Positions 1 to 64,000 of a stretch of 64,000 nt of DNA are shown piece by piece. This DNA is from Minisyncoccota bacterium (GTDB lineage: Bacteria; Patescibacteriota; Minisyncoccia; JBAYJV01), in the NCBI GenBank assembly GCA_041664925.1, contig JBAYJV010000001.1, positions 213,438 through 277,437 on the forward strand, in the 5' to 3' direction. Each line of letters opens with the position of its first letter. The stretch's first letter is position 1. The notes below the pieces were generated by a model. That model did no database searches. It worked only from the letters and a program-made list of their open reading frames with translations, and was not told the DNA's origin. Made by a program: the position numbers and the translations under genes.

Positions 1-179
1 ATATTTTCAACCGTACCCATAACGATTTTTCCTGTGTAATCGTTATGTTCCGATTCAGCTGCAAACTCTTCAGTGTTTTTCTTTAAATATTCTTCTAGTT
101 TGTCGTTGTGTTGACCATTAAAATCCCATTCATAGAGAGTTTGCATGGCAACACTTCGAGCTAAATGTCTTGAGCCCAT
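1..179 (-). CDS. nusB: Transcription antitermination factor NusB, N-terminal part (gene continues past window start)
   Basis: Minus-strand ATG at 179. Translation MGSRHLARSVAMQTLYEWDFNGQ... resembles the NusB N-terminus. Confidence 0.55.
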   Translation of the reverse strand, partial: MGSRHLARSVAMQTLYEWDFNGQHNDKLEEYLKKNTEEFAAESEHNDYTGKIVMGTVEN

Positions 180-229
180 TATAGTATAGAACTAATGAAC
201 ACAGATTAGAGAACAAATAATTCGTAAAA

Positions 230-559
230 TTATTCTACTTTTAATTCCTGCGCCCCCATTTCTCTTAATAATTTATTAAGTTCGATAAGCGCATTTGCTA
301 CTTCAAGGCGCACGAAGTCTGCTTTTTCTTCATTTCTGTCTATCATTCCTCCGCTATCTGGTATCATATGTGCCATATTGTATAGTTGCTCGAGCGGGGC
401 ATAACATTCCTCAATGGGCCTATGTAATTTTCTGATTTCTTCTCTTAACTTATTTTCTGTTTCTAGATTTTTTAAAAGTTCTGCTATATGTTCTGGTGTA
501 TTTTTATCTTCCAATTGATCGCCTTGCTCTTGTCCTGGCTTTAATTCTTGTTCTGACAT
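230..559 (-). CDS. hypothetical acidic helical protein (start taken at MSEQELK; the longer track ORF needs a TTG start)
   Basis: ORF track; no SD; lies between rpmF and nusB. Confidence 0.35.
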   Translation of the reverse strand: MSEQELKPGQEQGDQLEDKNTPEHIAELLKNLETENKLREEIRKLHRPIEECYAPLEQLYNMAHMIPDSGGMIDRNEEKADFVRLEVANALIELNKLLREMGAQELKVE

Positions 560-644
560 ATTGTTAAATTTATAAATTAAATATAAAAATCTACTTATTC
601 TGAGCTTGTTAAAGAATTTCCATATCCGTGACAATGCGTTTTGT

Positions 645-932
645 TTAGTGCTTTTTTGAAAGATCGCCTAAGTCCAATGGCTTATTGGCTTTTGTGTCTT
701 TTTCTTCTTTGGCTAATTGTTTTGATTTTTCTTTTTTCTCTTTCTTGTCCAATTTTGCTAAAACATCCACTCTTTTTATTCCTTTATAATAGCCGCAGTT
801 TGAACAAAGATTATGAGGTAAAACTGGTTCACCGCAATGAGAACAGACCCTCAGGTCTATTTTTTTAATCTTAAGATGAGAGCGTCTTTGGTTGCGTCTG
901 GAAGTTGTGTGTCTCTGTTTTGGGACGGGCAT
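645..932 (-). CDS. rpmF: 50S ribosomal protein L32 with Lys/Glu-rich C-terminal extension
   Basis: MPVPKQRHTTSRRNQRRSHLK N-terminus and CxxC...CxxC zinc ribbon typical of L32. Confidence 0.8.
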   Translation of the reverse strand: MPVPKQRHTTSRRNQRRSHLKIKKIDLRVCSHCGEPVLPHNLCSNCGYYKGIKRVDVLAKLDKKEKKEKSKQLAKEEKDTKANKPLDLGDLSKKH

Positions 933-1049
933 GAATCAATAAACATTAAAAATGAATAAACATTCTTTCTTGCGAAAGTACGACTTTCCTTGGAAAGTAA
1001 AGTTAATGGTAGCAAATAATCTTGGAAAAGTAAAGAGGGGTTGGTCCTT

Positions 1050-1559
1050 TTACAAAAAAGAGTAAAGTAAAAAGCTTAAAAGCCAGCCTAAAACAGCTCC
1101 GCCCACAATATCAATCGGCCAATGAAGACCGGTAATGATTCGACAAATACCCACTATCAGGCCCATGACCAATACTACCGAACCAAAGATGGGTGAAAAA
1201 TAAAAAATAATTGTTCCTGCGGCAAATAAAGGAGCTGCGTGTCCCGAAGGAAATGCCGGATCATTTTTTTTCTTTTTTAATAATATTTTAGTTTTTTTAT
1301 TAAGATATGGCCGCTCTGTGAAATGAAGAGTCTTAATTAAAACTGCTGCCACCCATGAAAAAGTGCTAATCAACCCAATAGCTATTAAAGAATAACGGCT
1401 TAAGCCAAAGATTTTTGCTAACGAAGGCACCAGAAATAAGATTCCTAAAAAAATTGTAAAATAAAAAACAAAATCTCTTGCCCAGAAGATAAAAAATCTA
1501 TCAAGTTTTTTCGATCTTCCTACCAAGTTATTTAGTTTGAAAAATATTACTCTGTTCAT
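1050..1559 (-). CDS. PAP2-family membrane phosphatase (undecaprenyl-diphosphatase-like)
   Basis: PSGHAA and HWPIDIVGG PAP2 motifs; multiple TM segments. Confidence 0.7.
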   Translation of the reverse strand: MNRVIFFKLNNLVGRSKKLDRFFIFWARDFVFYFTIFLGILFLVPSLAKIFGLSRYSLIAIGLISTFSWVAAVLIKTLHFTERPYLNKKTKILLKKKKNDPAFPSGHAAPLFAAGTIIFYFSPIFGSVVLVMGLIVGICRIITGLHWPIDIVGGAVLGWLLSFLLYSFL

Positions 1560-1568
1560 CTTTTAATT

Positions 1569-2804
1569 TTACATATGCTCACCGAGCTCGCCTTTGATTA
1601 TATCTTTATGTTCTGCTATTCTCTTTTCAAAAACTTTTCCCAAAATACCTGCCAAGAAAATTGAAAGTGCCGCTATTGGAAAGAAAATAACAATTCTCGA
1701 GTCAGGAAAGAGCAAGAAGAAAAAACCAGCAAAAGCGTAGATAAAAAAAGTACCCAAGTTTTGGACAACTTCACAAAAGACAATAAATCTCCCTTCATGA
1801 ATCCTTTCTCTTTGGGTCGTATCATAAATATAGGCAGTTAAAGGAGTTGTATCTAAGGTATCGCCAATTTGAAGGAAACTTTGAGCGGCGACCGCTGAAG
1901 GAGCTCCTTGGACAAAAATTTTGGCAATTTGACCAAGTGATGCCAAGAAACAGCCCGATCGAAACACTTTTATTTTATCGTACTTATCAGTTGCATGAGC
2001 CGTATAGAAAATTATTACTAAAGAAAGTAGTAGAGATATAGAACTAATAATTCCCAAATTGGCGTAATTGATTGCTATAATGAAAAGGAAAAGAGGCCAA
2101 AAAATTGTACTAATCCCAGAGTCAACTCCGTAAAGCATTAAAGATAATGTTTTTAATCGCCATCCTTTTTTGAAAATAAGACCAATTGCTGATTTATATG
2201 AATCTTGATAATGGGGCTTAATTTCAATGCTCAATATCAGAGGAATCATAGATAAAAGAAGAATAATCGTAACAATAATAAATAAAATATGAAAACCAAA
2301 CTCTGTTAAAATGAAAGCTCCTATCAATGGTCCCGCAACTGATCCAGCTAGCGTGATGACATTTAAAAAGCTTAACTGTTTTCCCCTTTTCTTTCTGCTT
2401 GATAATTTTGCAAAATCGGCATGAAAAGCCGGAAGAAAAGTGATTCTATAAAGAGTTGCTGCTATGGGCGCCAAATAAATTAACCAAGCCATTTTCCCTG
2501 AAAAAAATAAAAGAAGATAAAATGCCATTAAAAACGGGATTGAAAGAAGCATGCTATGCTTAACTCCGTACCTGGCCATTAATCTGCCACCAAGAGGAAC
2601 AAGTAAACTGTGTCCTCCTAAAATAAAAGCGTAAAACAAAAAAACCTTAGAAAGACTATTTCCAAAAAAAGTATAAAGAAAAATTGGTTCGTAAAGACCA
2701 ATTAACTGAATGCCGAAACGTCTTAATCCAACACTGTAATAAATCTCATCTACGCTTCGATGAATGAAATAATTGAAAATATGTTTGGGTCTATGAAAAA
2801 TCAT
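1569..2804 (-). CDS. polytopic membrane transporter (MFS-like)
   Basis: 411 aa, about 12 hydrophobic segments; no specific motif recognised. Confidence 0.4.
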   Translation of the reverse strand: MIFHRPKHIFNYFIHRSVDEIYYSVGLRRFGIQLIGLYEPIFLYTFFGNSLSKVFLFYAFILGGHSLLVPLGGRLMARYGVKHSMLLSIPFLMAFYLLLFFSGKMAWLIYLAPIAATLYRITFLPAFHADFAKLSSRKKRGKQLSFLNVITLAGSVAGPLIGAFILTEFGFHILFIIVTIILLLSMIPLILSIEIKPHYQDSYKSAIGLIFKKGWRLKTLSLMLYGVDSGISTIFWPLFLFIIAINYANLGIISSISLLLSLVIIFYTAHATDKYDKIKVFRSGCFLASLGQIAKIFVQGAPSAVAAQSFLQIGDTLDTTPLTAYIYDTTQRERIHEGRFIVFCEVVQNLGTFFIYAFAGFFFLLFPDSRIVIFFPIAALSIFLAGILGKVFEKRIAEHKDIIKGELGEHM

Positions 2805-2814
2805 TGTGTGTCTT

Positions 2815-2890
2815 TTAATTAGTCTCTGAGGACTTGTCTCTCAGGGCTAATCCCTGAGGACTTGTCTCTCAGGGTCAATCCCTGAGGATT
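2815..2890. repeat. tandem ~30-nt hairpin repeat (CCTGAGgacttgtctCTCAGGG x2 plus partial third copy) in the tsaC/transporter spacer
   Basis: direct reading of 2821-2885. Confidence 0.7.
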
Positions 2891-3447
2891 CTTGGAACAT
2901 TTCCAGAAGCATCAATCACTTTTGATGGCTTATGTTCTTCCAGTTCTCCGCCATCTAAAATTAAATCTGGCCTTATCTTTTCTTTTTTAAAAATTTCTAT
3001 AATCCTTCTTATGTCATTCCCTAATGGTTCACCAGAAAGATTGGCTGATGTTTGAGCAAGGGGAAATCCTAGCTCGTCTATGAGCGCTATTACTAGCTGG
3101 GAATTGGGAATACGAATACCAATTGTTTCCTTTTGAAAGGGGAGTTGTCTTATAAGTGGTAAAACAAAAGTATTGGCCGATTCTAATAATCTTTCCTGGT
3201 CTTTTCTTATTGTAGCATAATCTCTGGCCATCAAGATATCCCCAACGAAAGTCCCTATTGGCTTTTCTATGTCTCTTTTTTTTATCTCGAAGATTTTTCT
3301 AATCGCTACCTCGTCAGTCGCATCACACACCAAACCATAAACCGTGTCCGTTGGCACAATAACCACGCCGCCTGATTTGATCACATTGGCAGTTTTTTGA
3401 ATAACTGTTTCATTTAAATTTTCCAAATCAATTTTTAAAATTTCCAT
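2875..3447 (-). CDS. tsaC: L-threonylcarbamoyladenylate synthase (YrdC/TsaC family)
   Basis: VIVPTDTVYGLVCDA YrdC signature; length 190 aa. Confidence 0.8.
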   Translation of the reverse strand: MEILKIDLENLNETVIQKTANVIKSGGVVIVPTDTVYGLVCDATDEVAIRKIFEIKKRDIEKPIGTFVGDILMARDYATIRKDQERLLESANTFVLPLIRQLPFQKETIGIRIPNSQLVIALIDELGFPLAQTSANLSGEPLGNDIRRIIEIFKKEKIRPDLILDGGELEEHKPSKVIDASGNVPRILRD

Positions 3448-3493
3448 AATAGACAGATTTTAACATTCAAATTATAAAATAAAAAGGTCGGAG

Positions 3494-3880
3494 TTATTGC
3501 TCCGACCTTGTCATTTTCTCAAGCACTTCTTGTTTCTTTAGTTCTTCTTCTAGTTTATCTAGATACTTGAGAACTGCCCTCCGTTCTTTTTGGCTAAGAC
3601 CATAGAAATTTCCTTGCCTGAGATGATCCATAGTCTCCCGTAAGATTGTGATTCTTTCTTTTTGAGAAAGTCTTAATGCTTCCTCAAAAATTCTTAATCT
3701 ATCTTGTCTACCCGCCCTAACGACTGATATTTCATCTTGCGCTTCTACTTTTCTTGATGCTTGCAATTCTTCTAATGCGCAATCGATAATATTACGAATT
3801 ATGTCTTTTTGATATTCTGCTAAAGATTCAGAGTATCTATTAGCTGCTTCAAGCGCGTTAACCAGTCTCAGCGAGATCAT
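3494..3880 (-). CDS. hypothetical helical protein (start at MISLRL after SD AAAGGAGG)
   Basis: own promoter TTGACT-17-TACGAT at about 3905-3933 (minus strand); terminator hairpin 3470-3500. Confidence 0.5.
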   Translation of the reverse strand: MISLRLVNALEAANRYSESLAEYQKDIIRNIIDCALEELQASRKVEAQDEISVVRAGRQDRLRIFEEALRLSQKERITILRETMDHLRQGNFYGLSQKERRAVLKYLDKLEEELKKQEVLEKMTRSEQ

Positions 3881-3954
3881 TATTTCCTCCTTTTTGTTAG
3901 ATTTCTTTTTCTCTCCGTATCGTATCACGCTTAGAATAAAGAGTCAAGACATAT

Positions 3955-3982
3955 AAAAAAAGGCGAGCCTTGCTCGCCTGTA
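3955..3982 (-). terminator. intrinsic terminator (GGCGAGCaaGGCTCGCC + T run) after ORF 3988-4881
   Basis: hairpin followed by T-run on the minus strand. Confidence 0.6.
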
Positions 3983-3987
3983 ATGAT

Positions 3988-4881
3988 TTACATCTTCCTC
4001 AAGGCTTCATCAACAACTTGAAGCACAGGAGTAGTCTTGTAAGGATAAACACCCTCCACTGCTCCCTGATGTTTGCCAGATTGCCAACTGGCAACGATTT
4101 TCCCTGTTGGTTTAAACCCCTCTAATTCATAAGCATTAACCACTCGGTTAATAGGCTTATTACCAACAACTTCTCCATCGAGAACAATTAGATCTCCAAG
4201 CTTACAATCTAGCTTCAGGTGAAGTATTGTAAGAACATCAATCCCTCTAGTTTTGCGATCCAGACAAACTAGTGCTTGACAAATACGTTCTTTGCCTCGC
4301 CAAACAACTTTTACTTCCTGCGTAAAAGGAGTATCAATAAGAGACGCTTTAACTTCGTACAAGGGAACACTGCTTAGCTCTGAAAAAAGCCTTGATCCGC
4401 TTCTAACAATTTCTTCAAGTGCCAAATCAAAACCGAAATGATCTTGTTCAAGACATGGGCACACTAGACCGGTCGGCGTCTTCAGGAAAACTTCCTCTAC
4501 CCCTTCTCTTAGTGCAGTTCTCAGAGGATAACATATCTCTTCAATAGATCCTCCCAGACCTGAACCAATCGTATCACAATCAGGATAACTAGGCGCTCCT
4601 TTATCTCGATGAAGAGCCAATAAAACTTGCTGGCCATCGCTCAATTCGACAATCATCGCTGCTCCACCAGCTGGCCAACGCCAATCAGTGTTTGAACTAG
4701 CCTCAATGACCTTGCGGCTAAGCTTATTGACTGCCACAGAAGGATTATCAGCTATTTCAACTCGCAGATGTCCTGGTGTAATAGTAACATCAGATGTTTG
4801 TACTAGTAAAAAGGTCTCTTTTTCTTGAATTGCCAACAACTCCGCTAGTGTCAGCAAGGGAATCTGTCTCACCTCATCCAT
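3988..4881 (-). CDS. hypothetical protein, paralog A of a divergent pair (start MDEVRQ after SD AAAGGAGG)
   Basis: shares ...V.L..LhRD... and ..GG..IEE motifs with 5064-6014; G+C visibly higher than neighbours. Confidence 0.5.
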   Translation of the reverse strand: MDEVRQIPLLTLAELLAIQEKETFLLVQTSDVTITPGHLRVEIADNPSVAVNKLSRKVIEASSNTDWRWPAGGAAMIVELSDGQQVLLALHRDKGAPSYPDCDTIGSGLGGSIEEICYPLRTALREGVEEVFLKTPTGLVCPCLEQDHFGFDLALEEIVRSGSRLFSELSSVPLYEVKASLIDTPFTQEVKVVWRGKERICQALVCLDRKTRGIDVLTILHLKLDCKLGDLIVLDGEVVGNKPINRVVNAYELEGFKPTGKIVASWQSGKHQGAVEGVYPYKTTPVLQVVDEALRKM

Positions 4882-4974
4882 CTTTGTTCCTCCTTTATAG
4901 AACAGGACTTTTTGTCCCGCACCATAAACACGTTGTTTAAAGTACTGTATCTGTATTCTATGGTATTTTTTTAA

Positions 4975-5031
4975 AAAAGTCAATCTATTTAGTAATATTA
5001 TTGACAAGTTTGAAATAATTTGATAGGATGT
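4975..5031. promoter_or_regulatory. back-to-back divergent sigma70-like promoters (minus: TTGACT-17-TAGAAT; plus: TTGACA-17-TAGGAT)
   Basis: hexamers read directly; -35 boxes about 20 bp apart. Confidence 0.6.
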
Positions 5032-5063
5032 TGTCAGTTCTCAAACAAAGCATAAAAGGAGAC

Positions 5064-6014
5064 GCAATGACTTTCAAACAATTAAGCGAAGTGACTGGTC
5101 AAAGAGTTGATCTTTTGACTGTAAGAACAACTAATGCTAGTGTTTTTCAGAATCAATTAGTAGTTCATCTTAATCCAGATCCCGAAGTTTTAACAACTTC
5201 TCGCGAGCGAAGAGAGCACGGTCAAAGTGACAATCACGAATGGCTTAAGTCCCAGATTAAAAAAGTAGAGAGTTCTTCTTCTATAGCAATTATTAATGTA
5301 GCTGACCAAGATCATCCTCTTGAGGTTGTCACGGGAGATGTCTGTGTTGTCCTTGTCGTTGAAGGCAAGCGCTATATTGTGAGCTTGTTGCGAGATATCT
5401 GGCCTGTGGGCTGGCTTAGTCCGGGAGGATGTCCCAGAAGTTTTATAGAACTTTTGAATATTGTGGCTGTGGCTGAAAGAGAAGCTTGTGAAGAACTGAT
5501 CATTGCTGACACTGATATCAATATCTATGTCTTAGATTCTCCTCAAAATGTAGCACGTCACAAAGAAATACTAAGAATTCTTGGACTTTATGAACACAAG
5601 CAGAAATTCCATTTCCTCTGCACAGCACAGGTGCGAGAATTAAGTCCCTATCCTGGACATGCTAATCGTTTAACTATCTACCAAGGCGGAGAACAACTTT
5701 GCGATATCGGCAATCTCAATCTGTCTATTGATCCTGTGACAGCTTCTGTCGCAGCGACGCTTTATTGGGAAATTGAGCTGCCTATTCCTTTGTCTAAACT
5801 TCGCCTGTTTGATGGAGAGCTTCTTCCTGACGGATCACTTCTCGGTCGCCCGGTAAGACTAACCCAAAAAATTGCTCTTGCCGAAGCGCCAAGTAATGAC
5901 AAAGACGAAGTTGCCGCGCTTTTCTATCGCGGAATCAATGTTCTTAATACCAGCTGGCTAAGCCCGACCATGGCTTCCAGAATCGTTGATCCCAAACAAC
6001 CTGTTCTTTCTTAA
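5064..6014 (+). CDS. hypothetical protein, paralog B (start MTFKQLS after SD AAAGGAG; the track start at 5028 lies inside the -10)
   Basis: motif similarity to 3988-4881; promoter and SD positions. Confidence 0.5.
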   Translation, partial: AMTFKQLSEVTGQRVDLLTVRTTNASVFQNQLVVHLNPDPEVLTTSRERREHGQSDNHEWLKSQIKKVESSSSIAIINVADQDHPLEVVTGDVCVVLVVEGKRYIVSLLRDIWPVGWLSPGGCPRSFIELLNIVAVAEREACEELIIADTDINIYVLDSPQNVARHKEILRILGLYEHKQKFHFLCTAQVRELSPYPGHANRLTIYQGGEQLCDIGNLNLSIDPVTASVAATLYWEIELPIPLSKLRLFDGELLPDGSLLGRPVRLTQKIALAEAPSNDKDEVAALFYRGINVLNTSWLSPTMASRIVDPKQPVLS

Positions 6015-6033
6015 GATTTGAATACAACTAGAT

Positions 6034-6066
6034 ATGTACGAGGTTCGACCTCGTACATTTTATTTA
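6034..6066 (+). terminator. intrinsic terminator ATGTACGAGGTtcgaCCTCGTACAT + T run
   Basis: perfect 11-bp stem; the same stem recurs at 25974-25998. Confidence 0.7.
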
Positions 6067-6122
6067 TCAATATTTATTGATTAAAAAAACAGGGTTTTCT
6101 TTTACAAAAAACCCTGCTATTT

Positions 6123-6347
6123 CTAAGTTGCGGTCGCAATTTCCCTTCTAATCTGATCTCTGATATCGGCGTCTTCACTATCTGTTAAACCAAGGGCAAG
6201 TCTCATTCCATATAATTTTTGCCATGTATCGCTTTCCTCTTTAAGAGTGTACTCTATTTTGTGCTTCTTGCATTCCTCTGGTCTTAATATAGATTTTTTT
6301 ACTTCTCTCTCATAAACTTCCCGCCCTTCTTCGATAGTTTTGTGCAT
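6123..6347 (-). CDS. hypothetical 74-aa protein (start MHKTIEEG, 6 nt after GGAGGGG)
   Basis: preceded by the full leader module; terminator hairpin 6084-6118 on the minus strand. Confidence 0.5.
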   Translation of the reverse strand: MHKTIEEGREVYEREVKKSILRPEECKKHKIEYTLKEESDTWQKLYGMRLALGLTDSEDADIRDQIRREIATAT

Positions 6348-6473
6348 TTTCCCCTCCATTAGAGATTGTTGCTGAACTACAGTGAAGTTAGAAACTCTTA
6401 GGTCCCGGCTTGCCGGGACCACATTTATTTCCAAGAACTATCGACATCCTAACACATTAATAATTTTTGTCAA
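6348..6473 (-). promoter_or_regulatory. promoter (TTGACA-16-TAGGAT) plus conserved 5' leader: AGTTCTT box, GGTCCCGGCAAGCCGGGACC hairpin, TAAGAGTTTCTAAC..., ...AATCTCTAATGGAGG
   Basis: exemplar of a leader family seen at 10 or more loci in this window. Confidence 0.6.
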
Positions 6474-6527
6474 GAATTCAGCGTTCTCTGTTCTGAATTC
6501 TATATTCTAACTTCTGACTTCTGGTTT

Positions 6528-7037
6528 TTATTCTATTTTCCCCATTTCTATTTTAAACCACGGCGCATAAATTTCTGGATGGTTTTTTATGTCTTGTTTT
6601 AAGTCTTCAATATCAACCCATTTCCATTCTTCAATTTCTTCTGGATTTGGTTTTATTTCATCGCCCTCATATTCTCCAAAAAAAACTGAACACAATTCAT
6701 TCTCAGAACCAATATCTTTATATTTTACTTTATAAGAAAATTTAAATTTATGTTCCAATTCAGCTTCAATGCCTACTTCTTCTTTAAGTCGTCTTTTTGC
6801 CGCATCAAGATATTCTTCGTCTTTTCTTGGATGGCTGCAGCAAGTATTCGCCCAAAATCCTGGCCAAAGCATTTTACCTTGCGCTCTTTTTTGAATAAGC
6901 AATTTTCCTTCACTATTAAAAATAAAAATAGAAAAAGCGCGATGCTTTTTTCCTTCGCCTAGATGAGCTTTTAACTTTTCTTCGCACCCTAAAATATTAT
7001 CTTGTTCATCCACCAAAACTAAAATATCTTGTCGCAT
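6528..7037 (-). CDS. idi: isopentenyl-diphosphate delta-isomerase, type 1 (Nudix fold)
   Basis: WPGFWANTCCSHP and EE..LDAAKRRLKEEVGI motifs. Confidence 0.75.
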   Translation of the reverse strand: MRQDILVLVDEQDNILGCEEKLKAHLGEGKKHRAFSIFIFNSEGKLLIQKRAQGKMLWPGFWANTCCSHPRKDEEYLDAAKRRLKEEVGIEAELEHKFKFSYKVKYKDIGSENELCSVFFGEYEGDEIKPNPEEIEEWKWVDIEDLKQDIKNHPEIYAPWFKIEMGKIE

Positions 7038-7200
7038 AAGTTTAAAAAATTCAAAACGCAAAGCGCAAATCTCAAAGCCACAGCTCAAAATTAAAAACTA
7101 ATAAATTATAAGATTAAAAAGATTTTAGTTTTAAGTTTAGTTTTGACTTTTGAACTTTGAGTTCTGAGTTATCAATGAGTTAATTCAAAATTCTATAATA

Positions 7201-8193
7201 TTATCCCAATATCTCCATAATCGTTTTTGCCAATTTATCCGAATCATGACGAATCAAGGTTCGTTTTAATAAATCACTTTTTTCTTGTTTGTGAATTTCT
7301 CTACTTAACAAATTTTTACCTATAAATACCTTGCCATCTTTTTTGAAATTCTTTTCAGATGGAACCTTTACAAGTTCGCCTTCTTTATTATATTTATTAA
7401 GTAATTTTTTGTCAGGCGTTTCTGTATTAAATAAAACAATGTCAATTGTATTTTTTTCTAGATAACTTTCAATGGTTTGAACAAAATCAAATACAGAAGA
7501 ATTGTCAGCCTGACCATGTTTGGTCATTAAATTAATATTATAGAGAATCTTTGCTTTGGTTTGTTTTAGTGCTTTTGTAACACCATCAACTAAAAATAGA
7601 GGAATTAAGCTTGAGTAAAAATTGCCCGGCCCGATGATAATCAAATCTGCTTCTTTGATTGCAAAAAATGCTCTTGGATTTATTTTCGCTTTTGGTTGCA
7701 AAAATATTCTTTTTAGAGGATGTTTCCTTAATAATTTACATTCGGTAATTTCGTGTTCGCCAAAAAGGATCTTGCCATTTTCTAGTTCTGCCAATAATTT
7801 TGCTTTATTTAAAGTTACAGGAATGACTTTGCCTTGCAATGCTAAAATCTGATGGAGTTTTTCAAGCGCTTGATCAAAGCCACCTTCCATTTTTTCCAGC
7901 GCGGAGATCAAAAGATTGCCTAAGTTATGGCCCTTGAGTCCTCCTTTTGTAAAACGGTAACAAAAAAGCTCGCGCATAATTTCAGAAGATTCTGAAAGCG
8001 CTACCAAGCATTGTCTAATATCTCCGGGAGGAAGCACGCCCAATTCATCGCGTAAGATTCCGCTTGAACCGCCATCATCGGTCATAGCAACAATCGCGCT
8101 AAGATTAACTGGGTATTTTTTTAATCCACGCAAAACTGTATAGGTTCCAGTTCCTCCGCCCATAACAACAATTTTTTTTGTTTTAGCTGTCAT
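7201..8193 (-). CDS. YvcK/CofD-like gluconeogenesis factor family protein (UPF0052)
   Basis: KIVVMGGGTG...TDDGGSSGILR signature. Confidence 0.7.
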   Translation of the reverse strand: MTAKTKKIVVMGGGTGTYTVLRGLKKYPVNLSAIVAMTDDGGSSGILRDELGVLPPGDIRQCLVALSESSEIMRELFCYRFTKGGLKGHNLGNLLISALEKMEGGFDQALEKLHQILALQGKVIPVTLNKAKLLAELENGKILFGEHEITECKLLRKHPLKRIFLQPKAKINPRAFFAIKEADLIIIGPGNFYSSLIPLFLVDGVTKALKQTKAKILYNINLMTKHGQADNSSVFDFVQTIESYLEKNTIDIVLFNTETPDKKLLNKYNKEGELVKVPSEKNFKKDGKVFIGKNLLSREIHKQEKSDLLKRTLIRHDSDKLAKTIMEILG

Positions 8194-8265
8194 TGGAATT
8201 AATATTTTAAAATAATGAATTTTTCCAGCACTTTTCACTTTTAATTTTTAACTTTGCATTTCTTA

Positions 8266-10095
8266 TTATTCTACTGTTACTGATTTTGCCAAATTTCTCG
8301 GCTTATCAATGTCGCAACCACGCAACACCGCTACATAATAAGCAAATAATTGAAGAGGGATAACGCTTAAAATCGGCGTTAACATTTCAAGAGTTTTCGG
8401 AATATAAATAATGTCTTTAGTTATACTTTGTATTTTTTTATCTCCTTCGGTCGCAATCGCTAAAAATGGCCCTTTTCTTGCTTTAATTTCCTCCATAGCT
8501 GAAACTATTTTTTCATAAACACTGTCTTTGGGAGCTAAAAAGAAAGTCGGGAAATTTTCATCAATCAGAGCAATCGGACCGTGTTTCATTTCTCCAGCTG
8601 AATATCCTTCAGCGTGAATATAGGAAATTTCTTTAAGTTTCAATGCTCCTTCTTCTGCGACCGGAAAATTATATTTGCGTCCTAAATAAAAGAAGTCGTT
8701 GTAGTGACAATATTTTTTCGCTAAAGATTTAATAGTATTTTTTTTATCCAATACATTTTCTGCCAGTTCCGAAAGTTTGCCTAACTCATCAATAATTCTT
8801 CTTCCCATTACAAGTGACATATTTCTTTGCCTTCCTAAAAAGACCGTTAAAAGGGCTAGTACAACCAATTGAGATACAAATGCTTTTGTTGAAGCCACAC
8901 CGATTTCCGGACCAGCATGATTATAAATTCCCGCATCAGTTTCTCTGGCAATCGTCGATCCGACAACATTGATAATTCCCAAGGTTAGTACTCCTCTTCT
9001 TTTTGCTTCTCTTATTGCTAATAAAGTATCAATAGTTTCTCCTGATTGAGAAATTGCCAAGATAGCAGTATCTTCGTTCAAGATTGATTTTCGATAACGA
9101 AATTCAGAAGCATTTTCAACTTCGACAGGAATTTCCGCATACTCTTCAATCATGTATTTCCCAACCTTGCCCGCTAAAAGGGCAGTTCCCATGCCCAAAA
9201 TAATAATTCTTTTTATTTTCTTTAATCTGTCTTCCACTAGCTCTAATCCACCAAGTTTAACCATTCCATCTTTTGGAACAATTCTTCCTCTTATCGCATT
9301 CTCAATAACTTCTGGGATCTCATTCATTTCTTTCAACATAAAATGATCATATCCTGATTTCTTAGCCTGTCCAATGTCCCAATCAAGATAATTAGCTGAT
9401 CTTTCTATCTTTTTATTGTCAAGTGTTGAAAGAGAAAAATCTTTATCAGTAATTACTCCTATTTCTCCATCATTTAAATAGATAACTTTTCTGGTGTGAG
9501 CCAAAATTGCCGCTGCATCAGAGGCAATAAAGTTTTCGCCATCGCCCAATCCAACAATTAAAGGACTCGAGTTTCTGGCAAAAACGATTTTTTCAGGATC
9601 TCTTTTCGAAATTACAGCAATTGCATAGGCACCAATAACTTGCCTTAGTGATTTTTTAACCGCTTCTTCGAGAAGATTTTCAAAATTATCTTCGATAAGG
9701 TGAGTTAGAATTTCCGTATCTGTTTCGGTAATAAATTTGTGTCCTTTTTTTTGTAGTTTTTCTTTTATGGTTTTTGCGTTCTCTATAATGCCGTTATGAA
9801 CAAGATAAATTTCTTTTTTGCAATCCCATATGGGATGGGCATTTTTATCTGATGGCTCTCCGTGAGTCGCCCACCTGGTATGAGAAAGACCAGTATTGCC
9901 AGTAATTGTTTTTCCTGAAATTGTTCTTTCTAAATTCTCTATTCTTCCTTTCTTTTTATAACAACCGCCCTTGCCATTTTTACCAATTACAACTATGCCA
10001 GCTGAATCATAGCCACGATATTCAAGTCTTTTAATGCCTTCCATCAATATAGAAAAGGCTTGTTTTTTACCAACATAACCAACTATTCCACACAT
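8266..10095 (-). CDS. glmS: glutamine--fructose-6-phosphate aminotransferase
   Basis: MCGIVGY N-terminal nucleophile, two SIS domains, C-terminal VTVE. Confidence 0.9.
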   Translation of the reverse strand: MCGIVGYVGKKQAFSILMEGIKRLEYRGYDSAGIVVIGKNGKGGCYKKKGRIENLERTISGKTITGNTGLSHTRWATHGEPSDKNAHPIWDCKKEIYLVHNGIIENAKTIKEKLQKKGHKFITETDTEILTHLIEDNFENLLEEAVKKSLRQVIGAYAIAVISKRDPEKIVFARNSSPLIVGLGDGENFIASDAAAILAHTRKVIYLNDGEIGVITDKDFSLSTLDNKKIERSANYLDWDIGQAKKSGYDHFMLKEMNEIPEVIENAIRGRIVPKDGMVKLGGLELVEDRLKKIKRIIILGMGTALLAGKVGKYMIEEYAEIPVEVENASEFRYRKSILNEDTAILAISQSGETIDTLLAIREAKRRGVLTLGIINVVGSTIARETDAGIYNHAGPEIGVASTKAFVSQLVVLALLTVFLGRQRNMSLVMGRRIIDELGKLSELAENVLDKKNTIKSLAKKYCHYNDFFYLGRKYNFPVAEEGALKLKEISYIHAEGYSAGEMKHGPIALIDENFPTFFLAPKDSVYEKIVSAMEEIKARKGPFLAIATEGDKKIQSITKDIIYIPKTLEMLTPILSVIPLQLFAYYVAVLRGCDIDKPRNLAKSVTVE

Positions 10096-10200
10096 GTTAG
10101 AATTTTTTGATGAATAAAATGAATCTTAAAAATTCTTACACCCTTCCGTAGTCCCGGCTTGCCGGGACGAAGGAGGATTACAATAACTAAAAATTGAAAA
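10096..10200 (-). promoter_or_regulatory. degenerate copy of the leader family in front of glmS (CCTTCG-GTCCCGGCAAGCCGGGAC-TACGGAAGG hairpin, GTAAGAATTTTTAAG..., ...AAATTCTAACATG), no GGAGG
   Basis: direct reading of the minus strand. Confidence 0.45.
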
Positions 10201-10294
10201 TTGAAAATTTAAAATTGCTTCTTTTCCCATTATATATCCCAACTTCAAAAGCACAATAAAAAAAGGCCCGTTAACTTTTAACGGACCTGATTTT

Positions 10295-10549
10295 CTACTG
10301 AAGAACTTGTTCTGGCAACACAATATCAATCTCAACTGGGATTCCTAGTTCTCTGAATCTTCTTATGAAACAATCAAGTGCGCTTGGTAAGCCAGACCCC
10401 TCTGAAGAAGCAGAGCATTCTTCAAGCCTGTTTACTACAGCCAAAACATCGTCTTCTCTGTGCCCTTTTTGAGCAAGATGTCTTTCCGCGGCTTCTCTCA
10501 GATGATCAAAGCCACCTTCTGCAATAACTCTCACGCCTTCCCCGTCCAT
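10295..10549 (-). CDS. hypothetical 84-aa protein (higher G+C)
   Basis: SD ...CTCTAAGAGAGGAGGG-5-ATG; terminator hairpin GGTCCGTTAAAAGTTAACGGGCC + T run at 10262-10292. Confidence 0.5.
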   Translation of the reverse strand: MDGEGVRVIAEGGFDHLREAAERHLAQKGHREDDVLAVVNRLEECSASSEGSGLPSALDCFIRRFRELGIPVEIDIVLPEQVLQ

Positions 10550-10660
10550 TTTTCCCTCCTCTCTTAGAGTTTTTTCTTGAGCTCTGCGAAAGTTAAAAAT
10601 TCTTAGATCCTGAGCGTAGTCGAAGGACTACATTAATTCAATTCAAGAACTTACATTCTC
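10550..10660 (-). promoter_or_regulatory. leader-family variant (AAGTTCTTG..., GTAGTCCTTCGACTAC hairpin, GCTCAGGATCTAAGAATTTTTAAC..., CTCTAAGAGAGGAGG)
   Basis: direct reading. Confidence 0.5.
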
Positions 10661-10852
10661 TCAAAGAACTTAGTATGAGCTATTCATACTTCGTATGATA
10701 CTATCATACAATTAGATCTTTTCTTCGTCAATATTGGGTTATCCACAGGGTACCGTATGGTACCCCGCAAGCAGAGTAAATAAAAAAAGAATCTTCCGAT
10801 TCCTGCAATATTTATTCTAAATTCTAGCTTTTAAATTCTATATTCTCACAAA

Positions 10853-11689
10853 TTACTCTTTCCACTCTCGAATCGCTTTAGCGTAAGTTTCGGGTGTGCC
10901 AATATCAAACCATCTTCCTGATAATAAATATCCGTAAAAATTATTTTCTTGAATTAACTTGGGAAAAATTTCCTTTTCAATGCTGATTGTCTGGGAATTC
11001 ATATAGTCAAAAATTTCGTATTGAAAAACAAAAATACCAGCATTGACTACATAAGACTGAATATTCTTTTTTGCTGGTTTCTCTGAAAATTCTTTTACCC
11101 GCGATCCTTCCAGTTTAACCGTTCCCAACCCCATTGGATCGGATACCGATGAAAGTGCAATTGTTCCCAACGCTTTATTTGAAATATGGAAATCAATTAA
11201 ATCGTCTATATTAACATCGGCAATTTCGTCAATGTACCAGAGTAAAAATGGTTCTTGTTTAATAAACGGCTTAACAGCCAATAAGGCTGGCGCCGTTCCT
11301 TTTTCTTTCTTGTCGTCAATATAAATGATATTAACGCCAAATCTTTCACCGTTTCCAAAGTAGGCTTTTATTTTTTCTCCCAAAGTTCCAACAACGATAT
11401 AAATATTTTTTATATTATAACCTCTGAGATAATTAATCGTGTGTTCCAAGATCGGCTTGCCCTTGATCGGAATAAGCGCTTTAGGAATTTCGTAAGTCAA
11501 AGGTCTCCAGCGCACGCCCTTTCCAGCAGCCAAAATTACCGCCTGATTAATGCTCGGCCTTAAGCTCTTGGCAATCAAAGATTCGATGGCATGAGATCGA
11601 TTGCGGACTTTTTCGCCATCAACCAATCCATCAATTTTGCCAAGCAATTTTTCGTCTAATGTAATTGTAATGCGTGATTTTTTTGTCAT
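10853..11689 (-). CDS. sugar-phosphate nucleotidyltransferase with N-terminal ribbon-helix-helix (CopG-like) domain
   Basis: N-terminal ITLDEKLLGKID...RNRSHAIESLI (RHH), then LAAGKGVRWRPLT...IPKALIP NTP-transferase motif. Confidence 0.6.
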   Translation of the reverse strand: MTKKSRITITLDEKLLGKIDGLVDGEKVRNRSHAIESLIAKSLRPSINQAVILAAGKGVRWRPLTYEIPKALIPIKGKPILEHTINYLRGYNIKNIYIVVGTLGEKIKAYFGNGERFGVNIIYIDDKKEKGTAPALLAVKPFIKQEPFLLWYIDEIADVNIDDLIDFHISNKALGTIALSSVSDPMGLGTVKLEGSRVKEFSEKPAKKNIQSYVVNAGIFVFQYEIFDYMNSQTISIEKEIFPKLIQENNFYGYLLSGRWFDIGTPETYAKAIREWKE

Positions 11690-11796
11690 ACTTTTTCTTA
11701 TCTATATCTTGCCATAATTTAAAAAATATACAAGCGATTTTGTCATTCTGAGAAACTGAAGAATCCCGCGTATCTTGAGTAGTGTTAATTTTACTT

Positions 11797-11826
11797 GACA
11801 TCTGATAAGAATGTGATAATATATAA
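11797..11826 (+). promoter_or_regulatory. sigma70-like promoter TTGACA-16-TAATAT
   Basis: hexamers read directly; followed by SD AAAGGAGG and ATG at 11851. Confidence 0.5.
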
Positions 11827-11850
11827 GCAAGTGAGAGAAAAGGAGGAGAA

Positions 11851-12243
11851 ATGAGTCGAGAAATTGTCCAAGCGGGATTAACAGGATTTGTTGGACCGAT
11901 TGAACATAGCCTGCTCGATGCCCTAAACAATGCCTGGGATAACCGCACTTCGAGAGATGAAGATGGTTTAAAGAATACGCTTAGTAAGAAAATACAGAGT
12001 TTCGTTGGTCCTTTATTTAGAATAGCTACTAGTGACGGATATAAATGGTTCTGGGCAGCCAATTTCAAAATTGGCGCTGGGAAGTTAGTGTTGCTTTTCC
12101 CTTGGAGCCAAGATTGGAAGAAAAAAGACAGATCTCAGATGGACCGATCAATCGGTATTTATACAGAAGGAGAAGTTGACGACGACGCACTAAACACAGT
12201 TCTTGTTCAAATCATTAGGGCTCTTGAAAGACCAACAAGATAA
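11851..12243 (+). CDS. hypothetical 130-aa protein (G+C-richer cassette gene)
   Basis: own promoter, SD and terminator. Confidence 0.5.
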   Translation: MSREIVQAGLTGFVGPIEHSLLDALNNAWDNRTSRDEDGLKNTLSKKIQSFVGPLFRIATSDGYKWFWAANFKIGAGKLVLLFPWSQDWKKKDRSQMDRSIGIYTEGEVDDDALNTVLVQIIRALERPTR

Positions 12244-12249
12244 GAATCC

Positions 12250-12308
12250 AGAAGGAGCAGAAGAAATCTGCTCCTTTTTTTAATTTATTGAAGTCCGACT
12301 TCGATAAA
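12250..12308 (+). terminator. terminator module: GAAGGAGCagaagaaatcTGCTCCTTTTTTT followed by hairpin TTGAAG-TCCGA-CTTCGAT (direct-repeat copy A)
   Basis: near-identical to 12959-13016. Confidence 0.7.
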
Positions 12309-12420
12309 CGCATTATCCTAAGTATAGCGAAAAATCTCGCGTTTAGTTATTTCCCTTAAAATTCTTCCTCCTACAACGCTACAACATAGAGTCAGGATGA
12401 CAAAAAAAGCACATAATTAT

Positions 12421-12448
12421 TTGACATTAAAAATTATTATGATAAGAT
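12421..12448 (+). promoter_or_regulatory. sigma70-like promoter TTGACA-16-TAAGAT
   Basis: hexamers read directly. Confidence 0.5.
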
Positions 12449-12475
12449 AAAAACCGAACGGATAAAGGAGGCGTC

Positions 12476-12955
12476 ATGAAACAACCAAGTTCGGTCGAAA
12501 AAAACACTCCAATGGCTTTAATCCGCCAGAACCTGTTTGGATGGCTTGATAAAAAGGATTGGACGACACAAGAGCTAGTCGATTGGCTTACTGGTTACAA
12601 ACTCTTAGAAATCTTAAACACAGGATGCGACGACGAACCATATGGCTTAATCGTAAAAGCGCTTGAAGATGGAGTCGAGAGAAATCGGAAAAGACTCCTC
12701 AAGGATGAATTAGCGAGAAGAATCGCTAAACTCCTTAATGAAGGACCAGATGTTAACGGACCATGCGCGTCTCAGATAAGAAATGATCAATTGCTTTATA
12801 ATTTGCTTTTATTAGCAGCTTGCATAAAACGTTATCGAACTCTCCAAAGACCTCTTTGTGATATGCGACAACGAGGCAAATTAATAAACAGAAATTACTT
12901 AGCCATTAGTCTAAAGAGACTCCTTGATGATGCAATCTCACATCAATACAAGTAG
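12476..12955 (+). CDS. hypothetical 159-aa protein (cassette gene)
   Basis: SD AAAGGAGG; flanked by ~58-nt direct repeats. Confidence 0.5.
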   Translation: MKQPSSVEKNTPMALIRQNLFGWLDKKDWTTQELVDWLTGYKLLEILNTGCDDEPYGLIVKALEDGVERNRKRLLKDELARRIAKLLNEGPDVNGPCASQIRNDQLLYNLLLLAACIKRYRTLQRPLCDMRQRGKLINRNYLAISLKRLLDDAISHQYK

Positions 12956-12958
12956 AAT

Positions 12959-13016
12959 AGAAGGAGCAGAAAGAGTCTGCTCCTTTTTTAATTTATCGAA
13001 GTCCGACTTCGATAAA
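12959..13016 (+). terminator. terminator module, direct-repeat copy B (GAAGGAGCagaaagagtcTGCTCCTTTTTT + ATCGAAG-TCCGA-CTTCGAT)
   Basis: see 12250-12308. Confidence 0.7.
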
Positions 13017-13024
13017 TTATCTCC

Positions 13025-13094
13025 AATATTGACAAATAATAAACCTTGTTTTAGGATTGGGACAGTTCTTAAAAAATCTAACAAAGGAGAAAAG
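13025..13094 (+). promoter_or_regulatory. promoter TTGACA-17-TAGGAT and minimal leader (AGTTCTTAAAAAATCTAACAAAGGAG)
   Basis: direct reading. Confidence 0.5.
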
Positions 13095-13589
13095 ATGAAT
13101 GAAAGAAGAAAGACAAAGAAAGAGATTCGAGCAGAGTACGAAAGAAAATGGACTCTGGTAATGGCTCGATGGCTTGGCAGATTTGTCAGGAAGCCCAAAA
13201 ATAATGGTGATATCTTCGTGGGAATTTTCGGCGGCGAAATCGAAATATTTAAAAGACCTGTATATATGACAGATCTCCAAATATCAAAATTGTCGCCACT
13301 GGCTCAGGTAAAAGAAGAAACTAGAATACGGATGAAAAAATTTCCACCATCAGGAAAAAGATGGAACCCATTTAATGATTTCACTCCATGGATGGGTCCA
13401 AAAGGATTGCTTAAGAAAATTAGGACAACAGGTCTTTTGAATGTCTTTCTGGCAAAACTTGATCTTAGCAACCAACTTAATGGTATCGAAGAACTCTTTG
13501 GTTGGTTGGAAAATGATCCAAGTGTATTGGCAAAACTTATGGCCGAAGCGCTTGTCGAGATTCTCGAAGAAAAAAGTTTAAAGCCATAA
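13095..13589 (+). CDS. hypothetical 164-aa basic protein (start MNERRKT; the longer track ORF begins upstream of the promoter)
   Basis: promoter and SD positions. Confidence 0.5.
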   Translation: MNERRKTKKEIRAEYERKWTLVMARWLGRFVRKPKNNGDIFVGIFGGEIEIFKRPVYMTDLQISKLSPLAQVKEETRIRMKKFPPSGKRWNPFNDFTPWMGPKGLLKKIRTTGLLNVFLAKLDLSNQLNGIEELFGWLENDPSVLAKLMAEALVEILEEKSLKP

Positions 13590-13615
13590 TCGTTTGTTTC
13601 CAAAAGGAGGAAAGA

Positions 13616-13948
13616 ATGACACATGAATGGATGAAAGGGATCAGAGGGCTTGAAGTAGAAGCTGGTGCGCCGGCAAGGCTTTGGTATCCTGGAACAGGAG
13701 ACGGAATAAAGATCAGTGGAAAATTTGTGATTACTTTTGAAAACGGAGAAACGCTCGTGGGCATTTGGGAGATTTATTCTTCTCAAATGTATTTAAAAAC
13801 TAGTGATGGAAAACGCATAAGGAAAGATCATTCTTTGATCAGTCAAGCATTGCGCATAGAAATTGCAAATAGAGTTAATGAAGTCTGCAGAGTTTCATTT
13901 ACCACAATGATTCTTGAGAGTGCAATAAACGCAGAGCTTATCGATTAG
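13616..13948 (+). CDS. hypothetical 110-aa protein, probably co-transcribed with 13095-13589
   Basis: SD AAAAGGAGG; no intervening terminator. Confidence 0.5.
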   Translation: MTHEWMKGIRGLEVEAGAPARLWYPGTGDGIKISGKFVITFENGETLVGIWEIYSSQMYLKTSDGKRIRKDHSLISQALRIEIANRVNEVCRVSFTTMILESAINAELID

Positions 13949-13968
13949 TAAAAGAACAAATAGAAACA

Positions 13969-13998
13969 CAGAAGGAGCGAATAGTCGCTCCTTTTTTT
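13969..13998 (+). terminator. terminator GAAGGAGCgaatagtcGCTCCTTTTTTT (third member of the GAAGGAGC family)
   Basis: direct reading. Confidence 0.7.
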
Positions 13999-14176
13999 CA
14001 TTTTTTACCCAAGAATAAATGATTGGTTGTAAAAAATAGAACCCGCCTTTGGCGGGTATTACCAATCAAAATCGGAGGCTAAGCCTCCGATTTCTTATCT
14101 TACAACAAAATTAATCAATTTATCTTTCACCCCGCAAAATTCATTGCATTCATCGCGGGGCAAGCAAAAATCTAGA

Positions 14177-16840
14177 TCACTTAACTACAAAGTTTATTAG
14201 TTTATCCTGAACGTAGATCACTTTGACGATTTCCTTATCTCTCGTCCAGCCAATAATTTTTGAAGAAGAAAGCGCTTTTTCTTTTGCCTCTGATTCTGAA
14301 ATACCAATCGGACACTCAATCATTTCTCTGACTTTCCCATTCACCTGAACAACCAAACTAAATACGTCTTTTTTAATTAATTTTTCGTCATACTTCGGCC
14401 AAGGCTCTTCTGAAATTGACCTGAAATTAGAATTTGTTTCGGATTTCGGATTTCGGATTTCGGATTTGAGGAGTTGATATAACTCCTCTGTGATATGAGG
14501 CGCAAATGGTGAAAGGATTATTAAGAATTTTTCAAAAACTTCTTGTGCTAAATCCTTCGCTTTTTCAATTTCATTCAAAAAGATCATCATTTGAGAAACT
14601 GCCGTATTAAACTTCATCTGCTCAATGTCTTCCCCGACTTTCTTAATCGTCTGATTTAATAATCTTTCTAAATCTTTTGATTCCTGACCTTGAATCTTTG
14701 ATCCATGTTTTTCGCTTTTCGCTTTAAGCTTTACGCTTTCTCCTAAGTCCCAAACCCTACTCAAAAATCTATTCACTCCAATAACACTTTTCCCTTCCCA
14801 CGGAATTGCTTGATCAAATGGCCCCATAAACATTTCATAAAGCCTGACTGTGTCAGCTCCATATTCTTTTACGTAATCATCGGGATTAATGACATTGCCT
14901 TTTGACTTTGACATCTTAATTCCGCCCTCGCCCAAAATCATGCCATGAGCGGTTCTTTTTTTATAAGGCTCCGGTCCGCATTCTCTTGGAACTGCTCCAA
15001 TATCATAAAGAAATTTATAAATAAATCTTGAATATAATAAATGCAGTGTTGTATGCTCCATCCCGCCATTGTACCAATCAACCGGAGTCCAATATTTCAT
15101 TTGTTTCGTATTTCGTATTTCGAATTTCGAATTTTCGCTTATAGTATAAGCGATGTAGTACCAATTAGAACCCGCCCAGTTGGGCATGACATCGGTTTCT
15201 CGCCTTGCCTCGCAACCGCATTTTGGACATTTTACCTTGACCCAGTCTTTTGCCTTTGCCAATGGCGAGTCACCATCTTTCGTTGGTATAAAATCTTTAA
15301 TTTCCGGTAATTCAATCGGCAAATCTTTTTCTGGCACCGCAACCCAGCCAGGATTCAGAATTTCTCCTTCGTTGTGTTTCGTATTTCGTATTTCGTATTT
15401 CGTATTTTCCATTAATTTTTTGCACTTCGGGCAAAATATTAATGGAATCGGTTCTCCCCAATATCTTTGTCTTGAGAAAATCCAATCGCGCAAATGGTAA
15501 TTGATTGTTTTATCTCCTAATTTATTTTCCTTTAGCCAAGCGATTATTTTTTTCTGCGCTTCTTTGGTTTCAAGTCCATTCAAAAAACCAGAATTAATAT
15601 TAATGCCATCGCCCTCGTAAGCTTCGCTTTCCGCGAAGTTAGAATTTTGAATTTTGAATTTTGAATTTGTTTCGGATTTCGGATTTCGGATTTCGGATTT
15701 TAAATCATCCGTCGGCTTTACCACAATTTCGATCGGCAAATTATATCGCTTCGCGAATGCGTAATCACGAGTATCGTGTCCCGGTACTGCCATAATTGCC
15801 CCTGTTCCATAATCCATTGAAACATAATCTGCTATAAAAACAGGAATTTCTTTTTTTGTTGCTGGATTAATTGCCTTAATTCCCTTAATCTCAACTCCCG
15901 TTTTTTTCAACCCAAGGTTGACCAGCCTCGGGCTGGCTTTTTTTATATCACTAATATACTTTTCAATTTCTTCATAATTTTCGATTAACGATTCACTATT
16001 AACGATTAACGAATGATCAGGAGCAATCACCAAAAATGTCGCCCCAAAAATCGTATCTGCTCTTGTTGTGAATACCTCCAAATAGTTTTGGTCATTTGGA
16101 TTTAAATTATTAGATATTGTTTCGGATTTCTGATTTCGGATTTCGAATTTAATGCTTGCTCCTTCCGATCTACCAATCCAATTAATTTGCTGATTCTTGA
16201 TTCGATCCAAATAGTCAACATTTTTTAAATCATCGATCAGTCGATCAGCATATTTAGTAATTTTTAGAATCCATTGTTCACGTTCTTTTTTTATAACTTC
16301 GCTTCCGCATCTTTCACAAACTCCACCAACCACCTCCTCATTAGCTAAGCCAATTTTGCAGCTTGTGCACCAATTAATATTTTCTTTCGCTTTATAAGCT
16401 AAGCCATGTTTGAATAATTGGAGGAATATCCACTGGGTCCATTTATAGTATTCCGGATCGGAAGTTGAAAGCACTCGCGACCAATCAAAAGAAAATCCCA
16501 AAGATTTTAATTGCCTTGTGAAAATAGCAATATTTTCTTTGGTAATAATTTTAGGATTAACTTTTCTTTTTATGGCATAATTTTCTGTCGGTAGCCCAAA
16601 AGAATCAAAACCAATGGGATAAAGAACCGAATATCCTTCCATTCGGCGTTTTCGGCAAATAATATCCATCGCGGTATAGCTTCGTGGATGACCAGTATGA
16701 AGCCCATCTCCAGACGGATAAGGAAATTCTACTAAACCATAAAACTTCTTTTTTTCCTTATTTTCTTTAGCGTGAAAAATTCCTGTCTTTTCCCAAATAG
16801 CTTGCCACTTCTTTTCAATTTTTTCCGGATCGTAAGGCAT
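14177..16840 (-). CDS. leuS: leucine--tRNA ligase carrying five in-frame low-complexity insertions
   Basis: HTGHPRSYT (HIGH-like) and KMSKSKGN motifs; CP1 editing domain; start taken at MPYDPEKIEKKWQ. Confidence 0.9.
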   Translation of the reverse strand: MPYDPEKIEKKWQAIWEKTGIFHAKENKEKKKFYGLVEFPYPSGDGLHTGHPRSYTAMDIICRKRRMEGYSVLYPIGFDSFGLPTENYAIKRKVNPKIITKENIAIFTRQLKSLGFSFDWSRVLSTSDPEYYKWTQWIFLQLFKHGLAYKAKENINWCTSCKIGLANEEVVGGVCERCGSEVIKKEREQWILKITKYADRLIDDLKNVDYLDRIKNQQINWIGRSEGASIKFEIRNQKSETISNNLNPNDQNYLEVFTTRADTIFGATFLVIAPDHSLIVNSESLIENYEEIEKYISDIKKASPRLVNLGLKKTGVEIKGIKAINPATKKEIPVFIADYVSMDYGTGAIMAVPGHDTRDYAFAKRYNLPIEIVVKPTDDLKSEIRNPKSETNSKFKIQNSNFAESEAYEGDGININSGFLNGLETKEAQKKIIAWLKENKLGDKTINYHLRDWIFSRQRYWGEPIPLIFCPKCKKLMENTKYEIRNTKHNEGEILNPGWVAVPEKDLPIELPEIKDFIPTKDGDSPLAKAKDWVKVKCPKCGCEARRETDVMPNWAGSNWYYIAYTISENSKFEIRNTKQMKYWTPVDWYNGGMEHTTLHLLYSRFIYKFLYDIGAVPRECGPEPYKKRTAHGMILGEGGIKMSKSKGNVINPDDYVKEYGADTVRLYEMFMGPFDQAIPWEGKSVIGVNRFLSRVWDLGESVKLKAKSEKHGSKIQGQESKDLERLLNQTIKKVGEDIEQMKFNTAVSQMMIFLNEIEKAKDLAQEVFEKFLIILSPFAPHITEELYQLLKSEIRNPKSETNSNFRSISEEPWPKYDEKLIKKDVFSLVVQVNGKVREMIECPIGISESEAKEKALSSSKIIGWTRDKEIVKVIYVQDKLINFVVK
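14436..14467. repeat. heptamer microsatellite (TTTCGGA)n inside leuS, encoding SEIRNPKSETNS
   Basis: direct reading. Confidence 0.8.
15104..15137. repeat. heptamer microsatellite (TTTCGTA/TTTCGAA)n inside leuS, encoding FEIRNTK
   Basis: direct reading. Confidence 0.8.
15376..15408. repeat. heptamer microsatellite (TTTCGTA)4 inside leuS, encoding YEIRNTKHNE
   Basis: direct reading. Confidence 0.8.
15643..15703. repeat. (GAATTTT)3 + (TTTCGGA)4 inside leuS, encoding SEIRNPKSETNSKFKIQNSNF
   Basis: direct reading. Confidence 0.8.
16119..16150. repeat. heptamer microsatellite (TTTCGGA/TTTCTGA)n inside leuS, encoding FEIRNQKSETISNN
   Basis: direct reading. Confidence 0.8.
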
Positions 16841-17070
16841 AATGATTAACTCAAAAATCAAATCTTAAAACTCAAAGCCAAAACCCAAAACTATTAAGCT
16901 ATTTATTTTTTAGATTTAAGTTATGGTTTTAACTTTTGAATTTTAAGCTTTAAGTTTAACTTAATAATATCATAATATAGTACTATATTATCTAAATTTG
17001 CTTAAAAAGAAAAGAGCGCAGCTTTTACTACGCTCTTTATGTCTAATGATTTTTATTTCCTCTTCTAAGA

Positions 17071-17457
17071 TTAGGGTCTTTGAATGAATACTTCGCCGCT
17101 AATACTTTCGCCAGCTCGTTTAACCCATGAAAGAGGAATACCGTGAATGATTGTGCTATCTGTTGGTCTTTGACATGTCGTTGCCTTGGCTTCTCTTCCT
17201 GCGACCAATTCAGCAATCTGGCTAGATAGCATCCAAAGATCCATCAATGGATTTGCATCATCACTCTTCTGTAAAAGCACTTCGTCACCATGACCTTCCA
17301 CTGCGCCAATTACACAACTAGGTGAAATGTCTCTAAGACATAAGCCACTGCTTCGTTCTGTGGTATAAGCAACAACCTTTTCTCTTTTATTAAACCTAAC
17401 TAAATCATCTGGTCTGATAAAATAAAAAGTTCCGCATTTTCCCGATTGATTTTCCAT
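17071..17457 (-). CDS. hypothetical 128-aa protein (G+C-rich cassette gene)
   Basis: SD GAGGAGGAAAG-ATG; terminator hairpin at 17005-17040. Confidence 0.5.
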   Translation of the reverse strand: MENQSGKCGTFYFIRPDDLVRFNKREKVVAYTTERSSGLCLRDISPSCVIGAVEGHGDEVLLQKSDDANPLMDLWMLSSQIAELVAGREAKATTCQRPTDSTIIHGIPLSWVKRAGESISGEVFIQRP

Positions 17458-17536
17458 CTTTCCTCCTCGACTTTTCCTATTTGCTGAGCTTTTGAAGAAC
17501 TGTCAATATCTTAAATCAAAATTTATTGTGTGTCAA
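17458..17536 (-). promoter_or_regulatory. promoter TTGACA-17-TAAGAT with short leader (AGTTCTTCAAAAGCTCAGC...GTCGAGGAGG)
   Basis: about 90% identical over ~90 nt to 18085-18164. Confidence 0.6.
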
Positions 17537-17589
17537 GTCTAAAAGAAAAAAAAGGCGTAGCTCTTGCTACGCCCATCATGTTTTTGTGA

Positions 17590-18084
17590 CTATGTTTCAA
17601 TTTCAGCGCTTGCCTCTACGCCTTCACGCTGCGGCATCGCGCCTACAAAACGAGCAAGTCTCTCCAAGTATTCACGACAATCGACATGCGCAGATTTGCT
17701 TTCCGTCCCTTCGCTTTTGAATAATATAGTAGTACCATCGTCTTGATGCCTATAATCAACACGAGCACAACCCTCAGAATATTCAAAAATTACAATGCGA
17801 ACACCATTGTCAAGACAAAACAACGCGTAATCTTCGGCGACTACCCAACGAGATCTTTGACTACAAGTACCTGTAACAGACGGCTTCTTCTGAACTTCAA
17901 AGTACTGATTCTGTGCTCCATGTCTCTCTCTAGTATAGCCAACAATCCAATCAAAAGGAATGTCGCGCATACATACATGCCCCTTCTCTTCGTCTACCTG
18001 ACCAAGTGCTACTTCGCCTTTTAGCAAGTAGTCTACCTGATGAGGTAAAAAGTAAAGTCTCTCGATTGTCTGTGCGCTTCCCAT
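17590..18084 (-). CDS. hypothetical 164-aa protein (G+C-rich cassette gene, apparently unrelated to 17071-17457)
   Basis: same promoter-leader as the neighbouring gene; terminator hairpin 17549-17580. Confidence 0.5.
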   Translation of the reverse strand: MGSAQTIERLYFLPHQVDYLLKGEVALGQVDEEKGHVCMRDIPFDWIVGYTRERHGAQNQYFEVQKKPSVTGTCSQRSRWVVAEDYALFCLDNGVRIVIFEYSEGCARVDYRHQDDGTTILFKSEGTESKSAHVDCREYLERLARFVGAMPQREGVEASAEIET

Positions 18085-18164
18085 CTTTCCTCCTCGACTT
18101 TTCCTATGCGCTGAGCTTTTGAAGAACTATCAATATCCTAAGTTATAATTATTCAAATGTCAAG
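18085..18164 (-). promoter_or_regulatory. promoter TTGACA-17-TAGGAT with short leader, duplicate of 17458-17536
   Basis: direct reading. Confidence 0.6.
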
Positions 18165-18262
18165 CTAAAAACAAACAAATCGTATCAAATACGATTTATA
18201 GTTCTGATTAATTCATTCCTAATTCTTGATTCCTAATTCCAACTCGTTAACCCATTAACACG

Positions 18263-18706
18263 CTAACCCGTAACTTCTTTTCTGCAATACGGACAATGTT
18301 TCCATCCCTTTTTTATTGTTTTTCCACAATTGGGACAATGCTTAAAAATCTCACCTCCGCAAGAAGGACAGAAAACAAAGTTTTCTTTAATCTCAAGACC
18401 ACATTCGGGACAACCAAAAACATCTTGAGATAAATTTGAGAGTTCTTCTTCATAAGCCCTTTCTGATTTTGTCCTTGCTGGTCTGATTAAAAGATAGCCA
18501 AGTAATCCCGGCAAGTGAAAAAACAAAGGAAGAAGAATAACAAGATATTGAGATACCGATTTTTTATAGCGCCTTCTTGCGTCTTTGGCGACAAAGCTGA
18601 CTCCGCCTAACCAAACCACAACAAACAAAACCCAGAGTGAAGTTTTTAATATTTTAAAAAATTCACTTTTTGCTATTAAATCTAAAATTTGTTGAAACTC
18701 TTCCAT
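18263..18706 (-). CDS. membrane-anchored double zinc-ribbon protein
   Basis: TM helices followed by four CPxCG-type pairs at the C-terminus. Confidence 0.55.
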   Translation of the reverse strand: MEEFQQILDLIAKSEFFKILKTSLWVLFVVVWLGGVSFVAKDARRRYKKSVSQYLVILLPLFFHLPGLLGYLLIRPARTKSERAYEEELSNLSQDVFGCPECGLEIKENFVFCPSCGGEIFKHCPNCGKTIKKGWKHCPYCRKEVTG

Positions 18707-18707
18707 T

Positions 18708-20615
18708 TTATTGCTGAATCATAGACACAATTTCTTTGGGTGGATTTTCTATCGCGATTTTCATAATATCTGCCCACAGAGGAATAGCTAGCTGTAAACT
18801 ATCAACCGTGCTTTTTAAAAGAGAACTATCGTGATTCCCCAACCAGATGCCTACAATTATATCAGAATTATATCCAATTGCCCAAAAATCTCTTGGACCG
18901 TTACTGGTACCAGTTTTAACGCCGGTATTTTTTAAAATCGGATCGGCAGCAAATTTCTTAGTGGAAGAAAAATTATTTAAACTTTTTTTAAGAACGCTAT
19001 CTACTTCGCCAATCGCCTCTTTTGAAAAAATTTGACTTGAAGAAACTTCTGGATTTGCCATCAAAACCTTTCCGTTATTTTGTTTAACTCTGGCAAAATA
19101 ATTCGGCTTGAAACATTTTCCTTCGTTCGCTAGTGCAGTATAAGCCGAGGTAATATCAAGTAAACTTGCCGAAGCTCCGCCGATTGCCATTGAAAGACCC
19201 GCTTCTTTATTAAGATTTAAATGACAACTTGAAAGCGCATCTGTGAATCTTTTGGTGCCAATCTTTTCAAGAGTTGCAACTGCAGGAAGATTTAATGAAT
19301 TCACTAAAGCAGATTCTAGAGTTACTTTTCCTCTGAAATAGCCGCTAAAATTTTTCGGCTTATAGCCATTAAAATCCATAGGCTTGTCTTCAAGAATAGT
19401 TTTTTTTGTCCAGCCAAGATCCTGAATTGCCAAGGAATAAAGAAACGGTTTAAGAGTTGATCCCGGCTGCCTCAATGAAATTGCGCCGTTGTGCTGACCA
19501 TATTCTTCTTGATAAAAATCAGGAGAACCGACCATCGCCAAAACATCACCATTTTTCGCATTAATCACAACCACCGAACCATCATCAATTAAATATGGTT
19601 TCTTATATTTACTAATGGCATTTTTAAGAATTTTCTCTGTTTTTTCTTGAAGATTTAAATCAATAGTCGTTACAATTTCAAGACCTTCATTGATAGATTC
19701 TTCTGAAAAAATATTTTTGACATTATCTAAAACATAAAAGGAAAAATGAGGCGCCAAAACTTCTTTTTTTTCGCTTTGAAAATTTATTGGCTCCTTTTTT
19801 GCTTTATTTAATTCAAATTCATCAATAACACCCCTTTCTTTCATCAAATTTAATAATTCTTCTTTCTTTTTTGAAAGCTCTTCAGGATGATCGTAAGGAA
19901 AGAGACTATTGGGTGATCTAGGAATAGGCGCGATTGTTGCTGATTCAGCTAATGTTAAAAATTGAGCAGATTTTCCAAAAAAAGCGCGACTCGCCGCTTC
20001 AATGCCATAAATATTTGAACCAAAAGGAATTTTGTTTAAATAAAATTCTAGGATTTCCTTTTTAGAATATTTTCTTTCTATCTCACGAGCAAGAATCATT
20101 TCCTTTATTTTTCTTGAATAGCTGACGTCGCGTGTCAAAAAGAAATTAGTCGCAAGCTGTTGAGTGATAGTGCTCGCCCCGCTAATAACCCTCTTGTAAT
20201 AAAAGTTTTGCCAAAGGGCTCTGATGTTCGCCCAGAAATCAACACCAGAATGAGTGAAAAAATATTGATCCTCAGCCACCAAAATTGCCTTAAGAAAATA
20301 CGGTGAAACATTTTCAACTTTTGTGTAAATTCTTTGCTCGTCGCCAACTTCTTCATAAAGCAGTTTTCCTTCCCTGTCGTAGATATGGGTAATCGTTGGG
20401 TAATCCTCCTTAGTGATCTTAACTTCCGGAAGATCCTTGGAATAATATTCATAGACCTTATCTAGTATAGTCATTCCTAAGAAATTAATGCCGACAATGA
20501 GCAAAGTCACAAAACCTAAAAGTATGAAAAATTTGGGAAGCCAAAAAGAAAGACCCTTTGATTGTTTCGGTAAATATTTTCTTTTAAGAAGAATTTTTCG
20601 TTTTTTGCGTTGCAT
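18708..20615 (-). CDS. class A penicillin-binding protein (glycosyltransferase GT51 + transpeptidase)
   Basis: AEDQYFFTHSGVD GT51 motif; RQPGSTLKP SxxK transpeptidase motif; N-terminal TM. Confidence 0.8.
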   Translation of the reverse strand: MQRKKRKILLKRKYLPKQSKGLSFWLPKFFILLGFVTLLIVGINFLGMTILDKVYEYYSKDLPEVKITKEDYPTITHIYDREGKLLYEEVGDEQRIYTKVENVSPYFLKAILVAEDQYFFTHSGVDFWANIRALWQNFYYKRVISGASTITQQLATNFFLTRDVSYSRKIKEMILAREIERKYSKKEILEFYLNKIPFGSNIYGIEAASRAFFGKSAQFLTLAESATIAPIPRSPNSLFPYDHPEELSKKKEELLNLMKERGVIDEFELNKAKKEPINFQSEKKEVLAPHFSFYVLDNVKNIFSEESINEGLEIVTTIDLNLQEKTEKILKNAISKYKKPYLIDDGSVVVINAKNGDVLAMVGSPDFYQEEYGQHNGAISLRQPGSTLKPFLYSLAIQDLGWTKKTILEDKPMDFNGYKPKNFSGYFRGKVTLESALVNSLNLPAVATLEKIGTKRFTDALSSCHLNLNKEAGLSMAIGGASASLLDITSAYTALANEGKCFKPNYFARVKQNNGKVLMANPEVSSSQIFSKEAIGEVDSVLKKSLNNFSSTKKFAADPILKNTGVKTGTSNGPRDFWAIGYNSDIIVGIWLGNHDSSLLKSTVDSLQLAIPLWADIMKIAIENPPKEIVSMIQQ

Positions 20616-20744
20616 AGGGCTTGCGATTATGGTTCACTTCGTTTATTATATAATATGTTAGATTTTTCTGCCAAGAAATCGCAAAGCAATTGCGCGGCTT
20701 GAAAAATCTTTATATTAGAGAATCTCTGTTATAATTATAATAAT

Positions 20745-20879
20745 ATGATAAAAGGATCAAGACAACAAACAATAAAGAGAAAAAGAAAGTTTGGTTTTCT
20801 CAAACGAAGTCTCACAAAAGCCGGACGAGAAGTTTTGGCGCGTCGCAGAAGAAAGGGAAGGGCGAAGTTAACTGTTTAA
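20745..20879 (+). CDS. rpmH: 50S ribosomal protein L34 (44 aa, below the ORF-track cutoff)
   Basis: [44 protein letters not shown]; classical position upstream of rnpA. Confidence 0.8.
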
Positions 20880-20902
20880 TTCTCGCTCTGTGGCGACATT
20901 CT

Positions 20903-21250
20903 ATGTTAAAAAAGAAATACCGTCTTTCAAAAAAAGACTTTGAAACTGCTTTGAGAAAAAAAGGGACTTATCTAAAAGTAGATTTTTTGAAGTTCAAAGT
21001 AATTTACAATAATTTGGAAACAAGTCGTTTCGGTGTTTCTTGTGGTGTCAAGATTTCAAAGAAAGCAGTTATGCGTAATCAAATTAAGCGCCGCATTAAC
21101 GAGTCTTTAAGACTCAATTTTTCTTCTATAAGACTTGGTTTTGATGTCCTGGTGATGCCAGATCCAATTGTTATCGAAAAAACTTACCAAGATATAGATA
21201 AAGCAATTTTGGAATTCATAAAAATATTAAATACTGGCAGCTCCAGTTAA
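20903..21250 (+). CDS. rnpA: ribonuclease P protein component
   Basis: basic RnpA-like protein with RNQIKRRI motif; rpmH-rnpA-yidC synteny. Confidence 0.75.
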   Translation: MLKKKYRLSKKDFETALRKKGTYLKVDFLKFKVIYNNLETSRFGVSCGVKISKKAVMRNQIKRRINESLRLNFSSIRLGFDVLVMPDPIVIEKTYQDIDKAILEFIKILNTGSSS

Positions 21251-21326
21251 TATTTACCAATTACCAGCTACTGATTACCGATATTACTACTACTTAATAC
21301 TTATTACTTAATACTTAGTTTAATAT

Positions 21327-22157
21327 ATGTCCCTCTATAGCACTTTCATTCTACATCCCATCGCAAACCTAATGGTTTTGATATATAACTATCTTCCTAT
21401 TAAAGATCTAGGTTTAACGATTATTATTTTGACTATTATTATTCGACTTTTATTGTTGCCCTTATCCTATAAAGCCGCAAGAACACAAAGAGAAATCACT
21501 AAAATCCAACCAAGGCTTAAAGAAATCCAAAAGCAATACAAGGATAATCGCGAAGAACAGGCAAAGCTTTTGATGGCTCTCTATAAAGAGCACAAAATTA
21601 ACCCTCTGTCTGGTATTATTCCAATCTTAATTCAATTACCAATTCTGTTTGCCCTTTATCGTAGTTTTATGATGTTGATCAAGGGAACAGCGGCTATAGG
21701 TTCTAGTTTAGGCGCTTTAGTCGCCACCACGACAACTTCAACAATTGCTGTAATTTCTACCACAACACCTGCTATTGCTTCATTACTATATAGTTTTGTT
21801 GTCGATCCTGGCACAATTAATCCGACATTTTTGGGCTTAGTTGATTTATCTCAAAGAAATATACCGCTAGCAATAATTACGGGTCTTTTGCAGTTTGCCC
21901 TTTCCAAAATGATTGCCGGAGGAGCCCAGAAAACAAAAAGTGGTGATAAAAAATCTCCCAGTATTGGCAACATGATGGGAACCCAAATGACCTATATTTT
22001 GCCGGCCATGACTGTTTTGTTTGCTCTTCAATTACCTGCCGGCCTTCCCCTTTATTGGGCAACTACAACCCTTTTTAGTCTTGGTGAGCAGTTCTGGATA
22101 AAAAGAAAACATCCTGATCAATTAATAAAAAACGACCAAGAAATAAAAGCTTTATAA
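21327..22157 (+). CDS. yidC: membrane protein insertase YidC (short form)
   Basis: KAARTQREITKIQPRLKEIQKQYKDNREEQAKLLMALYKEHKINP motif region; 5 TM. Confidence 0.75.
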   Translation: MSLYSTFILHPIANLMVLIYNYLPIKDLGLTIIILTIIIRLLLLPLSYKAARTQREITKIQPRLKEIQKQYKDNREEQAKLLMALYKEHKINPLSGIIPILIQLPILFALYRSFMMLIKGTAAIGSSLGALVATTTTSTIAVISTTTPAIASLLYSFVVDPGTINPTFLGLVDLSQRNIPLAIITGLLQFALSKMIAGGAQKTKSGDKKSPSIGNMMGTQMTYILPAMTVLFALQLPAGLPLYWATTTLFSLGEQFWIKRKHPDQLIKNDQEIKAL

Positions 22158-22167
22158 ATTTAGTGTT

Positions 22168-23586
22168 ATGAGCGTTTTTCGTAAAATTACCCTAAATACT
22201 TTAATTGCCTCTGGAGCGAAAATAATTGATACTGTTTTCGCTCTGTTTTTAATTGCGCTTTTAACTCGTTATTTGGGCACAGAAGGATATGGTAAGTACA
22301 CGACAATCATTGCTTATGTCAACATTTTTATCACTTTTGCGAATCTGGGACTTTACAACATTCTTCTTAGAGATATTGGCAAACCGGGAGCTGACGAAAG
22401 CGAGCTTTCAAGTATTGCTTTTACTCTAAGATTTGTCGCTGGACTAATTATTGTTCCCGTATCGATTTTGATTGCTTTTCTTTTGCCATACCCGCCCATC
22501 TTAAAAATCGGCATCACTATCGCAGGCTTATCAACACTTTTTCTTTCTCTCTATCAGGTTCTTGTGCCTATTTTTCAAAAACATTTCAAAATTATTTATG
22601 TATCGATGGCGGAACTCGCCAATCGAATTATTTATTTAGGCCTTGCCTTTGTCCTTTTTACAAAATTTAATAGTGGTCTTATTCCTATTGTTTGGGCAAT
22701 GGTCATTGCAAGTTTTGTAAATTTCATTTTGGTTTTTTGTTTCGCTCAGCGCTTTACTAAAGTTAAAATTAGTTTTGATTGGAAAAAGTGGAAGCTTCTT
22801 TTAAAAGAAGCTCTTCCTATTGGAGCATCAATTATTTTCACTCTCATTTATTTCAGAATTGACACTGTTATGCTTTCGATCATGAAACCAGCAGGAGATG
22901 TGGGCATCTATGGTCTTGCTTATAAAATTCTAGAAAACCTCATATTTTTCCCTGCAATGTTTGTTGGTTTTGTTGTACCAGTTTTATCTCGTTATTATGT
23001 CGAAGATCTTCAAAAATTTAAAGAAACCTTCCAAAAAGTTTTCAATATTTTCATTTTAGGAATTGTACCTCTCGTGATTGGCTTAATTTTTACGGCCTCC
23101 CCGATTGTAAGGCTTTTAGGAGGAGAACCTTTTATGGCTGCCTCACCAGTTCTTCAAATTCTCTCAGTCGCGGTCGGTTTCATTTTCCTAGGAAGCCTTT
23201 ATGGACAAGGAGTGATTATTATAAAAAAACAATTCGTCGGTATGTGGATTTATATGGCTGGCGCTATTTTTAACATTCTTATTAATCTTTATTTTATTCC
23301 TCGTTTTTCTTATACAGGCGCCGCTATCACCACCGCCCTGACTGAATTGTTTATTACAATTTCTTTAATTTGGATAGTGAGTCGAAAAACCCATTTCTTT
23401 CCATCGCTTAAAATTTTCTCTAAAGCTTTCTTGGCAATTCTTCCTGTAATTATTTTTCTTTACCTGTTTGGAAATTTGCATATTATTTTATTAGTCGCTA
23501 TAAGCGCTATTATTTATTCCGCCGTTGTGCTTTTATTGGGAGGGATCTCTAAAAAAGATATTAAACTTTTCTTGCATCACGCTTAA
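22168..23586 (+). CDS. polysaccharide flippase (Wzx/MOP superfamily)
   Basis: 472 aa, about 12-14 TM helices, typical N-terminal region. Confidence 0.6.
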   Translation: MSVFRKITLNTLIASGAKIIDTVFALFLIALLTRYLGTEGYGKYTTIIAYVNIFITFANLGLYNILLRDIGKPGADESELSSIAFTLRFVAGLIIVPVSILIAFLLPYPPILKIGITIAGLSTLFLSLYQVLVPIFQKHFKIIYVSMAELANRIIYLGLAFVLFTKFNSGLIPIVWAMVIASFVNFILVFCFAQRFTKVKISFDWKKWKLLLKEALPIGASIIFTLIYFRIDTVMLSIMKPAGDVGIYGLAYKILENLIFFPAMFVGFVVPVLSRYYVEDLQKFKETFQKVFNIFILGIVPLVIGLIFTASPIVRLLGGEPFMAASPVLQILSVAVGFIFLGSLYGQGVIIIKKQFVGMWIYMAGAIFNILINLYFIPRFSYTGAAITTALTELFITISLIWIVSRKTHFFPSLKIFSKAFLAILPVIIFLYLFGNLHIILLVAISAIIYSAVVLLLGGISKKDIKLFLHHA

Positions 23587-23587
23587 T

Positions 23588-24922
23588 ATGAAAAAGGTCC
23601 TTCTTTTCTTTTTTTTCTTTCTGCCATTTCAATTCGCCTTGAACCCTGCGCCCGGAATTGATTTAAGTATAGCAAGACTTTTTATTGTTCTTGCTTTTTT
23701 TGTTTGGCTCATCAAAGGATTAATTAAAAACGGAGTCAAGATTTCTCATAATTATATAACCTGGGGACTTTTAATTTTCTTGTCCTTTGGATTGTTGTCT
23801 TTCATTAAAGCCGAGGAAACGGGCTGGGCGATAAGAAAGTTCTTGGTCTTTCTTTCGATTTTTCCTCTTTATTTTTTGGTTTCATCTGTCTTTCAAAAAA
23901 AAGATTTTTCAAAACTCAGTCTTTCTTTAATAATTTCAAGTACTATTGTTGGTTTTTTGGGAATCCTCCAATTTTTAAGTCAATTTATTCTTGGTCCAGA
24001 TGCCGTTTTCAATTTTTGGTCAAAATATCTAGCAAGATTTTTCTTGGGAGAATCTTTCGGTCAAGCGGTTGTTGCTAATCCTAGCTGGTGGGTAAATATT
24101 GGGGGACACACTTTGCTTCGCGCTACTTCAGTTTTTCCTGATCCTCACATGCTTTCTTTTTTTCTAGGCATGATTCTTCCCTTATTTATTCCGTTGATAA
24201 TAAAGAAGCGCCAGTCCTTAAAATTACCTTGGCTTTATGGGTTTATGGCTAGTATAGTTTTTGTCGCTTTGATTTTGACATTTTCTCGTGGCGGTTACAT
24301 TGGACTTTTGGTTTCAGGATTATGGCTCCTGTTTTATTTATTCTCTAATCGCTTAAATGAATTTGGTAAAAAGCAAAAAATAGGATTAGTTTTTATTGCC
24401 TGTATTTTATTATTAATAATCTTTTTTGTTCCTTCGGTAAAAGAACGACTTTTTTCAAGCCTGAATTTTGAGGAAGGATCAGTGGCTGGAAGACTAGAAA
24501 TTTGGCATCAAGCTTTTTCGGTTTGGCTTAAAAATTTTTGGCTAGGGGTAGGCATAGGCAATTATTCATATTATCTAAATCCACTTTACGAATACCGCCT
24601 GCCCGTTTACGCCCATAATACTTATTTGGATATTGCTGTTGAAATGGGAATTTTTGGGTTAATCGCTTGGCTTTCAGTTTTTGTCTATACATTTTATAAA
24701 TTAATAAAACTCCAATGGTTGAAAGTTGAAAATTTTCAGCCCAAAGCTGGTCGTCCTTGGGACGAAAGGTTTAAGGTACAGAGCGCCGCTCTGATTGCTT
24801 CTTTAATGTATTTTTCAGCGCATGCCCTTTTCGACACTCCTATTTATTCTCCTCAAATTCTCCCTCTTTTAATAATAATCTTGGGGCTAACAAGTATTAT
24901 GATTACAAAAGAAAAAACATGA
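23588..24922 (+). CDS. O-antigen ligase/polymerase-like membrane protein
   Basis: YAHNTYLDIAVEMGIFGL Wzy_C-type motif; start at MKKVLLFF. Confidence 0.55.
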   Translation: MKKVLLFFFFFLPFQFALNPAPGIDLSIARLFIVLAFFVWLIKGLIKNGVKISHNYITWGLLIFLSFGLLSFIKAEETGWAIRKFLVFLSIFPLYFLVSSVFQKKDFSKLSLSLIISSTIVGFLGILQFLSQFILGPDAVFNFWSKYLARFFLGESFGQAVVANPSWWVNIGGHTLLRATSVFPDPHMLSFFLGMILPLFIPLIIKKRQSLKLPWLYGFMASIVFVALILTFSRGGYIGLLVSGLWLLFYLFSNRLNEFGKKQKIGLVFIACILLLIIFFVPSVKERLFSSLNFEEGSVAGRLEIWHQAFSVWLKNFWLGVGIGNYSYYLNPLYEYRLPVYAHNTYLDIAVEMGIFGLIAWLSVFVYTFYKLIKLQWLKVENFQPKAGRPWDERFKVQSAALIASLMYFSAHALFDTPIYSPQILPLLIIILGLTSIMITKEKT

Positions 24923-25090
24923 TTCATGTGTCATTCCGTACTTGATACGGAATCCAGAAACTTTGTCATTCTAAAACCCCGCACCAATATATGGTGCGGG
25001 GTTATTGATTCTGTATTTCTTCACTTCGCTCAGAAACACAATCAATAAAAAGACCAGCCCTAGGCTGGTCTTGCTTCTTATATACTGATA

Positions 25091-25876
25091 CTAAACGTGT
25101 TCGCCTCCTCCCCTTAATCCAACGCGTCTCCGTCTTTTTTCATCAGCTTTTCTTTTTTCTTTCTTTTCTTCTTGTAGCGTCCAAAGGAAAAGATAAGTTG
25201 CGATTCTTACTTGTTTTAATGCTTGACTGAAAAGAAAATGATCTTGTTCTTGTTCTAATCTTCTTTCAAAAACTGCCTTAACTTCTGTAAGGAAGTTTTG
25301 ATTTTCGCTAGTGTTTACATGATCATAAAGCATCATTATGGCATCTTCCTGAGAAGGATTATCCAATAAATCAATCCCGTATCCATTTTTGATAAAAACA
25401 TCAATTACTATTCGCCTAATGGTCAAATTTCTTGTTGTCTCAAATAAATCTATTAAAAATTTCTTTACAATGCCTCTATTAGGGTTAACAAGTCCCGTGT
25501 GGTTTCTTAAACATTTCAACAATTCTGTAATGGCCTCTGTCTGTAGTTCAGACCATCTTTCTGGATAAAACATATCTCCAAAATTACATCCCATCAAGTC
25601 TTCCAAGAGATGATGAGTTAGACAAACAAGCGTCTGTTTATTACCAGCATTTGCGTAGGCAACATAAATTCTTATCCTTTGCCATCTTTCATTTATCGTT
25701 AAGTCTCTAACCTGCGCCATTTTAAAGAACAATCCATCGGCTGTTTCCTGGCAATCTGTTTTCTTTATTTCCTCTGAAAACACATCTAAGGAACTCTCTC
25801 CTGGATGCCGAACACCCCAGTCAAAACCTTTTCTGAATGTTTTGACCGCTACCGGCTCGATCGCCTTACCTGTTTG
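25091..25876 (-). CDS. hypothetical 262-aa protein (G+C-richer orphan; start MQTGKAIEP after GGAG)
   Basis: promoter TTGACA-17-TAGGAT about 25905-25933 on the minus strand; terminator hairpin 25040-25075. Confidence 0.5.
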   Translation of the reverse strand, partial: QTGKAIEPVAVKTFRKGFDWGVRHPGESSLDVFSEEIKKTDCQETADGLFFKMAQVRDLTINERWQRIRIYVAYANAGNKQTLVCLTHHLLEDLMGCNFGDMFYPERWSELQTEAITELLKCLRNHTGLVNPNRGIVKKFLIDLFETTRNLTIRRIVIDVFIKNGYGIDLLDNPSQEDAIMMLYDHVNTSENQNFLTEVKAVFERRLEQEQDHFLFSQALKQVRIATYLFLWTLQEEKKEKRKADEKRRRRVGLRGGGEHV

Positions 25877-25973
25877 CATTGCTTTCTCCTTTTCCTCGCC
25901 CGCCATTCTCGGCAGACATCTATATCCTATGTTATTTAACAAAAATTGTCAAGTATTATATAGTGAAAACAAA

Positions 25974-25998
25974 ATGTACGAGGTTGAATCTCGTACAT
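25974..25998 (-). terminator. terminator hairpin ATGTACGAGAttcaaCCTCGTACAT for the pgeF-like gene; same stem as 6034-6058
   Basis: direct reading; T-rich on the minus strand. Confidence 0.6.
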
Positions 25999-26018
25999 TT
26001 TTATGGTTATAAAAATTA

Positions 26019-27032
26019 TTATTCGGTCTCTGATTTTTTTAACGCCATAAGAAAGGCGAAAGAATCTCTTTTTTCCTGTCCTTCGAGGCGCTCCGAAGGA
26101 AACAGTTTGTTCCCTTTTTCGCTCATTGTTGAATATCCAGAAACCTGAATATGTTCTTCTAGCACGCCCGCTTTAAGTAAAGAAGTTTTAATCGCAAGAC
26201 CGGTATCAAGGAAATAAAATCCGGGTTTTTCCGGTCGAGCCTTAAAGAATGTTGCGACTTCTTCTGGGGTATAAATCGGATTTTCTTCTTCGTCTTTTGC
26301 GCCAATAAATTCATTATAAACCTTTTGGTCTACTTCAAAATCTTCTCCGCCAGCGCGAGGACCAATTACTACCAAAAGATCTTCTGGTTTTGATCCATAA
26401 TGTTTGCACATAGCCTCAACACCTTTGCGAGAAATCTGCTTTAGTGTTCCTTTCCAGCCAGAATGAAAAGCTCCAATCGCTTCATTTGTTGGATCATAAA
26501 TTCCAACCGGCGCGCAGTCAGCCGCTACAACCATAAGAGGAATCTCTCTAAGATTAGTAATCATACCGTCAGCTAAAACTCTGGCGCGCTCTTTTTTATC
26601 TTTGGCCAAACATTCTTCATCAATAACGGCGATATTATTTCCATGTTCAAGCGCAGTTTTTTGAATATTATGAGGGTCAACTCCCGGAGCAATTCTTCGC
26701 AAGGCATTGATGATAATTCGACCAGCGCTAATTTTATCTTTCCTTTTTTTAGGATCTTCTTTGTCAAATCTTTCATCAAATCGATCTTGGGGTGCCGTAA
26801 TTCTAATCCTTTCATTTTCCCGATCAAGAATTCTTTTTAATTCTTTTGTTGTCGCGCCTACCCCTAAGCGATCTTTAAACTTTTCAAAAATCGAAGCTTT
26901 CCAAACCCCATCCCTAATGACCTCTCTATCATTTTCAATTTCTTCTTTGATTTCTTCATTGATTTCAATTGTCGAATCTTCTTGTATTGGATCTTCTTCC
27001 ATTCTAATTTCTGGTTGTTGTTCAAATGACAT
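26019..27032 (-). CDS. peptidoglycan editing factor PgeF/YfiH family (Cu-oxidase_4) with ~100-aa acidic N-terminal extension
   Basis: ADCAPVGIYDP...AFHSGWKGT motifs. Confidence 0.7.
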   Translation of the reverse strand: MSFEQQPEIRMEEDPIQEDSTIEINEEIKEEIENDREVIRDGVWKASIFEKFKDRLGVGATTKELKRILDRENERIRITAPQDRFDERFDKEDPKKRKDKISAGRIIINALRRIAPGVDPHNIQKTALEHGNNIAVIDEECLAKDKKERARVLADGMITNLREIPLMVVAADCAPVGIYDPTNEAIGAFHSGWKGTLKQISRKGVEAMCKHYGSKPEDLLVVIGPRAGGEDFEVDQKVYNEFIGAKDEEENPIYTPEEVATFFKARPEKPGFYFLDTGLAIKTSLLKAGVLEEHIQVSGYSTMSEKGNKLFPSERLEGQEKRDSFAFLMALKKSETE

Positions 27033-27051
27033 AGTGAGTTAGTTAGTTTCG

Positions 27052-27912
27052 CTATAAAGACAAAACAGATTGTTTTGTATATTTTAAATTAAGATTTTTA
27101 TGAATATTTTTTATAAAAATTTTTCCTGTTTTTTTATTATCTTTTTTCTGTGTCCCATTTTTAATGTGATATTCGATTCCGCTATCTTCACAAAATCTAG
27201 TAACTGTTTCAGCGCAATCATGATAAAAGTCCCCCTTATAACTGAATTGTGTCGATTCTACGTTGTAATTCAATTTTCCAAAAATAATTTTATTCACAAA
27301 AGAAACTTTTTTTAGAATTTTTAGTAAATCTTGCTTTACCAAATTTTCAGTTGGATATGGCTCCATACTAATCCAGGTTTTCAAGCCTTTGTTGTGTAAA
27401 AATTTTAATGATTCAATTCTTTTTCCATAAGGAGCTGTGTACGGTTCAAATCTTGTTTTAAATTTTTTATCTAAAGAAACTAAAGTAATCCCATATTCAT
27501 TATTTTTGCCATATTTTTTAGTATTAGTTAGGTCTTTCGGGTAAATTCCTTTTGTTAAAACCGTACAACGAATATTGTCTTTATTTAATCTTTCTATAAT
27601 TCTTAGAGTTAGATCCGTTACTTCTGGGTATTTATACATAAAAGGATCTGTAGAAAAACAGAGATGAACAAATTTAATCTTATTTTTATATTTAGGAATT
27701 TCTTTATCCAGTAGCTCTAAGGCGTTAATTACTATTTTGGGTTGTAACCATTCTTCGTAACTTTTTATTATTCCGCATCTTTTTTTCATCATCATTGCAT
27801 AGCAAGGAAATTTACACCCGTGAGCGCATCCCTCTACATGATTTATACAAAAATCAGCATATTCAACACCGCTTCTATATAATAAAGTTTTTCTTTTTAT
27901 TTGAGAAATCAT
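27052..27912 (-). CDS. radical-SAM-related three-Cys protein (SplB/DNA-repair-photolyase-like, COG1533-type)
   Basis: INHVEGCAHGCKFPCYA resembles the NPYxGCxHGCxYCYA box but with C-x3-C-x3-C spacing. Confidence 0.45.
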   Translation of the reverse strand: MISQIKRKTLLYRSGVEYADFCINHVEGCAHGCKFPCYAMMMKKRCGIIKSYEEWLQPKIVINALELLDKEIPKYKNKIKFVHLCFSTDPFMYKYPEVTDLTLRIIERLNKDNIRCTVLTKGIYPKDLTNTKKYGKNNEYGITLVSLDKKFKTRFEPYTAPYGKRIESLKFLHNKGLKTWISMEPYPTENLVKQDLLKILKKVSFVNKIIFGKLNYNVESTQFSYKGDFYHDCAETVTRFCEDSGIEYHIKNGTQKKDNKKTGKIFIKNIHKNLNLKYTKQSVLSL

Positions 27913-27936
27913 ATTCTTACTTTTATTATAACATTT

Positions 27937-29022
27937 TTAGATTAAGCTGAATAATTCTTTTTCATTAAACGATCTTGCACCTTTTCTTTTGTTATTCCTA
28001 ATTAATTTTCCTTCTTTTTCTAATGAAACAAGAACCTCCTTAAAGTCTTGTTTCCTATAACAGTGTTTTCCTGTTAATAATCTATCTAATATCTTATCCA
28101 ATGAAATATTAACTGTTCCATTAAATACTTTATACACTTCTATTTTTAAATCTTGCAAAAAAAACAAAGTATTTCTTGTTGGTTCTTTTTTAACAAACTC
28201 ATCTTTCATTTTTTCCAATCCTCTAAGATTTTTCGTAGCATATATTAAATAGTAAATGTGATTGCCTATTGAATTTTTAATGTTTTTAACAGCATAGTAT
28301 TTAAAACCAATTGAAATCAGATTTGTAAGATATATGTCTAGATATTTTTCTCTTGCAACTCTTGGAGAAATCCTATTCTTTTTTCTTTCTCGATATACAT
28401 TCTTCCAATCCTTGCAACCAAAAATTAAATCAATTTTATTTTCCATTTCCATATTGATTTCTTTCTTCTCTTCTAGTGGCATATAACGACTAATTGCCAT
28501 ACCGAAAGGAAAATTAATTAAAGCCTCTGCTTTGCTTCTCTCTCCGATCTTTCTAATTGTATCCCAATATAAATCTCCTGCTTGAGGATCTAGTAAAGCC
28601 ATAAAAGGTGTATTTTCATTAAATTGCTTTAAGATTGAATCAATTTCTTTATTGCAATCACCATTTTTTATTACAACGTTCCTTTTGGAAAAATCTCCGC
28701 TTACAATATTTTTTAAACAATCACATTTGTTTTGATCTAGTTCAATAAAAAAATATTTAGTAAATGGAGGTTCTATGCTTAATGATATTAACGTTGATCC
28801 TTTCTTGGTTTCTTTTGTCTTTTTGGTTTTACAAAGCCCAGAGCCAGCAAATGCATCAATAAAACAATATTCTTTAAAGCCTGCAAAATTTAAAATATTT
28901 GAATAAGCACCCAAATATTTTCTAATATATTCTAATTTTAACTCTGTCCATTTTCCTATATCGTTACCGAAAACCTTTTTTGCCATATTTTTATAAATTA
29001 TTATATTTTTTCTTAAATCCAT
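27937..29022 (-). CDS. SAM-methyltransferase-like protein, possibly three-Cys-motif partner (TcmP-like)
   Basis: FIDAFAGSGL motif-I-like box; adjacent to the three-Cys protein; track start at 29049 overlaps the upstream terminator. Confidence 0.4.
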   Translation of the reverse strand: MDLRKNIIIYKNMAKKVFGNDIGKWTELKLEYIRKYLGAYSNILNFAGFKEYCFIDAFAGSGLCKTKKTKETKKGSTLISLSIEPPFTKYFFIELDQNKCDCLKNIVSGDFSKRNVVIKNGDCNKEIDSILKQFNENTPFMALLDPQAGDLYWDTIRKIGERSKAEALINFPFGMAISRYMPLEEKKEINMEMENKIDLIFGCKDWKNVYRERKKNRISPRVAREKYLDIYLTNLISIGFKYYAVKNIKNSIGNHIYYLIYATKNLRGLEKMKDEFVKKEPTRNTLFFLQDLKIEVYKVFNGTVNISLDKILDRLLTGKHCYRKQDFKEVLVSLEKEGKLIRNNKRKGARSFNEKELFSLI

Positions 29023-29055
29023 TTTAACGAACAATAAATAATTATGCAAAAAAAT

Positions 29056-29084
29056 ACCTGTATTAACAGGTATTAAAAACTTCT
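29056..29084 (-). terminator. terminator AATACCTGTtaatACAGGTATTTTTTT for ORF 29106-29555
   Basis: perfect 9-bp stem + T run on the minus strand. Confidence 0.65.
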
Positions 29085-29105
29085 ATTGAACGGCCAAATA
29101 AATCT

Positions 29106-29555
29106 TTATTCTAACTTAAGGGTATTATTATCAATAATCTTTCCGTAAAAATCTAACCTTTCACCTGTTTGATCATTAATTCCTAAGCTCAAATAACTAT
29201 TGTCTTTTGCTTTAAAATCCCAAAATCTTTCGCTATCACCTTTTTTAAACATTCCTTCTCCTTGAATTTCTTCAGCGACAGCATGAGTCGAATATAGAAA
29301 TTTAAATTTTTTTCCTTCAAAATTAAGTTCTTTTGAAAACGGTTGCTGAAAAAAAGTTTTTATTTCTTTAACCAAAAGAAACATATTGCTATTCAAGTCA
29401 TCCGCAAAAACATAACCATCATTTAAACAACATTTGATATAAAAACTGCCATCGTCAAACCTGAATTTAACCACTTCTTCTACGATAAAATCTTTTCCAT
29501 CGGCTGATAATTTTATGTTCGGTTTAATTTTTGTACGAAATTCTGCAACTTCCAT
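29106..29555 (-). CDS. hypothetical 149-aa protein
   Basis: ORF track. Confidence 0.45.
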   Translation of the reverse strand: MEVAEFRTKIKPNIKLSADGKDFIVEEVVKFRFDDGSFYIKCCLNDGYVFADDLNSNMFLLVKEIKTFFQQPFSKELNFEGKKFKFLYSTHAVAEEIQGEGMFKKGDSERFWDFKAKDNSYLSLGINDQTGERLDFYGKIIDNNTLKLE

Positions 29556-29567
29556 AAATAGTTTATT

Positions 29568-29807
29568 TTATGATTTCTTTTTTAATTTCTTTATCATATC
29601 AACCAAGGCAATTAAAACACCGATGCCCATCAGTCCATATCCTACTAATCTATTTTCTCCAAAAATAATTCCTGCCAGCACAAAAGCAAAAGCTAAGCCG
29701 GCGAGAGGAGAAAGTTTGCTCCCTGATTTTTTTCCTTTCATAAAAAACATCAAGCTTGCGATAACCGCTAATACTGCTATGGCGATTATAATATAAATCT
29801 GTTTCAT
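29568..29807 (-). CDS. small two-TM membrane protein
   Basis: 79 aa, two hydrophobic helices, Lys-rich C-terminus. Confidence 0.45.
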   Translation of the reverse strand: MKQIYIIIAIAVLAVIASLMFFMKGKKSGSKLSPLAGLAFAFVLAGIIFGENRLVGYGLMGIGVLIALVDMIKKLKKKS

Positions 29808-29824
29808 GTTTATAATTTTATAAT

Positions 29825-30409
29825 TTATTTTTCCAAAATAATTTTTAATAACTCTGGAAATTCTTCAGTTCCCATATGGCTTATTACATAATGTCCGTGA
29901 TTTTTTAATTCAATAATTTTTCCTCCTAATGCTTCGTGAAAAATTTTTAAACTTTCTTTTCCGTCACTTTCTTCATCGTCAGAAGTAAACATGATTATTT
30001 CGCCAACTCTTGATTTTATACTCCCGTCAATTTGATAGTTATAAAAAGCTTCTCTCGCTTCATCGCCCAAATCATTAATTTTCCATGGGGCAACAAGGAT
30101 GAGTTTGGAAATTTTTTTCTTTGTTTCCCCAAGCCAACGAACTAAAAAAGCACAACCACAGCTGTGCCCGATTAAAATTGTGTTTTCCCCAATATCATAT
30201 TTCTCAAACTCATTTTTATATTTTGTATAATCAGGCTTCCATGGGGTTGGCATGAGGGGCGTTTCCGTTTCTATTCCTCTTTTTAACAACTCTTTTTTAA
30301 TCCATGGCATCCAGTGTTTATCATAATCCCTTGTTTCCGGACTCATCGCTTTTTCAACATTCGAAGGACAACCATGAATAATAAAAACTTTTCCTTGTGT
30401 AAGTTTCAT
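29825..30409 (-). CDS. alpha/beta hydrolase (YdeN/RBBP9-like serine hydrolase)
   Basis: GHSCG nucleophile-elbow motif. Confidence 0.6.
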   Translation of the reverse strand: MKLTQGKVFIIHGCPSNVEKAMSPETRDYDKHWMPWIKKELLKRGIETETPLMPTPWKPDYTKYKNEFEKYDIGENTILIGHSCGCAFLVRWLGETKKKISKLILVAPWKINDLGDEAREAFYNYQIDGSIKSRVGEIIMFTSDDEESDGKESLKIFHEALGGKIIELKNHGHYVISHMGTEEFPELLKIILEK

Positions 30410-30424
30410 AAAAAACATGAAAAT

Positions 30425-30862
30425 TTATAATTTTATCCCCCGAAATTTCATATAGTCTTTTATAGTTTTGTCGTAACTCTCAGCCAAATTCATTTCAAGG
30501 GCTTCTTTTGGACTAACCCACTTATATTCAACTAGTTCTTTGTTATCAATTTTAACATCAGGGGTCTCTGTTTTACAGAAAATATCAAAATAAACAAAAT
30601 GAGCCGGTCTATCAAAATCCTGAGAGTCAATAAGTTCACCATATGAAATTATCCCTTCTGATTTGAGAGATAATCCCACCTCTTCTTCAGCCTCTCTTAA
30701 AAGTGCTTCATTAATTGTTTCGCCAGGCTCAATATGACCACCTGGCATTGTCCATTTATTGTGCCATTTCGGTGATTTGACAAGCAATATTTTGCCATCA
30801 GAATTTTCAATGATAGCCGAACCAACCACCTCTACGCCTCTTGGAAATTTATTATCTTTCAT
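30425..30862 (-). CDS. NUDIX hydrolase
   Basis: GGHIEPGETINEALLREAEEEVGL Nudix box. Confidence 0.75.
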   Translation of the reverse strand: MKDNKFPRGVEVVGSAIIENSDGKILLVKSPKWHNKWTMPGGHIEPGETINEALLREAEEEVGLSLKSEGIISYGELIDSQDFDRPAHFVYFDIFCKTETPDVKIDNKELVEYKWVSPKEALEMNLAESYDKTIKDYMKFRGIKL

Positions 30863-30921
30863 AAATACATAAATTATTAATGTGATTTTATTCTGTGCAA
30901 GCTGTAGTTAAGTTATTGTAG

Positions 30922-31272
30922 TTATACTAACCTTTCAACAAATTCAACTTTATTTTTATCTGGATCTAATACGCTAAAGTTTTTACCCCATTTCTGAATA
31001 GTTAACTCTTTGTAAATTTGCACATTCTTTTGTTGTAGCAACTCATACCAATTTTCGATTCCACTCTCCATAGAAATAATTACCGTTTGAGCTCCTGGCA
31101 ATTCTCTTTCTTTGTCTTTCTTCTTGATGCCTAATTTTGCGCCATTGGAAAAAATAAAAGACACATACTTATCGCCATCTTGATATTCAAGATTAAAGCC
31201 AAAAATATCCCGATAAAATTCGGTAATTTTGTTAATGTTATCTGTATAAAATACTGCGGTTTCTAGGTTCAT
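30922..31272 (-). CDS. VOC/glyoxalase-family protein
   Basis: size and beta-alpha-beta(3) pattern; weak motif support. Confidence 0.45.
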   Translation of the reverse strand: MNLETAVFYTDNINKITEFYRDIFGFNLEYQDGDKYVSFIFSNGAKLGIKKKDKERELPGAQTVIISMESGIENWYELLQQKNVQIYKELTIQKWGKNFSVLDPDKNKVEFVERLV

Positions 31273-31667
31273 ATATGAGTTAACCAATTCTTCATTGGCA
31301 TAACTATGTCGTCAATCACATTATATTCTATGATTAGGCTGGCAATTCCCTTGGTTGTGTCTTTTATTTGTGTTCCTTTTTTTGCTATAACAATTACTTT
31401 TTTATTAAGAGTAAAAGCCATGCCAGCTTCTATAGCCCTTCCCGTTGGTTTATTTGTCATATCAATTAACAATACATCTGATTTACTGATTTCGTCTTTG
31501 GCTCGTTTCATCAGCTCCTGAGGATTATTAAATATTTTTATGTAATTTTCAATATCTCGGATAAAACAAAAGTCTTCAAAACCAGCCATTCTTACAAGTT
31601 CGCAAAGATGTTCAATTTCTTTCTTATTTTCTCCATTTTGAAAACTAGCTGTTATAAAGACTTTCAT
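31269..31667 (-). CDS. nucleoside 2-deoxyribosyltransferase-like protein
   Basis: LLIDMT...GRAIEAGMA...KKVIVI pattern. Confidence 0.45.
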   Translation of the reverse strand: MKVFITASFQNGENKKEIEHLCELVRMAGFEDFCFIRDIENYIKIFNNPQELMKRAKDEISKSDVLLIDMTNKPTGRAIEAGMAFTLNKKVIVIAKKGTQIKDTTKGIASLIIEYNVIDDIVMPMKNWLTHI

Positions 31668-31847
31668 AGATATACAAAGTAAAATTTCGTGGACTGGGAG
31701 GGACTTGTCCCAGAAACTTCTATCCCGATAATTCGGGATTAGAATTTCGGGATCCCGTCATTGTAATTCCGGTAAACCGGAATAACAAGTGACTGGGAAA
31801 CCCTCTACCTCCCCGGCATGCCGGGGTGTTCTACCATCCTTAATATA
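31668..31847 (-). promoter_or_regulatory. GC-rich multi-hairpin element between tRNA-Ala and the downstream gene (CCCCGGCATGCCGGGG, TTCCGGTTTACCGGAA, CCCGAATTATCGGG, CTGGGAcaagtcccTCCCAG; contains AGAAGTTTCTGGGAC)
   Basis: hairpins belong to the same families used in the leader modules. Confidence 0.4.
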
Positions 31848-31918
31848 TGGACTCACCGGGAATCGAACCCGGATATCGACAATGCGAATGTCGCGTAATA
31901 CCGTTATACTATGAGCCC
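31848..31918 (-). tRNA. tRNA-Ala (anticodon CGC)
   Basis: cloverleaf folds by hand; G3:U70; anticodon loop UUCGCAU; T-loop GGUUCGAUUCC; CCA not encoded. Confidence 0.85.
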
Positions 31919-32033
31919 ATTGAAGGAAACTCAAAACTTAAATCTCAAAACGCAAAACCATAACTTAAAACTAAAAGCTTAATAGTTTTAATTTTTGAAT
32001 TTTGGCTTTAACTTTTGAGCTTTGAGCTCTAAG

Positions 32034-32477
32034 CTATCCTCTTATCTTTCTCGCAATTCTTCTCAAGGTTTCATCTTCGGCTTTTTCACCCGACCTGGTA
32101 TCAATAAATCCCGGGTAATTTTCATAATAAACCGTTTCATCAGAAGCAGTCATTTTGGATTCATCATCATTGTGCATCGGATAAAGCTTTATATGAGCAT
32201 GATCGACTCCGGTACCCTCAATTACCAAAGCGACTCTTTCTACCTCCAATTTTTTCTTTAAAATATGACTGAGCGCTTTTCCCGAAGTTAAAAAATTGCG
32301 AAATGTTTCCTCGGGCATTTTTGTAAAATCGGAAGGATAGTGGATTTTTGAAATCACAACTGCTTGTCCCTCGGTATTGGGAAACAAGTCTAAAATTCCG
32401 ATGCTATTTTTATCTTCGTAAATTTTATGCGCTTCGATCTCGCCTGAAATAATTTTACAAAATAGACACTTAGGCAT
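32034..32477 (-). CDS. HIT-family (histidine triad) hydrolase
   Basis: CLFCKII...HxHxK pattern. Confidence 0.7.
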   Translation of the reverse strand: MPKCLFCKIISGEIEAHKIYEDKNSIGILDLFPNTEGQAVVISKIHYPSDFTKMPEETFRNFLTSGKALSHILKKKLEVERVALVIEGTGVDHAHIKLYPMHNDDESKMTASDETVYYENYPGFIDTRSGEKAEDETLRRIARKIRG

Positions 32478-32495
32478 ATTTGAATTTAAAATAAT

Positions 32496-33065
32496 TTAGG
32501 CCTTGCTAACTCTTTCCGTGTAATCACCTGTTTCGGTATTCACCATAATTCTGTCGCCTGTGTTTATGAAAACAGGAGCTTTTATTTCTGTGCCATTTTC
32601 AAGAACAATCATTTTTGTTCCTCTCTGGGCAGCATCGGATTTGTCTCCCGGAGGCGCTTCTTTTACTAGAAATTCCATTTTAACGGGGATTTCCAAGGAA
32701 ACAATTTTTTCATCAAATTCCATCGCTCTAACAATGCTGTTTGGTTTTAAAAATCTTACCTGATCGCCAATAATCTTTTCTTCAATCATAAACCTTTTTG
32801 AGGGATTATTTATTTCACAAAACCAAAACTCGCCTCGATGGCTATAAAGATATTTAATTTCTCGCTTTGAAATATCGGCTTCTTCAAAGGTATCAGCCGC
32901 CCTGAAGCTTAAAGTCAGCACATTTCCTGAAATCAAGTTTTTAATTTTTGCTTGGAGCGAAGAAGCGCCCCTAGCAACAAAAACATGCTTAGATTCTAAA
33001 ACTCTGAAGGGCTGTTTTTGCCAGAGAAAAACGGTGTTTACTTTTAAATCATTAATAGACAACAT
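32496..33065 (-). CDS. efp: elongation factor P
   Basis: 189 aa; N-terminal KOW-like region with SSLQAKIKNLISG. Confidence 0.8.
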   Translation of the reverse strand: MLSINDLKVNTVFLWQKQPFRVLESKHVFVARGASSLQAKIKNLISGNVLTLSFRAADTFEEADISKREIKYLYSHRGEFWFCEINNPSKRFMIEEKIIGDQVRFLKPNSIVRAMEFDEKIVSLEIPVKMEFLVKEAPPGDKSDAAQRGTKMIVLENGTEIKAPVFINTGDRIMVNTETGDYTERVSKA

Positions 33066-33252
33066 AATTAAATTAAAAACTTAAAGTTAAAAATGCCTGC
33101 CTGCCGGTAGGCAGGAAAAATAACAATTTAAAATTAAAAATTATTAAATACTTCCGATATTTTTCACTTTTCGCTTTACGTTTTTCGTTTTTCTAATATA
33201 CCATAATTTATGAAAAAGAAAAGGCCTAGTCGCAATAACTAGGCCTATGGTA

Positions 33253-33741
33253 TCAATTACTGCTCTCTAGTTTTCCTTTTACAGAAGTTAAATTACTAAC
33301 ATGAGTAGGACTTTTCTTAATCAAACATCTTCGTGCTTGTACCGTCTGAACAGTTCTTCCAAGATATTTAGCAAGCTCACGATCTTTTGCTCCTGTAGCA
33401 ATTATTACTTTCTTAGAATCGATGATTATTTTAAACAAAATCATGATTTCTTCAAGAGTACTATACGCTTCTCCGCTGTTATAATTGTGTTCTGCGCCAA
33501 TTATATAATTCCTTTTCTTTCCCTCATTTCTTTTGTGTGGATTTCTACTTCTCCATCTTTTGTGATTCTTATAATGACGACCAGGATGATCGGCGCGCCA
33601 TTGCTTGTTATATTCTCGATCACGTTTTCTTGCTTTTTCAAGATTCTCTGTCCGCCACCAATGATCATAACATCTTCTGCACATGCCTCGTGCATAGACC
33701 TTTCTTCCGCATCCCTCCGTCTTGCACTTTTTCTCGGACAT
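33253..33741 (-). CDS. hypothetical basic protein with N-terminal Cys4 zinc finger and C-terminal HTH-like segment (ATG start; the track start is a GTG upstream)
   Basis: CKTEGCGRKVYARGMCRRCY; ELAKYLGRTVQTVQARR. Confidence 0.5.
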   Translation of the reverse strand: MSEKKCKTEGCGRKVYARGMCRRCYDHWWRTENLEKARKRDREYNKQWRADHPGRHYKNHKRWRSRNPHKRNEGKKRNYIIGAEHNYNSGEAYSTLEEIMILFKIIIDSKKVIIATGAKDRELAKYLGRTVQTVQARRCLIKKSPTHVSNLTSVKGKLESSN

Positions 33742-33925
33742 TTTCACCCTCCTTTAGAGATTCTTAGCAAAGTCATGAGCTTAGAAACTCTTAAGTCCCG
33801 TACCGTGCTTGCTCTGGTACGGGACAGTTATTATCAGCACACCTCTTCGTGTACTTGGCGAAGGACTACCTCACCTTTCCTCCCAAGAACTTCTCTTATT
33901 CTATAATATATTTATTTTTTGTCAA
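33742..33925 (-). promoter_or_regulatory. promoter TTGACA-16-TAGAAT with full leader module (AGTTCTTGG, GTCCCGTACCAGAGCAAGCACGGTACGGGAC hairpin, TAAGAGTTTCTAAGCTCA..., GCTAAGAATCTCTAAAGGAGG)
   Basis: direct reading; the -35 overlaps the 3' end of udg. Confidence 0.6.
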
Positions 33926-34508
33926 GCACTTTCTTGATTATTTTAAAGTCTTCTATAAGGGTTTCTTTTTGATTAGCATCATATACAGCAACAGCGGGGT
34001 GATAGAGAGGAATGATTTTTCGCTGTTTTTCTTCAAAAACTTGTCCTCTAATTTTGCTAATTCCTTGAACTTTATCGGTGAAACCAAATTTTTCTAAAAT
34101 ATATCTAGTCGCAAAATTGCCTAAGGTACAGATTATTTTTGGGTTAATAATTTCAATTTGCTTATCTAGATAAGAAACGCAATTAGAAATTTCGTTAGGT
34201 AGGGGATTTCGATTATCGGGCGGACGACATTTTAAAATATTGCAAATATAAACATCTTCTCTTTCAAGCCCAATCGCTTCCAAAAGTTCCGATAAAACTT
34301 CGCCTGATCTACCGCAAAATGGCCGACCCTGCAAATCTTCGTTTTTTCCCGGGGCTTCGCCAATAAACATAATTCCAGCGCTATGACTTCCTTGGCCAAT
34401 TACAGGCAAGGTTCGCGTTTTATAGAGCGGACAGTTTTGACAAGCAATAACTTGGTTTTTTACATCAAGCAATCCTTTGTCGGCTTTTGTTAGTTTATTT
34501 TTATCCAT
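33912..34508 (-). CDS. udg: uracil-DNA glycosylase, family 4
   Basis: GEAPG motif and CQNCPL Fe-S Cys cluster. Confidence 0.8.
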   Translation of the reverse strand: MDKNKLTKADKGLLDVKNQVIACQNCPLYKTRTLPVIGQGSHSAGIMFIGEAPGKNEDLQGRPFCGRSGEVLSELLEAIGLEREDVYICNILKCRPPDNRNPLPNEISNCVSYLDKQIEIINPKIICTLGNFATRYILEKFGFTDKVQGISKIRGQVFEEKQRKIIPLYHPAVAVYDANQKETLIEDFKIIKKVLDKK

Positions 34509-34606
34509 AATGTTAAAATATTTTAACCTGATTTAATTCTATCATTTTTTAAAATAATCAAAAAGTGTTACAATGAGAATTGTTATATAATTTGTAAATT
34601 AAAAAA

Positions 34607-35188
34607 ATGAAAGAAACTCTAAAAAACTTAACCAAGGCCTTTATCGGCGAATCTCAAGCGAGAAATCGCTACACTTTTTATTCAAGAGTTGCTCAAAAAG
34701 AAGGTTACGAACAAATCGGCGAAATTTTCCTCCTAACGGCTGATAATGAAAAAGCTCATGCCAAGAGACTCTTTGAGCATATTCAAGAATTAAAGAAAGA
34801 AGAAAAAGATTCTAGTGAAGTTACGGTTGAAGCTGGTATGCCAGCAGTTTATGGAACAACTATAGAAAACTTGAAAGCATCAATTGAAGGCGAAAACTTT
34901 GAAAATACAAAAATGTACCCAGAGTTTGCTGACACAGCCGAAAAAGAAGGTTATCTAGAAATCGCTAAAAGGTTGAAGGCAATTGCCATGGCTGAACTTC
35001 ATCACAAAGAAAGATACGAAAAACTTTTAGCGCAACTTGAGGCTGGAACGGTTTTTAAAAAAACAAAAGAAACTTGGTGGGTTTGTCGTGAATGCGGCTA
35101 TATCCATTTTGGCACCACTCCTCCAGAAGCTTGCCCATCTTGCGATCACCCGACCGCTTTTTATCAGGTCCAGTGTGAAAATTATTAA
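34607..35188 (+). CDS. rbr: rubrerythrin
   Basis: ferritin-like E...EXXH pairs plus C-terminal CxxC...CxxC rubredoxin domain. Confidence 0.8.
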   Translation: MKETLKNLTKAFIGESQARNRYTFYSRVAQKEGYEQIGEIFLLTADNEKAHAKRLFEHIQELKKEEKDSSEVTVEAGMPAVYGTTIENLKASIEGENFENTKMYPEFADTAEKEGYLEIAKRLKAIAMAELHHKERYEKLLAQLEAGTVFKKTKETWWVCRECGYIHFGTTPPEACPSCDHPTAFYQVQCENY

Positions 35189-35196
35189 ATATAACT

Positions 35197-35574
35197 ATGA
35201 CAAAATTAAACCAAATTTATCGCTGCAATATTTGCGGCAATATCGTTGAGATGATTCATGAAGGCGCTGGCCAGCTTGTTTGTTGCGGACAGGCCATGGA
35301 ATTACTTCTAGAAAAAACCGAAGATCAAGGAGCAGAAAAACATCTTCCTGTCGCAAAAAAAATTGATGGTGGTGTCAGAATAAAAATTGGCTCTGTCGCT
35401 CATCCTATGGAAAAAGAACATTATATTGAATGGATAGAAATCATCACTGAAGATGGGAAAGTTGGCAGAAAGTTCTTGCGTCCCGACGACAAACCAGAGG
35501 CTGATTTTTTCACGCCAAGTTCGCCAAAAACATTTAGAGCTTATTGCAATCTTCACGGATTGTGGAAGGCATAG
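35197..35574 (+). CDS. dfx: desulfoferrodoxin / superoxide reductase
   Basis: N-terminal CNICGN...CCG desulforedoxin domain + SOR domain. Confidence 0.75.
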   Translation: MTKLNQIYRCNICGNIVEMIHEGAGQLVCCGQAMELLLEKTEDQGAEKHLPVAKKIDGGVRIKIGSVAHPMEKEHYIEWIEIITEDGKVGRKFLRPDDKPEADFFTPSSPKTFRAYCNLHGLWKA

Positions 35575-35580
35575 TAAAAA

Positions 35581-36708
35581 ATGAATACTAAAGAAACTGT
35601 CGGTATTATTGTTCACAAATACGAAAATCCCAATATTTTTTCTGTTCCCTATGGAGAGCAGAATAATTTTTTTAATGAACTATTAATAGAGGCAAAAAAA
35701 ATAAATTTAGAATTGTTTATTTTCCAACCAAAAGATATTAATTGGAAGAAAAAAACTATTAAAACTTTTGTCAATATAAACAATAACTTTATTGAAAAAG
35801 AAATGCCTCTTCCCGACATAGTTTACGACAGAATGTTTTCCAAGACAGCTCAAGAAATCGAAATTTTCAAAGAAGTCCATAAAAAATTTAATCAACTAAA
35901 TATTTTAATTGTTAATTCGAGAAAGTTTATCAAATTGACATGCAATAAATGGGAATTTTATCAATTGTTATATAAAAATAAATTTTTTAGACCCTATCTC
36001 CCCAAAACTTTTCTTTATGAAATAAATATTGCTAAACATTTATTAAAAAAGTGTCGAGCTGTTATTTTAAAACCAAAATACGGAGGACTGGGAACCGGAA
36101 TTATTAGTGTTATTAAAAAAAATTTTATCTTACCAATCTATATTATTGAGTATCAAACTAAAAATAATAGCATTCACAAAAAATATAAAAAATTTAACAT
36201 TTCTCTAAAAACAATTTCATCTTTGATCGAAAAAGGTTGGAAAAGAGGCGGTGGTTATATCGTCCAAGAAAAACTGACTGTAGCTCAATATCAAAAAAGA
36301 GTTTTTGATCTCAGGGTCATGATGCAAAAAACAAAAAAGGGCTGGTCTGTAAGCGGTATTGGCGGAAGAGTCGCCCCTCTAAAAGGATTCTTGGCCAATA
36401 TTCATGCTGGAGGAACAATAGAAAATGGAGTAGATATAATAAAAAATGTTTTTCCTAAAAAATCTACAATCATTCTTAGAAAAATTAAAAAACTTAGCGT
36501 AGCCTTAGCCAGTTATTTAGAAAAGTCCACGGGACCGGCTATCGAAATGGGGGTTGATTGTATCCTAGATAAGAGAGGAAATATCTGGATTATAGAAGTA
36601 AATTCAAAACCTTCGCGATTCATATTTTCTCGAAAAGATATGCTCCATCTTAGAAAAAAAATGATCTTACGACCATTACTATATATGAAGTGGTTAATTG
36701 AGAATTAA
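35581..36708 (+). CDS. YheC/YheD-family ATP-grasp protein
   Basis: KPKYGGLGTGI ATP-grasp-like phosphate-binding loop; overall architecture. Confidence 0.5.
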   Translation: MNTKETVGIIVHKYENPNIFSVPYGEQNNFFNELLIEAKKINLELFIFQPKDINWKKKTIKTFVNINNNFIEKEMPLPDIVYDRMFSKTAQEIEIFKEVHKKFNQLNILIVNSRKFIKLTCNKWEFYQLLYKNKFFRPYLPKTFLYEINIAKHLLKKCRAVILKPKYGGLGTGIISVIKKNFILPIYIIEYQTKNNSIHKKYKKFNISLKTISSLIEKGWKRGGGYIVQEKLTVAQYQKRVFDLRVMMQKTKKGWSVSGIGGRVAPLKGFLANIHAGGTIENGVDIIKNVFPKKSTIILRKIKKLSVALASYLEKSTGPAIEMGVDCILDKRGNIWIIEVNSKPSRFIFSRKDMLHLRKKMILRPLLYMKWLIEN

Positions 36709-36738
36709 AACTACTTGTCAAATTTATTAGAAAAACAG

Positions 36739-36778
36739 CTCGTTAATTGAGCTGTATTTTTGTTTTTTTATAGATTGT
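36739..36778. terminator. bidirectional terminator ACAGCTCgttaattGAGCTGT flanked by A/T runs
   Basis: between convergent genes. Confidence 0.65.
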
Positions 36779-37696
36779 TTATTTTTTAAAAAAGACTCTT
36801 TGAGGAATTTTTTTTAAATGCCATCGTTCCTTCCATCCTAAATCTTCTACGCCAGCATCAAGGTATTTTGTTCCAAGAGAAATTGCCTTTTCAAAATTCT
36901 TTGCTGTTAAGTACGTTCCAAGACTAGGAAAATCTTTTTTGTTTGCCCCTGAGTTTATATAAGTGTAGATGTCTTTATATTTTAGCGCCAAAGATACTGC
37001 TTCTTTTTTGCCATTTATAATAATCGTCAGAACTTGAAAACTTAAATCAAGTTTGAGCAAATCTCGAAAAATTTCTTTTCTATGAGGCGTACTAAAAACA
37101 GAATCATCACCAAAACTTCTAATATTTAATTCAAATAATTGATCAACGTCTTCAAAATTATTTTCAAGAATCTTTGGTTGATATAACCTTTCAATTCGAC
37201 GAAGAAGTTTTTTCATTTTGGCGCACGACTTTTGACTGAATTCCCTTGAAAGATAATCATTGGTATTTTTAAGACCAGAAAGATCAGCAACATATTTATA
37301 TTCCAGAATATCGAATTTCTTTGTAAAATCGTCTTCTCCAATAATATCATCTAGTCCCGCTTCTTGCTCAATGGCCTCATAAAATTTAGGAATATATTTT
37401 TCATAACCAGATTTTATGAATATCCGATTATCTTCCATATAACCACCACCAATAAAATCTAAATATCCTTTTTCGGCATTAAATTGTAGCGGAAGCAAGC
37501 CAATATTTTCTTGACCAATTCGTCCTACATAAAAAAATAAGGGATGCTGGAAATACTTATAAAAACAGTATCTCACATCCCAAAGATCATACATGATTTC
37601 ATTAGGACTTAACTCTTGCCAAACTTTTTTTGCTTCTTCTATTTTATCAATTCGGCTAATTTTCAATTTTTGATCACTGCTATCTTTAGGCATCAT
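36779..37696 (-). CDS. GNAT-fold acyltransferase (FemAB/CelD/BioF2-like, Acetyltransf_6-type)
   Basis: size and secondary-pattern resemblance; no catalytic motif verified. Confidence 0.4.
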   Translation of the reverse strand: MMPKDSSDQKLKISRIDKIEEAKKVWQELSPNEIMYDLWDVRYCFYKYFQHPLFFYVGRIGQENIGLLPLQFNAEKGYLDFIGGGYMEDNRIFIKSGYEKYIPKFYEAIEQEAGLDDIIGEDDFTKKFDILEYKYVADLSGLKNTNDYLSREFSQKSCAKMKKLLRRIERLYQPKILENNFEDVDQLFELNIRSFGDDSVFSTPHRKEIFRDLLKLDLSFQVLTIIINGKKEAVSLALKYKDIYTYINSGANKKDFPSLGTYLTAKNFEKAISLGTKYLDAGVEDLGWKERWHLKKIPQRVFFKK

Positions 37697-37700
37697 ATAT

Positions 37701-40163
37701 TTAGAGCACGCTCGGTTGGAGATGATGATAGGGAGGGTGATTTTTATATCTTTTTATCGCCATCCTGATAATCTCTTCCAAAAAATCTCCATAATCCAAC
37801 CCAATTACTTTTGCTGAATTAGGCACAGAGTCGCCAATATTAATCGAAGGGTTGGGATTTAATTCCAAAACATAGGGGTTATTATTTTTATCTACTCTCA
37901 ATTCGACTCGTCCATAATCATGACAATCTAAAATATTGTAGGTATCAAGAGCAATTTCAGTAATAAGTTTTGAAAGTTTCTTGCTAATATTTTTTGGTGG
38001 TCGTTGAATAGTGATTCCTTTGTCATAAGCATCATCTTCTTCCCATTTCGCTTCAAAAGGATAAATGTGCCAATATCCAGGAGGCATTTTATCAAACATA
38101 GACCTTGTTAGTGGCAAGACTCTTAGATCATCTTCTTCACTTCCTAAAATTGAAACATCATACTCATCTCCATCAATATATTCTTCTATAATCGCTGGTC
38201 GGCCAATTTCCATAATAATTTTTTCAAGTTGTTTTTCTAGTCTTTTTTTATTAGTTACCACCGAATCATTGGTAATGCCGATAGAATTGTCTGTGTTAGC
38301 TGGTTTTACTATCAATGGATACCTTAGATCCTCTCTGATATCGTCCTCTAAACTATAAATATAATCCCATTTCGGTGTCGGCATATTGTGGAATGCCAGC
38401 AACTTTTTAACCCTAATCTTGTCAATGCATAATCCAAGAGTAAATGAACTTGATCCCGTATAAGGAATTTGAAGCGCGTCTAAAATTGCCGCGGCATGGG
38501 GTTCAAGCAGACTTGATTCATTGATTCTTTCGCAGACATTAAAGATAAGATCGACATCGCTCTTTCTTAAATCTTCGAGTACGCGCGAAAGATTATTAAA
38601 ATCAAAGAAAGTCACTCGATATCCCCGTTCTATCAGGGTTTTTTCAATATTCTTTCCAACTGACATTAAATCTTTCTCAACTGCCCCAGCATTTTCATCA
38701 TAAAAATTACATGCAATACCAATATGGAGATTTCTCTGATTTTTTATCGACATTCTTCTAATCTTTTCAATTTTTCCGCTCCTAATAAGAATGTCTTGAT
38801 TGATAGCTGAAGGTGAAAAATGATTTTTACGCAATGTTTTTCCAATCGATGAAGCCGATTGAAAACGAGCCACTTCATAATTAACGCAATCCAAGGCCTC
38901 TTTTAGATTGTCTTGAGCATCTAAAGGATTATCGCCAGAAACCACAATCCATCCCAAATATTCGTACCCTTCAGGTGGCACCAAGACGGGATCGCCAATT
39001 TTTTTAAAAAATTCGATTTCTTCTACAAATGGTTTCTTCTTTATTTTCTCATCTATGTCAAATTGAACAATAATGCCAGAGTAATTGCTTAAAAAATCAT
39101 GTGACGCTAAATACATGTAAGGATTTTCTGGCTTATTGATTTTCGGAAAATATATTCCTAGGGCAATTTTGGCAGCTCCTTCGATAAAATCAATACGCCA
39201 AGCTTTTTTTATACTGTCGTAAATTTCATCTCCTCCCATTCTTAAATTAACCTCGATTGGCACAGGACCTTCTTTTGTTGATTTAGCTTCAAGATGAATA
39301 CAGCCATCTTGTATTCCCAGTTTTTCCAAAATTTCATCGGCCATAACTATAAGAGCCTCTTTATTTTTTTCTGGCAAACCCGATGGCGTTAAACGTCCCG
39401 TTTCGACAAAAAATGGTTCATTGGTTTTATTATTATCAGAAATAGAATGAAACTTAACTCTGCCATTTTGAATTAAAATATCGATATCAACCTCATCCCC
39501 GTCAATGTATTCTTCTATCATTATGTCTGTTCCGTCATTAAGCGCAGATTCCACCTCAGTATTAATGCTTTTTTTAATATATTGATAAGTTGATGTTAAT
39601 TCTTCTTCATTGTCGACTCTTACAACAAAGGCGCTGCTTGCTCCAAATGTTGGTTTAATCACTAAGGGAAATCCTAATTCCTTTGAAATTTTCTTTAAAT
39701 CCTCTGCTGATTTGACCATAATATGCCTTGGTGTCGGTAGGTTATTTTCTTGACAAAATTCACGAAACAGATATTTATTTCTAACCCTCTTTGAAATATT
39801 AAGAGGGATGCCTATAAAATTAAATTTATCTGTTATTTTTGAAGTCAAAAGAACATCGTCTTCCCAAAAAGTAATTGCTCCGTCAATTTTTATATTGGGA
39901 TTATTTGCCATAAAATCTTTTATGGCTTGGATTGATTCTGTATGATTGGTGTTATCTGCCAAAATCCAGTGATCAACATAAGGTTGCGCCCAGTTTTTTT
40001 CTTTATTGAGCACCACTATTTGAAGTCCCATTTTCTTAAGCTTCTGAATTACAAAACGCTTCTTAATAGAACCAGTATTTACCAAAAGAATTGTTTTTCC
40101 TAAAAGAGAATTTACGCCATTGTTTGGATTTAAAATTTTATCGTTATGATGACTATCTTTCAT
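37701..40163 (-). CDS. tandem ATP-grasp ligase (N-terminal ATP-grasp + C-terminal D-Ala-D-Ala-ligase-like ATP-grasp)
   Basis: FPLVIKPTFGASS and YPLIVKPANTDNS phosphate loops; DYGRVELRVDKNNNPYVLELNPNPSI Ddl-like C-terminus. Confidence 0.65.
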   Translation of the reverse strand: MKDSHHNDKILNPNNGVNSLLGKTILLVNTGSIKKRFVIQKLKKMGLQIVVLNKEKNWAQPYVDHWILADNTNHTESIQAIKDFMANNPNIKIDGAITFWEDDVLLTSKITDKFNFIGIPLNISKRVRNKYLFREFCQENNLPTPRHIMVKSAEDLKKISKELGFPLVIKPTFGASSAFVVRVDNEEELTSTYQYIKKSINTEVESALNDGTDIMIEEYIDGDEVDIDILIQNGRVKFHSISDNNKTNEPFFVETGRLTPSGLPEKNKEALIVMADEILEKLGIQDGCIHLEAKSTKEGPVPIEVNLRMGGDEIYDSIKKAWRIDFIEGAAKIALGIYFPKINKPENPYMYLASHDFLSNYSGIIVQFDIDEKIKKKPFVEEIEFFKKIGDPVLVPPEGYEYLGWIVVSGDNPLDAQDNLKEALDCVNYEVARFQSASSIGKTLRKNHFSPSAINQDILIRSGKIEKIRRMSIKNQRNLHIGIACNFYDENAGAVEKDLMSVGKNIEKTLIERGYRVTFFDFNNLSRVLEDLRKSDVDLIFNVCERINESSLLEPHAAAILDALQIPYTGSSSFTLGLCIDKIRVKKLLAFHNMPTPKWDYIYSLEDDIREDLRYPLIVKPANTDNSIGITNDSVVTNKKRLEKQLEKIIMEIGRPAIIEEYIDGDEYDVSILGSEEDDLRVLPLTRSMFDKMPPGYWHIYPFEAKWEEDDAYDKGITIQRPPKNISKKLSKLITEIALDTYNILDCHDYGRVELRVDKNNNPYVLELNPNPSINIGDSVPNSAKVIGLDYGDFLEEIIRMAIKRYKNHPPYHHLQPSVL

Positions 40164-40541
40164 AGTGATATTTTGAATAAAAAAAGACCCGCTTTCTTTT
40201 TTGTTCTAAAGAATGATTGCGAGTTTAATTGAACCAAGGTCTTGCCAGGAGGCTCGTCTCCTTCGTCAACGCTAGTCGATAATGAATCAGAAATTGGTTT
40301 CTTAAATAAATTTTTCATTCGTTATTTTTTAATTCCTATAAAGATAATATCTCCTTCGTCGATTTTATTCCTATCAGAATAATAATCCCTTTCCTCTCAT
40401 TGTCAATATGTGAATAATTTCTCTTTTATTGGCCAAAAACGGTTGATTTGTATAGCTATCAAGTGCTTCAGAAATTCTCTTGCTAAGCTGTTTTTATATG
40501 ATAACCTGAAATTAGAATAGTACTTTTTAAAAGGAGGAAAT

Positions 40542-40874
40542 ATGTGCGATAGAACTTTGGCCGATGTTCTTGTTTTTGACATCGGAATAATGGGACGGCA
40601 ATCACCTAACGGATCTGTTGAATTTTGCAATGCTTTCGTAAGAAAACATCTTGGGGGAATTACTGGAGAGATTCCCAAAATAGCTTGTCCTATATGCAAA
40701 CAAGGTGTCTTAATTGAAACTGAAAGAGGTGATGTTTTTTCTGAACCAACTCACCTTGGAGAAGGTATTTCTCAAGAAAAAGCATCAATTCCTATCGGAA
40801 GAAGTATTCGCCTCAGGTGTTCCGAATGTCAAAAAGTTTTCTCAGGAAAACGCATTTTCCTCACGGTCGCTTAG
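40542..40874 (+). CDS. hypothetical Cys-rich 110-aa protein
   Basis: CPICKQG...CSECQ pairs; SD AAAGGAGG. Confidence 0.5.
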   Translation: MCDRTLADVLVFDIGIMGRQSPNGSVEFCNAFVRKHLGGITGEIPKIACPICKQGVLIETERGDVFSEPTHLGEGISQEKASIPIGRSIRLRCSECQKVFSGKRIFLTVA

Positions 40875-40878
40875 ATAG

Positions 40879-40932
40879 CAAACCCCGGCAAGCCGGGGTT
40901 TTTCTTGACAATGCTAAAAACAATGATAGAAT
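40879..40932 (+). promoter_or_regulatory. fused terminator-promoter module: AAACCCCGGCAAGCCGGGGTTTTT then TTGACA-16-TAGAAT
   Basis: direct reading; sister copy at 41571-41627. Confidence 0.65.
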
Positions 40933-40956
40933 GAAAATGACCTAAAGGAGGTCACA

Positions 40957-41562
40957 TTGAACAAGAGAATGAATAGTTTCGGAGTTTTGATCGTTGCGGT
41001 GTTGGTTTTCGTTTCTTTACTTTCCGGAGTAGCGTTGGGAGCAGATCAAGGTATTGTTCTTTTATATAACACTCCCAGGACTGTGATGATTCCTTATCGA
41101 GTTGATGGTGTCGATATTCGATATTCGCTCGATGACAATATTGGAGTAAAACTGCAAGTGTATTTTCAGATTCCCTTTGGATCAGAAATCTATCTGGCAA
41201 AAAAATATGTTCCAGACTATTTCTTGGGAATGAATTATCAAGTAGAATTACCTCAACTTCCTAGTAATAAAAAATTTATAGGAGCGCCTTGTTCAAAATT
41301 GGTCTTTGGAATTCAAACCTATACATGGTGCGATTCGTCAGGCTCTTGGTTTCAATTACTTTCGTCGCTTCCTCCTATGCTTAGTGAACCATCAAAGGAC
41401 ATTCCTCACGCACCCATTAGTATTGATGGCAGCACCAATAAGCTCGTCTTCATTAATGTTCCCGATGGTCGCTGGTTGATGATTACTCTGCCCACCGGAG
41501 AAAGCCGCGAAGGCTATTGTAAGGCTTATTTATACAAACCAGTTCTTCCTATAAATCCTTAG
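40957..41562 (+). CDS. secreted hypothetical protein (signal peptide, probable TTG start 5 nt after AAAGGAGG)
   Basis: MNKRMNSFGVLIVAVLVFVSLLSGVALGA signal peptide. Confidence 0.5.
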   Translation: MNKRMNSFGVLIVAVLVFVSLLSGVALGADQGIVLLYNTPRTVMIPYRVDGVDIRYSLDDNIGVKLQVYFQIPFGSEIYLAKKYVPDYFLGMNYQVELPQLPSNKKFIGAPCSKLVFGIQTYTWCDSSGSWFQLLSSLPPMLSEPSKDIPHAPISIDGSTNKLVFINVPDGRWLMITLPTGESREGYCKAYLYKPVLPINP

Positions 41563-41570
41563 AGAAATCC

Positions 41571-41627
41571 AAGCCCCGGCAAGATGTCGGGGTTTTTTTT
41601 GACAATACACAACTAAAGATATAAGAT
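41571..41627 (+). promoter_or_regulatory. fused terminator-promoter module: CCCCGGCAAGATGTCGGGGTTTTTTT then TTGACA-17-TAAGAT
   Basis: direct reading. Confidence 0.65.
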
Positions 41628-41657
41628 ATTTATAGTTCCATATAGCCAAGGAGGAAA

Positions 41658-42074
41658 ATGGCCATAAACGAAAAACAGTGGCAAAAAGAGACAAGGAAGT
41701 TTCATAGAGATGCCTTGAAAGTTATTGATTCGGCTCGAGACAAAGTTATTGTTTATAATCCCGGTCTTGTTAGCGATGTCTTTCAAGACGGACAGATCGC
41801 AGAAGCGATAAAAAGAGCTAAGGCTAGAGATATCAAAATCACCATTCTCGTTCAGAGAAGTAATTCTGCAAATATTGAAGCATTCTTGGCACAATTTGGT
41901 GAAGATGTAGTTTTCGTAGAAGAAGATTTGGATAGGCATGCCTATGTGATATCCGATATTGGATATGTCAAATTCTTAAAAAGAGCCACATGTGTTGAAT
42001 CAATCTACATTCAAGAAGGCGATGTTGGTTCTATTATCAAAACCATTACTGAAGAACTTAGAAGAGCTAACTAA
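41658..42074 (+). CDS. hypothetical 138-aa protein
   Basis: SD CAAGGAGG. Confidence 0.5.
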   Translation: MAINEKQWQKETRKFHRDALKVIDSARDKVIVYNPGLVSDVFQDGQIAEAIKRAKARDIKITILVQRSNSANIEAFLAQFGEDVVFVEEDLDRHAYVISDIGYVKFLKRATCVESIYIQEGDVGSIIKTITEELRRAN

Positions 42075-42098
42075 AGTAGATAGAATACAAACCCCGAC

Positions 42099-42130
42099 AG
42101 ATATGTCGGGGTCTTTTTTTTATTATAAAA
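42099..42130 (+). terminator. terminator AAACCCCGACAGATATGTCGGGGTCTTTTTTTT
   Basis: direct reading. Confidence 0.7.
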
Positions 42131-42300
42131 CAAAAAATCGCCCCCATTAGCCTGAGGCGAAGAAGACCGAAAGACAGAGCTTTCGGCGAAACATTCCCCG
42201 AGGAGTAATCCAGCCTTACCTAGGAGTAGATAAAACCACATTATCCGTATTCTAAGGAAATGCCCCACCCCGACAAAAATCGGGGGTTCTCGCGCCTACA
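42131..42300. other. G+C-richer non-coding stretch with two hairpins (CCGAAAGacagagCTTTCGG; CCCCGAcaaaaaTCGGGG); possible sRNA or decayed cassette
   Basis: no convincing ORF on either strand. Confidence 0.3.
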
Positions 42301-42532
42301 GACTAATAAGGGCGAAACGAAAAAACCTGAACCCTCCATAAGTTCATTATATTCGCTCCTATTCAGTTTATATACCTAGTATAGCAGAAAAAAGAAAAAA
42401 GTCAATAGTTTCGACCTCAGCATGAGTAGTTTTGAGTTATTTAGAGAAAATTTGACATCTATTTTATAATGCTTTATGATATTGATAGTACACAAATTTC
42501 GCCTTTTTAAAGGAGAGAAAAAGGAGAGAAAC

Positions 42533-42808
42533 ATGGACGATATCCAAAAAAGAGACGTTAGGACAATATTAGATGCATCTACTGAGGATGCGAAGTATTT
42601 CTATGAAAACCTCGAATCATTAAGGCAGCAATATCCTGACAAGTATGTGGCTATTCACGACGGAGAAGTTATCGCCTCAGGCAAGAATTATTCGAAACTA
42701 TTACAAAGATTGCGTACTCAATATGGACAAAGGGCTGTCTCGTCTTTCTTTATAAACTTCGTAGATCTTCACCCTGTTTCGTGGATTCTTTCTGCAATGT
42801 CTGCTTAG
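42533..42808 (+). CDS. hypothetical 91-aa protein
   Basis: promoter TTGACA-17-TATGAT; SD AAAAGGAG; terminator 42822-42862. Confidence 0.5.
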   Translation: MDDIQKRDVRTILDASTEDAKYFYENLESLRQQYPDKYVAIHDGEVIASGKNYSKLLQRLRTQYGQRAVSSFFINFVDLHPVSWILSAMSA

Positions 42809-42989
42809 TCCTCTGTTTAGGGAATGTCAAAAAAACATTCCCTCTTTTTTTAATATATGAAAAATTATCTAGAGAATATGGATAAAATATGCTTGAAAAT
42901 GCTGAATGCTTTTGACTTTACCGATTTTTTTGGTAAAATTCATTTATTATAAACTTTAAATTTTTAATTTTAAACTTTTAACTTGAAAC

Positions 42990-43700
42990 ATGTCTGGTCA
43001 TTCAAAATGGGCAACAATTAAACATAAAAAAGCCTTGCTCGACCAAAAACGAGGCAAAGTTTTTTCTCAGTTGGTTCGACAGATTCAAATCGCTGCTAGA
43101 GATAATCCCGACCCATCTACTAATCCAAGTTTGAGAGTTTTGGTTGATAAAGCCAAGGCTTCTAATATGCCAAATGACAATATTGAGCGCGCTATTAAAA
43201 AGGGTAGCGGTCAAGAAGATGGTTCTGTTATTGAAGAGTTAACTCTCGAAGCATATGGTCCTGTTGGTAGCGCTTTTTTAATTGAAGCGATTACTGATAA
43301 CCACAATCGAACTGTCGCAGAAATGAAACATCTTGTAGAAAGAAATGGCGGCCATATGGCTGAAAAAGGTTCTGTCGCCTGGCTTTTTGAGAAAAAAACT
43401 ATTTTCAAAATCTCTCTTTCTGATTGGAATGAAGATTTAGAACTTGCCTTGATTGATGCCAGTCTTGAAGACAGTCAAAAAACAGACGATGGCGTTTTGC
43501 TTTTATTTAATCCTCAGTTCGAATCTCAGGCAAGGCAAATTTTCAAAGATAAAGGAGTAACTTTAATATCAGAAGAGCTTGATTGGCAGGCGAAAAATCC
43601 TATCGAACTTTCTGGAGGAGATTTAGAAAAAGTTGAAAATTTCAACGACCTCATTGACGAAAATGATGATACTAAGGCAGTATATAATAATTTAGGTTGA
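42990..43700 (+). CDS. YebC/PmpR-family transcriptional regulator
   Basis: MSGHSKWATIKHKKA N-terminus. Confidence 0.85.
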   Translation: MSGHSKWATIKHKKALLDQKRGKVFSQLVRQIQIAARDNPDPSTNPSLRVLVDKAKASNMPNDNIERAIKKGSGQEDGSVIEELTLEAYGPVGSAFLIEAITDNHNRTVAEMKHLVERNGGHMAEKGSVAWLFEKKTIFKISLSDWNEDLELALIDASLEDSQKTDDGVLLLFNPQFESQARQIFKDKGVTLISEELDWQAKNPIELSGGDLEKVENFNDLIDENDDTKAVYNNLG

Positions 43701-43718
43701 TTAATTAGATTCAAAAAT

Positions 43719-44198
43719 ATGAAAATTCTTGGCATCGATCCTGGTACTGCTAGAACTGGTTATGGTTCGATTCGTTCTGTAGGTAAAAAGATGACTTGTC
43801 TCGATTATGGTTGTATCGAAACTTCTCAGGAGGAAAGCGATGCCAAGCGATTAACTAGAACATATCATGCTGTCAAGAAAATTCTTGATAAGGAAAAACC
43901 TGACCTTGTCATAGTTGAGCGCCTTTTCTTTTTTAAGAACATGAAAACCGTTATGACTGTTTCTCAATCCAGGGGTGTAATTTTGATGGCTTGTGAACAA
44001 AAAAAAGTTCCTATCATTGAATATACCCCTCTTCAAATTAAACAAAGTCTTTCTGGTTATGGCAGAGCTCAAAAGAAGGAAGTTCAAGAATGCGTTAAAA
44101 AACATCTTGGACTTGAGGACATCCCTCGTCCCGATGACGCTGCCGACGCTTTAGCGGGAGCAATTTGTCATCATCTGCGCAAAAACGAAAAAAAATGA
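43719..44198 (+). CDS. ruvC: crossover junction endodeoxyribonuclease RuvC
   Basis: ILGIDPGTARTGYG and acidic catalytic residues; yebC-ruvC synteny. Confidence 0.8.
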   Translation: MKILGIDPGTARTGYGSIRSVGKKMTCLDYGCIETSQEESDAKRLTRTYHAVKKILDKEKPDLVIVERLFFFKNMKTVMTVSQSRGVILMACEQKKVPIIEYTPLQIKQSLSGYGRAQKKEVQECVKKHLGLEDIPRPDDAADALAGAICHHLRKNEKK

Positions 44199-44231
44199 TA
44201 AAAAATAAAATAAATCTATTAAATTTTGACC

Positions 44232-44882
44232 ATGACTACTATTCTTTCCTATATAGTTAATCAAGGTGTCTCCGAACAAGTTTTGTCATATATCTTGTTG
44301 GCACCGCTCGTAGCGACCTTGATTGTTTTTTTAAGGCAGGTAATCGGATTAAAAAGCTTAGGCGTCTATCATCCTCTTCTTTTGGCTTTTGCCTTCGCTA
44401 GCGCTGGATTAAAAGAAGGGCTGTTTTTTTTCCTGTTAATTGTCCTTCTTGCTAATGCTATAACATATGTAGTTAAAAAGTTTCCCCTTCTTTACCTTCC
44501 GAGACTGACAATCGTTGTGACAGTCACCACTCTAGCTTTAATTTTAGTTATATCAATTATTCGTCTTTCGGATTACAGTTTAGCGCTAAGTGGTTACTTT
44601 CCTATTATCATCATCCTTGCACTAAGCGATAAGTTAGTCACCGCTCAAATGAAAAGAAATATAAAACCCGCATTGATTTTAACTGGCAGCACCCTTGCAG
44701 TAGCTCTTTTGGGATATTTTATTCTTAATATTGTTTGGTTACAAAACATTGTTTTAAATTATCCTTTAATTTTTCTTCTGGTTATAGTCGTGATAAATAT
44801 TTTTCTCGGACGTTTTCATGGTCTTCGTTTAAATGAGCTCTGGCGTTTTCGTCATCTCTTAAAATTACCTCCAAAGAATTAA
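44232..44882 (+). CDS. 7-TM membrane protein partnered with the RimK-like ligase (7TM 'inactive-transglutaminase-fused'-type family)
   Basis: about 7 hydrophobic helices; stop overlaps the next start (TAATG). Confidence 0.45.
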   Translation: MTTILSYIVNQGVSEQVLSYILLAPLVATLIVFLRQVIGLKSLGVYHPLLLAFAFASAGLKEGLFFFLLIVLLANAITYVVKKFPLLYLPRLTIVVTVTTLALILVISIIRLSDYSLALSGYFPIIIILALSDKLVTAQMKRNIKPALILTGSTLAVALLGYFILNIVWLQNIVLNYPLIFLLVIVVINIFLGRFHGLRLNELWRFRHLLKLPPKN

Positions 44883-46180
44883 TGTTCAATACCCTTAAAA
44901 ACTATCACGGCATTTTGGGACTTAATGCTCGAAACTTAGACTATGTTATCAAAAAACATGGTCAACGTCTTGATGTTGCCAATAATAAATTGTTGACAAA
45001 AAAAATTCTTCAAGGCGCTGGTTTGCCGATGCCAGAAACATATTTTGTTATTCGCAATAAAAAAGATTTTAATAAATTTAATTGGGACCTACCTAAATCG
45101 TTCGTTATCAAACCAAGTCGCAGCTTAGGCGGCGAAGGCGTGTTGATTGTCTATGGCAAGAAAAAAAATATTCCTACATGGATTAAAGCAGGACAACGAT
45201 TAATAGACTTAGAAGAAATCAAACACCATATTTATAATATTCTTGAAGGTAATTTCAGCCCTAAGGAAAAAGAAGATAGGGCTATTTTTGAAGAACGCGT
45301 TAAGTTACATCCCGCTTTTAAACCGTATACATTTAAAGGAGGCATTCCTGACGTTAGAGTTATTGTCTATCAAAAGATTCCTATAATGGCTCAACTGAGA
45401 TTGCCCACAGAAGAATCAGAAGGACGAAGCAATTTACATCTTGGAGGTATTGGAGTAGGCATTGATCTAAAAACTGGCATTACTACAACCTCTATCCTCC
45501 ATGATCATTTTATAGATAAAATTCCGGGCACAAGACACATTTTGTCTGGCATTCAAATTCCTTATTGGAAAGATGTTTTGAGAATTGCCGCTCTTGCTCA
45601 AAAACATGCTGGCATCGACCTTCTTGGTATTGATATCGCCATAGATAGAGAAAAAGGTCCGATGATTTTTGAAATAAATTCAAGGCCAGGCATTGCCATT
45701 CAAATGGCAAATCAATCTCCGTTAAGAGAAAGATTGGAAAGAATTGAAGGACTTAAGATCAAGTCAGCCAATCGGGGAACAAAAATTGCTCAAGAACTTT
45801 TTGGCGGAGAAGTTGAGGAAGAACTTGAAGAGATTAGTGGACGAAAAGTTATTGGTTTGTTTGAATTTATCGATATTATTGGTCCAAATAATAAAAAACT
45901 CAGACTGACTGCCAAGATTGATACTGGCGCCTATCGAACTTCTGTCGACAAAGATGTAATAGATAAACTTGGCTTGAAGGAAAGTAAAAAAAAGATTAAA
46001 TTTGTTTCATCTCTCGGAGGAGAGGAAAGATCCCTTGTTGATTTGGCTTTTTCTCTTGCGGGGCAAAGCATAGAAACAGAAGCTTCAATTGCTAATCGAT
46101 CAAATTTAAAATATAGCATAATTATTGGCAGACGCGATTTAAATCTTTTTCTGATTGACCCATTAAAGAAGATTAGTTAA
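44882..46180 (+). CDS. alpha-L-glutamate-ligase-like (RimK-related) ATP-grasp fused to C-terminal retropepsin-like DTGA aspartic protease
   Basis: FVIKPSRSLGGEGV ATP-grasp loop; C-terminal AKIDTGAYRTSV and IIIGRRDL. Confidence 0.65.
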   Translation: MFNTLKNYHGILGLNARNLDYVIKKHGQRLDVANNKLLTKKILQGAGLPMPETYFVIRNKKDFNKFNWDLPKSFVIKPSRSLGGEGVLIVYGKKKNIPTWIKAGQRLIDLEEIKHHIYNILEGNFSPKEKEDRAIFEERVKLHPAFKPYTFKGGIPDVRVIVYQKIPIMAQLRLPTEESEGRSNLHLGGIGVGIDLKTGITTTSILHDHFIDKIPGTRHILSGIQIPYWKDVLRIAALAQKHAGIDLLGIDIAIDREKGPMIFEINSRPGIAIQMANQSPLRERLERIEGLKIKSANRGTKIAQELFGGEVEEELEEISGRKVIGLFEFIDIIGPNNKKLRLTAKIDTGAYRTSVDKDVIDKLGLKESKKKIKFVSSLGGEERSLVDLAFSLAGQSIETEASIANRSNLKYSIIIGRRDLNLFLIDPLKKIS

Positions 46181-46195
46181 TAAATTATTCATAAC

Positions 46196-48826
46196 ATGGC
46201 AAAAAGAAAATACTACCGCCATCAGGACGGAGTCGGTAGTATTCCTATAAATAAAAAAAGAAAATATCATGCTTGGCGCAAAAGAAGTTTTAGTGCTTAC
46301 CTGCGTCTATTTTTTAAATTAAGTCTTATTGGGATTGCTTCGTTGTTTTTTGTTATTCTTCTGGCTTTCATCTATTACACCAAAGATCTTCCTAATCCTC
46401 AGGAAGTCCTCAATAAGCCATTTGATCAATCTACAAAAATTTATGCTCGTGATGAAAAAACTCTCCTTTATGAAGTCTTTAATGGTGGAAAAAGAACTGT
46501 TGTTGGCATTGAAAACATTTCTCCTTACGTCATAAATGCGACCATAGCCATAGAAGACAATAATTTTTATAAGCATCCCGGTATTGATTTCAGGGGAATT
46601 TTGAGATCTGCCTGGATTGCGGTAAAAACCGGTGGACAATATGTTCAGGGAGCATCAACGATTACTCAGCAATTTGTTAGAAATTCTCTCTTAACTCTTG
46701 ATCGGACTATCAGTAGAAAATTAAAAGAAATTATTTTGTCATTGGAACTAGAAAGAAGATACACAAAAAATGACATTTTGGCTTTCTATTTAAATCAAAT
46801 ACCCTACGGATCAAATACCTACGGTGTTGAATCAGCCAGTCGGGCCTTTTTTGGAAAATCAGTTAAAGATGTCACTTTGGGAGAAGCCGCAATTCTAGCT
46901 GCCATACCCAAAGCCCCATCAAAATATTCTCCTTATGGTACTAACCCCGAACTTCTTTTGGGTCGCCAGAAATTAGTCTTAAAAAGAATGAAAGATCTTG
47001 GATATATTACAGAAAAGGAAATGACTGATGCTTTGGCAGAAAAGATTGAATTCCAGAAACAAAAAACTGGATTTAAGGCTCCTCATTTTGTCATGTATAT
47101 CAAAGAACAATTAGAGGCAAAATATGGTAAAGATGTTATCGAAACGGGAGGGCTTCATGTTTATACAACTCTTGATTGGGATTTACAGCAAAAAGCTGAA
47201 GAAATTGTCTCAAAAAATGGTGTTCAAAATGAAAAAGAGTTTGGCGCAAAAAATGCTGCTTTAGTTGCTATCGATCCTAGGACTGGTGAAATTTTATCTA
47301 TGGTTGGTTCCAGAGATTATTTCGACACAGAAAATGATGGCAATGTAAATGTTGCCCTTAGACCTCGCCAGCCCGGATCTGCCTTTAAGCCTTTTGCTTA
47401 TTCAACTGCTTTCGCAAAAGGATATACGCCAGACACAATTCTTTATGATGTTAAAACTGAGTTCAATCCTTATTGCCTCTCTAGCGCTGTTCAAGCCAAG
47501 GATCAGTTCGGCTTAGACTGCTATCATCCTAATAATTATGACAATAACGAGCGTGGTCCTCTCACGATGCGCTCAGCCTTAGCTCAATCACTTAATATTC
47601 CTTCCGTTAAAACTCTTTACCTGGCAGGAATAGACGACACGATTGCGCTGGCAAAAAAAATGGGCATTTCTACCCTTGAAGATCGATCACGCTTTGGATT
47701 AGCTTTAGTTCTTGGCGGAGGCGAAGTTAAGCTTCTAGAATTAACCTCAGCTTACGGGATTTTTGCTACCGAAGGATTAAAAAATAATTATTACAGCATT
47801 GTTCGCGTTGAGGATGGTAAAGGAAATATCCTTGAAGAATATAAGCCCGAACAGCCAGAAAGAGTTTTGGATCAAAATGTTTCTCGATTGATCACTGATG
47901 TTTTATCAGATAATAATGCTCGCGCGCCGATATTTGGCACTGCCAGCTCCTTGTATTTTGGAGATACTCCTGTAGCGGCAAAAACTGGAACAACTCAAGA
48001 TTATCGAGATGGTTGGACAATTGGTTATACGCCAAATTTCGTCGCTGGTGTTTGGACCGGCAATAATGATAATTCATCTATGGGTAAAACTGCTGGCATC
48101 AGAACTGCCGGACTGATTTGGCATGAATTTATGCTCGAAGCTCTAAAAAATAGAGAAAAAACAAGCTTTAATCCGCCAACTATTGCTGTTCCAGATAAGC
48201 CGGTATTAAGAGGAGTGGTCGGCGGAGAGACTGTTAAGATAGATACTGTTTCTGGCAAGCGAGCTACTGACTTAACACCGCCGGAATTAATAGAAGAAAA
48301 AACTTTTTTGAAGGCCCATTGCATTCTTTACTATGTAAACAAAGATGATCCTCAGGGTCCTGCGCCAACAAATCCAGCTGATGATCCTCAGTTTAATAAC
48401 TGGGAACAAGCTGTTAGGTCGTGGGCGCAAGATCCAGCAAGAGGCAATCTTGTCGAAGAAATCCCTCCTCAAGAATTTGACAATATTCATACGCTAGAAA
48501 ATAAACCGATTCTTGAGATATTATCGCCCGGCAACGGCGATACGCTCAGAAGCGATACTGTTAGAATTTCCGCTGATGTCAGGGCTAATTATCCAATTAA
48601 AGAAGTAGATTTTTTCTTTGACGATATTTTCCTGGGATCAAAAGTTTCCTCTCCTTATGATTGGAGTTTTAAACCATCAGGAGATCAATTGTTGGGTCGT
48701 CACAAAATCACGGTTAAGGCCTATGACATCTATCTAAACTCATCCGCAAAGAGTATTAATATTACAACTGATATTGGAAATATTTCTGATAGCAGCGAAG
48801 CAACAGGTACCATTATAATTCCGTAA
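46196..48826 (+). CDS. class A penicillin-binding protein (second copy) with ~250-aa C-terminal extension
   Basis: AIEDNNFYKHPGID GT51 motif; RQPGSAFKP SxxK motif. Confidence 0.8.
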   Translation: MAKRKYYRHQDGVGSIPINKKRKYHAWRKRSFSAYLRLFFKLSLIGIASLFFVILLAFIYYTKDLPNPQEVLNKPFDQSTKIYARDEKTLLYEVFNGGKRTVVGIENISPYVINATIAIEDNNFYKHPGIDFRGILRSAWIAVKTGGQYVQGASTITQQFVRNSLLTLDRTISRKLKEIILSLELERRYTKNDILAFYLNQIPYGSNTYGVESASRAFFGKSVKDVTLGEAAILAAIPKAPSKYSPYGTNPELLLGRQKLVLKRMKDLGYITEKEMTDALAEKIEFQKQKTGFKAPHFVMYIKEQLEAKYGKDVIETGGLHVYTTLDWDLQQKAEEIVSKNGVQNEKEFGAKNAALVAIDPRTGEILSMVGSRDYFDTENDGNVNVALRPRQPGSAFKPFAYSTAFAKGYTPDTILYDVKTEFNPYCLSSAVQAKDQFGLDCYHPNNYDNNERGPLTMRSALAQSLNIPSVKTLYLAGIDDTIALAKKMGISTLEDRSRFGLALVLGGGEVKLLELTSAYGIFATEGLKNNYYSIVRVEDGKGNILEEYKPEQPERVLDQNVSRLITDVLSDNNARAPIFGTASSLYFGDTPVAAKTGTTQDYRDGWTIGYTPNFVAGVWTGNNDNSSMGKTAGIRTAGLIWHEFMLEALKNREKTSFNPPTIAVPDKPVLRGVVGGETVKIDTVSGKRATDLTPPELIEEKTFLKAHCILYYVNKDDPQGPAPTNPADDPQFNNWEQAVRSWAQDPARGNLVEEIPPQEFDNIHTLENKPILEILSPGNGDTLRSDTVRISADVRANYPIKEVDFFFDDIFLGSKVSSPYDWSFKPSGDQLLGRHKITVKAYDIYLNSSAKSINITTDIGNISDSSEATGTIIIP

Positions 48827-48867
48827 AAAAAGAGGCTTGTGTGACGTTGTATATTGATTTGTTAGAC

Positions 48868-48905
48868 ACTGATTTGTTAGACACCGAGTGTCTAACAAGT
48901 TTTTT
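48868..48905 (+). terminator. terminator TTGTTAGACACcgaGTGTCTAACAA + T run (preceded by direct repeat TTGTTAGACAC)
   Basis: direct reading. Confidence 0.7.
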
Positions 48906-48943
48906 TATATTAGCAAAAAAGTGCCATATGTGTGTGCACATTA

Positions 48944-48972
48944 CCATAAACTATTGACTTTTGATATATAAT
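48944..48972 (+). promoter_or_regulatory. tRNA-operon promoter TTGACT-17-TACAAT
   Basis: direct reading; leader contains a long hairpin (GTTGAAACatcgaaGGGCAAGCAA / TTGCTTGCTCaccgaaGTTTCAAC) at 49000-49075. Confidence 0.55.
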
Positions 48973-49081
48973 ATGCTACAATGAGTAGTATTGAGTATCG
49001 GTCCTTTGTTGAAACATCGAAGGGCAAGCAATTGCAAAAATATTATAAAAACAACTTGCTTGCTCACCGAAGTTTCAACAT

Positions 49082-49157
49082 GCTCCGGTAGCTCAGTGGA
49101 CAGAGCGACGGCCTTCTAAGCCGTGGGTCGGGGGTTCAAATCCTCTCCGGAGTACCA
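49082..49157 (+). tRNA. tRNA-Arg (anticodon TCT), CCA encoded
   Basis: hand-folded cloverleaf; anticodon loop CUUCUAA. Confidence 0.85.
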
Positions 49158-49161
49158 GAAA

Positions 49162-49238
49162 GGGTCCGTAGCTCAGTTGGATAGAGCAGCCGGCTCATAA
49201 CCGGTAGGTCTCGGGTTCAAGTCCCGGCGGACCCACCA
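49162..49238 (+). tRNA. tRNA-Met (anticodon CAT; elongator-type or Ile2 precursor), CCA encoded
   Basis: anticodon loop CUCAUAA; 1-72 paired; no 3xGC in anticodon stem. Confidence 0.8.
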
Positions 49239-49246
49239 GAGCAGCA

Positions 49247-49321
49247 GGGCGCATAACTCAGCGGAAGAGTAGCGGACTTTTAATCCGTTAGCCGCGGGTT
49301 CGATCCCCGCTGCGCCCACCA
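49247..49321 (+). tRNA. tRNA-Lys (anticodon TTT), CCA encoded
   Basis: anticodon loop CUUUUAA; acceptor GGGCGCA/UGCGCCC. Confidence 0.85.
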
Positions 49322-49362
49322 GCCCCGCACTAAACAGAGTTAGTGCGGGGATCTTTTTTTTA
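49322..49362 (+). terminator. terminator CCCCGCACTAAacagagTTAGTGCGGGG + T8
   Basis: direct reading. Confidence 0.8.
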
Positions 49363-49369
49363 TAGACTA

Positions 49370-49397
49370 TTGACAACATTTTTGTTTATCCTATAAT
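49370..49397 (+). promoter_or_regulatory. promoter TTGACA-16-TATAAT driving the ncRNA
   Basis: consensus hexamers. Confidence 0.65.
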
Positions 49398-49404
49398 TGT
49401 TTTT

Positions 49405-49640
49405 ACTGGGGGCGGGCGTCGCAGATGGTTCGGTTGTTGGTGTAACTTGTGGTTACAGACGCATAGTTGCAGACGCAGACTCGGATCTTGTGAGAGTAGG
49501 TAAGTAGCTTTCAAGTCTCCATCAATAGACGGCGTTCTCGGGCTGCGCGCCTCCCCCTTCTTCATTCTAAAAGTTCTTTGAATCAAATTTCGTTCATAAG
49601 CGATACTCCCGAGAGAAGCATAGGCTTCTCTCTTTTTTTG
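49405..49640 (+). ncRNA. candidate structured small RNA (~150-nt core 49408-49557 closed by 5' GGGGGCGGGCGTCGCAG / 3' CTGCGCGCCTCCCCC; possibly 6S-like)
   Basis: own consensus promoter; long closing helix; no ORF; terminator 49607-49640. Confidence 0.45.
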
Positions 49641-49709
49641 TTGCTTTTCGGGGAAATAGTTGACAAATAAATATATAGTTGTAGAATGACAATATCTAAG
49701 GAGGTTTCT

Positions 49710-50036
49710 ATGGCAAACATGTCATTAGTAGGACATGAGAATGTTAGGGTTGAAGTTGTTGGCATTAACAATCGAAAAGGTGAAATCAATATCGTTATTT
49801 CTTATACATTAAAACAATTGCTGAGCAGCGAAACAGAATCACTGGTTATTCCATCAGAAAAACAAGCTCTTATAAAAACATTAATGGGTTTGACTTCAAT
49901 AGAACTTGATTCTCTCCGTGTTGCATTAATATCGTTACGAGGCGTTATGCACGATAACGATAAAAATCTTAGTTTTTCAATTCTTCGAACTATTGAATTT
50001 GTTCGTAACTGGAATCCGGAAAAAGAAAATGACTAA
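49710..50036 (+). CDS. hypothetical 109-aa protein (start MANMSLVG after AAGGAGG)
   Basis: promoter TTGACA-16-TAGAAT at 49660-49687; flanked by ~50-nt direct repeats. Confidence 0.5.
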   Translation: MANMSLVGHENVRVEVVGINNRKGEINIVISYTLKQLLSSETESLVIPSEKQALIKTLMGLTSIELDSLRVALISLRGVMHDNDKNLSFSILRTIEFVRNWNPEKEND

Positions 50037-50046
50037 TAGATCAGTT

Positions 50047-50098
50047 CTCCCGAGAGAAGCATAGGCTTCTCTCTTTTTTGTTGATTTTTGGAGAAAAT
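50047..50098 (+). terminator. terminator CTCCCGAGAGAAGCATAGGCTTCTCTCTTTTTT; direct-repeat copy of 49606-49658
   Basis: ~50 nt near-identical. Confidence 0.75.
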
Positions 50099-50118
50099 GA
50101 AGTGATAATTATTTAATT

Positions 50119-51363
50119 ATGAAATACGATTTAATTGTCATTGGCGGAGGACCAGCCGGCATGATGGTAGCTGGAAGAGCGGCAGAAAATGGCGCTCGTG
50201 TTTTGTTGATTGAAAAAAACGATATTCTTGGAAAAAAACTTCTATTAACCGGCAAAGGAAGATGCAATATCACTCATGCCGAATTTAATGTTGAAAATTT
50301 TTGCCGTTATTTTGGAAAAAGTAGCTACTTTTTGAAACCCGCCCTATATCAATTTGGCCCCAAAGAAATCATTGATTTTTTTGAAAAAAGAAATGTTGGT
50401 ATAAAAATCGAACGAGGAAAGCGCGCTTTTCCAAAAAGTGATAAATCTCAAGATGTTTTAAGGGCGCTTATTGATTATTTGAAAAACACGAATGTTGAAA
50501 TAAAAACTGGATCAACCGTAAAATCAGTAATTACAGAAAACAAAGAAATAAAAAAAATAATCTTATCAGATGGCAAGATCTTTGAAGCAAATAATTACGC
50601 AGTCTGCAGTGGCGGACAATCTTACCCATTAACAGGATCAATAGGCGACGGTTACCTGTGGCTCGAAAAAATGGAACACAGTATTGTACCTCCAAGACCC
50701 GCCTTAGTGCCAATTATTGTCAAAGAAAGATTTGTAAAAGATATTGAAGGGTTGAGCCTAAAAAATGTTTCTATTGCTATTTTTCAAAACAATAAAAAAA
50801 TAGACTCACGTTTTGGCGAAGCTTTATTCACAGATAATGGTATGAGCGGACCAATTATTTTAGATATGAGCAAGAAAATTGGCGAGCTTTTAAAGACAGG
50901 TAGCGTTGACCTTGAAATAGATTTTAAGCCTGCGCTAAGTTTTGAAATTTTAGATGAACGGCTTTTGCGAGATTTTAAAGAATTTTCTGGAAAGATGTTT
51001 AAAAATTATCTTGATGAGCTTCTGCCAAAAAAAATTATTCCTTTAATATTAAAACTTTCCGGTATTGACCCAGAGAAAAAGATTAATTCTATATCAAAAG
51101 ATGAGCGAAAAAAAATAATCCATCTGCTCAAAAATTTCAAGCTTACTATTGATAGAACTGACGGATTTGAGAATGCTATTATAACGGCTGGCGGAGTGAG
51201 TTTAAAAGAAGTTGATCCAAAAACCATGAAATCAAAAATTATAAAAAACCTCTATTTAGCAGGAGAAATATTGGACATAGATGGTCCAACCGGAGGTTTT
51301 AACTTGCAAGTTTGTTGGTCAACTGGTTTTGCGATTGGAGAAAATTTTAAAAAAATTAAATAG
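50119..51363 (+). CDS. HI0933/BaiN-family FAD-dependent oxidoreductase
   Basis: DLIVIGGGPAG dinucleotide fold; family-typical length. Confidence 0.7.
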   Translation: MKYDLIVIGGGPAGMMVAGRAAENGARVLLIEKNDILGKKLLLTGKGRCNITHAEFNVENFCRYFGKSSYFLKPALYQFGPKEIIDFFEKRNVGIKIERGKRAFPKSDKSQDVLRALIDYLKNTNVEIKTGSTVKSVITENKEIKKIILSDGKIFEANNYAVCSGGQSYPLTGSIGDGYLWLEKMEHSIVPPRPALVPIIVKERFVKDIEGLSLKNVSIAIFQNNKKIDSRFGEALFTDNGMSGPIILDMSKKIGELLKTGSVDLEIDFKPALSFEILDERLLRDFKEFSGKMFKNYLDELLPKKIIPLILKLSGIDPEKKINSISKDERKKIIHLLKNFKLTIDRTDGFENAIITAGGVSLKEVDPKTMKSKIIKNLYLAGEILDIDGPTGGFNLQVCWSTGFAIGENFKKIK

Positions 51364-51369
51364 AAAAAT

Positions 51370-52167
51370 ATGAAAATTGGGCTCAAGATAAAATACACAA
51401 GAAATGCTTCTTCGATTTTTCCATATCTAGATAAATTGCGTGGAAAAATTGATTATCTTGAATTAGGAACACGTCCAGAAGAAGATTTTCATCAATTCGA
51501 AATTTTAAAAAACCAGGGATTTTCTTTTACAGTCCATGCCCCTATGCAAGAAAATAATGTTAATATTGCAGAGCCAAAGAAAGATGTTTCTAGTCACCAT
51601 GGCATTGATATCGCTAGGCAAGCCGCTGACCTTTTCGATGCACCTGTTATAGTTATTCATCCTGGAGATGTTGAAACTGAAAATTCTTCTATCGAACATA
51701 TGGTAACATTGCTTAATGAGTATCGTGATTCAAGATTCTATATCGAGAATTTATATGACCAAGCAAGATCTCTCCCATTTATAAGAATTGCTTACGATAT
51801 CAATAATCTAAAGCGCACAAAAAATGAAGCAAAAACAGGATTTTGTTTAGATTTTGGACATGCTTTAGTTCAGGCTTCGCGAGAAAAAAGAGAATATTAC
51901 AGTTACATAGAAGAGATGGCAAGAGAACTTCACCCGACCTATTTTCATCTTCACAATGGCGATGGGCTGGAAGATAAACATTGGCCTATTTCTTACCGAA
52001 AAGGGTTTATTGACTACAAAAAAATTACCCATCTTTGGCCAGAAAACGCTATGCTTACCCTAGAAATCGCTGTCTTTGATGAGAATAATGCCTTTAATAT
52101 TAAGAGTGTTTTAGGGGATGTGGATTACTTGAGAAATTTGCTTATTGACACAGGGAAAATAAAATAG
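51370..52167 (+). CDS. xylose-isomerase-like TIM-barrel protein (sugar-phosphate isomerase/epimerase or AP-endonuclease-2 fold)
   Basis: weak motif resemblance only. Confidence 0.4.
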   Translation: MKIGLKIKYTRNASSIFPYLDKLRGKIDYLELGTRPEEDFHQFEILKNQGFSFTVHAPMQENNVNIAEPKKDVSSHHGIDIARQAADLFDAPVIVIHPGDVETENSSIEHMVTLLNEYRDSRFYIENLYDQARSLPFIRIAYDINNLKRTKNEAKTGFCLDFGHALVQASREKREYYSYIEEMARELHPTYFHLHNGDGLEDKHWPISYRKGFIDYKKITHLWPENAMLTLEIAVFDENNAFNIKSVLGDVDYLRNLLIDTGKIK

Positions 52168-52288
52168 AAAATATTAATTAGAAAAGGTGATTGCGTCGAT
52201 CCATTTTTTACGGACCGAAACCGATCACCTTTTTGTTTTAAAATAAAAGCGCAAGAAGTCTTTTCCTGCGCCATCTGTTGTGAATACA

Positions 52289-52681
52289 TTAATCTATGAG
52301 AAGCCTATTGCTTGCTTTTAGAGCAGGCACCCTACAAAGCATAGCAATTTCCTCTGGAGTCTTATAACACAAAGTTAAAAGAACTAAAAAGAAAAGCAAG
52401 GAATTGGGAACAAATACTCCTTGAAGAGGATATTCAATCAAATGAGCATCTTCTTCGTGAAGATCTTTCTCGTTAACCCATGTCCATTTCTTTGTACCAC
52501 CATGAAATAGCGACCACCCAAGACCAAGCGGTCCCCTAAGAAGTCCTCCTTGAATCCCTCTTCCTTCAGGACATTCAAAGATTAAGAGAAAAAGAGGATT
52601 CACTCTTTCTTGGTCTGATTTTAGATATACCTTGACACATCTTGCGGGTTTTAGATCTATTCTCTCAGCCTCGTCTGTCAT
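52289..52681 (-). CDS. hypothetical 130-aa protein with C-terminal TM
   Basis: second gene of a leader-driven two-gene unit. Confidence 0.45.
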   Translation of the reverse strand: MTDEAERIDLKPARCVKVYLKSDQERVNPLFLLIFECPEGRGIQGGLLRGPLGLGWSLFHGGTKKWTWVNEKDLHEEDAHLIEYPLQGVFVPNSLLFFLVLLTLCYKTPEEIAMLCRVPALKASNRLLID

Positions 52682-52701
52682 TCAACCTCCTTTTAATAAT
52701 T

Positions 52702-52989
52702 CTAAAGATTAATCTCTGTCTTGCGACGCATCATCGTCCAGGAAATACTACACACAACATTGCCAATAAGTAGCAGAAAGACGAGATAGCCCGCCTTAGC
52801 ACCACAAACAAGTTTTTTTCGACAAATTATGATTGTCGCCACAGAAATAATACCCACCGAAAGAAGCGTTAGTGTGAGGGTTGTGTTTGATACGCTAAAA
52901 AATGATCCAATTAAAGTCGTTATACTGACATAAGTCAAAAGACAGCCCAAAACCACCCACCAATCGTATGACCTAATCCACTTTTTCAT
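52702..52989 (-). CDS. hypothetical 95-aa membrane protein
   Basis: CTCTAACGGAGGGAAAG-ATG. Confidence 0.5.
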   Translation of the reverse strand: MKKWIRSYDWWVVLGCLLTYVSITTLIGSFFSVSNTTLTLTLLSVGIISVATIIICRKKLVCGAKAGYLVFLLLIGNVVCSISWTMMRRKTEINL

Positions 52990-53146
52990 CTTTCCCTCCG
53001 TTAGAGATTCTTAACGAACTTGTGAGTTTAGAAACTCTTACGTCCCGGCTTGCCCTGCCTACCGGCAGGCAGGCGGGACAACCTTAGTTATTTTTAAAGA
53101 ACTTGCCAGTTTTAAAATCTTATCATTTTACTATTTTATAGTCAAG
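52990..53146 (-). promoter_or_regulatory. promoter TTGACT-17-TAAGAT with full leader module (AAGTTCTTT, GTCCCGCCTGCCTGCCGGTAGGCAGGGCAAGCCGGGAC hairpin, GTAAGAGTTTCTAAACTCAC, GTTAAGAATCTCTAACGGAGG)
   Basis: direct reading. Confidence 0.6.
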
Positions 53147-53193
53147 GATTATATATAAAAACAGGGAGACGAACTACTCGTCTCCCTTTTTCT

Positions 53194-54195
53194 CTAGTAA
53201 AGATACTTTGGATCGATTTCTTGTCCTAAATGGATTGCTCGGACAACATCTGCTAGCATTTGCGCAATTGAAATGATTTTCGTATTTGGTAATCGTTTTG
53301 TTGCGGGAATTGGCAAGCTATTGGTAAAAATAAATTCAACGCTAATTCCTCTTGATCTTGCTAATCCTACGATATGGAAAAGTTTTTTATTAGCAAGTCC
53401 GCAAAGAACACCATGGGCAGAAATATAGATAAATCTTTTAAGGATTGGGTAATTTTCAATAAGATCAATTGCGATGTCTTCAAAAGTTCCACCTTCACTG
53501 ATCTCATCGTCAATACCAATGACGATTTCTTTAACTTCTCCATCAATTCCAAGAAATTTTGATTTACCATCACCCGATCTGCTTTTTTTGCCATGAATTA
53601 CTGGCAACCTCATTTCTTTGGCGAAAGTTGCTAACCGCTCTTCCCGTCCTCCGTCTGGAGTTAAAAGAGTAACATTGTCAGCCCCAATCAATCCTTCTAA
53701 CTCCTCAACGATCCGATATTTTGCCCCCAAGTGAATTACTGGTACGCCAAAATATTCTTTGACATCAAGATTATGAAGCATAATAATAACAACTTGGTCA
53801 GCGCCAGCAAGTTTTATCTCTTCGGCATAAAGCTTGGCTCCAATGGGAACACCTTTTGGTTTTTCCCGATGCGATCTGCCGTAAGAGAAATAGCCAATAA
53901 CTGCAATAACCTTTCTGGCTCCATTTTCTTTAGCAGCACGCATCAATTTCTTAAACTCAGCAAACTCTTCCTCAATCCCTCTAGTCGGTGCAAAAGTATG
54001 AAACACGAAGACAGTGCAACCATCTACATTAGAACCTTCTTCTTCTATGAGTAACTGAGGTAGCGTGTTTTCGTTTGGAAACTTAAGTATCTGATGGCGA
54101 GCGTGATCAATGCCAAGAATTTTAGCAACTTCTTCCATTAAATCTGGATGAGCACTGGTGCTTAACAGCCGAACTTTTTCTAATCCCGTTGCCAT
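53194..54195 (-). CDS. ribose-phosphate pyrophosphokinase (PRPP synthetase)-family protein, divergent
   Basis: MLHNLDVKEYFGVPV, PDGGREERLATFA and IVIGIDDEISEGGTF correspond to Prs flag/PRPP-binding motifs. Confidence 0.55.
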   Translation of the reverse strand: MATGLEKVRLLSTSAHPDLMEEVAKILGIDHARHQILKFPNENTLPQLLIEEEGSNVDGCTVFVFHTFAPTRGIEEEFAEFKKLMRAAKENGARKVIAVIGYFSYGRSHREKPKGVPIGAKLYAEEIKLAGADQVVIIMLHNLDVKEYFGVPVIHLGAKYRIVEELEGLIGADNVTLLTPDGGREERLATFAKEMRLPVIHGKKSRSGDGKSKFLGIDGEVKEIVIGIDDEISEGGTFEDIAIDLIENYPILKRFIYISAHGVLCGLANKKLFHIVGLARSRGISVEFIFTNSLPIPATKRLPNTKIISIAQMLADVVRAIHLGQEIDPKYLY

Positions 54196-54359
54196 AACAC
54201 ACCTCCGTTAGAGATTCTTAGCGAACTTTTGTGAGCCTAGAAGCTCTTACGTCCTGCCGTAGCTCCGGTTTACCGGAGCGAAGGAGGACCGCCTTTATTC
54301 TATTGTGAATGAACTTTTCCCCTTATTCTTCTTTTATCAAAGTTTTAAACGAATGTCAA
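54196..54359 (-). promoter_or_regulatory. promoter (TTGACA, weak -10) with full leader module (GGTCCTCCTTCGCTCCGGTAAACCGGAGCTACGGCAGGAC hairpin, GTAAGAGCTTCTAGGCTCAC, GCTAAGAATCTCTAACGGAGG)
   Basis: direct reading; perfect palindrome GTGTTACCaGGTAACAC at 54383-54399 just upstream. Confidence 0.55.
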
Positions 54360-54514
54360 AGAAATCGTATGTTATATTATGTAGTGTTACCAGGTAACAC
54401 TAAATAAACCCCGCACCAATTTGGTACGGGGTTCTTAATTTTGTTTCTTTTCGCTTTACTCAAAGACAAAATTAGAAAAAAGCGCCGAGTCTGACTCAGC
54501 GCCATGATTTAGAA

Positions 54515-54838
54515 CTAAGCATGCGGAAGTTGTTCTTCCCACAATTGCTTATCTTCTCCCAATAACCGATTTTTAATCGGCTTAAGTTGAATGGCAAGTT
54601 CTTCTTCACTTAATGTTCTTGGATCAACTCCTAATTGATTTGTTAATTCTTTGCGAAAACGCCTCATAACTACTTCGATTAACTTACTCTTAGGAACCTG
54701 ACATGCTTCTGAAAGCACCTCGAGAAAATCACAGACATCGGCTGTAATATTAAATTTCTATTCAATTGTTCGCTTCGAGGTACCCACGGTACAGTACCCA
54801 ATCCTTCACGAACTTTAACATCTTCTCTTTTCATCTTT
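54515..54838 (-). pseudogene. small gene apparently split by a frameshift: 51-aa ORF from ATG 54838 (leader + SD) overlaps a GTG-started 67-aa ORF (54718-54515) in another frame
   Basis: direct translation of both frames; terminator at 54478-54510. Confidence 0.35.
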
Positions 54839-54956
54839 CCTCCTATTAGATTCTCTTTGTGAGTTTACGAACATCAGAAAATCTTACATCCTGAGTTTAT
54901 CGAAGGATTATTTTTAAGAACTATTAATATCTTACTATTATTTCAATTTATGTCAA
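54839..54956 (-). promoter_or_regulatory. promoter TTGACA-16-TAAGAT with leader (AGTTCTTAAAAATAATCCTTCGATAAACTCAGGAT, GTAAGATTTTCTGA..., ACTCACAAAGAGAATCTAATAGGAGG)
   Basis: closely related to the leader at 62294-62532. Confidence 0.6.
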
Positions 54957-55010
54957 GGGTTAATGTTGTTATTAATCAAAAAGGAGACACTTTCTCTGTG
55001 TCCCCTCGTT

Positions 55011-55217
55011 TTATACAGAAATACTTTTTTTCAAAGAACGATTTTTGAAATAGGCATAGATTTTCCCTCGCCGCCTTGTATACCTCTCTGGACTCCACGT
55101 CCAAACATCATGAATGGGAATTCCTGCGATAAGAAACGAGATGCAAGGTCCAATTACAGCAAATACCGCTGCGCCAAATACGCACATTATCGCAAATTCA
55201 ACAAAACTCAATTCCAT
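55011..55217 (-). CDS. small membrane protein (68 aa)
   Basis: SD AAGGGAGG 6 nt before ATG; preferred over the overlapping + strand ORF. Confidence 0.45.
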   Translation of the reverse strand: MELSFVEFAIMCVFGAAVFAVIGPCISFLIAGIPIHDVWTWSPERYTRRRGKIYAYFKNRSLKKSISV

Positions 55218-55344
55218 TTTTCCTCCCTTTGGCTTCTAATAAAATGATATCAAAATTTGTTTTTAAATCAACTTTAATCCACTTTTAGTCATCATCCTTT
55301 TAATGGTATAATAGATCTAATGAATTAGAAAACATAAATAGTTT

Positions 55345-55725
55345 TTGGTTTTGTTGTTTGTTTTTATTGTTTCTATGAATACTGTTTCTTATGCCATAAA
55401 AGGATTGTTGCGAAGTTTTTTGGGATTTTTTGGCGATTGGTATCTCGTTTTTCCTCAAATTTATTGGAAAAAAACGCTTAAATTTACCAAAGAACTTGAT
55501 AAAAGTCTCGCCTTTAGAGAAATGGCGCGTAATTGGTTTAGTCCCCTTTATCAGGACTACAATATCGTTGGATTTTTGGTTGGTATTTGTATCAGAACTC
55601 TTTGGATTATTTTTGACTCTATTTTTTATATTTTCTTTTTCTTTTTCGCCAGCCTGATTTTTATCATCTGGCTTTTGATTTTGCCTTGCATTATTTATTT
55701 AATCTTATATAACCTCGTACCGTGA
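55345..55725 (+). CDS. hypothetical polytopic membrane protein
   Basis: stop overlaps the GTG start of the next gene (GTGA). Confidence 0.45.
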   Translation: MVLLFVFIVSMNTVSYAIKGLLRSFLGFFGDWYLVFPQIYWKKTLKFTKELDKSLAFREMARNWFSPLYQDYNIVGFLVGICIRTLWIIFDSIFYIFFFFFASLIFIIWLLILPCIIYLILYNLVP

Positions 55726-58292
55726 ATCAAGAAACAAACAATCCCAAAGAAGAACAGACAGAAAAGACTTTTGGTTATTTATATTTCAAAGACCCACTAG
55801 TTGAGCTTCCTAAAACATTTCGCTTCCCCCTTCTTTTAATATCTTTTGCTGTTTGGGGATTGATAACTTTAGTTAGTTTTCTGGGGATTCTTTTTGGTAT
55901 ATTTCGCGTACTAGAAAACGGCAATTTCGAACCAGATCCGGTATTGTCATTTTTTTGGTTTGGAATTATTTTGATGCTTTACGCAATTCATCATTTATAC
56001 AAATCTAAAAAATCTTGGAAATCTCTCTTGGATTTAGGAAAAAGAGGTGATTTGTCCAGTACAGAAATCAATATTGCTGAATATTTCAATCCCAAGAGTA
56101 AAAAAATTCTATCTCTAGCCTATAACGAATCTAGGGTTACCAATGACCCATTAGAACTGGTTCTTTTCAAGACCCTAATCTCTACTCCAGAAACAGAAGA
56201 TTTTTTGAATCATCTTGAGCTCGATTCTGAAACCATAAACAATGAATTTAGAAATAAGATTAAAACATTTAATAGGGATTATGAATTATCAAAAGAAACG
56301 CCGAGACAATCTCTCGAAGAAATAACCCAAAGGAGCTTTGTCGAAGCCTATAATACTGGGTCATCAGATATCAGATCGTATCATTTCTTGATGGCGCTTT
56401 TTTCTAAACCTCATCCTGTCCTAGAAGATCTTTTCTTAAAACATAATATTGAGCTTGAAGATGCACGAAATGTTGCCACTTGGCTGCGCATGAAGAATAA
56501 TCTTATTGTTTCTAGGCAAAGACCTCGTCGAGTCAAACATAAAGTAATGAATCGATCGTTTACGGCAAAACCGACTTATTTTCTTGATAGTTTTAGTGAT
56601 GATCTAACTGATTTGGCGCGTCATGGTGTTTTTGCTTCCCTTATTGGCCATCAAGAGGAATATAAGGAAATGATCAATATTCTAAATCAAGATGCAAGAA
56701 ATAACGCTTTAATTGTCGGAAGCGCCGGTAGTGGCAGACAAGCCATCATCAACGAATTAGCTCGAAGAATTTCAATAGACGATATTCCAAAAAACCTCTA
56801 CGACAAAAGATTGGTTTGTTTAGATGCAGGCAGTATGCTAGCGGGACTCAAAACGCCGGGAGAACTCCAAGAAAGACTTCAGAAAATTATGGATGAAATT
56901 ATCGCCTCAAAGAATATCATTCTAGGCATTCCCCAGATTCACGACTTAATCCGTGCTGTTGAAAATCAATCACTTTCCTTTATGAGCTTTTTTGGTCCCG
57001 TATTTGAATCTGTTAATTTTCCTTTAATTGCCTCAACTGATGAAACTAACTATCACCAACTTATCGAAAAGAGAAGTGACCTAGCTGGAACATTTAATAT
57101 TGTAAAAATAAAAGAGATATCAAGAGAAGATGCTTTCAAGTTTTTAATAAGAGAAGCGATTGTTTTTGAAAAACAAGGAGGAGTTGCGATTGGTCATTTT
57201 GCCATAAAGGAAGCTATTGATTTATCTGAGCGTTTCATTAAAAATCGCCTCTTGCCAAGCAAAGCTTATGATCTTTTAACTCAGGCTGTTGAAGAGGCAA
57301 AAACAAAAGGAAAGAAATTTATAACCCGAGAAGATATTGGCGTTAGTCTTTCAAAATCAACCGGGATTCCTGTTGGTCAAGCCAGTACTGGTGAAGCAAA
57401 AGAACTTTTAAACTTAGAAGAAAAACTTCATGAAAAAATGATTGATCAAGAACCTGCCGTTAAGGCGGTAAGCGAAGTCTTAAGACAAGCTAGGGCAGGG
57501 CTTGAAAGACGTACTGGCCCAATCGGCACTTTTCTTTTTGTTGGTCCAACCGGCGTCGGTAAAACCGAGCTTGCCAAGGCATTAGCTGAAACATATTTTG
57601 GCGGCGAAGAAAGAATGGTTAGATTTGATATGTCAGAATATCAATCATCCGACAGTATTTACCGATTAATTGGAACCAAAGATAGTGGAGGATTTCTGAC
57701 AGAAAAAATCAAGAATCAGCCTTTTTGCCTCTTGCTTTTAGATGAATTTGAAAAAGCTTATCATGATGTTTTAAATCTTTTCCTTCAAGTTTTTGAAGAT
57801 GGTCGTATTACCGATGAATTGGGAAATGTTGTTGATTTTACCAATACGATTATTATTGCCACTTCAAATGCCCACGCTGTTTTAATTCAAGAAAAACTCA
57901 AAGAAGGAATGGCAATTCAAGAGCTGCAAAAACTTATTAGAGAAAAACTTACCGACATTTATCGCCCAGAACTTTTAAATAGGTTTGATGAAGTTATTGT
58001 TTTTAAAACCTTAGAAGCCAAAGAATTGGAACAGATTGCTGTTCTGAAATTAAAAACTCTTTTTACTAGACTTGAAGAAGAACAAAGTGTAAAATTCTCA
58101 ATAACCCAAGAAGCGCTCAAGAAAATTTCTGAGCTTGGCTACGATCCCCAAAACGGCGCTCGCCCCATTAGACGCGCCATTTCTAAATATATAAACAATT
58201 TAATTGCCAATGCCATTTTGACTGGAGAATTGAAAAAAGGAGAAAGTTATAGTATAGATTTTATAGATAATAAATTTATCATAAAAGCGTAA
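55722..58292 (+). CDS. membrane-anchored Clp/Hsp100-like AAA+ ATPase (2 TM + Clp_N repeats + degenerate D1 + intact D2)
   Basis: D2 Walker A GPTGVGKTELAKALAE and Walker B LLLLDEFEKA; D1 P-loop reads GSAGSGRQA (no Lys). Confidence 0.65.
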   Translation: MNQETNNPKEEQTEKTFGYLYFKDPLVELPKTFRFPLLLISFAVWGLITLVSFLGILFGIFRVLENGNFEPDPVLSFFWFGIILMLYAIHHLYKSKKSWKSLLDLGKRGDLSSTEINIAEYFNPKSKKILSLAYNESRVTNDPLELVLFKTLISTPETEDFLNHLELDSETINNEFRNKIKTFNRDYELSKETPRQSLEEITQRSFVEAYNTGSSDIRSYHFLMALFSKPHPVLEDLFLKHNIELEDARNVATWLRMKNNLIVSRQRPRRVKHKVMNRSFTAKPTYFLDSFSDDLTDLARHGVFASLIGHQEEYKEMINILNQDARNNALIVGSAGSGRQAIINELARRISIDDIPKNLYDKRLVCLDAGSMLAGLKTPGELQERLQKIMDEIIASKNIILGIPQIHDLIRAVENQSLSFMSFFGPVFESVNFPLIASTDETNYHQLIEKRSDLAGTFNIVKIKEISREDAFKFLIREAIVFEKQGGVAIGHFAIKEAIDLSERFIKNRLLPSKAYDLLTQAVEEAKTKGKKFITREDIGVSLSKSTGIPVGQASTGEAKELLNLEEKLHEKMIDQEPAVKAVSEVLRQARAGLERRTGPIGTFLFVGPTGVGKTELAKALAETYFGGEERMVRFDMSEYQSSDSIYRLIGTKDSGGFLTEKIKNQPFCLLLLDEFEKAYHDVLNLFLQVFEDGRITDELGNVVDFTNTIIIATSNAHAVLIQEKLKEGMAIQELQKLIREKLTDIYRPELLNRFDEVIVFKTLEAKELEQIAVLKLKTLFTRLEEEQSVKFSITQEALKKISELGYDPQNGARPIRRAISKYINNLIANAILTGELKKGESYSIDFIDNKFIIKA

Positions 58293-58293
58293 A

Positions 58294-58680
58294 ATGCAAA
58301 GCGAAAAGCGTAAAACAACAATGCAAAATTCAAAACTAGATCTAAAGAAACGTGCTTATGTTTATGCTTTAGATATTATAAAATTTATCAATACTTTGCC
58401 CAATAATAAAACGGTTGATGTTTTAACAAAACAATTACTAAGGAGCGCAACAAGTGTTGGTGCCAATATAATTGAGGCACAAGCAGGAAGAACCCGAAAA
58501 GATTTTGTCAATTTTTTTACACATGCCTTGAAATCGGCCAATGAAAGCGTATTCTGGCTTTGTCTTTTAAAGGATAGCCACAACGCAAATTTAGATTCAA
58601 CAGAAAAGCTCATAAAAGAAACTCAAGAACTTGCAAATATCTTAGGGGCAAGTATTTTAACTCTTAAGGGCAGAAGATAG
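58294..58680 (+). CDS. four-helix-bundle protein (TIGR02436-like; start possibly at 58321)
   Basis: LLRSATSVGANIIEAQAGRTRKDFVNFFTHALKSANES pattern. Confidence 0.6.
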   Translation: MQSEKRKTTMQNSKLDLKKRAYVYALDIIKFINTLPNNKTVDVLTKQLLRSATSVGANIIEAQAGRTRKDFVNFFTHALKSANESVFWLCLLKDSHNANLDSTEKLIKETQELANILGASILTLKGRR

Positions 58681-58733
58681 TTTTAAATTTTAAATTTTTA
58701 TTCTACGCTTTGCGCTTTACATTTTAAGTTTTT

Positions 58734-60167
58734 ATGTCTAACCAAGAAATATCTAAAATTTTATATGAAATATCGGAATATTTAGAGATGGAAGATGAGC
58801 CGTTTCGTCCGATTGCCTATAACAGAGCAGCCCGCGTGATTGATTTGCAAAACCGAAGCCTTTCGGCAATTTATGATCGTGAAGGCATCAAGGGACTTGA
58901 TAGAATTCCTGGCATTGGCCAAGAAATTTCCAAGAAAATTGAGGAATTGCTTTTGACTGGTAGATTACAATATCTTGAAAAACTCAAAGCCGAATCGCCC
59001 GTTGATGTATCAACCCTCACAAAGATAGAAGGATTGGGCCCTAAAAAAATAAAGACACTTTATCGCGAATTAGATATTCGAAACCTTGATGATTTGGTAA
59101 AAGCTGTTCAATCTCACAAGATCAGAGACCTTGATGGTTTCGGTGAAAAATCAGAAGCCAATATTTTAAAAGGGATTGATGCTTTAAAAAATCAAAAAGA
59201 AAGATTGCCCCTTGAAAAGGTCCTGCCTGTCGCCCGAGACATTAAGCAAAAATTGGCATCGCTTCCAGAAGTAAAAAAAGTTGAAATCGCTGGATCGATT
59301 AGAAGGAAAAAAGAAACCGTTGGTGATATTGACGTTTTAGTAGTATCTGATGATCCGAATAAGGTTGCTGATTTTTTTGTAACCCTTCCTCAGATCGTTG
59401 ATGTATACGGTAAGGGAAAAACCAAGTCATCTGGAAGATTAGATATCGGCATTGATGTTGATTTGCGAATTGTTCCGGAAGATTCCTTTGGAGCAGCACT
59501 TCAATATTTTACTGGAAGCCAAGTCCATAATATTAAATTAAGAAGCCTTGCACGTAAAAAGGGCTATAAATTGAGTGAATACGGACTTTTTAAGGGAAAT
59601 GAAAAAATTGCCGGTAAAACCGAAGAAGAAATTTACCAAAAACTTGGTATCAGATATATCGAACCAGAAAAAAGAAAAGGAGAAAACGAAATTGTCATTA
59701 CTGATACCAATATTCACGAAAAATCAGTAGGCACAGTCATTTTTTATAAAACACAGAATAAAAAAATTGAGTACCTGTTACTTCATTATCCTAAAGGAGT
59801 AAGAACAAAATTTCATGGACATTGGGACCATGTGAAGGGCCATGTTGATGAAGGGGAAAGTGAAACAGAAACATTAATCCGAGAAATTGAAGAAGAAACT
59901 GGACTTATACACGGTGACCTTGAAATCATAGACGGATTTAGAGAGGACATCCATTACAATTTTAGAACCGAACGCGGTCTTCATTATAAAGAAGTTATTT
60001 TCTATTTGGTCCGTTCGAATACAAAAGAAGTTCATATCTCTGAAGAACATGATGATTACAAATGGCTCTTGTACGAAGATGCGCTTGAGACAATTACTTT
60101 TCAGGGAGGAAAAGATATTTTGACAAAAGCAAATGCGTTTTCTATAAAAATGTTTCATGACCAATGA
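58734..60167 (+). CDS. DNA polymerase beta-like (PolX) nucleotidyltransferase fused to a C-terminal NUDIX hydrolase domain
   Basis: HhH-rich N-terminus, GSIRRKKETVGDIDVLV PolX box; C-terminal GHVDEGESETETLIREIEEETGL Nudix box. Confidence 0.65.
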   Translation: MSNQEISKILYEISEYLEMEDEPFRPIAYNRAARVIDLQNRSLSAIYDREGIKGLDRIPGIGQEISKKIEELLLTGRLQYLEKLKAESPVDVSTLTKIEGLGPKKIKTLYRELDIRNLDDLVKAVQSHKIRDLDGFGEKSEANILKGIDALKNQKERLPLEKVLPVARDIKQKLASLPEVKKVEIAGSIRRKKETVGDIDVLVVSDDPNKVADFFVTLPQIVDVYGKGKTKSSGRLDIGIDVDLRIVPEDSFGAALQYFTGSQVHNIKLRSLARKKGYKLSEYGLFKGNEKIAGKTEEEIYQKLGIRYIEPEKRKGENEIVITDTNIHEKSVGTVIFYKTQNKKIEYLLLHYPKGVRTKFHGHWDHVKGHVDEGESETETLIREIEEETGLIHGDLEIIDGFREDIHYNFRTERGLHYKEVIFYLVRSNTKEVHISEEHDDYKWLLYEDALETITFQGGKDILTKANAFSIKMFHDQ

Positions 60168-60462
60168 TTTCCAAGAAAAAGTTTATGAGGCAACAAAGAA
60201 AATTCCTTGCGGCAAAGTATCAACTTATGGTATGATTGCCTGCGTTATTGGAAATTGTCTGGCATCCCGAGCGGTCGGAAACGCACTTAATAAAAATTTC
60301 AGTACCGATATTCCCTGTCACCGCGTTATTAAGTCTGATGGGACAATTGGTGGTTATCGTGGAAATATTTCCCAAAAGATTATAAAATTAGAAAAAGAAG
60401 GTGTTAAAATAAAAAATAACAAAATCGATTTAAAAAAATTTGGTTGGCTAGAAATTCCATAA
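60157..60462 (+). CDS. ogt: methylated-DNA--protein-cysteine methyltransferase, DNA-binding domain only
   Basis: PCHRVI active-site motif; overlaps the PolX-Nudix stop by 11 nt. Confidence 0.7.
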   Translation: MTNDFQEKVYEATKKIPCGKVSTYGMIACVIGNCLASRAVGNALNKNFSTDIPCHRVIKSDGTIGGYRGNISQKIIKLEKEGVKIKNNKIDLKKFGWLEIP

Positions 60463-60938
60463 TTAATAATTTTATTAATATGACAAACGAATTTGAGAAC
60501 AAAAAACCCGAATCCCTCGATCAGCAACAACGAGAATTGAATAAGGAAGAAGGAGAAATTATAAATTTAGACAATGAGTTGATTTTTAAAAAATTACACG
60601 TCAAGAGAGATGAATACGAACAGCGTATTAAGAAATACGAAGATAAAGTAGCTTCAGAAACCCTAACATTTGATGATCTCCGTGAAATTCGCGATGCGAT
60701 TCACAAAAAATTAGTTCTTGATCATCTTTTGGCAATCGGCAAAACAACTTTTGATTCAACAAAAATTTTCGTTAAGCAGGAACTTCTAAAACCAACAAGA
60801 ATAGGTAGTCGAGAAATTGATATTGGTTACGATGTTGTTGATATGATTAATGCCTGGCACGTAATTGTAGATTATGTTAAAACAGGAGGAGGAAATGTTG
60901 ATGGAGGAACAGGATTACCTGAAATAGAACAAAAATGA
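60444..60938 (+). CDS. hypothetical protein (start possibly MTNEFENK at 60480)
   Basis: ORF track. Confidence 0.4.
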   Translation: MARNSIINNFINMTNEFENKKPESLDQQQRELNKEEGEIINLDNELIFKKLHVKRDEYEQRIKKYEDKVASETLTFDDLREIRDAIHKKLVLDHLLAIGKTTFDSTKIFVKQELLKPTRIGSREIDIGYDVVDMINAWHVIVDYVKTGGGNVDGGTGLPEIEQK

Positions 60939-61378
60939 AACAAGAATATCCAAAATATAAATATATCTTTCTCTTTTTCGAAGCCATTGAAGACACGCTT
61001 CATTTTAAGCGTTTAATCCCTTATTGGTTTCCTGCTTGGTCTTGGGTGGTTTTTATCTGGTTTATGTCAAGTCGGTCAAGTTTTGATAATATTCCATGGC
61101 GACTAGATCCTGCTTGGCACCTTTTCGCTTTTGGTTTTCTTGCTTTTTGGATTTATCGCGCCTTTAGAAGCTACACATTCTCCGTATTAGATTCTTATAT
61201 TCTTGCTGCCGTAGGATCATTCCTTTATGGAGTTCTTGACGAAGTTCATCAGCTTTTCGTTCCGGGAAGAACATTTAGCGTTTTTGATATGCTAACAGAC
61301 CTTGTTGGTATTCTTGTTTTGGGACTCATTATTAGATTAGTGATTCAGTTTAAAGAAAAAAATACGCAATCAACATGA
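60935..61378 (+). CDS. VanZ-like membrane protein
   Basis: DEVHQLFVPGRTFSVFDMLTDLVG motif. Confidence 0.65.
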   Translation: MKQEYPKYKYIFLFFEAIEDTLHFKRLIPYWFPAWSWVVFIWFMSSRSSFDNIPWRLDPAWHLFAFGFLAFWIYRAFRSYTFSVLDSYILAAVGSFLYGVLDEVHQLFVPGRTFSVFDMLTDLVGILVLGLIIRLVIQFKEKNTQST

Positions 61379-62250
61379 AAATTACTAAAAAAACTCTCAT
61401 ATATTCAGCTGTCGTAGCAGCGATTATTACGCTAGCCATTATGGCTATTTTTAGAGGAAATGAAGATGATTGGATTTGCGAAAATCACCAATGGGTAAAA
61501 CATGGCCATCCTTCAGCTTCTATGCCATCAGAACCGTGCGGCAATATTGTCCTTGATAAACCTACTATCAACGAAGAAATAACAAGCCCGCTTTTGATTG
61601 AAGGACGCGCCCGAGGCACTTGGTATTTTGAAGCCAGTTTCCCTATTAAATTAATAGACGGTGCTGGTAATGTTCTTGCTACCGGTATTGCTCAAGCTCA
61701 GGGCGATTGGATGACAGAAGATTTTGTGCCATTTAAAGCAAGCCTTGATTTCAAAGTAGATACGCTGACAATTGCCAATCTTGTTTTAGTAAAAGACAAT
61801 CCCTCTGGTCTTCCGGAAAATGACGACCAAATGAGTGTGCCGATTAATCTTATTTCTTCTGAAAAAATGACCATTAATGTTTATTTTAATAATTCCAAGC
61901 TCGATCCAGAAATTACTTGTGAAAAAGTTTTTCCCGTTAAAAGAGAAATTCCCAAAACTCAAGCAGTCGCTAGAGCTGCCATTGAGGAACTTCTCAAGGG
62001 TCCAACCGATGAAGAAAAACAAGAAGAATATTCAACTGCCATCAATGACGGTGTTAAAGTTCAAAGCCTAACTATCGATAAAGAAATCGCTAAGATTGAT
62101 TTTAACAAACAATTAGAATTTCAAGTTGGCGGATCGTGTCGAGTCGCTGCGATTGCTCATCAAATCACCGAAACCTTAAAACAATTTTTGACAGTTAAAG
62201 ATGTTATTATATCAATCGATGGTCGAACTGAAGATATTTTACAGCCTTAA
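61375..62250 (+). CDS. Gmad2 + GerMN domain lipoprotein-like protein
   Basis: N-terminal TM, Gmad2-like Ig region, C-terminal GerMN-like segment. Confidence 0.5.
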   Translation: MKITKKTLIYSAVVAAIITLAIMAIFRGNEDDWICENHQWVKHGHPSASMPSEPCGNIVLDKPTINEEITSPLLIEGRARGTWYFEASFPIKLIDGAGNVLATGIAQAQGDWMTEDFVPFKASLDFKVDTLTIANLVLVKDNPSGLPENDDQMSVPINLISSEKMTINVYFNNSKLDPEITCEKVFPVKREIPKTQAVARAAIEELLKGPTDEEKQEEYSTAINDGVKVQSLTIDKEIAKIDFNKQLEFQVGGSCRVAAIAHQITETLKQFLTVKDVIISIDGRTEDILQP

Positions 62251-62293
62251 AAAATAATTATTTATCAAAAAACCGCGTCAAATGCGGTTTTTT

Positions 62294-62532
62294 GTTTGAC
62301 AACAGGTATTAATTATGATAAATAGATACTAGTCCTATAAATCAGTTCTTTTAAAAATCCTTCGACTTCGCTCAGGACAAGCTCCTTCGACTTCGCTCAG
62401 GACAAGCTCCTTCGACTTCGCTCAGGACAAGCTCCTTCGACCCTTCAATTAAATTCAGGGCAGGCTTCGCTCAGGATGTAATTTTTTCTAAACCTCACAT
62501 CCGTTCGGCAAGAAAAACTAACAGGAGGAAAT
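62294..62532 (+). promoter_or_regulatory. promoter TTGACA-17-TAAATA and long leader of the same family, expanded by a tandem triplication
   Basis: AGTTCTTTTAAAAATCCTTCGACTTCGCTCAGGAC..., GTAATTTTTTCTAAACCTCAC, AAGAAAAACTAACAGGAGG. Confidence 0.55.
62359..62440 (+). repeat. 25-nt unit CCTTCGACTTCGCTCAGGACAAGCT x3 plus a partial 4th copy inside the leader
   Basis: perfect tandem copies. Confidence 0.9.
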
Positions 62533-62895
62533 ATGGCAAATCGGAAAATAGAAATCACGAAAAGCATAAAAAATTTTCTAGGATCAGTCCTAGTAACTTT
62601 TAAGATGATGGAGTTAATTATGTTTTATTGCCTTTTCTACATAGATTGTCCTATTTATGTGGATCATGAGAATGCTACTGTTTATGCAAAGACTGAAAAA
62701 ATGACAAAGAAAAAAAGAATCAGACGATCTGTGTGGGCATACATTATGTCTACGTTCCTATTTCTTATAGCGCTTGCTATTATGTCAACTCCTAGTGAAC
62801 TCTTTGTTGTCGGATGTATTTTAGGAATCATGTCTATCGGTTTAAATTCTATAGCATACTTCGACTTGACTAAGGTCACATCTATAAAAGCGTAG
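62533..62895 (+). CDS. hypothetical membrane protein (120 aa)
   Basis: SD CAGGAGG. Confidence 0.5.
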   Translation: MANRKIEITKSIKNFLGSVLVTFKMMELIMFYCLFYIDCPIYVDHENATVYAKTEKMTKKKRIRRSVWAYIMSTFLFLIALAIMSTPSELFVVGCILGIMSIGLNSIAYFDLTKVTSIKA

Positions 62896-62905
62896 AGGAG
62901 GAAAG

Positions 62906-63259
62906 ATGGCACAGGAAAGAACTTTCAGGAAAATCCGCATCGATAAATACACAAGAGATCTTTTGAAAAAAGCAGGAATTGAAAAAGCTTCTCGCTTTCC
63001 TCTTAAGGTCTCACAAGATCAAGTTGATGCGCTGAAAACAACCCTGGAGGCAATATTGCCAAAAGAGCGATCTGATTTCAGGTTTACAACCGCAGAAGAC
63101 AGTTCTGGTATCTATATTGTTTGTCTAGGTCCTTCTGGTTTTACGGCTACGCAATTCCTGAAGATAATGAGCTTGAATCCTGGTGTTGATTGGAAAAAGA
63201 TGAGAGTTTATAGTCCTTTTTGTCGAAGACCTCCGTTCTTTGCCTTCGCTTGCGCTTAA
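62906..63259 (+). CDS. hypothetical 117-aa protein
   Basis: SD GAGGAGG. Confidence 0.5.
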   Translation: MAQERTFRKIRIDKYTRDLLKKAGIEKASRFPLKVSQDQVDALKTTLEAILPKERSDFRFTTAEDSSGIYIVCLGPSGFTATQFLKIMSLNPGVDWKKMRVYSPFCRRPPFFAFACA

Positions 63260-63262
63260 ACA

Positions 63263-63297
63263 AAAAACCCCGGAAAGCCGGGGTCTTTTTTTTATTC
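63263..63297. terminator. bidirectional terminator AAAACCCCGGAAAGCCGGGGTCTTTTTTTT (CCCCGG family)
   Basis: between convergent genes. Confidence 0.75.
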
Positions 63298-63305
63298 TAA
63301 ATTCT

Positions 63306-63653
63306 TTATGCTTTCACTTTCGTCACAATCTTTTCAAATATAACCGGATGATTTTCAGCTAAGTTAGCCAAAATTTTTCTATCAAGCTCGATTTTTTTCT
63401 GCTTCAATATATTGATAAACTTTGAGTAGGTTAAACCATATTGACGAACACCGGCGTTAATCTTTATCTGCCAGAGCTGCCTGAAATCCCTCTTTCTAAC
63501 GCGTCTATCGCGATAAGCATAAGTAAGAGCTTTATAGACGGCTTGTTTTGCCGCAACATATTTTGATTTGCGACCCCATCTGTAGCCCTTTGCCATTTTT
63601 ATAATAGCTTTTTTTCGAGCTCGTTTTGCTTTTGATCGTTTTACTCTAGCCAT
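63306..63653 (-). CDS. rplT: 50S ribosomal protein L20
   Basis: [15 protein letters not shown]... Confidence 0.85.
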
Positions 63654-63657
63654 TTTT

Positions 63658-63843
63658 TTATTTTACAGCCTTTCTAATTTGGCGCGCAACACATTCAGGA
63701 AGCACTCGAGGATTGCGTTTTTTTCTTCTGTCTTTTCCTGATAATTTTGATCGGAAATGATCTTGTCCAGCGCCACGATAAACAACCTTACCATTTCTGG
63801 TAATTTTGAATCTTTTTAAAATTGATTTTCTTGTTTTTTTCAT
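63658..63843 (-). CDS. rpmI: 50S ribosomal protein L35
   Basis: 61 aa, Lys/Arg-rich, upstream of rplT. Confidence 0.8.
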
Positions 63844-63871
63844 AGTATTGTTCTAATTTTCTGAAAAATAC

Positions 63872-64000
63872 TTACTTTCTTGAAATGGTCATTTGTATTC
63901 CTTTAGGATTGTTCTTTGGTGCTTGCTCTACATTGTATGCCTCTGATATCTTAGAGAGAAAATTGTTAAGCTTTTCTTTAATTACATCTATGTGTGCTTT
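63872..64000 (-). CDS. infC: translation initiation factor IF-3, C-terminal part (gene continues past window end)
   Basis: ...EAYNVEQAPKNNPKGIQMTISRK* resembles the IF-3 C-terminus; infC-rpmI-rplT synteny. Confidence 0.6.
   Translation of the reverse strand, partial: KAHIDVIKEKLNNFLSKISEAYNVEQAPKNNPKGIQMTISRK

Follow-up and report, generated by a model that had tools for sequence, protein, structure and literature searches.

A putative small RNA gene with a consensus promoter and an intrinsic terminator in four related species of Paceibacteria

Among the described bacterial RNAs, those closest to the locus analyzed here are the general trans-acting small RNAs (sRNAs), the orphan structured RNAs of A+T-rich genomes, the attenuating riboswitches and leaders, and 6S RNA. 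Orphan structured RNAs have reportedly been sought as G+C-rich intergenic islands in A+T-rich genomes. To our knowledge, almost nothing is known of regulatory RNAs in candidate-phyla-radiation bacteria, and a full-text literature search yielded no paper in which 6S RNA and the candidate phyla radiation are brought together. The locus belongs to a MAG named 'Candidatus Paceibacterota bacterium' at NCBI and was analyzed within a window, meaning the whole stretch of 64,000 nucleotides, from whose first letter all positions are counted. All related loci were from Patescibacteria/Paceibacteria MAGs. A sequence-only reading of the window had described a promoter-driven structured RNA of about 150 nt downstream of a tRNA operon and had compared it to a 6S-like RNA or an unknown sRNA.

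A sigma-70-type promoter was located on the plus strand at 49370–49397, with the hexamers TTGACA (49370–49375) and TATAAT (49392–49397) separated by a 16-nt spacer. The perfect match that had been claimed for it was thus found (12 of 12 positions), and it was the sole 12/12 promoter on both strands of the 64-kb window, for which block shuffles gave an expectation of 0.18. Both hexamers were identical in three homologous loci (L208, L202, and L206), in which the spacer and the stretch from the −10 hexamer to +1 were also mostly conserved. From the promoter spacing, transcription is predicted to start at about A49405. The unit closes with a strong intrinsic terminator (49611–49639, plus strand; GAGAGAAGC-AUAG-GCUUCUCUC, then U7), as had also been noted. 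Its stem (49611–49632) has 9 bp, five of them G-C, and is followed by T7; it was conserved in all homologues, among which one A-U pair was changed to G.U. The primary transcript should therefore measure about 235 nt (from about 49405 to about 49639), judging from these two signals, and the earlier estimate of about 150 nt holds for the structured core only, not for the transcript. A promoter and an intrinsic terminator of its own, both conserved with the RNA, were taken as one mark of an sRNA gene, and both were found. It is very likely that a genuine gene for a small non-coding RNA, equipped with promoter and terminator, has been kept at this locus in four related species, a case that is built on the combination of sequence signals and not on folding energy.

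The RNA is surrounded by bacterial housekeeping genes encoding PBP1A, an ATP-grasp enzyme, an HI0933-like flavoprotein, and a PRPP-synthetase-like protein. The G+C content was 56% in the RNA core, whereas the window averaged 36%, with an sd of 6.5% across 100-nt windows. Just upstream of the RNA, a tRNA operon (48954–49350, plus strand) consists of a promoter, a leader of about 95 nt, the genes for tRNA-Arg(TCT), tRNA-Met, and tRNA-Lys(TTT) at 49082–49321, and a terminator at 49323–49350. A long hairpin can be drawn in the leader of this operon (48983–49081; GUUGAAACAUCGAAGGGCAAGCAA ... UUGCUUGCUCACCGAAGUUUCAAC) and may be a processing site. Among 52 inspected genes of the window, a Shine-Dalgarno-like motif was present in 12 and missing from 40, and several genes had a −10-like motif near the start codon. 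As these two observations together make short leaders look common, the sequence suggests that leaderless or short-leader mRNAs are frequent in the source organism.

The homologues were reached through the flavoprotein, for which a protein search returned three clusters at 85–88% identity, followed by a gap down to 67%. The RNA element was found in three further species of one genus, those with the 85–88% identical flavoproteins, and contigs of all three clusters scored 81–113 bits with the covariance model. Four species-level variants were thus available, namely the window, L208 (the same as L209), L202 (nearly the same as L203, L204, and L205), and L206 (the same as L207). In L208, L202, and L206, the perfect promoter, the RNA, its tail, the terminator, about 45 nt, and the flavoprotein ATG follow one another on the same strand. 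The tRNA operon lies upstream of the RNA in L208, as in the window, and the L206 contig begins in the apparent end of a tRNA-Lys gene. In L202, the tRNA-Arg/Met/Lys operon is absent and the link with the flavoprotein is kept. The position downstream of the tRNA operon that had been reported for the RNA is correct for the window, but the tie to the flavoprotein gene tells more, as L202 lacks the tRNAs and this gene is the neighbor in four of four species. Upstream of the −35 hexamer of the RNA in L202 (9640–9710), the sequence AAAAGTGCAATATGTGTGTACACATTACCA...CTATTGAC is homologous to the DNA before the −35 hexamer of the tRNA operon in the window (48915–48960), which suggests that the tRNAs of L202 were lost in a deletion by recombination between two promoters sharing CTATTGAC. 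In L208 (9560–9670), three tandem diverged copies of the hairpin of the terminator behind tRNA-Lys (CCCTGTAYCAGYTAGRCGGTRYAGGG and a T run) were observed before the RNA promoter.

Beyond these species, flavoprotein orthologues at 67% identity or less had no RNA element upstream, and a five-sequence covariance model, run over 1.48 Mb of related DNA, added no members; the RNA family therefore appears, from these searches, to be limited to one genus. No homologue was recovered by blastn, nhmmer, or a single-sequence covariance model from 80 related loci (1.35 Mb) that were fetched via PBP1A. The nearest of these loci, L001 and L002 (58–66% protein identity), are syntenic with the window, and their gap between PBP1A and the flavoprotein holds a reverse-strand phosphoribosyltransferase gene, no tRNAs, and no RNA element. 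BLAST against phage and plasmid collections gave only chance matches to the terminator, and two pattern scans of viral contigs gave no match. A metagenome scan with a loop and junction pattern, a stretch that proved to be window-specific, gave zero matches, and a scan with a tRNA-Lys-arm pattern, which was too generic, returned 120 mostly high-G+C soil contigs and no homologue.

The G+C-rich structured core comprises 150 nt (49408–49557, plus strand), for which the covariance model found matches in the three other species. Its MFE was −57 to −58 kcal/mol, only modestly unusual in the window (z = −2.1 to −2.3), and the z values of the homologues were −3.0 to −3.2. All four RNAs folded better than their shuffles and their reverse complements, and the given strand was more stable than the reverse complement by 9–12 kcal/mol in each of the four, in agreement with the strand set by the promoter and terminator. 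The core is closed by helix P1, in which the 5′ strand GGGGGCGGGCGUCGCAG (49408–49424; GGGGG-C-GGGCG-U-CGCAG) pairs with the 3′ strand CUGCGCGCCUCCCCC (49543–49557). A closing helix of about 14 bp with one small internal loop and one bulge had been proposed; the helix stands, and its details are to be corrected to 15 pairs interrupted on the 5′ strand by the single-base bulges C49413 and U49419. All 15 pairs were kept in all homologues, where the sole changes were G.U to A-U and C-G to U.G.

P1 can be extended by pairing of the AUG/CGU, UCG/CGG, and UUGUUGG/CCAAUGA types. The 5′ strand of this extension (AUG, UCG, and UUGUUGG; 49425–49440) has its partners CGU, CGG, and CC..AAUAG at about 49519–49535. 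Helix 2, as the extension was termed, showed 96% pairing, four compatible changes on one side only, and, in L208, two mismatches; its register is less certain than that of P1. Over the 39 proposed pairs, 96.9% of the cells were paired, compared with 40–59% when the partners were slid by one to three columns. Seven pairs carried one-sided, wobble-compatible changes and none carried a two-sided change across the four species, because only four closely related sequences could be compared; the alignment thus demonstrates compatibility with the closing helix and its extension, not proof by covariation.

The core interior (49441–49518, plus strand) aligned as conserved AACUUGU, GUGAGAGU, and GUAGCUUUCAAG together with a variable stretch containing indels and a tandem TTRCAGACGCA unit. 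Two candidate folds were obtained for it: a three-hairpin junction, which is the RNAalifold consensus, and an extended rod (ACUUG/CAAGU and RGUUAC/GUAGCU). They lay within 1–2 kcal/mol of each other in the window and L202, the junction was more stable by 5.7 kcal/mol in L208, and the constraint used did not separate the two in L206. Individual substitutions favored the junction in some cases and the rod in others. By eye, a hairpin with an AGAN loop could be placed in the variable part, with the stem UUGC/GCAG in the window versus GUAC/GUAC in the others, where the alignment is uncertain. Two further candidates were discarded: a GAUGG/CCAUC pseudoknot, as its window match was absent from the other species, and the helix GGUUCGGUUGU/GCAGACUCGGAUC of the window MFE structure with its long hairpin, which was lost by deletions in L202 and L206. 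Downstream of the core, a U/A-rich 3′ tail (49558–49610, plus strand) contains the invariant AGUUCUUUGAAUCA (49572–49585) and a 4-bp hairpin (49590–49603); apart from this hairpin, the consensus fold predicts it to be mostly single-stranded.

The conservation of these parts was compared with that of four-fold degenerate sites in the flavoprotein genes of the four species, which were 64–75% identical. The mean pairwise identity was 87% for the promoter, 91% for the 5′ strand of P1 with adjoining bases, 95% for the segment from CGGGCUG (49539) to the end of P1 including its 3′ strand, 86% for the tail, and 92% for the terminator. It was 77% for the P3-P4 region and 62% for the variable middle of the core, in which indels and differing tandem TTRCAGACGCA copies were seen. 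The promoter, P1, tail, and terminator, at 86–95%, are thus under purifying selection relative to the neutral four-fold sites. The claim that the promoter leads into a sequence without an ORF was borne out, in that the frames of the RNA region run only from stop to stop, start with TTG, and lack a ribosome-binding site, and no reading frame was kept in the three homologues. Among the homologues, indels of 1, 2, 3, and about 14 nt shift every frame. A 66-aa reverse-strand ORF was rejected as a gene, with no real homologue among 1.84 billion representative proteins, as was the mini-ORF MVRLLV (49426), which shows non-synonymous changes and has lost its stop in L208.

The conserved downstream neighbor of the RNA encodes an HI0933-like FAD flavoprotein (50119–51363, plus strand; Pfam match). 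The element lies directly before this gene in L208, L202, and L206, and in the window a cassette has come between them. The cassette spans 441 bp and leaves the RNA intact; its inserted sequence (49660–50036, plus strand) consists of a promoter TTGACA-16-TAGAAT (49660–49687, 11 of 12 positions), a strong ribosome-binding site (AAGGAGG), and a 108-aa orphan ORF (49710–50036). It is present in this genome only and is absent from L208, L202, and L206. The sole match of the orphan ORF among 5.8 billion proteins was itself, with neither an exact copy elsewhere nor a homologue. Flanking the cassette, the terminator is duplicated with about 20 nt behind it as a 52-nt direct repeat (D11), of which copy 1 (49606–49657, plus strand) is 85% identical to copy 2 (50047–50098, plus strand), which lies directly before the flavoprotein gene. 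The hairpins of the two copies are identical, the next 19 nt differ at about five positions, and the relatives carry the block once. The RNA of the window is no more diverged despite the cassette, being 84–87% identical to the others, which are 80–89% identical among themselves.

A weak promoter-like site, TTGATT-17-GATAAT (50081–50109; 9 of 12 positions), ends 9 nt before the flavoprotein ATG. A −35/−10-like pair was found 9–12 nt before this ATG in the window and also in L001, which has no RNA element; in the scans of L208 and L202, the proximal flavoprotein promoter was below the threshold. A mini-ORF of three codons (ATG-AAG-TGA, ending in TAA in two species) was observed about 20 nt before the flavoprotein ATG, at 50098–50118 in the window and also in L208, L202, and L206, and it sits inside the putative spacer of this weak promoter.

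At the gathering score, Rfam 15 matched only four tRNAs in the whole window. The Infernal/Rfam scan for 6S, SRP, tmRNA, and RNase P that had been proposed as a check was run at E ≤ 10 with lax filters over 49300–49700, and it matched neither these families nor any riboswitch or ribozyme. What was left at E ≤ 10 was noise on the two terminators and flanks and a weak reverse-strand match (E = 7.6) over the promoter and the 5′ end of the core. The L208 homologue matched no family either, including at E ≤ 10, and ARAGORN detected no tmRNA in the window. The exclusion of tmRNA, SRP RNA, and RNase P RNA was thus upheld, and the suggestion of an unknown sRNA survives, the element belonging to no Rfam 15 family. 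A PyrR-like resemblance of a terminator arm was dropped, as Rfam did not support it.

Other elements were observed in the window. A recurrent leader of about 70–100 nt lies before at least four minus-strand genes (6341–6414, 33747–33807, 52983–53054, and 54202–54263) and also before the phosphoribosyltransferase gene in L001 (about 13625–13800) and L002 (about 13600–13800). It consists of a G+C-rich hairpin followed by ACNUAAGAGUUUCUAAAYUCAC...AGUUCGNUAAGAAUCUCUAANGGAGG, and pairing out of the Shine-Dalgarno sequence by its CUCU is conceivable. Of the four genes that follow it in the window, two were checked, and both have a ribosome-binding site, which is rare in this genome; no Rfam match was obtained for the leader. 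As the genes behind it include those for a PRPP-synthetase-like protein and a phosphoribosyltransferase, it may belong to a nucleotide-salvage regulon, as a riboswitch or protein-binding leader not described before. A second intergenic island of high G+C content (31680–31846, minus strand; about 55% G+C in 100-nt windows) lies between tRNA-Ala (31847–31919) and an ORF at 31269–31667 and contains the short G+C hairpins CCCCGGCAUGCCGGGG, UUCCGGUUUACCGGAA, and AUCCCGA...UCGGGAU. The gene downstream of it has a weak, sub-threshold Pfam match to nucleoside 2-deoxyribosyltransferase, and a relation between the island and the putative nucleotide-salvage leader is possible. At 14422–16150, inside an 894-aa minus-strand ORF, short tandem TTTCGGA/TTTCGTA repeats occur in dispersed copies, and three exact 25-nt tandem repeats were seen at 62358–62441.

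With moderate confidence, and on the basis of comparative sequence data, we read the element as an independent gene for a small non-coding RNA, confined to a single Paceibacteria genus. The consensus-strength promoter would give rise to a primary transcript of about 235 nt, made at a high level and ending at its own terminator. The 150-nt domain, clamped by a closing helix of at least 15 bp, would provide stability and probably a scaffold for protein binding, and the single-stranded tail stretch AGUUCUUUGAAUCA would be the best candidate for contact with a partner, which could be a protein or, through base pairing, an mRNA. Since the RNA is predicted to end at its own terminator, to carry a stable clamped domain, and to expose AGUUCUUUGAAUCA for contact, it would act in trans in the manner of bacterial sRNAs. 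Transcription of the flavoprotein gene would start at its own weak proximal promoter and yield a leaderless or near-leaderless mRNA. The reading as an sRNA is supported by a complete transcription unit, every part of which is kept in three further species. A stable G+C helix such as P1 does not resemble the helix with which a riboswitch switches, which is short and marginal. Against the reading counts that sites complementary to the invariant tail motif numbered 16 in the window, compared with 20 expected, and thus showed no excess over chance. So do the ambiguity of the interior fold and, among the four close sequences, the lack of pairs changed on both strands. Also against it stand the constant orientation of the RNA and the terminator at about 45 nt from the flavoprotein ATG, which is an attenuator-like layout, as well as the weakness of the proximal flavoprotein promoter.

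The conserved place before the flavoprotein gene brings in the chief alternative, a leader that acts in cis on the flavoprotein operon (riboswitch-like, or a protein- or RNA-dependent attenuator), which we regard as possible but rather unlikely. The operon would then depend on the strong promoter, and the 150-nt domain would be the sensor of a signal; the terminator, placed 45 nt ahead of the ATG at a distance typical of attenuators, would gate the flavoprotein and the sugar-phosphate-isomerase-like gene behind it. The order from promoter to ATG on one strand in L208, L202, and L206 fits such a leader, as does the flavoprotein link that outlived the loss of the tRNA operon in L202. The RNA promoter is the only promoter-like site upstream of the gene that passed the scan in L208 and L202, where the weak proximal promoter fell below the threshold; however, the −35/−10-like pair near the flavoprotein ATG, found in the window and in RNA-less L001, fits the short-leader habit of the genome of the window. 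The multi-stem domain of 140–156 nt is aptamer-sized and its interior has two near-isoenergetic folds, but P1, as a 15-bp G+C clamp, should form constitutively. The terminator 5′ arm had no conserved partner in the four-species alignment or in folds stopped before the 3′ arm: an antiterminator candidate of 7–8 bp (UCUCGGG/CCCGAGA) was window-specific, and the best pairing of the tail with a terminator arm consisted of six weak pairs. About 53 mostly conserved nucleotides (49558–49610) separate P1 from the terminator, which also speaks against a leader. Likewise, the RNA of the window has been kept although an ORF that has a promoter of its own, together with another terminator, lies between it and the gene, and flavoprotein orthologues at 67% identity or less do without such a leader. 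The least probable of the readings is a processive antitermination element like the phage HK022 put RNA or the Bacillus EAR element, in which the nascent RNA would modify its own polymerase for read-through of the terminator or terminators into the flavoprotein operon. It would explain why the cassette was tolerated, and it suits a structured RNA right after a promoter, followed by one terminator (two in the window) and same-strand genes; yet similarity to put or EAR was absent in Rfam, and a constitutive antiterminator before a constitutive terminator has no obvious purpose.

A 6S-like RNA, that is, a promoter mimic binding the RNA polymerase holoenzyme, is very improbable. The very strong promoter, the roughly right size, and the pairing of the 5′ and 3′ ends agree with it, and the rod fold offers an extended, irregular shape whose short apical hairpin sits on an asymmetric internal loop. 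However, the 6S proposal of the earlier reading was not sustained, as the Rfam 6S models were unmatched at E ≤ 10 in the window and L208 and as no large central bubble between two long helices appeared in the consensus and constrained folds. The apical hairpin has only 4–6 bp in the least conserved part, a conserved single-stranded tail and terminator are not 6S features, and the element is confined to one genus, whereas 6S RNA is broadly conserved. That the locus has no RNA function, being either a small-protein gene or G+C-rich DNA, foreign or decayed, left over behind a promoter that arose by chance, is very improbable. Its narrow distribution and a middle third that evolves at an approximately neutral rate with duplications would be explained, but not the 86–95% identity of the promoter, helix strands, tail, and terminator against 64–75% at neutral sites, nor the pairing kept in all species; the absence of a conserved frame and of a protein homologue for the longest ORF disfavors a small protein. 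We consider it doubtful that the element represents a new structured-RNA class specific to candidate-phyla-radiation bacteria, either as a cis-acting sensor that controls the flavoprotein operon by other means than a classical antiterminator, or as an RNA subunit or decoy of a protein partner in these symbionts with reduced genomes.

An RNA gene with four natural variants and clear boundaries, which is probably highly expressed, offers a handle on uncultured bacteria with tiny genomes. The RNA can be used as a genus marker, traced in metatranscriptomes, and tested for partners. If it does control the flavoprotein operon, it would also offer an initial hint of what the poorly understood HI0933-like enzymes do physiologically in these organisms.

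The element can be placed against the known systems. It resembles 6S RNA (Rfam RF00013 and relatives) in its similar size, paired ends, possible rod-like fold, and, as its promoter suggests, strong and stable expression; it differs from 6S RNA in having neither a model match nor a bubble flanked by long helices, in its restriction to a genus, and in its conserved 3′ tail and terminator. With attenuating riboswitches and leaders, it shares an aptamer-like size, the location between a promoter and a same-strand gene in three species, and a terminator about 45 nt before the start codon. Unlike them, it has no conserved alternative of terminator and antiterminator, has a very stable P1 and a long conserved spacer before the terminator, and tolerates an intervening cassette. 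Like the orphan RNAs of G+C islands, it occupies an intergenic region about 20 points above the genome G+C content, with promoter and terminator signals, but it is in none of the curated motifs of Rfam 15. With the general trans-acting bacterial sRNAs, it has in common a promoter and terminator of its own, no conserved ORF, a genus-level distribution, and a conserved single-stranded stretch beside the terminator hairpin; it departs from them in its unusually large domain (150 nt) with a G+C clamp of at least 15 bp and in its host, an uncultured candidate-phyla-radiation bacterium. As read here, it would operate as ordinary bacterial sRNA genes do; what is new is the family, not the kind.

Follow-up and report, generated by a model that had tools for sequence, protein, structure and literature searches.

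Threading driven by tyrosine loops has its textbook example in the Hsp100 proteins. Among them, ClpC (B. subtilis ClpC and the S. aureus MecB-ClpC system) and ClpB carry Clp_N, D1, D2 and D2-small domains in that order, and ClpA spaces its two rings without an M-domain, bears an IGL/IGF loop for ClpP docking and active pore loops, and has no membrane anchor. Elsewhere among AAA+ proteins, one non-catalytic ring is kept as a structural or nucleotide-binding scaffold while the other ring works, as with D2 of NSF and D1 of PEX1/PEX6; in these proteins the active ring keeps its aromatic pore loops, and none of them is an integral membrane protein. In FtsH, Msp1/ATAD1 and Bcs1, an N-terminal TM anchor puts the entry face at the bilayer (PMC12793716). 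All of these are single rings, their aromatic pore loops are essential (except in Bcs1), FtsH additionally bears a protease domain, and none is Hsp100-derived or paired with the small protein described below. Finally, the Torsin ATPases of the eukaryotic ER, with LAP1/LULL1, are membrane-held AAA+ proteins resembling a Clp D2, which have no aromatic pore residues and use a dedicated membrane cofactor (PMC5425593).

Here we describe a two-gene module found in a 64-kb stretch of Patescibacteria DNA, hereafter the window, that shares something with each of these systems. Its ATPase has the domain order of ClpC and ClpB, and the Walker A and B motifs, sensor-1, Arg finger and sensor-2 of its D2 are identical in kind to theirs. 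Unlike both, it has a membrane hairpin, no M-domain, a dead D1, neither the KYR nor the GYVG tyrosine and an obligatory small membrane-protein neighbour, and unlike ClpC it has no VGF loop for ClpP. It shares with NSF and PEX1/PEX6 one non-catalytic ring beside a working one, and with FtsH, Msp1/ATAD1 and Bcs1 the N-terminal membrane anchor.

A membrane-anchored Clp ATPase and its small upstream partner

The ATPase is read from an ORF of 856 aa at 55722..58292 (+) that begins with GTG. Its membership of the double-ring Clp/Hsp100 family is supported by Pfam matches to AAA_2 (E 1e-46), ClpB_D2-small (3e-20) and AAA_lid_9 (5e-8), by the best PDB sequence match (3j3t, B. subtilis ClpC, E 3e-119) and by Foldseek searches with the AF2 model, for which the top matches are ClpC/ClpB cores (target-normalised TM-score 0.83, rmsd ~4 Å, ~580 columns). 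With tandem AAA+ modules, a ClpB_D2-small domain and a Clp_N repeat, the protein has the class I Clp/Hsp100 fold. All NCBIfam Clp equivalog scores are nevertheless far under their cut-offs, with 498.6 bits against 1232.1 for ClpB (TIGR03346) and 451.7 against 993.15 for ClpA (TIGR02639).

The protein begins with a membrane hairpin (55827..55997, +) in which TM1 spans residues 36-62 and is joined by a short acidic loop to TM2 (residues 74-92); a Lys-rich segment comes next. The two N-terminal TM helices of the original prediction are recovered both by a Kyte-Doolittle scan, which marks residues 32-66 and 71-92 as hydrophobic, and by the AF2 model (mean pLDDT 85.9), with long helices at 31-66 and 73-95. 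Furthermore, an N-terminal hydrophobic segment is present in 109 of the 113 family members with a complete N-terminus compared to 2 of 82 canonical Clp proteins. The charge distribution suggests an N-in/C-in topology for the hairpin. Downstream, residues 122-256 (56085..56489, +) form a Clp_N double repeat. Pfam alone gives no Clp_N match at E<0.01; comparison of the family profile with ClpB N-domains using hhalign gives a probability of 97.8% (E 1e-12, 135 columns) and therefore the Clp_N repeats anticipated from the sequence are real, though divergent and invisible to Pfam.

The gene immediately upstream encodes a small protein. Its longest reading is 55345..55725 (+), 126 aa from a TTG at 55345, and its start is better placed at the ATG at 55375 (55375..55725, +; 116 aa), because this form agrees with the alignment of homologues and is identical to a deposited protein (P0121, “hypothetical protein, Candidatus Paceibacterota”). 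The partner is helical, with a basic N-terminal part followed by a single hydrophobic stretch of ~40 aa at the C-terminus, so that the polytopic character first ascribed to this ORF is not established. In the AF2 model (pLDDT 93.1) helices span residues 2-45, 47-52 and 64-114; the family motifs WY and F-x-P-[LM]-Y sit in the N-terminal helical part, and Arg R74 is conserved. No match was found in Pfam, NCBIfam or PADLOC, and a fold search against the PDB returned nothing significant (best E 7). At 50% identity the partner family comprises 1660 representatives; almost every one is a standalone protein of ~105-160 aa. As to a possible domain fusion, the sole long match (P0318, 414 aa) continues past the small-protein region into unannotated sequence and looks like a read-through or mis-called ORF, so that it does not count as a fusion.

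The two genes are tightly linked. The GTG start of the ATPase (55722-55724) overlaps the TGA stop of the partner (55723-55725) in the letters ccGTGAatc, exactly as originally read at 55722-55725. A gene for a tail-anchored partner with WWY and LFxPMYG motifs immediately precedes the ATPase gene in all family loci with upstream sequence, which are 21 of 22, whereas none of 68 canonical loci has it; where coordinates were checked, the two genes overlap or are separated by a few tens of nucleotides; the same-position gene of locus L002 is 54% identical to the partner in the window. The coupling of the ATPase to a small membrane protein thus holds for the family, and its invariance is consistent with the earlier suggestion of an adaptor-dependent machine, in which the partner would bind the ATPase. 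A possible extended -10 promoter element, TGgTATAAT, read from the letters as a consensus match only, precedes the module at 55304..55312 (+); it has no good -35 and is not listed by a consensus promoter scan. No + strand terminator-like site was found by scanning 55345-60600, and tblastn found no second Clp ATPase, ClpP or TIGR00375 PHP protein inside the 64-kb window. The four-helix-bundle gene that follows the module (58294-58680) was considered as a mark of a diversity-generating retroelement (Avd/DGR), and no long repeat pair was found nearby.

One inactive ring, one conserved motor

We compared the motifs of 114 family members with those of 87 canonical proteins, and surveyed the D2 pore loop in 117 members. 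The D1 module (residues 285-535; 56574..57326, +) is non-catalytic. Its P-loop reads G333-SAGSG-R339-Q340-A341 (nt 56718-56744) where ClpC has GEPGVGKTA, its Walker B reads ILGIPQ instead of ILFIDE, with DE replaced by PQ at nt 56931-56936, and GT stands in place of the Arg-finger pair RR. At the three positions that a competent D1 would occupy with GK[TS], DE and RR, the protein accordingly has GRQ, PQ and GT. The P-loop GSAGSGRQA devoid of Lys and Thr and the degenerate Walker B had both been noticed from the sequence, and both are as described; the loss of the Arg fingers is an additional trait. The D1 pore loop is KTPGE where the canonical loop is KYRGE, with Thr at the position of the Tyr. 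Across the family, the RR Arg fingers are found in 0/114 members (87/87 canonical), the Walker B DE in 6/114 (87/87 canonical) and a pore Tyr or Phe in 0/114 (84/87 canonical); most members have acidic or small residues in this D1 loop. The D1 large subdomain is also relaxed, with an identity of 0.42 within the family compared to 0.66 in canonical Clp proteins.

The D2 module (residues 560-760; 57399..58001, +) is catalytically complete, with Walker A GPTGVGKTE, Walker B LLLLDEFE(KA), sensor-1 TSN and the Arg finger LNRFD, and it is followed by the C-terminal ClpB_D2-small domain (residues 764-845; 58011..58256, +; PF10431, E 3e-20) with the sensor-2 motif GAR. This agrees with the canonical D2 of the original prediction, for which GPTGVGKTE and LLLLDEFEKA were both cited. 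The family alignment shows no variation at the D2 catalytic residues, among them Arg finger R754 and the sensor-2 residues G812 and R814, and the D2 large subdomain is as conserved within the family (identity 0.62) as in canonical proteins (0.63).

The D2 pore loop is another matter. It reads IGTKDSGGF-LTE (residues 651-658; nt 57672-57695), is 6 residues shorter than the canonical loop and contains no GYVG. Most family members have 7-9 residues in this loop compared to 13 in 87/87 canonical proteins, the sequence of the short loop is variable across the family, and 84 of 117 members (~70%) have no aromatic residue in or beside it. In 18 members, including the protein described here, an aromatic residue stands just before LTE; here it is Phe658, which is conserved in the protein's own clade and, on the shortened loop, could act as a substitute gripping residue. 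Furthermore, 14 members have a DnaJ-type CxxCxGxG zinc ribbon at the N-terminus, and several of these keep the D2 pore Tyr in a PGY-type loop; the ribbon hints that the clients are proteins.

Two accessory elements are missing as well. There is no M-domain, and the AF2 model has no coiled-coil insertion; the spacing between the two P-loops is ~274-275 residues, similar to ClpA (281) and shorter than in ClpC (337) or ClpB (~401-407). The distance from sensor-1 to the Arg finger is 36 residues, compared to 37 in ClpB and 43-44 in ClpC. Checking for a ClpP-binding loop after the D2 sensor-1, as had been proposed, revealed no [LIV]-G-[FL] loop: the protein reads KEGM where ClpC reads YVGF, forming a 4-residue turn in the AF2 model. 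The shortened GYVG loop and the missing M-domain and ClpP loop are features that had been overlooked in the first reading of this DNA.

A Patescibacteria family in variable gene neighbourhoods

The scan of genome contigs with the family profile used generic motifs and mostly returned canonical ClpC, ClpB and ClpA; about 10 of 80 loci belonged to the family, and the remaining loci were reused as the canonical control set. In the phylogeny that had been suggested as a check against canonical Clp proteins, the family forms a separate, monophyletic clade in 100 of 100 neighbour-joining bootstraps. The protein in the window has the complete set of family traits: the TM anchor, a D1 with neither Arg fingers nor pore Tyr, an intact D2, the ClpA-like spacing and no ClpP loop. 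Intact ORFs of the family are found in more than 100 lineages. Chance is excluded as the origin of this set of features, because they recur in more than 100 homologues and are absent from the 87 canonical Clp proteins. The anchor, the dead D1 and the partner gene are therefore family traits and not quirks of one gene, and the membrane tether and pseudo-ATPase D1 singled out as unusual in the original prediction are both correct and shared across the family.

The family is widespread in the ultrasmall Patescibacteria, covering at least three major classes. Canonical ClpC was found in other Patescibacteria records (L037, L040 and L050), and canonical ClpC and family-type Clp genes are both listed for Southlakia epibionticum (PMC10633639, Tables S1/S2). 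That a large monophyletic Patescibacteria family exists side by side with a normal ClpC is a point the first reading did not contain. We found no description of the family in full-text literature searches. ClpI of Actinomycetota (PMC10149685) was considered as a comparable system and set aside, since its modules are intact.

The gene neighbourhood of the module differs by lineage. In the lineage of the window the neighbours are base-excision and direct DNA-repair genes, in the order UDG or PHP-domain TIGR00375 protein, small protein, Clp, PolX-NUDIX and Ogt, an order kept in the window and in L002, L004, L007 and L009; in L007 the start of PolX overlaps the stop of the Clp gene. In other Patescibacteria the pair occupies the ftsL-mraY interval of the cell-division (dcw) cluster: the order small protein, Clp, mraY is found in 8 loci whose Clp proteins share only 33-53% identity, and 4 of these have mraZ, rsmH and/or an ftsL-like gene upstream. 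In Saccharibacteria the module is near peptidoglycan genes, with LytR, or MurT/GatD and MurB, in its vicinity. The pair SEML1_0701/0700 of S. epibionticum, probably orthologous judging from length, domain coordinates and gene order, is dispensable; for each of the two genes the call at the last passage is “growth defect”, and reads become fewer over the passages (PMC10633639, Tables S1/S2). A polar effect of SEML1_0701 insertions on SEML1_0700 is possible.

Possible modes of action

Our preferred reading, a tentative one with a probability of about 0.45, is that the two proteins form a conserved membrane machine found specifically in Patescibacteria, a partner-dependent membrane remodeller driven by D2 and not a classical threading unfoldase. 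It builds on the observed architecture, motif states, partner linkage, clade distinctness and coexistence with canonical ClpC. The large subunit, an Hsp100 paralogue, would form a ring oligomer, because the trans-acting Arg finger and sensor-2 of D2 are invariant. The two-helix hairpin would anchor it at the cytoplasmic face of the membrane and, as the hairpin precedes Clp_N, the face formed by the N-domain and D1 should point at the bilayer. Having kept its P-loop glycines and lost Lys/Thr, the Walker B Asp-Glu and both Arg fingers, D1 may serve as a non-hydrolysing scaffold ring, leaving D2 as the sole motor. The protein cannot dock to ClpP, because the [LIV]-G-[FL] loop is absent, and it lacks the M-domain through which DnaK could control it. 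The absence of aromatic gripping residues in the pore loops points to an ATP-driven remodeller or switch rather than processive threading, or at most to an extractor of weak grip and low processivity. It would act on membrane-proximal proteins that are recruited or regulated via the small tail-anchored partner, with cell-envelope biogenesis or division as the leading candidate process. Non-threading action is suggested here by the missing canonical pore-loop residues; against it, unfolded chains can still be driven by contacts with aliphatic side chains or with the backbone. The envelope link is weak for the organism of the window, because the genes that flank the module there and in its relatives belong to DNA repair, not to division.

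A rival proposal is that the protein is a genuine threading unfoldase, which would extract or disaggregate membrane proteins like FtsH, Msp1 or ClpB with D2 alone, gripping through non-canonical pore contacts (F658 here, aliphatic residues elsewhere) and using the small protein as membrane adaptor. The anchor sets the substrate-entry face at the membrane, the D2 motor is fully conserved and Clp_N is kept; the DnaJ-like zinc ribbon together with the PGY-type D2 loop in some members suggests that the ancestor threaded substrates, and the 18 members with an aromatic residue before LTE also speak for such an unfoldase. The membrane-facing entry side and the zinc ribbon fit an extractase equally well, which counts against our preferred reading. 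Against threading, the D2 loop is short, variable and unlike a constrained gripping element, it is free of aromatic residues in most members, the D1 loop is mostly acidic or small, and both the ClpP loop and the M-domain are missing. We consider such an unfoldase unlikely on balance, while giving it real weight. The “membrane-protein disaggregase or unfoldase” of the original prediction presumes a threading motor, and the D1 pore Tyr count (0/114), the short D2 loop, aromatic-free in 84/117, and the two missing elements speak against a canonical one.

The conserved repair-gene order, the PolX overlap in L007 and the terminator-free + strand from the module to PolX/Ogt in the window could instead reflect a module that works with these genes and possibly serves to remodel repair complexes or incoming DNA at the membrane, or to tether them there. 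This association is limited to one class, the pair lies in the dcw cluster or beside LytR in other classes, the pore loops are acidic or neutral and not basic, and Pfam found no nucleic-acid-binding domain, making such a role quite improbable. The acidic or neutral loops likewise make a DNA translocase unlikely. A channel or translocon is also unlikely, as conservation in the hydrophobic segments is confined to Trp, Pro, Leu and Gly and involves no polar or charged position. An anti-phage defence system was rejected, because PADLOC gave only generic matches to the D2 region (DolB, PDC-M37B) and none to the partner. That the protein is simply the organism's housekeeping ClpC or ClpB with a mis-called start, or a decaying pseudogene-like copy, would agree with B. 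subtilis ClpC as the best PDB match. This idea is largely refuted by the hairpin found in nearly all N-complete members, the lack of an alternative start beyond it, the equivalog scores (499 against 1232 for ClpB, 452 against 993 for ClpA), the monophyly and coexistence with canonical ClpC, and a D2 constraint as strong as in canonical proteins with ORFs intact across lineages.

Returning to the D2-driven remodeller, we suggest a more specific version of it that is speculative and rather doubtful at present: the module may be a phylum-wide counterpart of the Torsin/cofactor principle, in which an Hsp100-derived ring that does not thread, together with a small membrane subunit, would use D2 hydrolysis as a switch for assembling, activating or disassembling divisome or lipid-linked peptidoglycan-precursor complexes, for example around MraY, FtsL or MurT/GatD. 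The resemblance to Torsins is a functional analogy only. Torsins have a single AAA+ module, lie in the ER lumen and receive their Arg finger from the cofactor, whereas the protein described here has its own Arg finger and sensor-2 Arg in D2, a dead D1 ring and Clp_N, and its partner is helical, of ~116 aa, with no AAA-like fold. If true, this version would add to the cell-envelope biogenesis machinery of Patescibacteria a part that had so far escaped notice.

A large fraction of uncultivated bacteria are Patescibacteria, whose conserved membrane proteins are mostly of unknown function. Here an unannotated small-protein family (~1,660 representatives at 50% identity) is tied to a defined ATPase partner, and the module points to cell-envelope and division loci. 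Experiments are feasible, as the probable orthologues SEML1_0700/0701 are in the tractable S. epibionticum, where insertions are viable but less fit. The family probably acts unlike the textbook ClpB/ClpC unfolding machines. Gripping loops are gone from both of its rings, as are the M-domain, the ClpP loop and catalysis in D1, yet its D2 ATPase is kept under strong constraint, and PGY-loop and zinc-ribbon members exist beside fully stripped forms; the family thus offers a natural and direct way to test the abilities of a Clp ring that does not thread.

The Clp-like protein and its two AAA+ modules

The 856-aa Clp-like protein is encoded on the plus strand at 55722-58292 of the window, which comes from a 350-kb metagenome-assembled contig, and its GTG start overlaps the TGA stop of the ORF just upstream (55345-55725, plus strand) as GTGA. 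Pfam places AAA_2 at residues 600-758, ClpB_D2-small at 764-843 and AAA_lid_9 at 469-531, with neither Clp_N nor an AAA match in the first AAA+ module (D1) at E<0.01, and the protein scores far below the cut-off of every NCBIfam Clp equivalog (ClpB, 499 vs 1232; ClpA, 452 vs 993). The Clp_N region claimed in the original prediction is present but divergent, since family residues 122-256 align to ClpB N-domains by hhalign with 97.8% probability (E 1e-12, 135 columns). Furthermore, the predicted pair of N-terminal membrane helices is recovered both as hydropathy segments (residues 32-66 and 71-92) and as long helices (31-66 and 73-95) in an AF2 model built from 83 family sequences (pLDDT 85.9, pTM 0.77). 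The loop between the two helices is acidic and the segment after the second is Lys-rich, a charge pattern that points to a probable N-in/C-in hairpin. By Foldseek, the model superposes on ClpC and ClpB cores with a target-normalised TM-score of 0.83.

We read the motif states from an alignment to Bacillus subtilis ClpC. As had been proposed, the D1 P-loop is inactivated (GSAGSGRQA vs GEPGVGKTA) and the D1 Walker B is degenerate (ILGIPQ vs ILFIDE), while the second AAA+ module (D2) is canonical, with GPTGVGKTE and LLLLDEFEKA; the observation on this ORF is thus confirmed. Further differences had been missed: DLAGTFN replaces the ALERRFQ of the D1 arginine fingers, KTPGE replaces the KYRGE of the D1 pore loop, and the D2 pore loop reads IGTK------DSGGFLTE vs VGSPPGYVGYDEGGQLTE in ClpC, a six-residue deletion that removes GYVG. 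The two P-loops lie 275 residues apart, compared with 281 in ClpA-like proteins, 337 in ClpC and 401-407 in ClpB, and this short spacing indicates that there is no M-domain. A check for a ClpP-binding loop, by spacing and alignment, did not find one, because sensor-1 and the Arg finger of D2 are 36 residues apart (37 in ClpB, 43-44 in ClpC) and KEGM stands at the position of the ClpC YVGF. Collectively, these results demonstrate a membrane-anchored double-ring Hsp100 fold in which D1 is dead and D2 intact, and which lacks an M-domain, a ClpP loop and the canonical pore tyrosines.

A constrained paralogous family

Homology searching recovered about 100 full-length relatives (812-963 aa, 32-92% identity), the named ones belonging to Paceibacterota, Jorgensen-, Wolfe-, Lipton- and Nomurabacteria or the 'Patescibacteria group'; their database labels are generic (ClpC or AAA family ATPase). 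Full-text literature searches found neither the family nor its partner described. For a census, we compared 114 members with 87 canonical ClpA/B/C-type proteins drawn from the same homology search and a genome scan. An N-terminal hydrophobic anchor is found in 109/113 family members and 2/82 canonical proteins. All 87 canonical proteins carry the D1 Walker-B DE and the D1 Arg-finger pair RR, whereas the former is kept in 6 of 114 members (mostly PD, PQ or PN instead) and the latter in none; likewise, the D1 pore Tyr/Phe is present in 84/87 canonical and 0/114 family proteins. The D1 Walker-A Lys is retained in about 80 members and is Arg in about 25, including the clade of the window protein. 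The D2 pore loop, 13 residues long in 87/87 canonical proteins, is mostly 7-9 residues long in the family.

The family is monophyletic in 100/100 neighbour-joining bootstraps, with Bacillales ClpC as the closest canonical sequences in the tree. Patescibacteria records (L037, L040 and L050) additionally contain ClpC with every motif intact, which makes the family a paralogue and not a replacement.

The small membrane protein and the gene neighbourhood

The upstream ORF most likely begins at ATG 55375 and encodes 116 aa. The original prediction called its product polytopic: a hydrophobic C-terminal region does exist, but it is a single stretch of about 40 aa, preceded by a basic, helical N-terminal part, so that several membrane passes are not clear. 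The product exactly matches a 'hypothetical protein [Candidatus Paceibacterota bacterium]' and shares 54% identity with its positional counterpart in a 67%-identical locus. An HMM of the small protein matched the gene immediately preceding the Clp-like gene in 21/22 family loci, the remaining one being truncated by a contig end, and in 0/68 canonical Clp loci. Conversely, the next gene downstream of small-protein matches is again Clp-like (802-929 aa), and, in loci with coordinates, the pair either overlaps or is separated by no more than 33 nt. The small membrane protein is an obligatory neighbour of the Clp-like gene. A profile search returned 239 clusters, all annotated 'hypothetical' and with no Pfam domain, the named ones from Paceibacterota, Saccharimonadales, Uhrbacteria and Magasanikbacteria; an exhaustive search gave 1,660 representatives at 50% identity, with lengths of 105-160 aa in nearly all. 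W22, Y23, F55, P57 and R74 are invariant, and the AF2 model is a helical hairpin (pLDDT 93) with no significant PDB neighbour in a fold search.

Gene order in the window and in related Paceibacteria runs from UDG or a PHP-domain TIGR00375/MJ0043_C protein through the pair to PolX, NUDIX and Ogt, followed by L20-L35-IF3 on the opposite strand; no plus-strand terminator-like site was found at 55345-60600. In a second set of lineages, where the Clp proteins are merely 33-53% identical to one another, mraY directly follows the pair in eight loci (with a short ORF or spacer between in a few). An mraZ, rsmH and/or ftsL-like gene lies upstream in 4/8 of these, two of which show an uninterrupted mraZ, rsmH, ftsL-like, small, Clp, mraY order, and this places the pair within the dcw cluster of division and cell-wall genes. 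Saccharimonadales carry a LytR_cpsA_psr gene two genes upstream of the pair. Across these arrangements, the pair is the sole invariant link; the wider context is lineage-specific and carries little weight as evidence.

In Southlakia epibionticum, SEML1_0701 is a 384-bp hypothetical gene that overlaps SEML1_0700, a 2583-bp 'AAA family ATPase' gene on the same strand, with MurT/GatD adjoining and a MurB entry a few genes away (PMC10633639, Tables S1/S2). SEML1_0700 has D1 at ~258-421, D2 at 544-706 and D2-small at 713-792, without a Pfam Clp_N match, and the canonical ClpC is a separate, non-essential gene, SEML1_0512, with two Clp_N and a UVR motif (PMC10633639). By Tn-seq, both SEML1_0700 and SEML1_0701 were called NE, NE and GD across three passages, and normalised reads of the SEML1_0701/0700 pair dropped from 4124 to 2517 to 1638 and from 258 to 157 to 51 (PMC10633639). 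From architecture and gene order only, we infer that these genes are orthologous to the pair.

Several local features were also recorded. No long ORF lies in the region 54196-55340 (~1.15 kb), which contains three terminator-like hairpins and a few short ORFs, all on the minus strand; at this position, a PHP-domain TIGR00375/MJ0043_C protein of 424-433 aa is encoded in relatives L002 and L006, and tblastn found no remnant of its gene. Between the Clp-like gene and PolX, 2 nt past the Clp-like stop, lies a 128-aa four-helix-bundle/23S rRNA-IVP gene (58294-58680, plus strand; PF05635, TIGR02436); it is absent from the syntenic loci L002, L004 and L007 and so looks like a recent operon insertion, and no long repeat pair was found nearby. 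The PolX gene (58734-60167, plus strand) fuses a PolX core without PHP domain (residues 1-321) to a NUDIX domain (332-455), as in L002; L004 and L007 have PolX with a PHP domain and a separate downstream NUDIX gene. L007, a Paceibacteria relative, also carries a ClpP gene (3949-4536) two genes upstream of the module, so at least some carriers have ClpP though the Clp-like protein lacks the docking loop. Four records labelled 'uncultured Gammaproteobacteria' (L010, L014, L028 and L076) carry the module, with the partner detected in three; their context is Patescibacteria-like (mraZ-rsmH...mraY, TGT) and they are probably mis-binned or mislabelled.

Elsewhere in the window, a ~54-nt conserved element (CCCTCCGTTAGAGATTCTTA...CTCTTACGTCC) that includes a GGAGG ribosome-binding site occurs at 33747-33800, 52994-53047 and ~54200-54256. 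Two of the copies directly precede minus-strand start codons (prs, 53194-54195; an ORF at 52702-52989); the element may serve as a common 5′ leader or in regulation, and has no Rfam match at gathering thresholds. At 14422-16150, five copies of a 46-nt unit, each with tandem heptamers (TTTCGGA/TTTCGTA x4) at its end, are spaced 270-670 nt apart, and GC dips to 0.279 at 28001-30000 vs ~0.35 in the remainder of the window.

Mode of action and origin

An ordinary ClpC under a wrong annotation, or a decaying copy, is hardly credible. D2 Walker A/B, sensor-1, Arg finger and sensor-2 are invariant across the family, and mean pairwise identity of the large subdomain is 0.62 (canonical 0.63) in D2 and 0.42 (canonical 0.66) in D1, which indicates that D2 is fully constrained and D1 relaxed yet still folded. 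A role linked to DNA repair is improbable as well: PolX, NUDIX and Ogt adjoin the pair in Paceibacteria, and mraY follows it in the second set. The chief alternative is genuine threading by an extractase that grips through non-canonical contacts such as F658. The window protein is one of 18/117 members with an aromatic only at the residue preceding LTE; 14/117 have one within the D2 loop, and the loop region is aromatic-free, in or beside the loop, in 84/117. We regard threading as rather unlikely, if clearly less so than the two previous readings.

We tentatively prefer, with a probability of about 0.45, a remodeller or switch that is powered by D2 and acts on proteins near the membrane, perhaps during envelope biogenesis or division; at most, it would be a weak-grip extractor. 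Such a protein would assemble as a ring, given the invariance of the trans-acting D2 Arg finger, and the invariant P-loop glycines of D1 suggest a scaffold role for this module, either structural or in nucleotide binding. The ring's entry face would be directed at the membrane, and the small partner may act as an adaptor or regulator.

Furthermore, 14 family members, mostly among the longer proteins and several adjoining mraY, carry a DnaJ-type zinc ribbon (CxxCxGxG x2) ahead of the membrane anchor (loci L091, 5341-8118, L093, 5452-8241, and L010; database proteins P0023, P0034, P0038, P0045, P0055, P0090, P0094-96, P0099 and P0101). The clade of the window protein has lost both the ribbon and the D2 pore-loop tyrosine. 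Several of the 14 keep a PGY-type D2 loop and the first D1 Walker-B Asp, and this retention suggests that the family ancestor was a membrane-anchored, D2-driven unfoldase whose gripping elements were lost stepwise in the Paceibacteria and Saccharimonadia branches.
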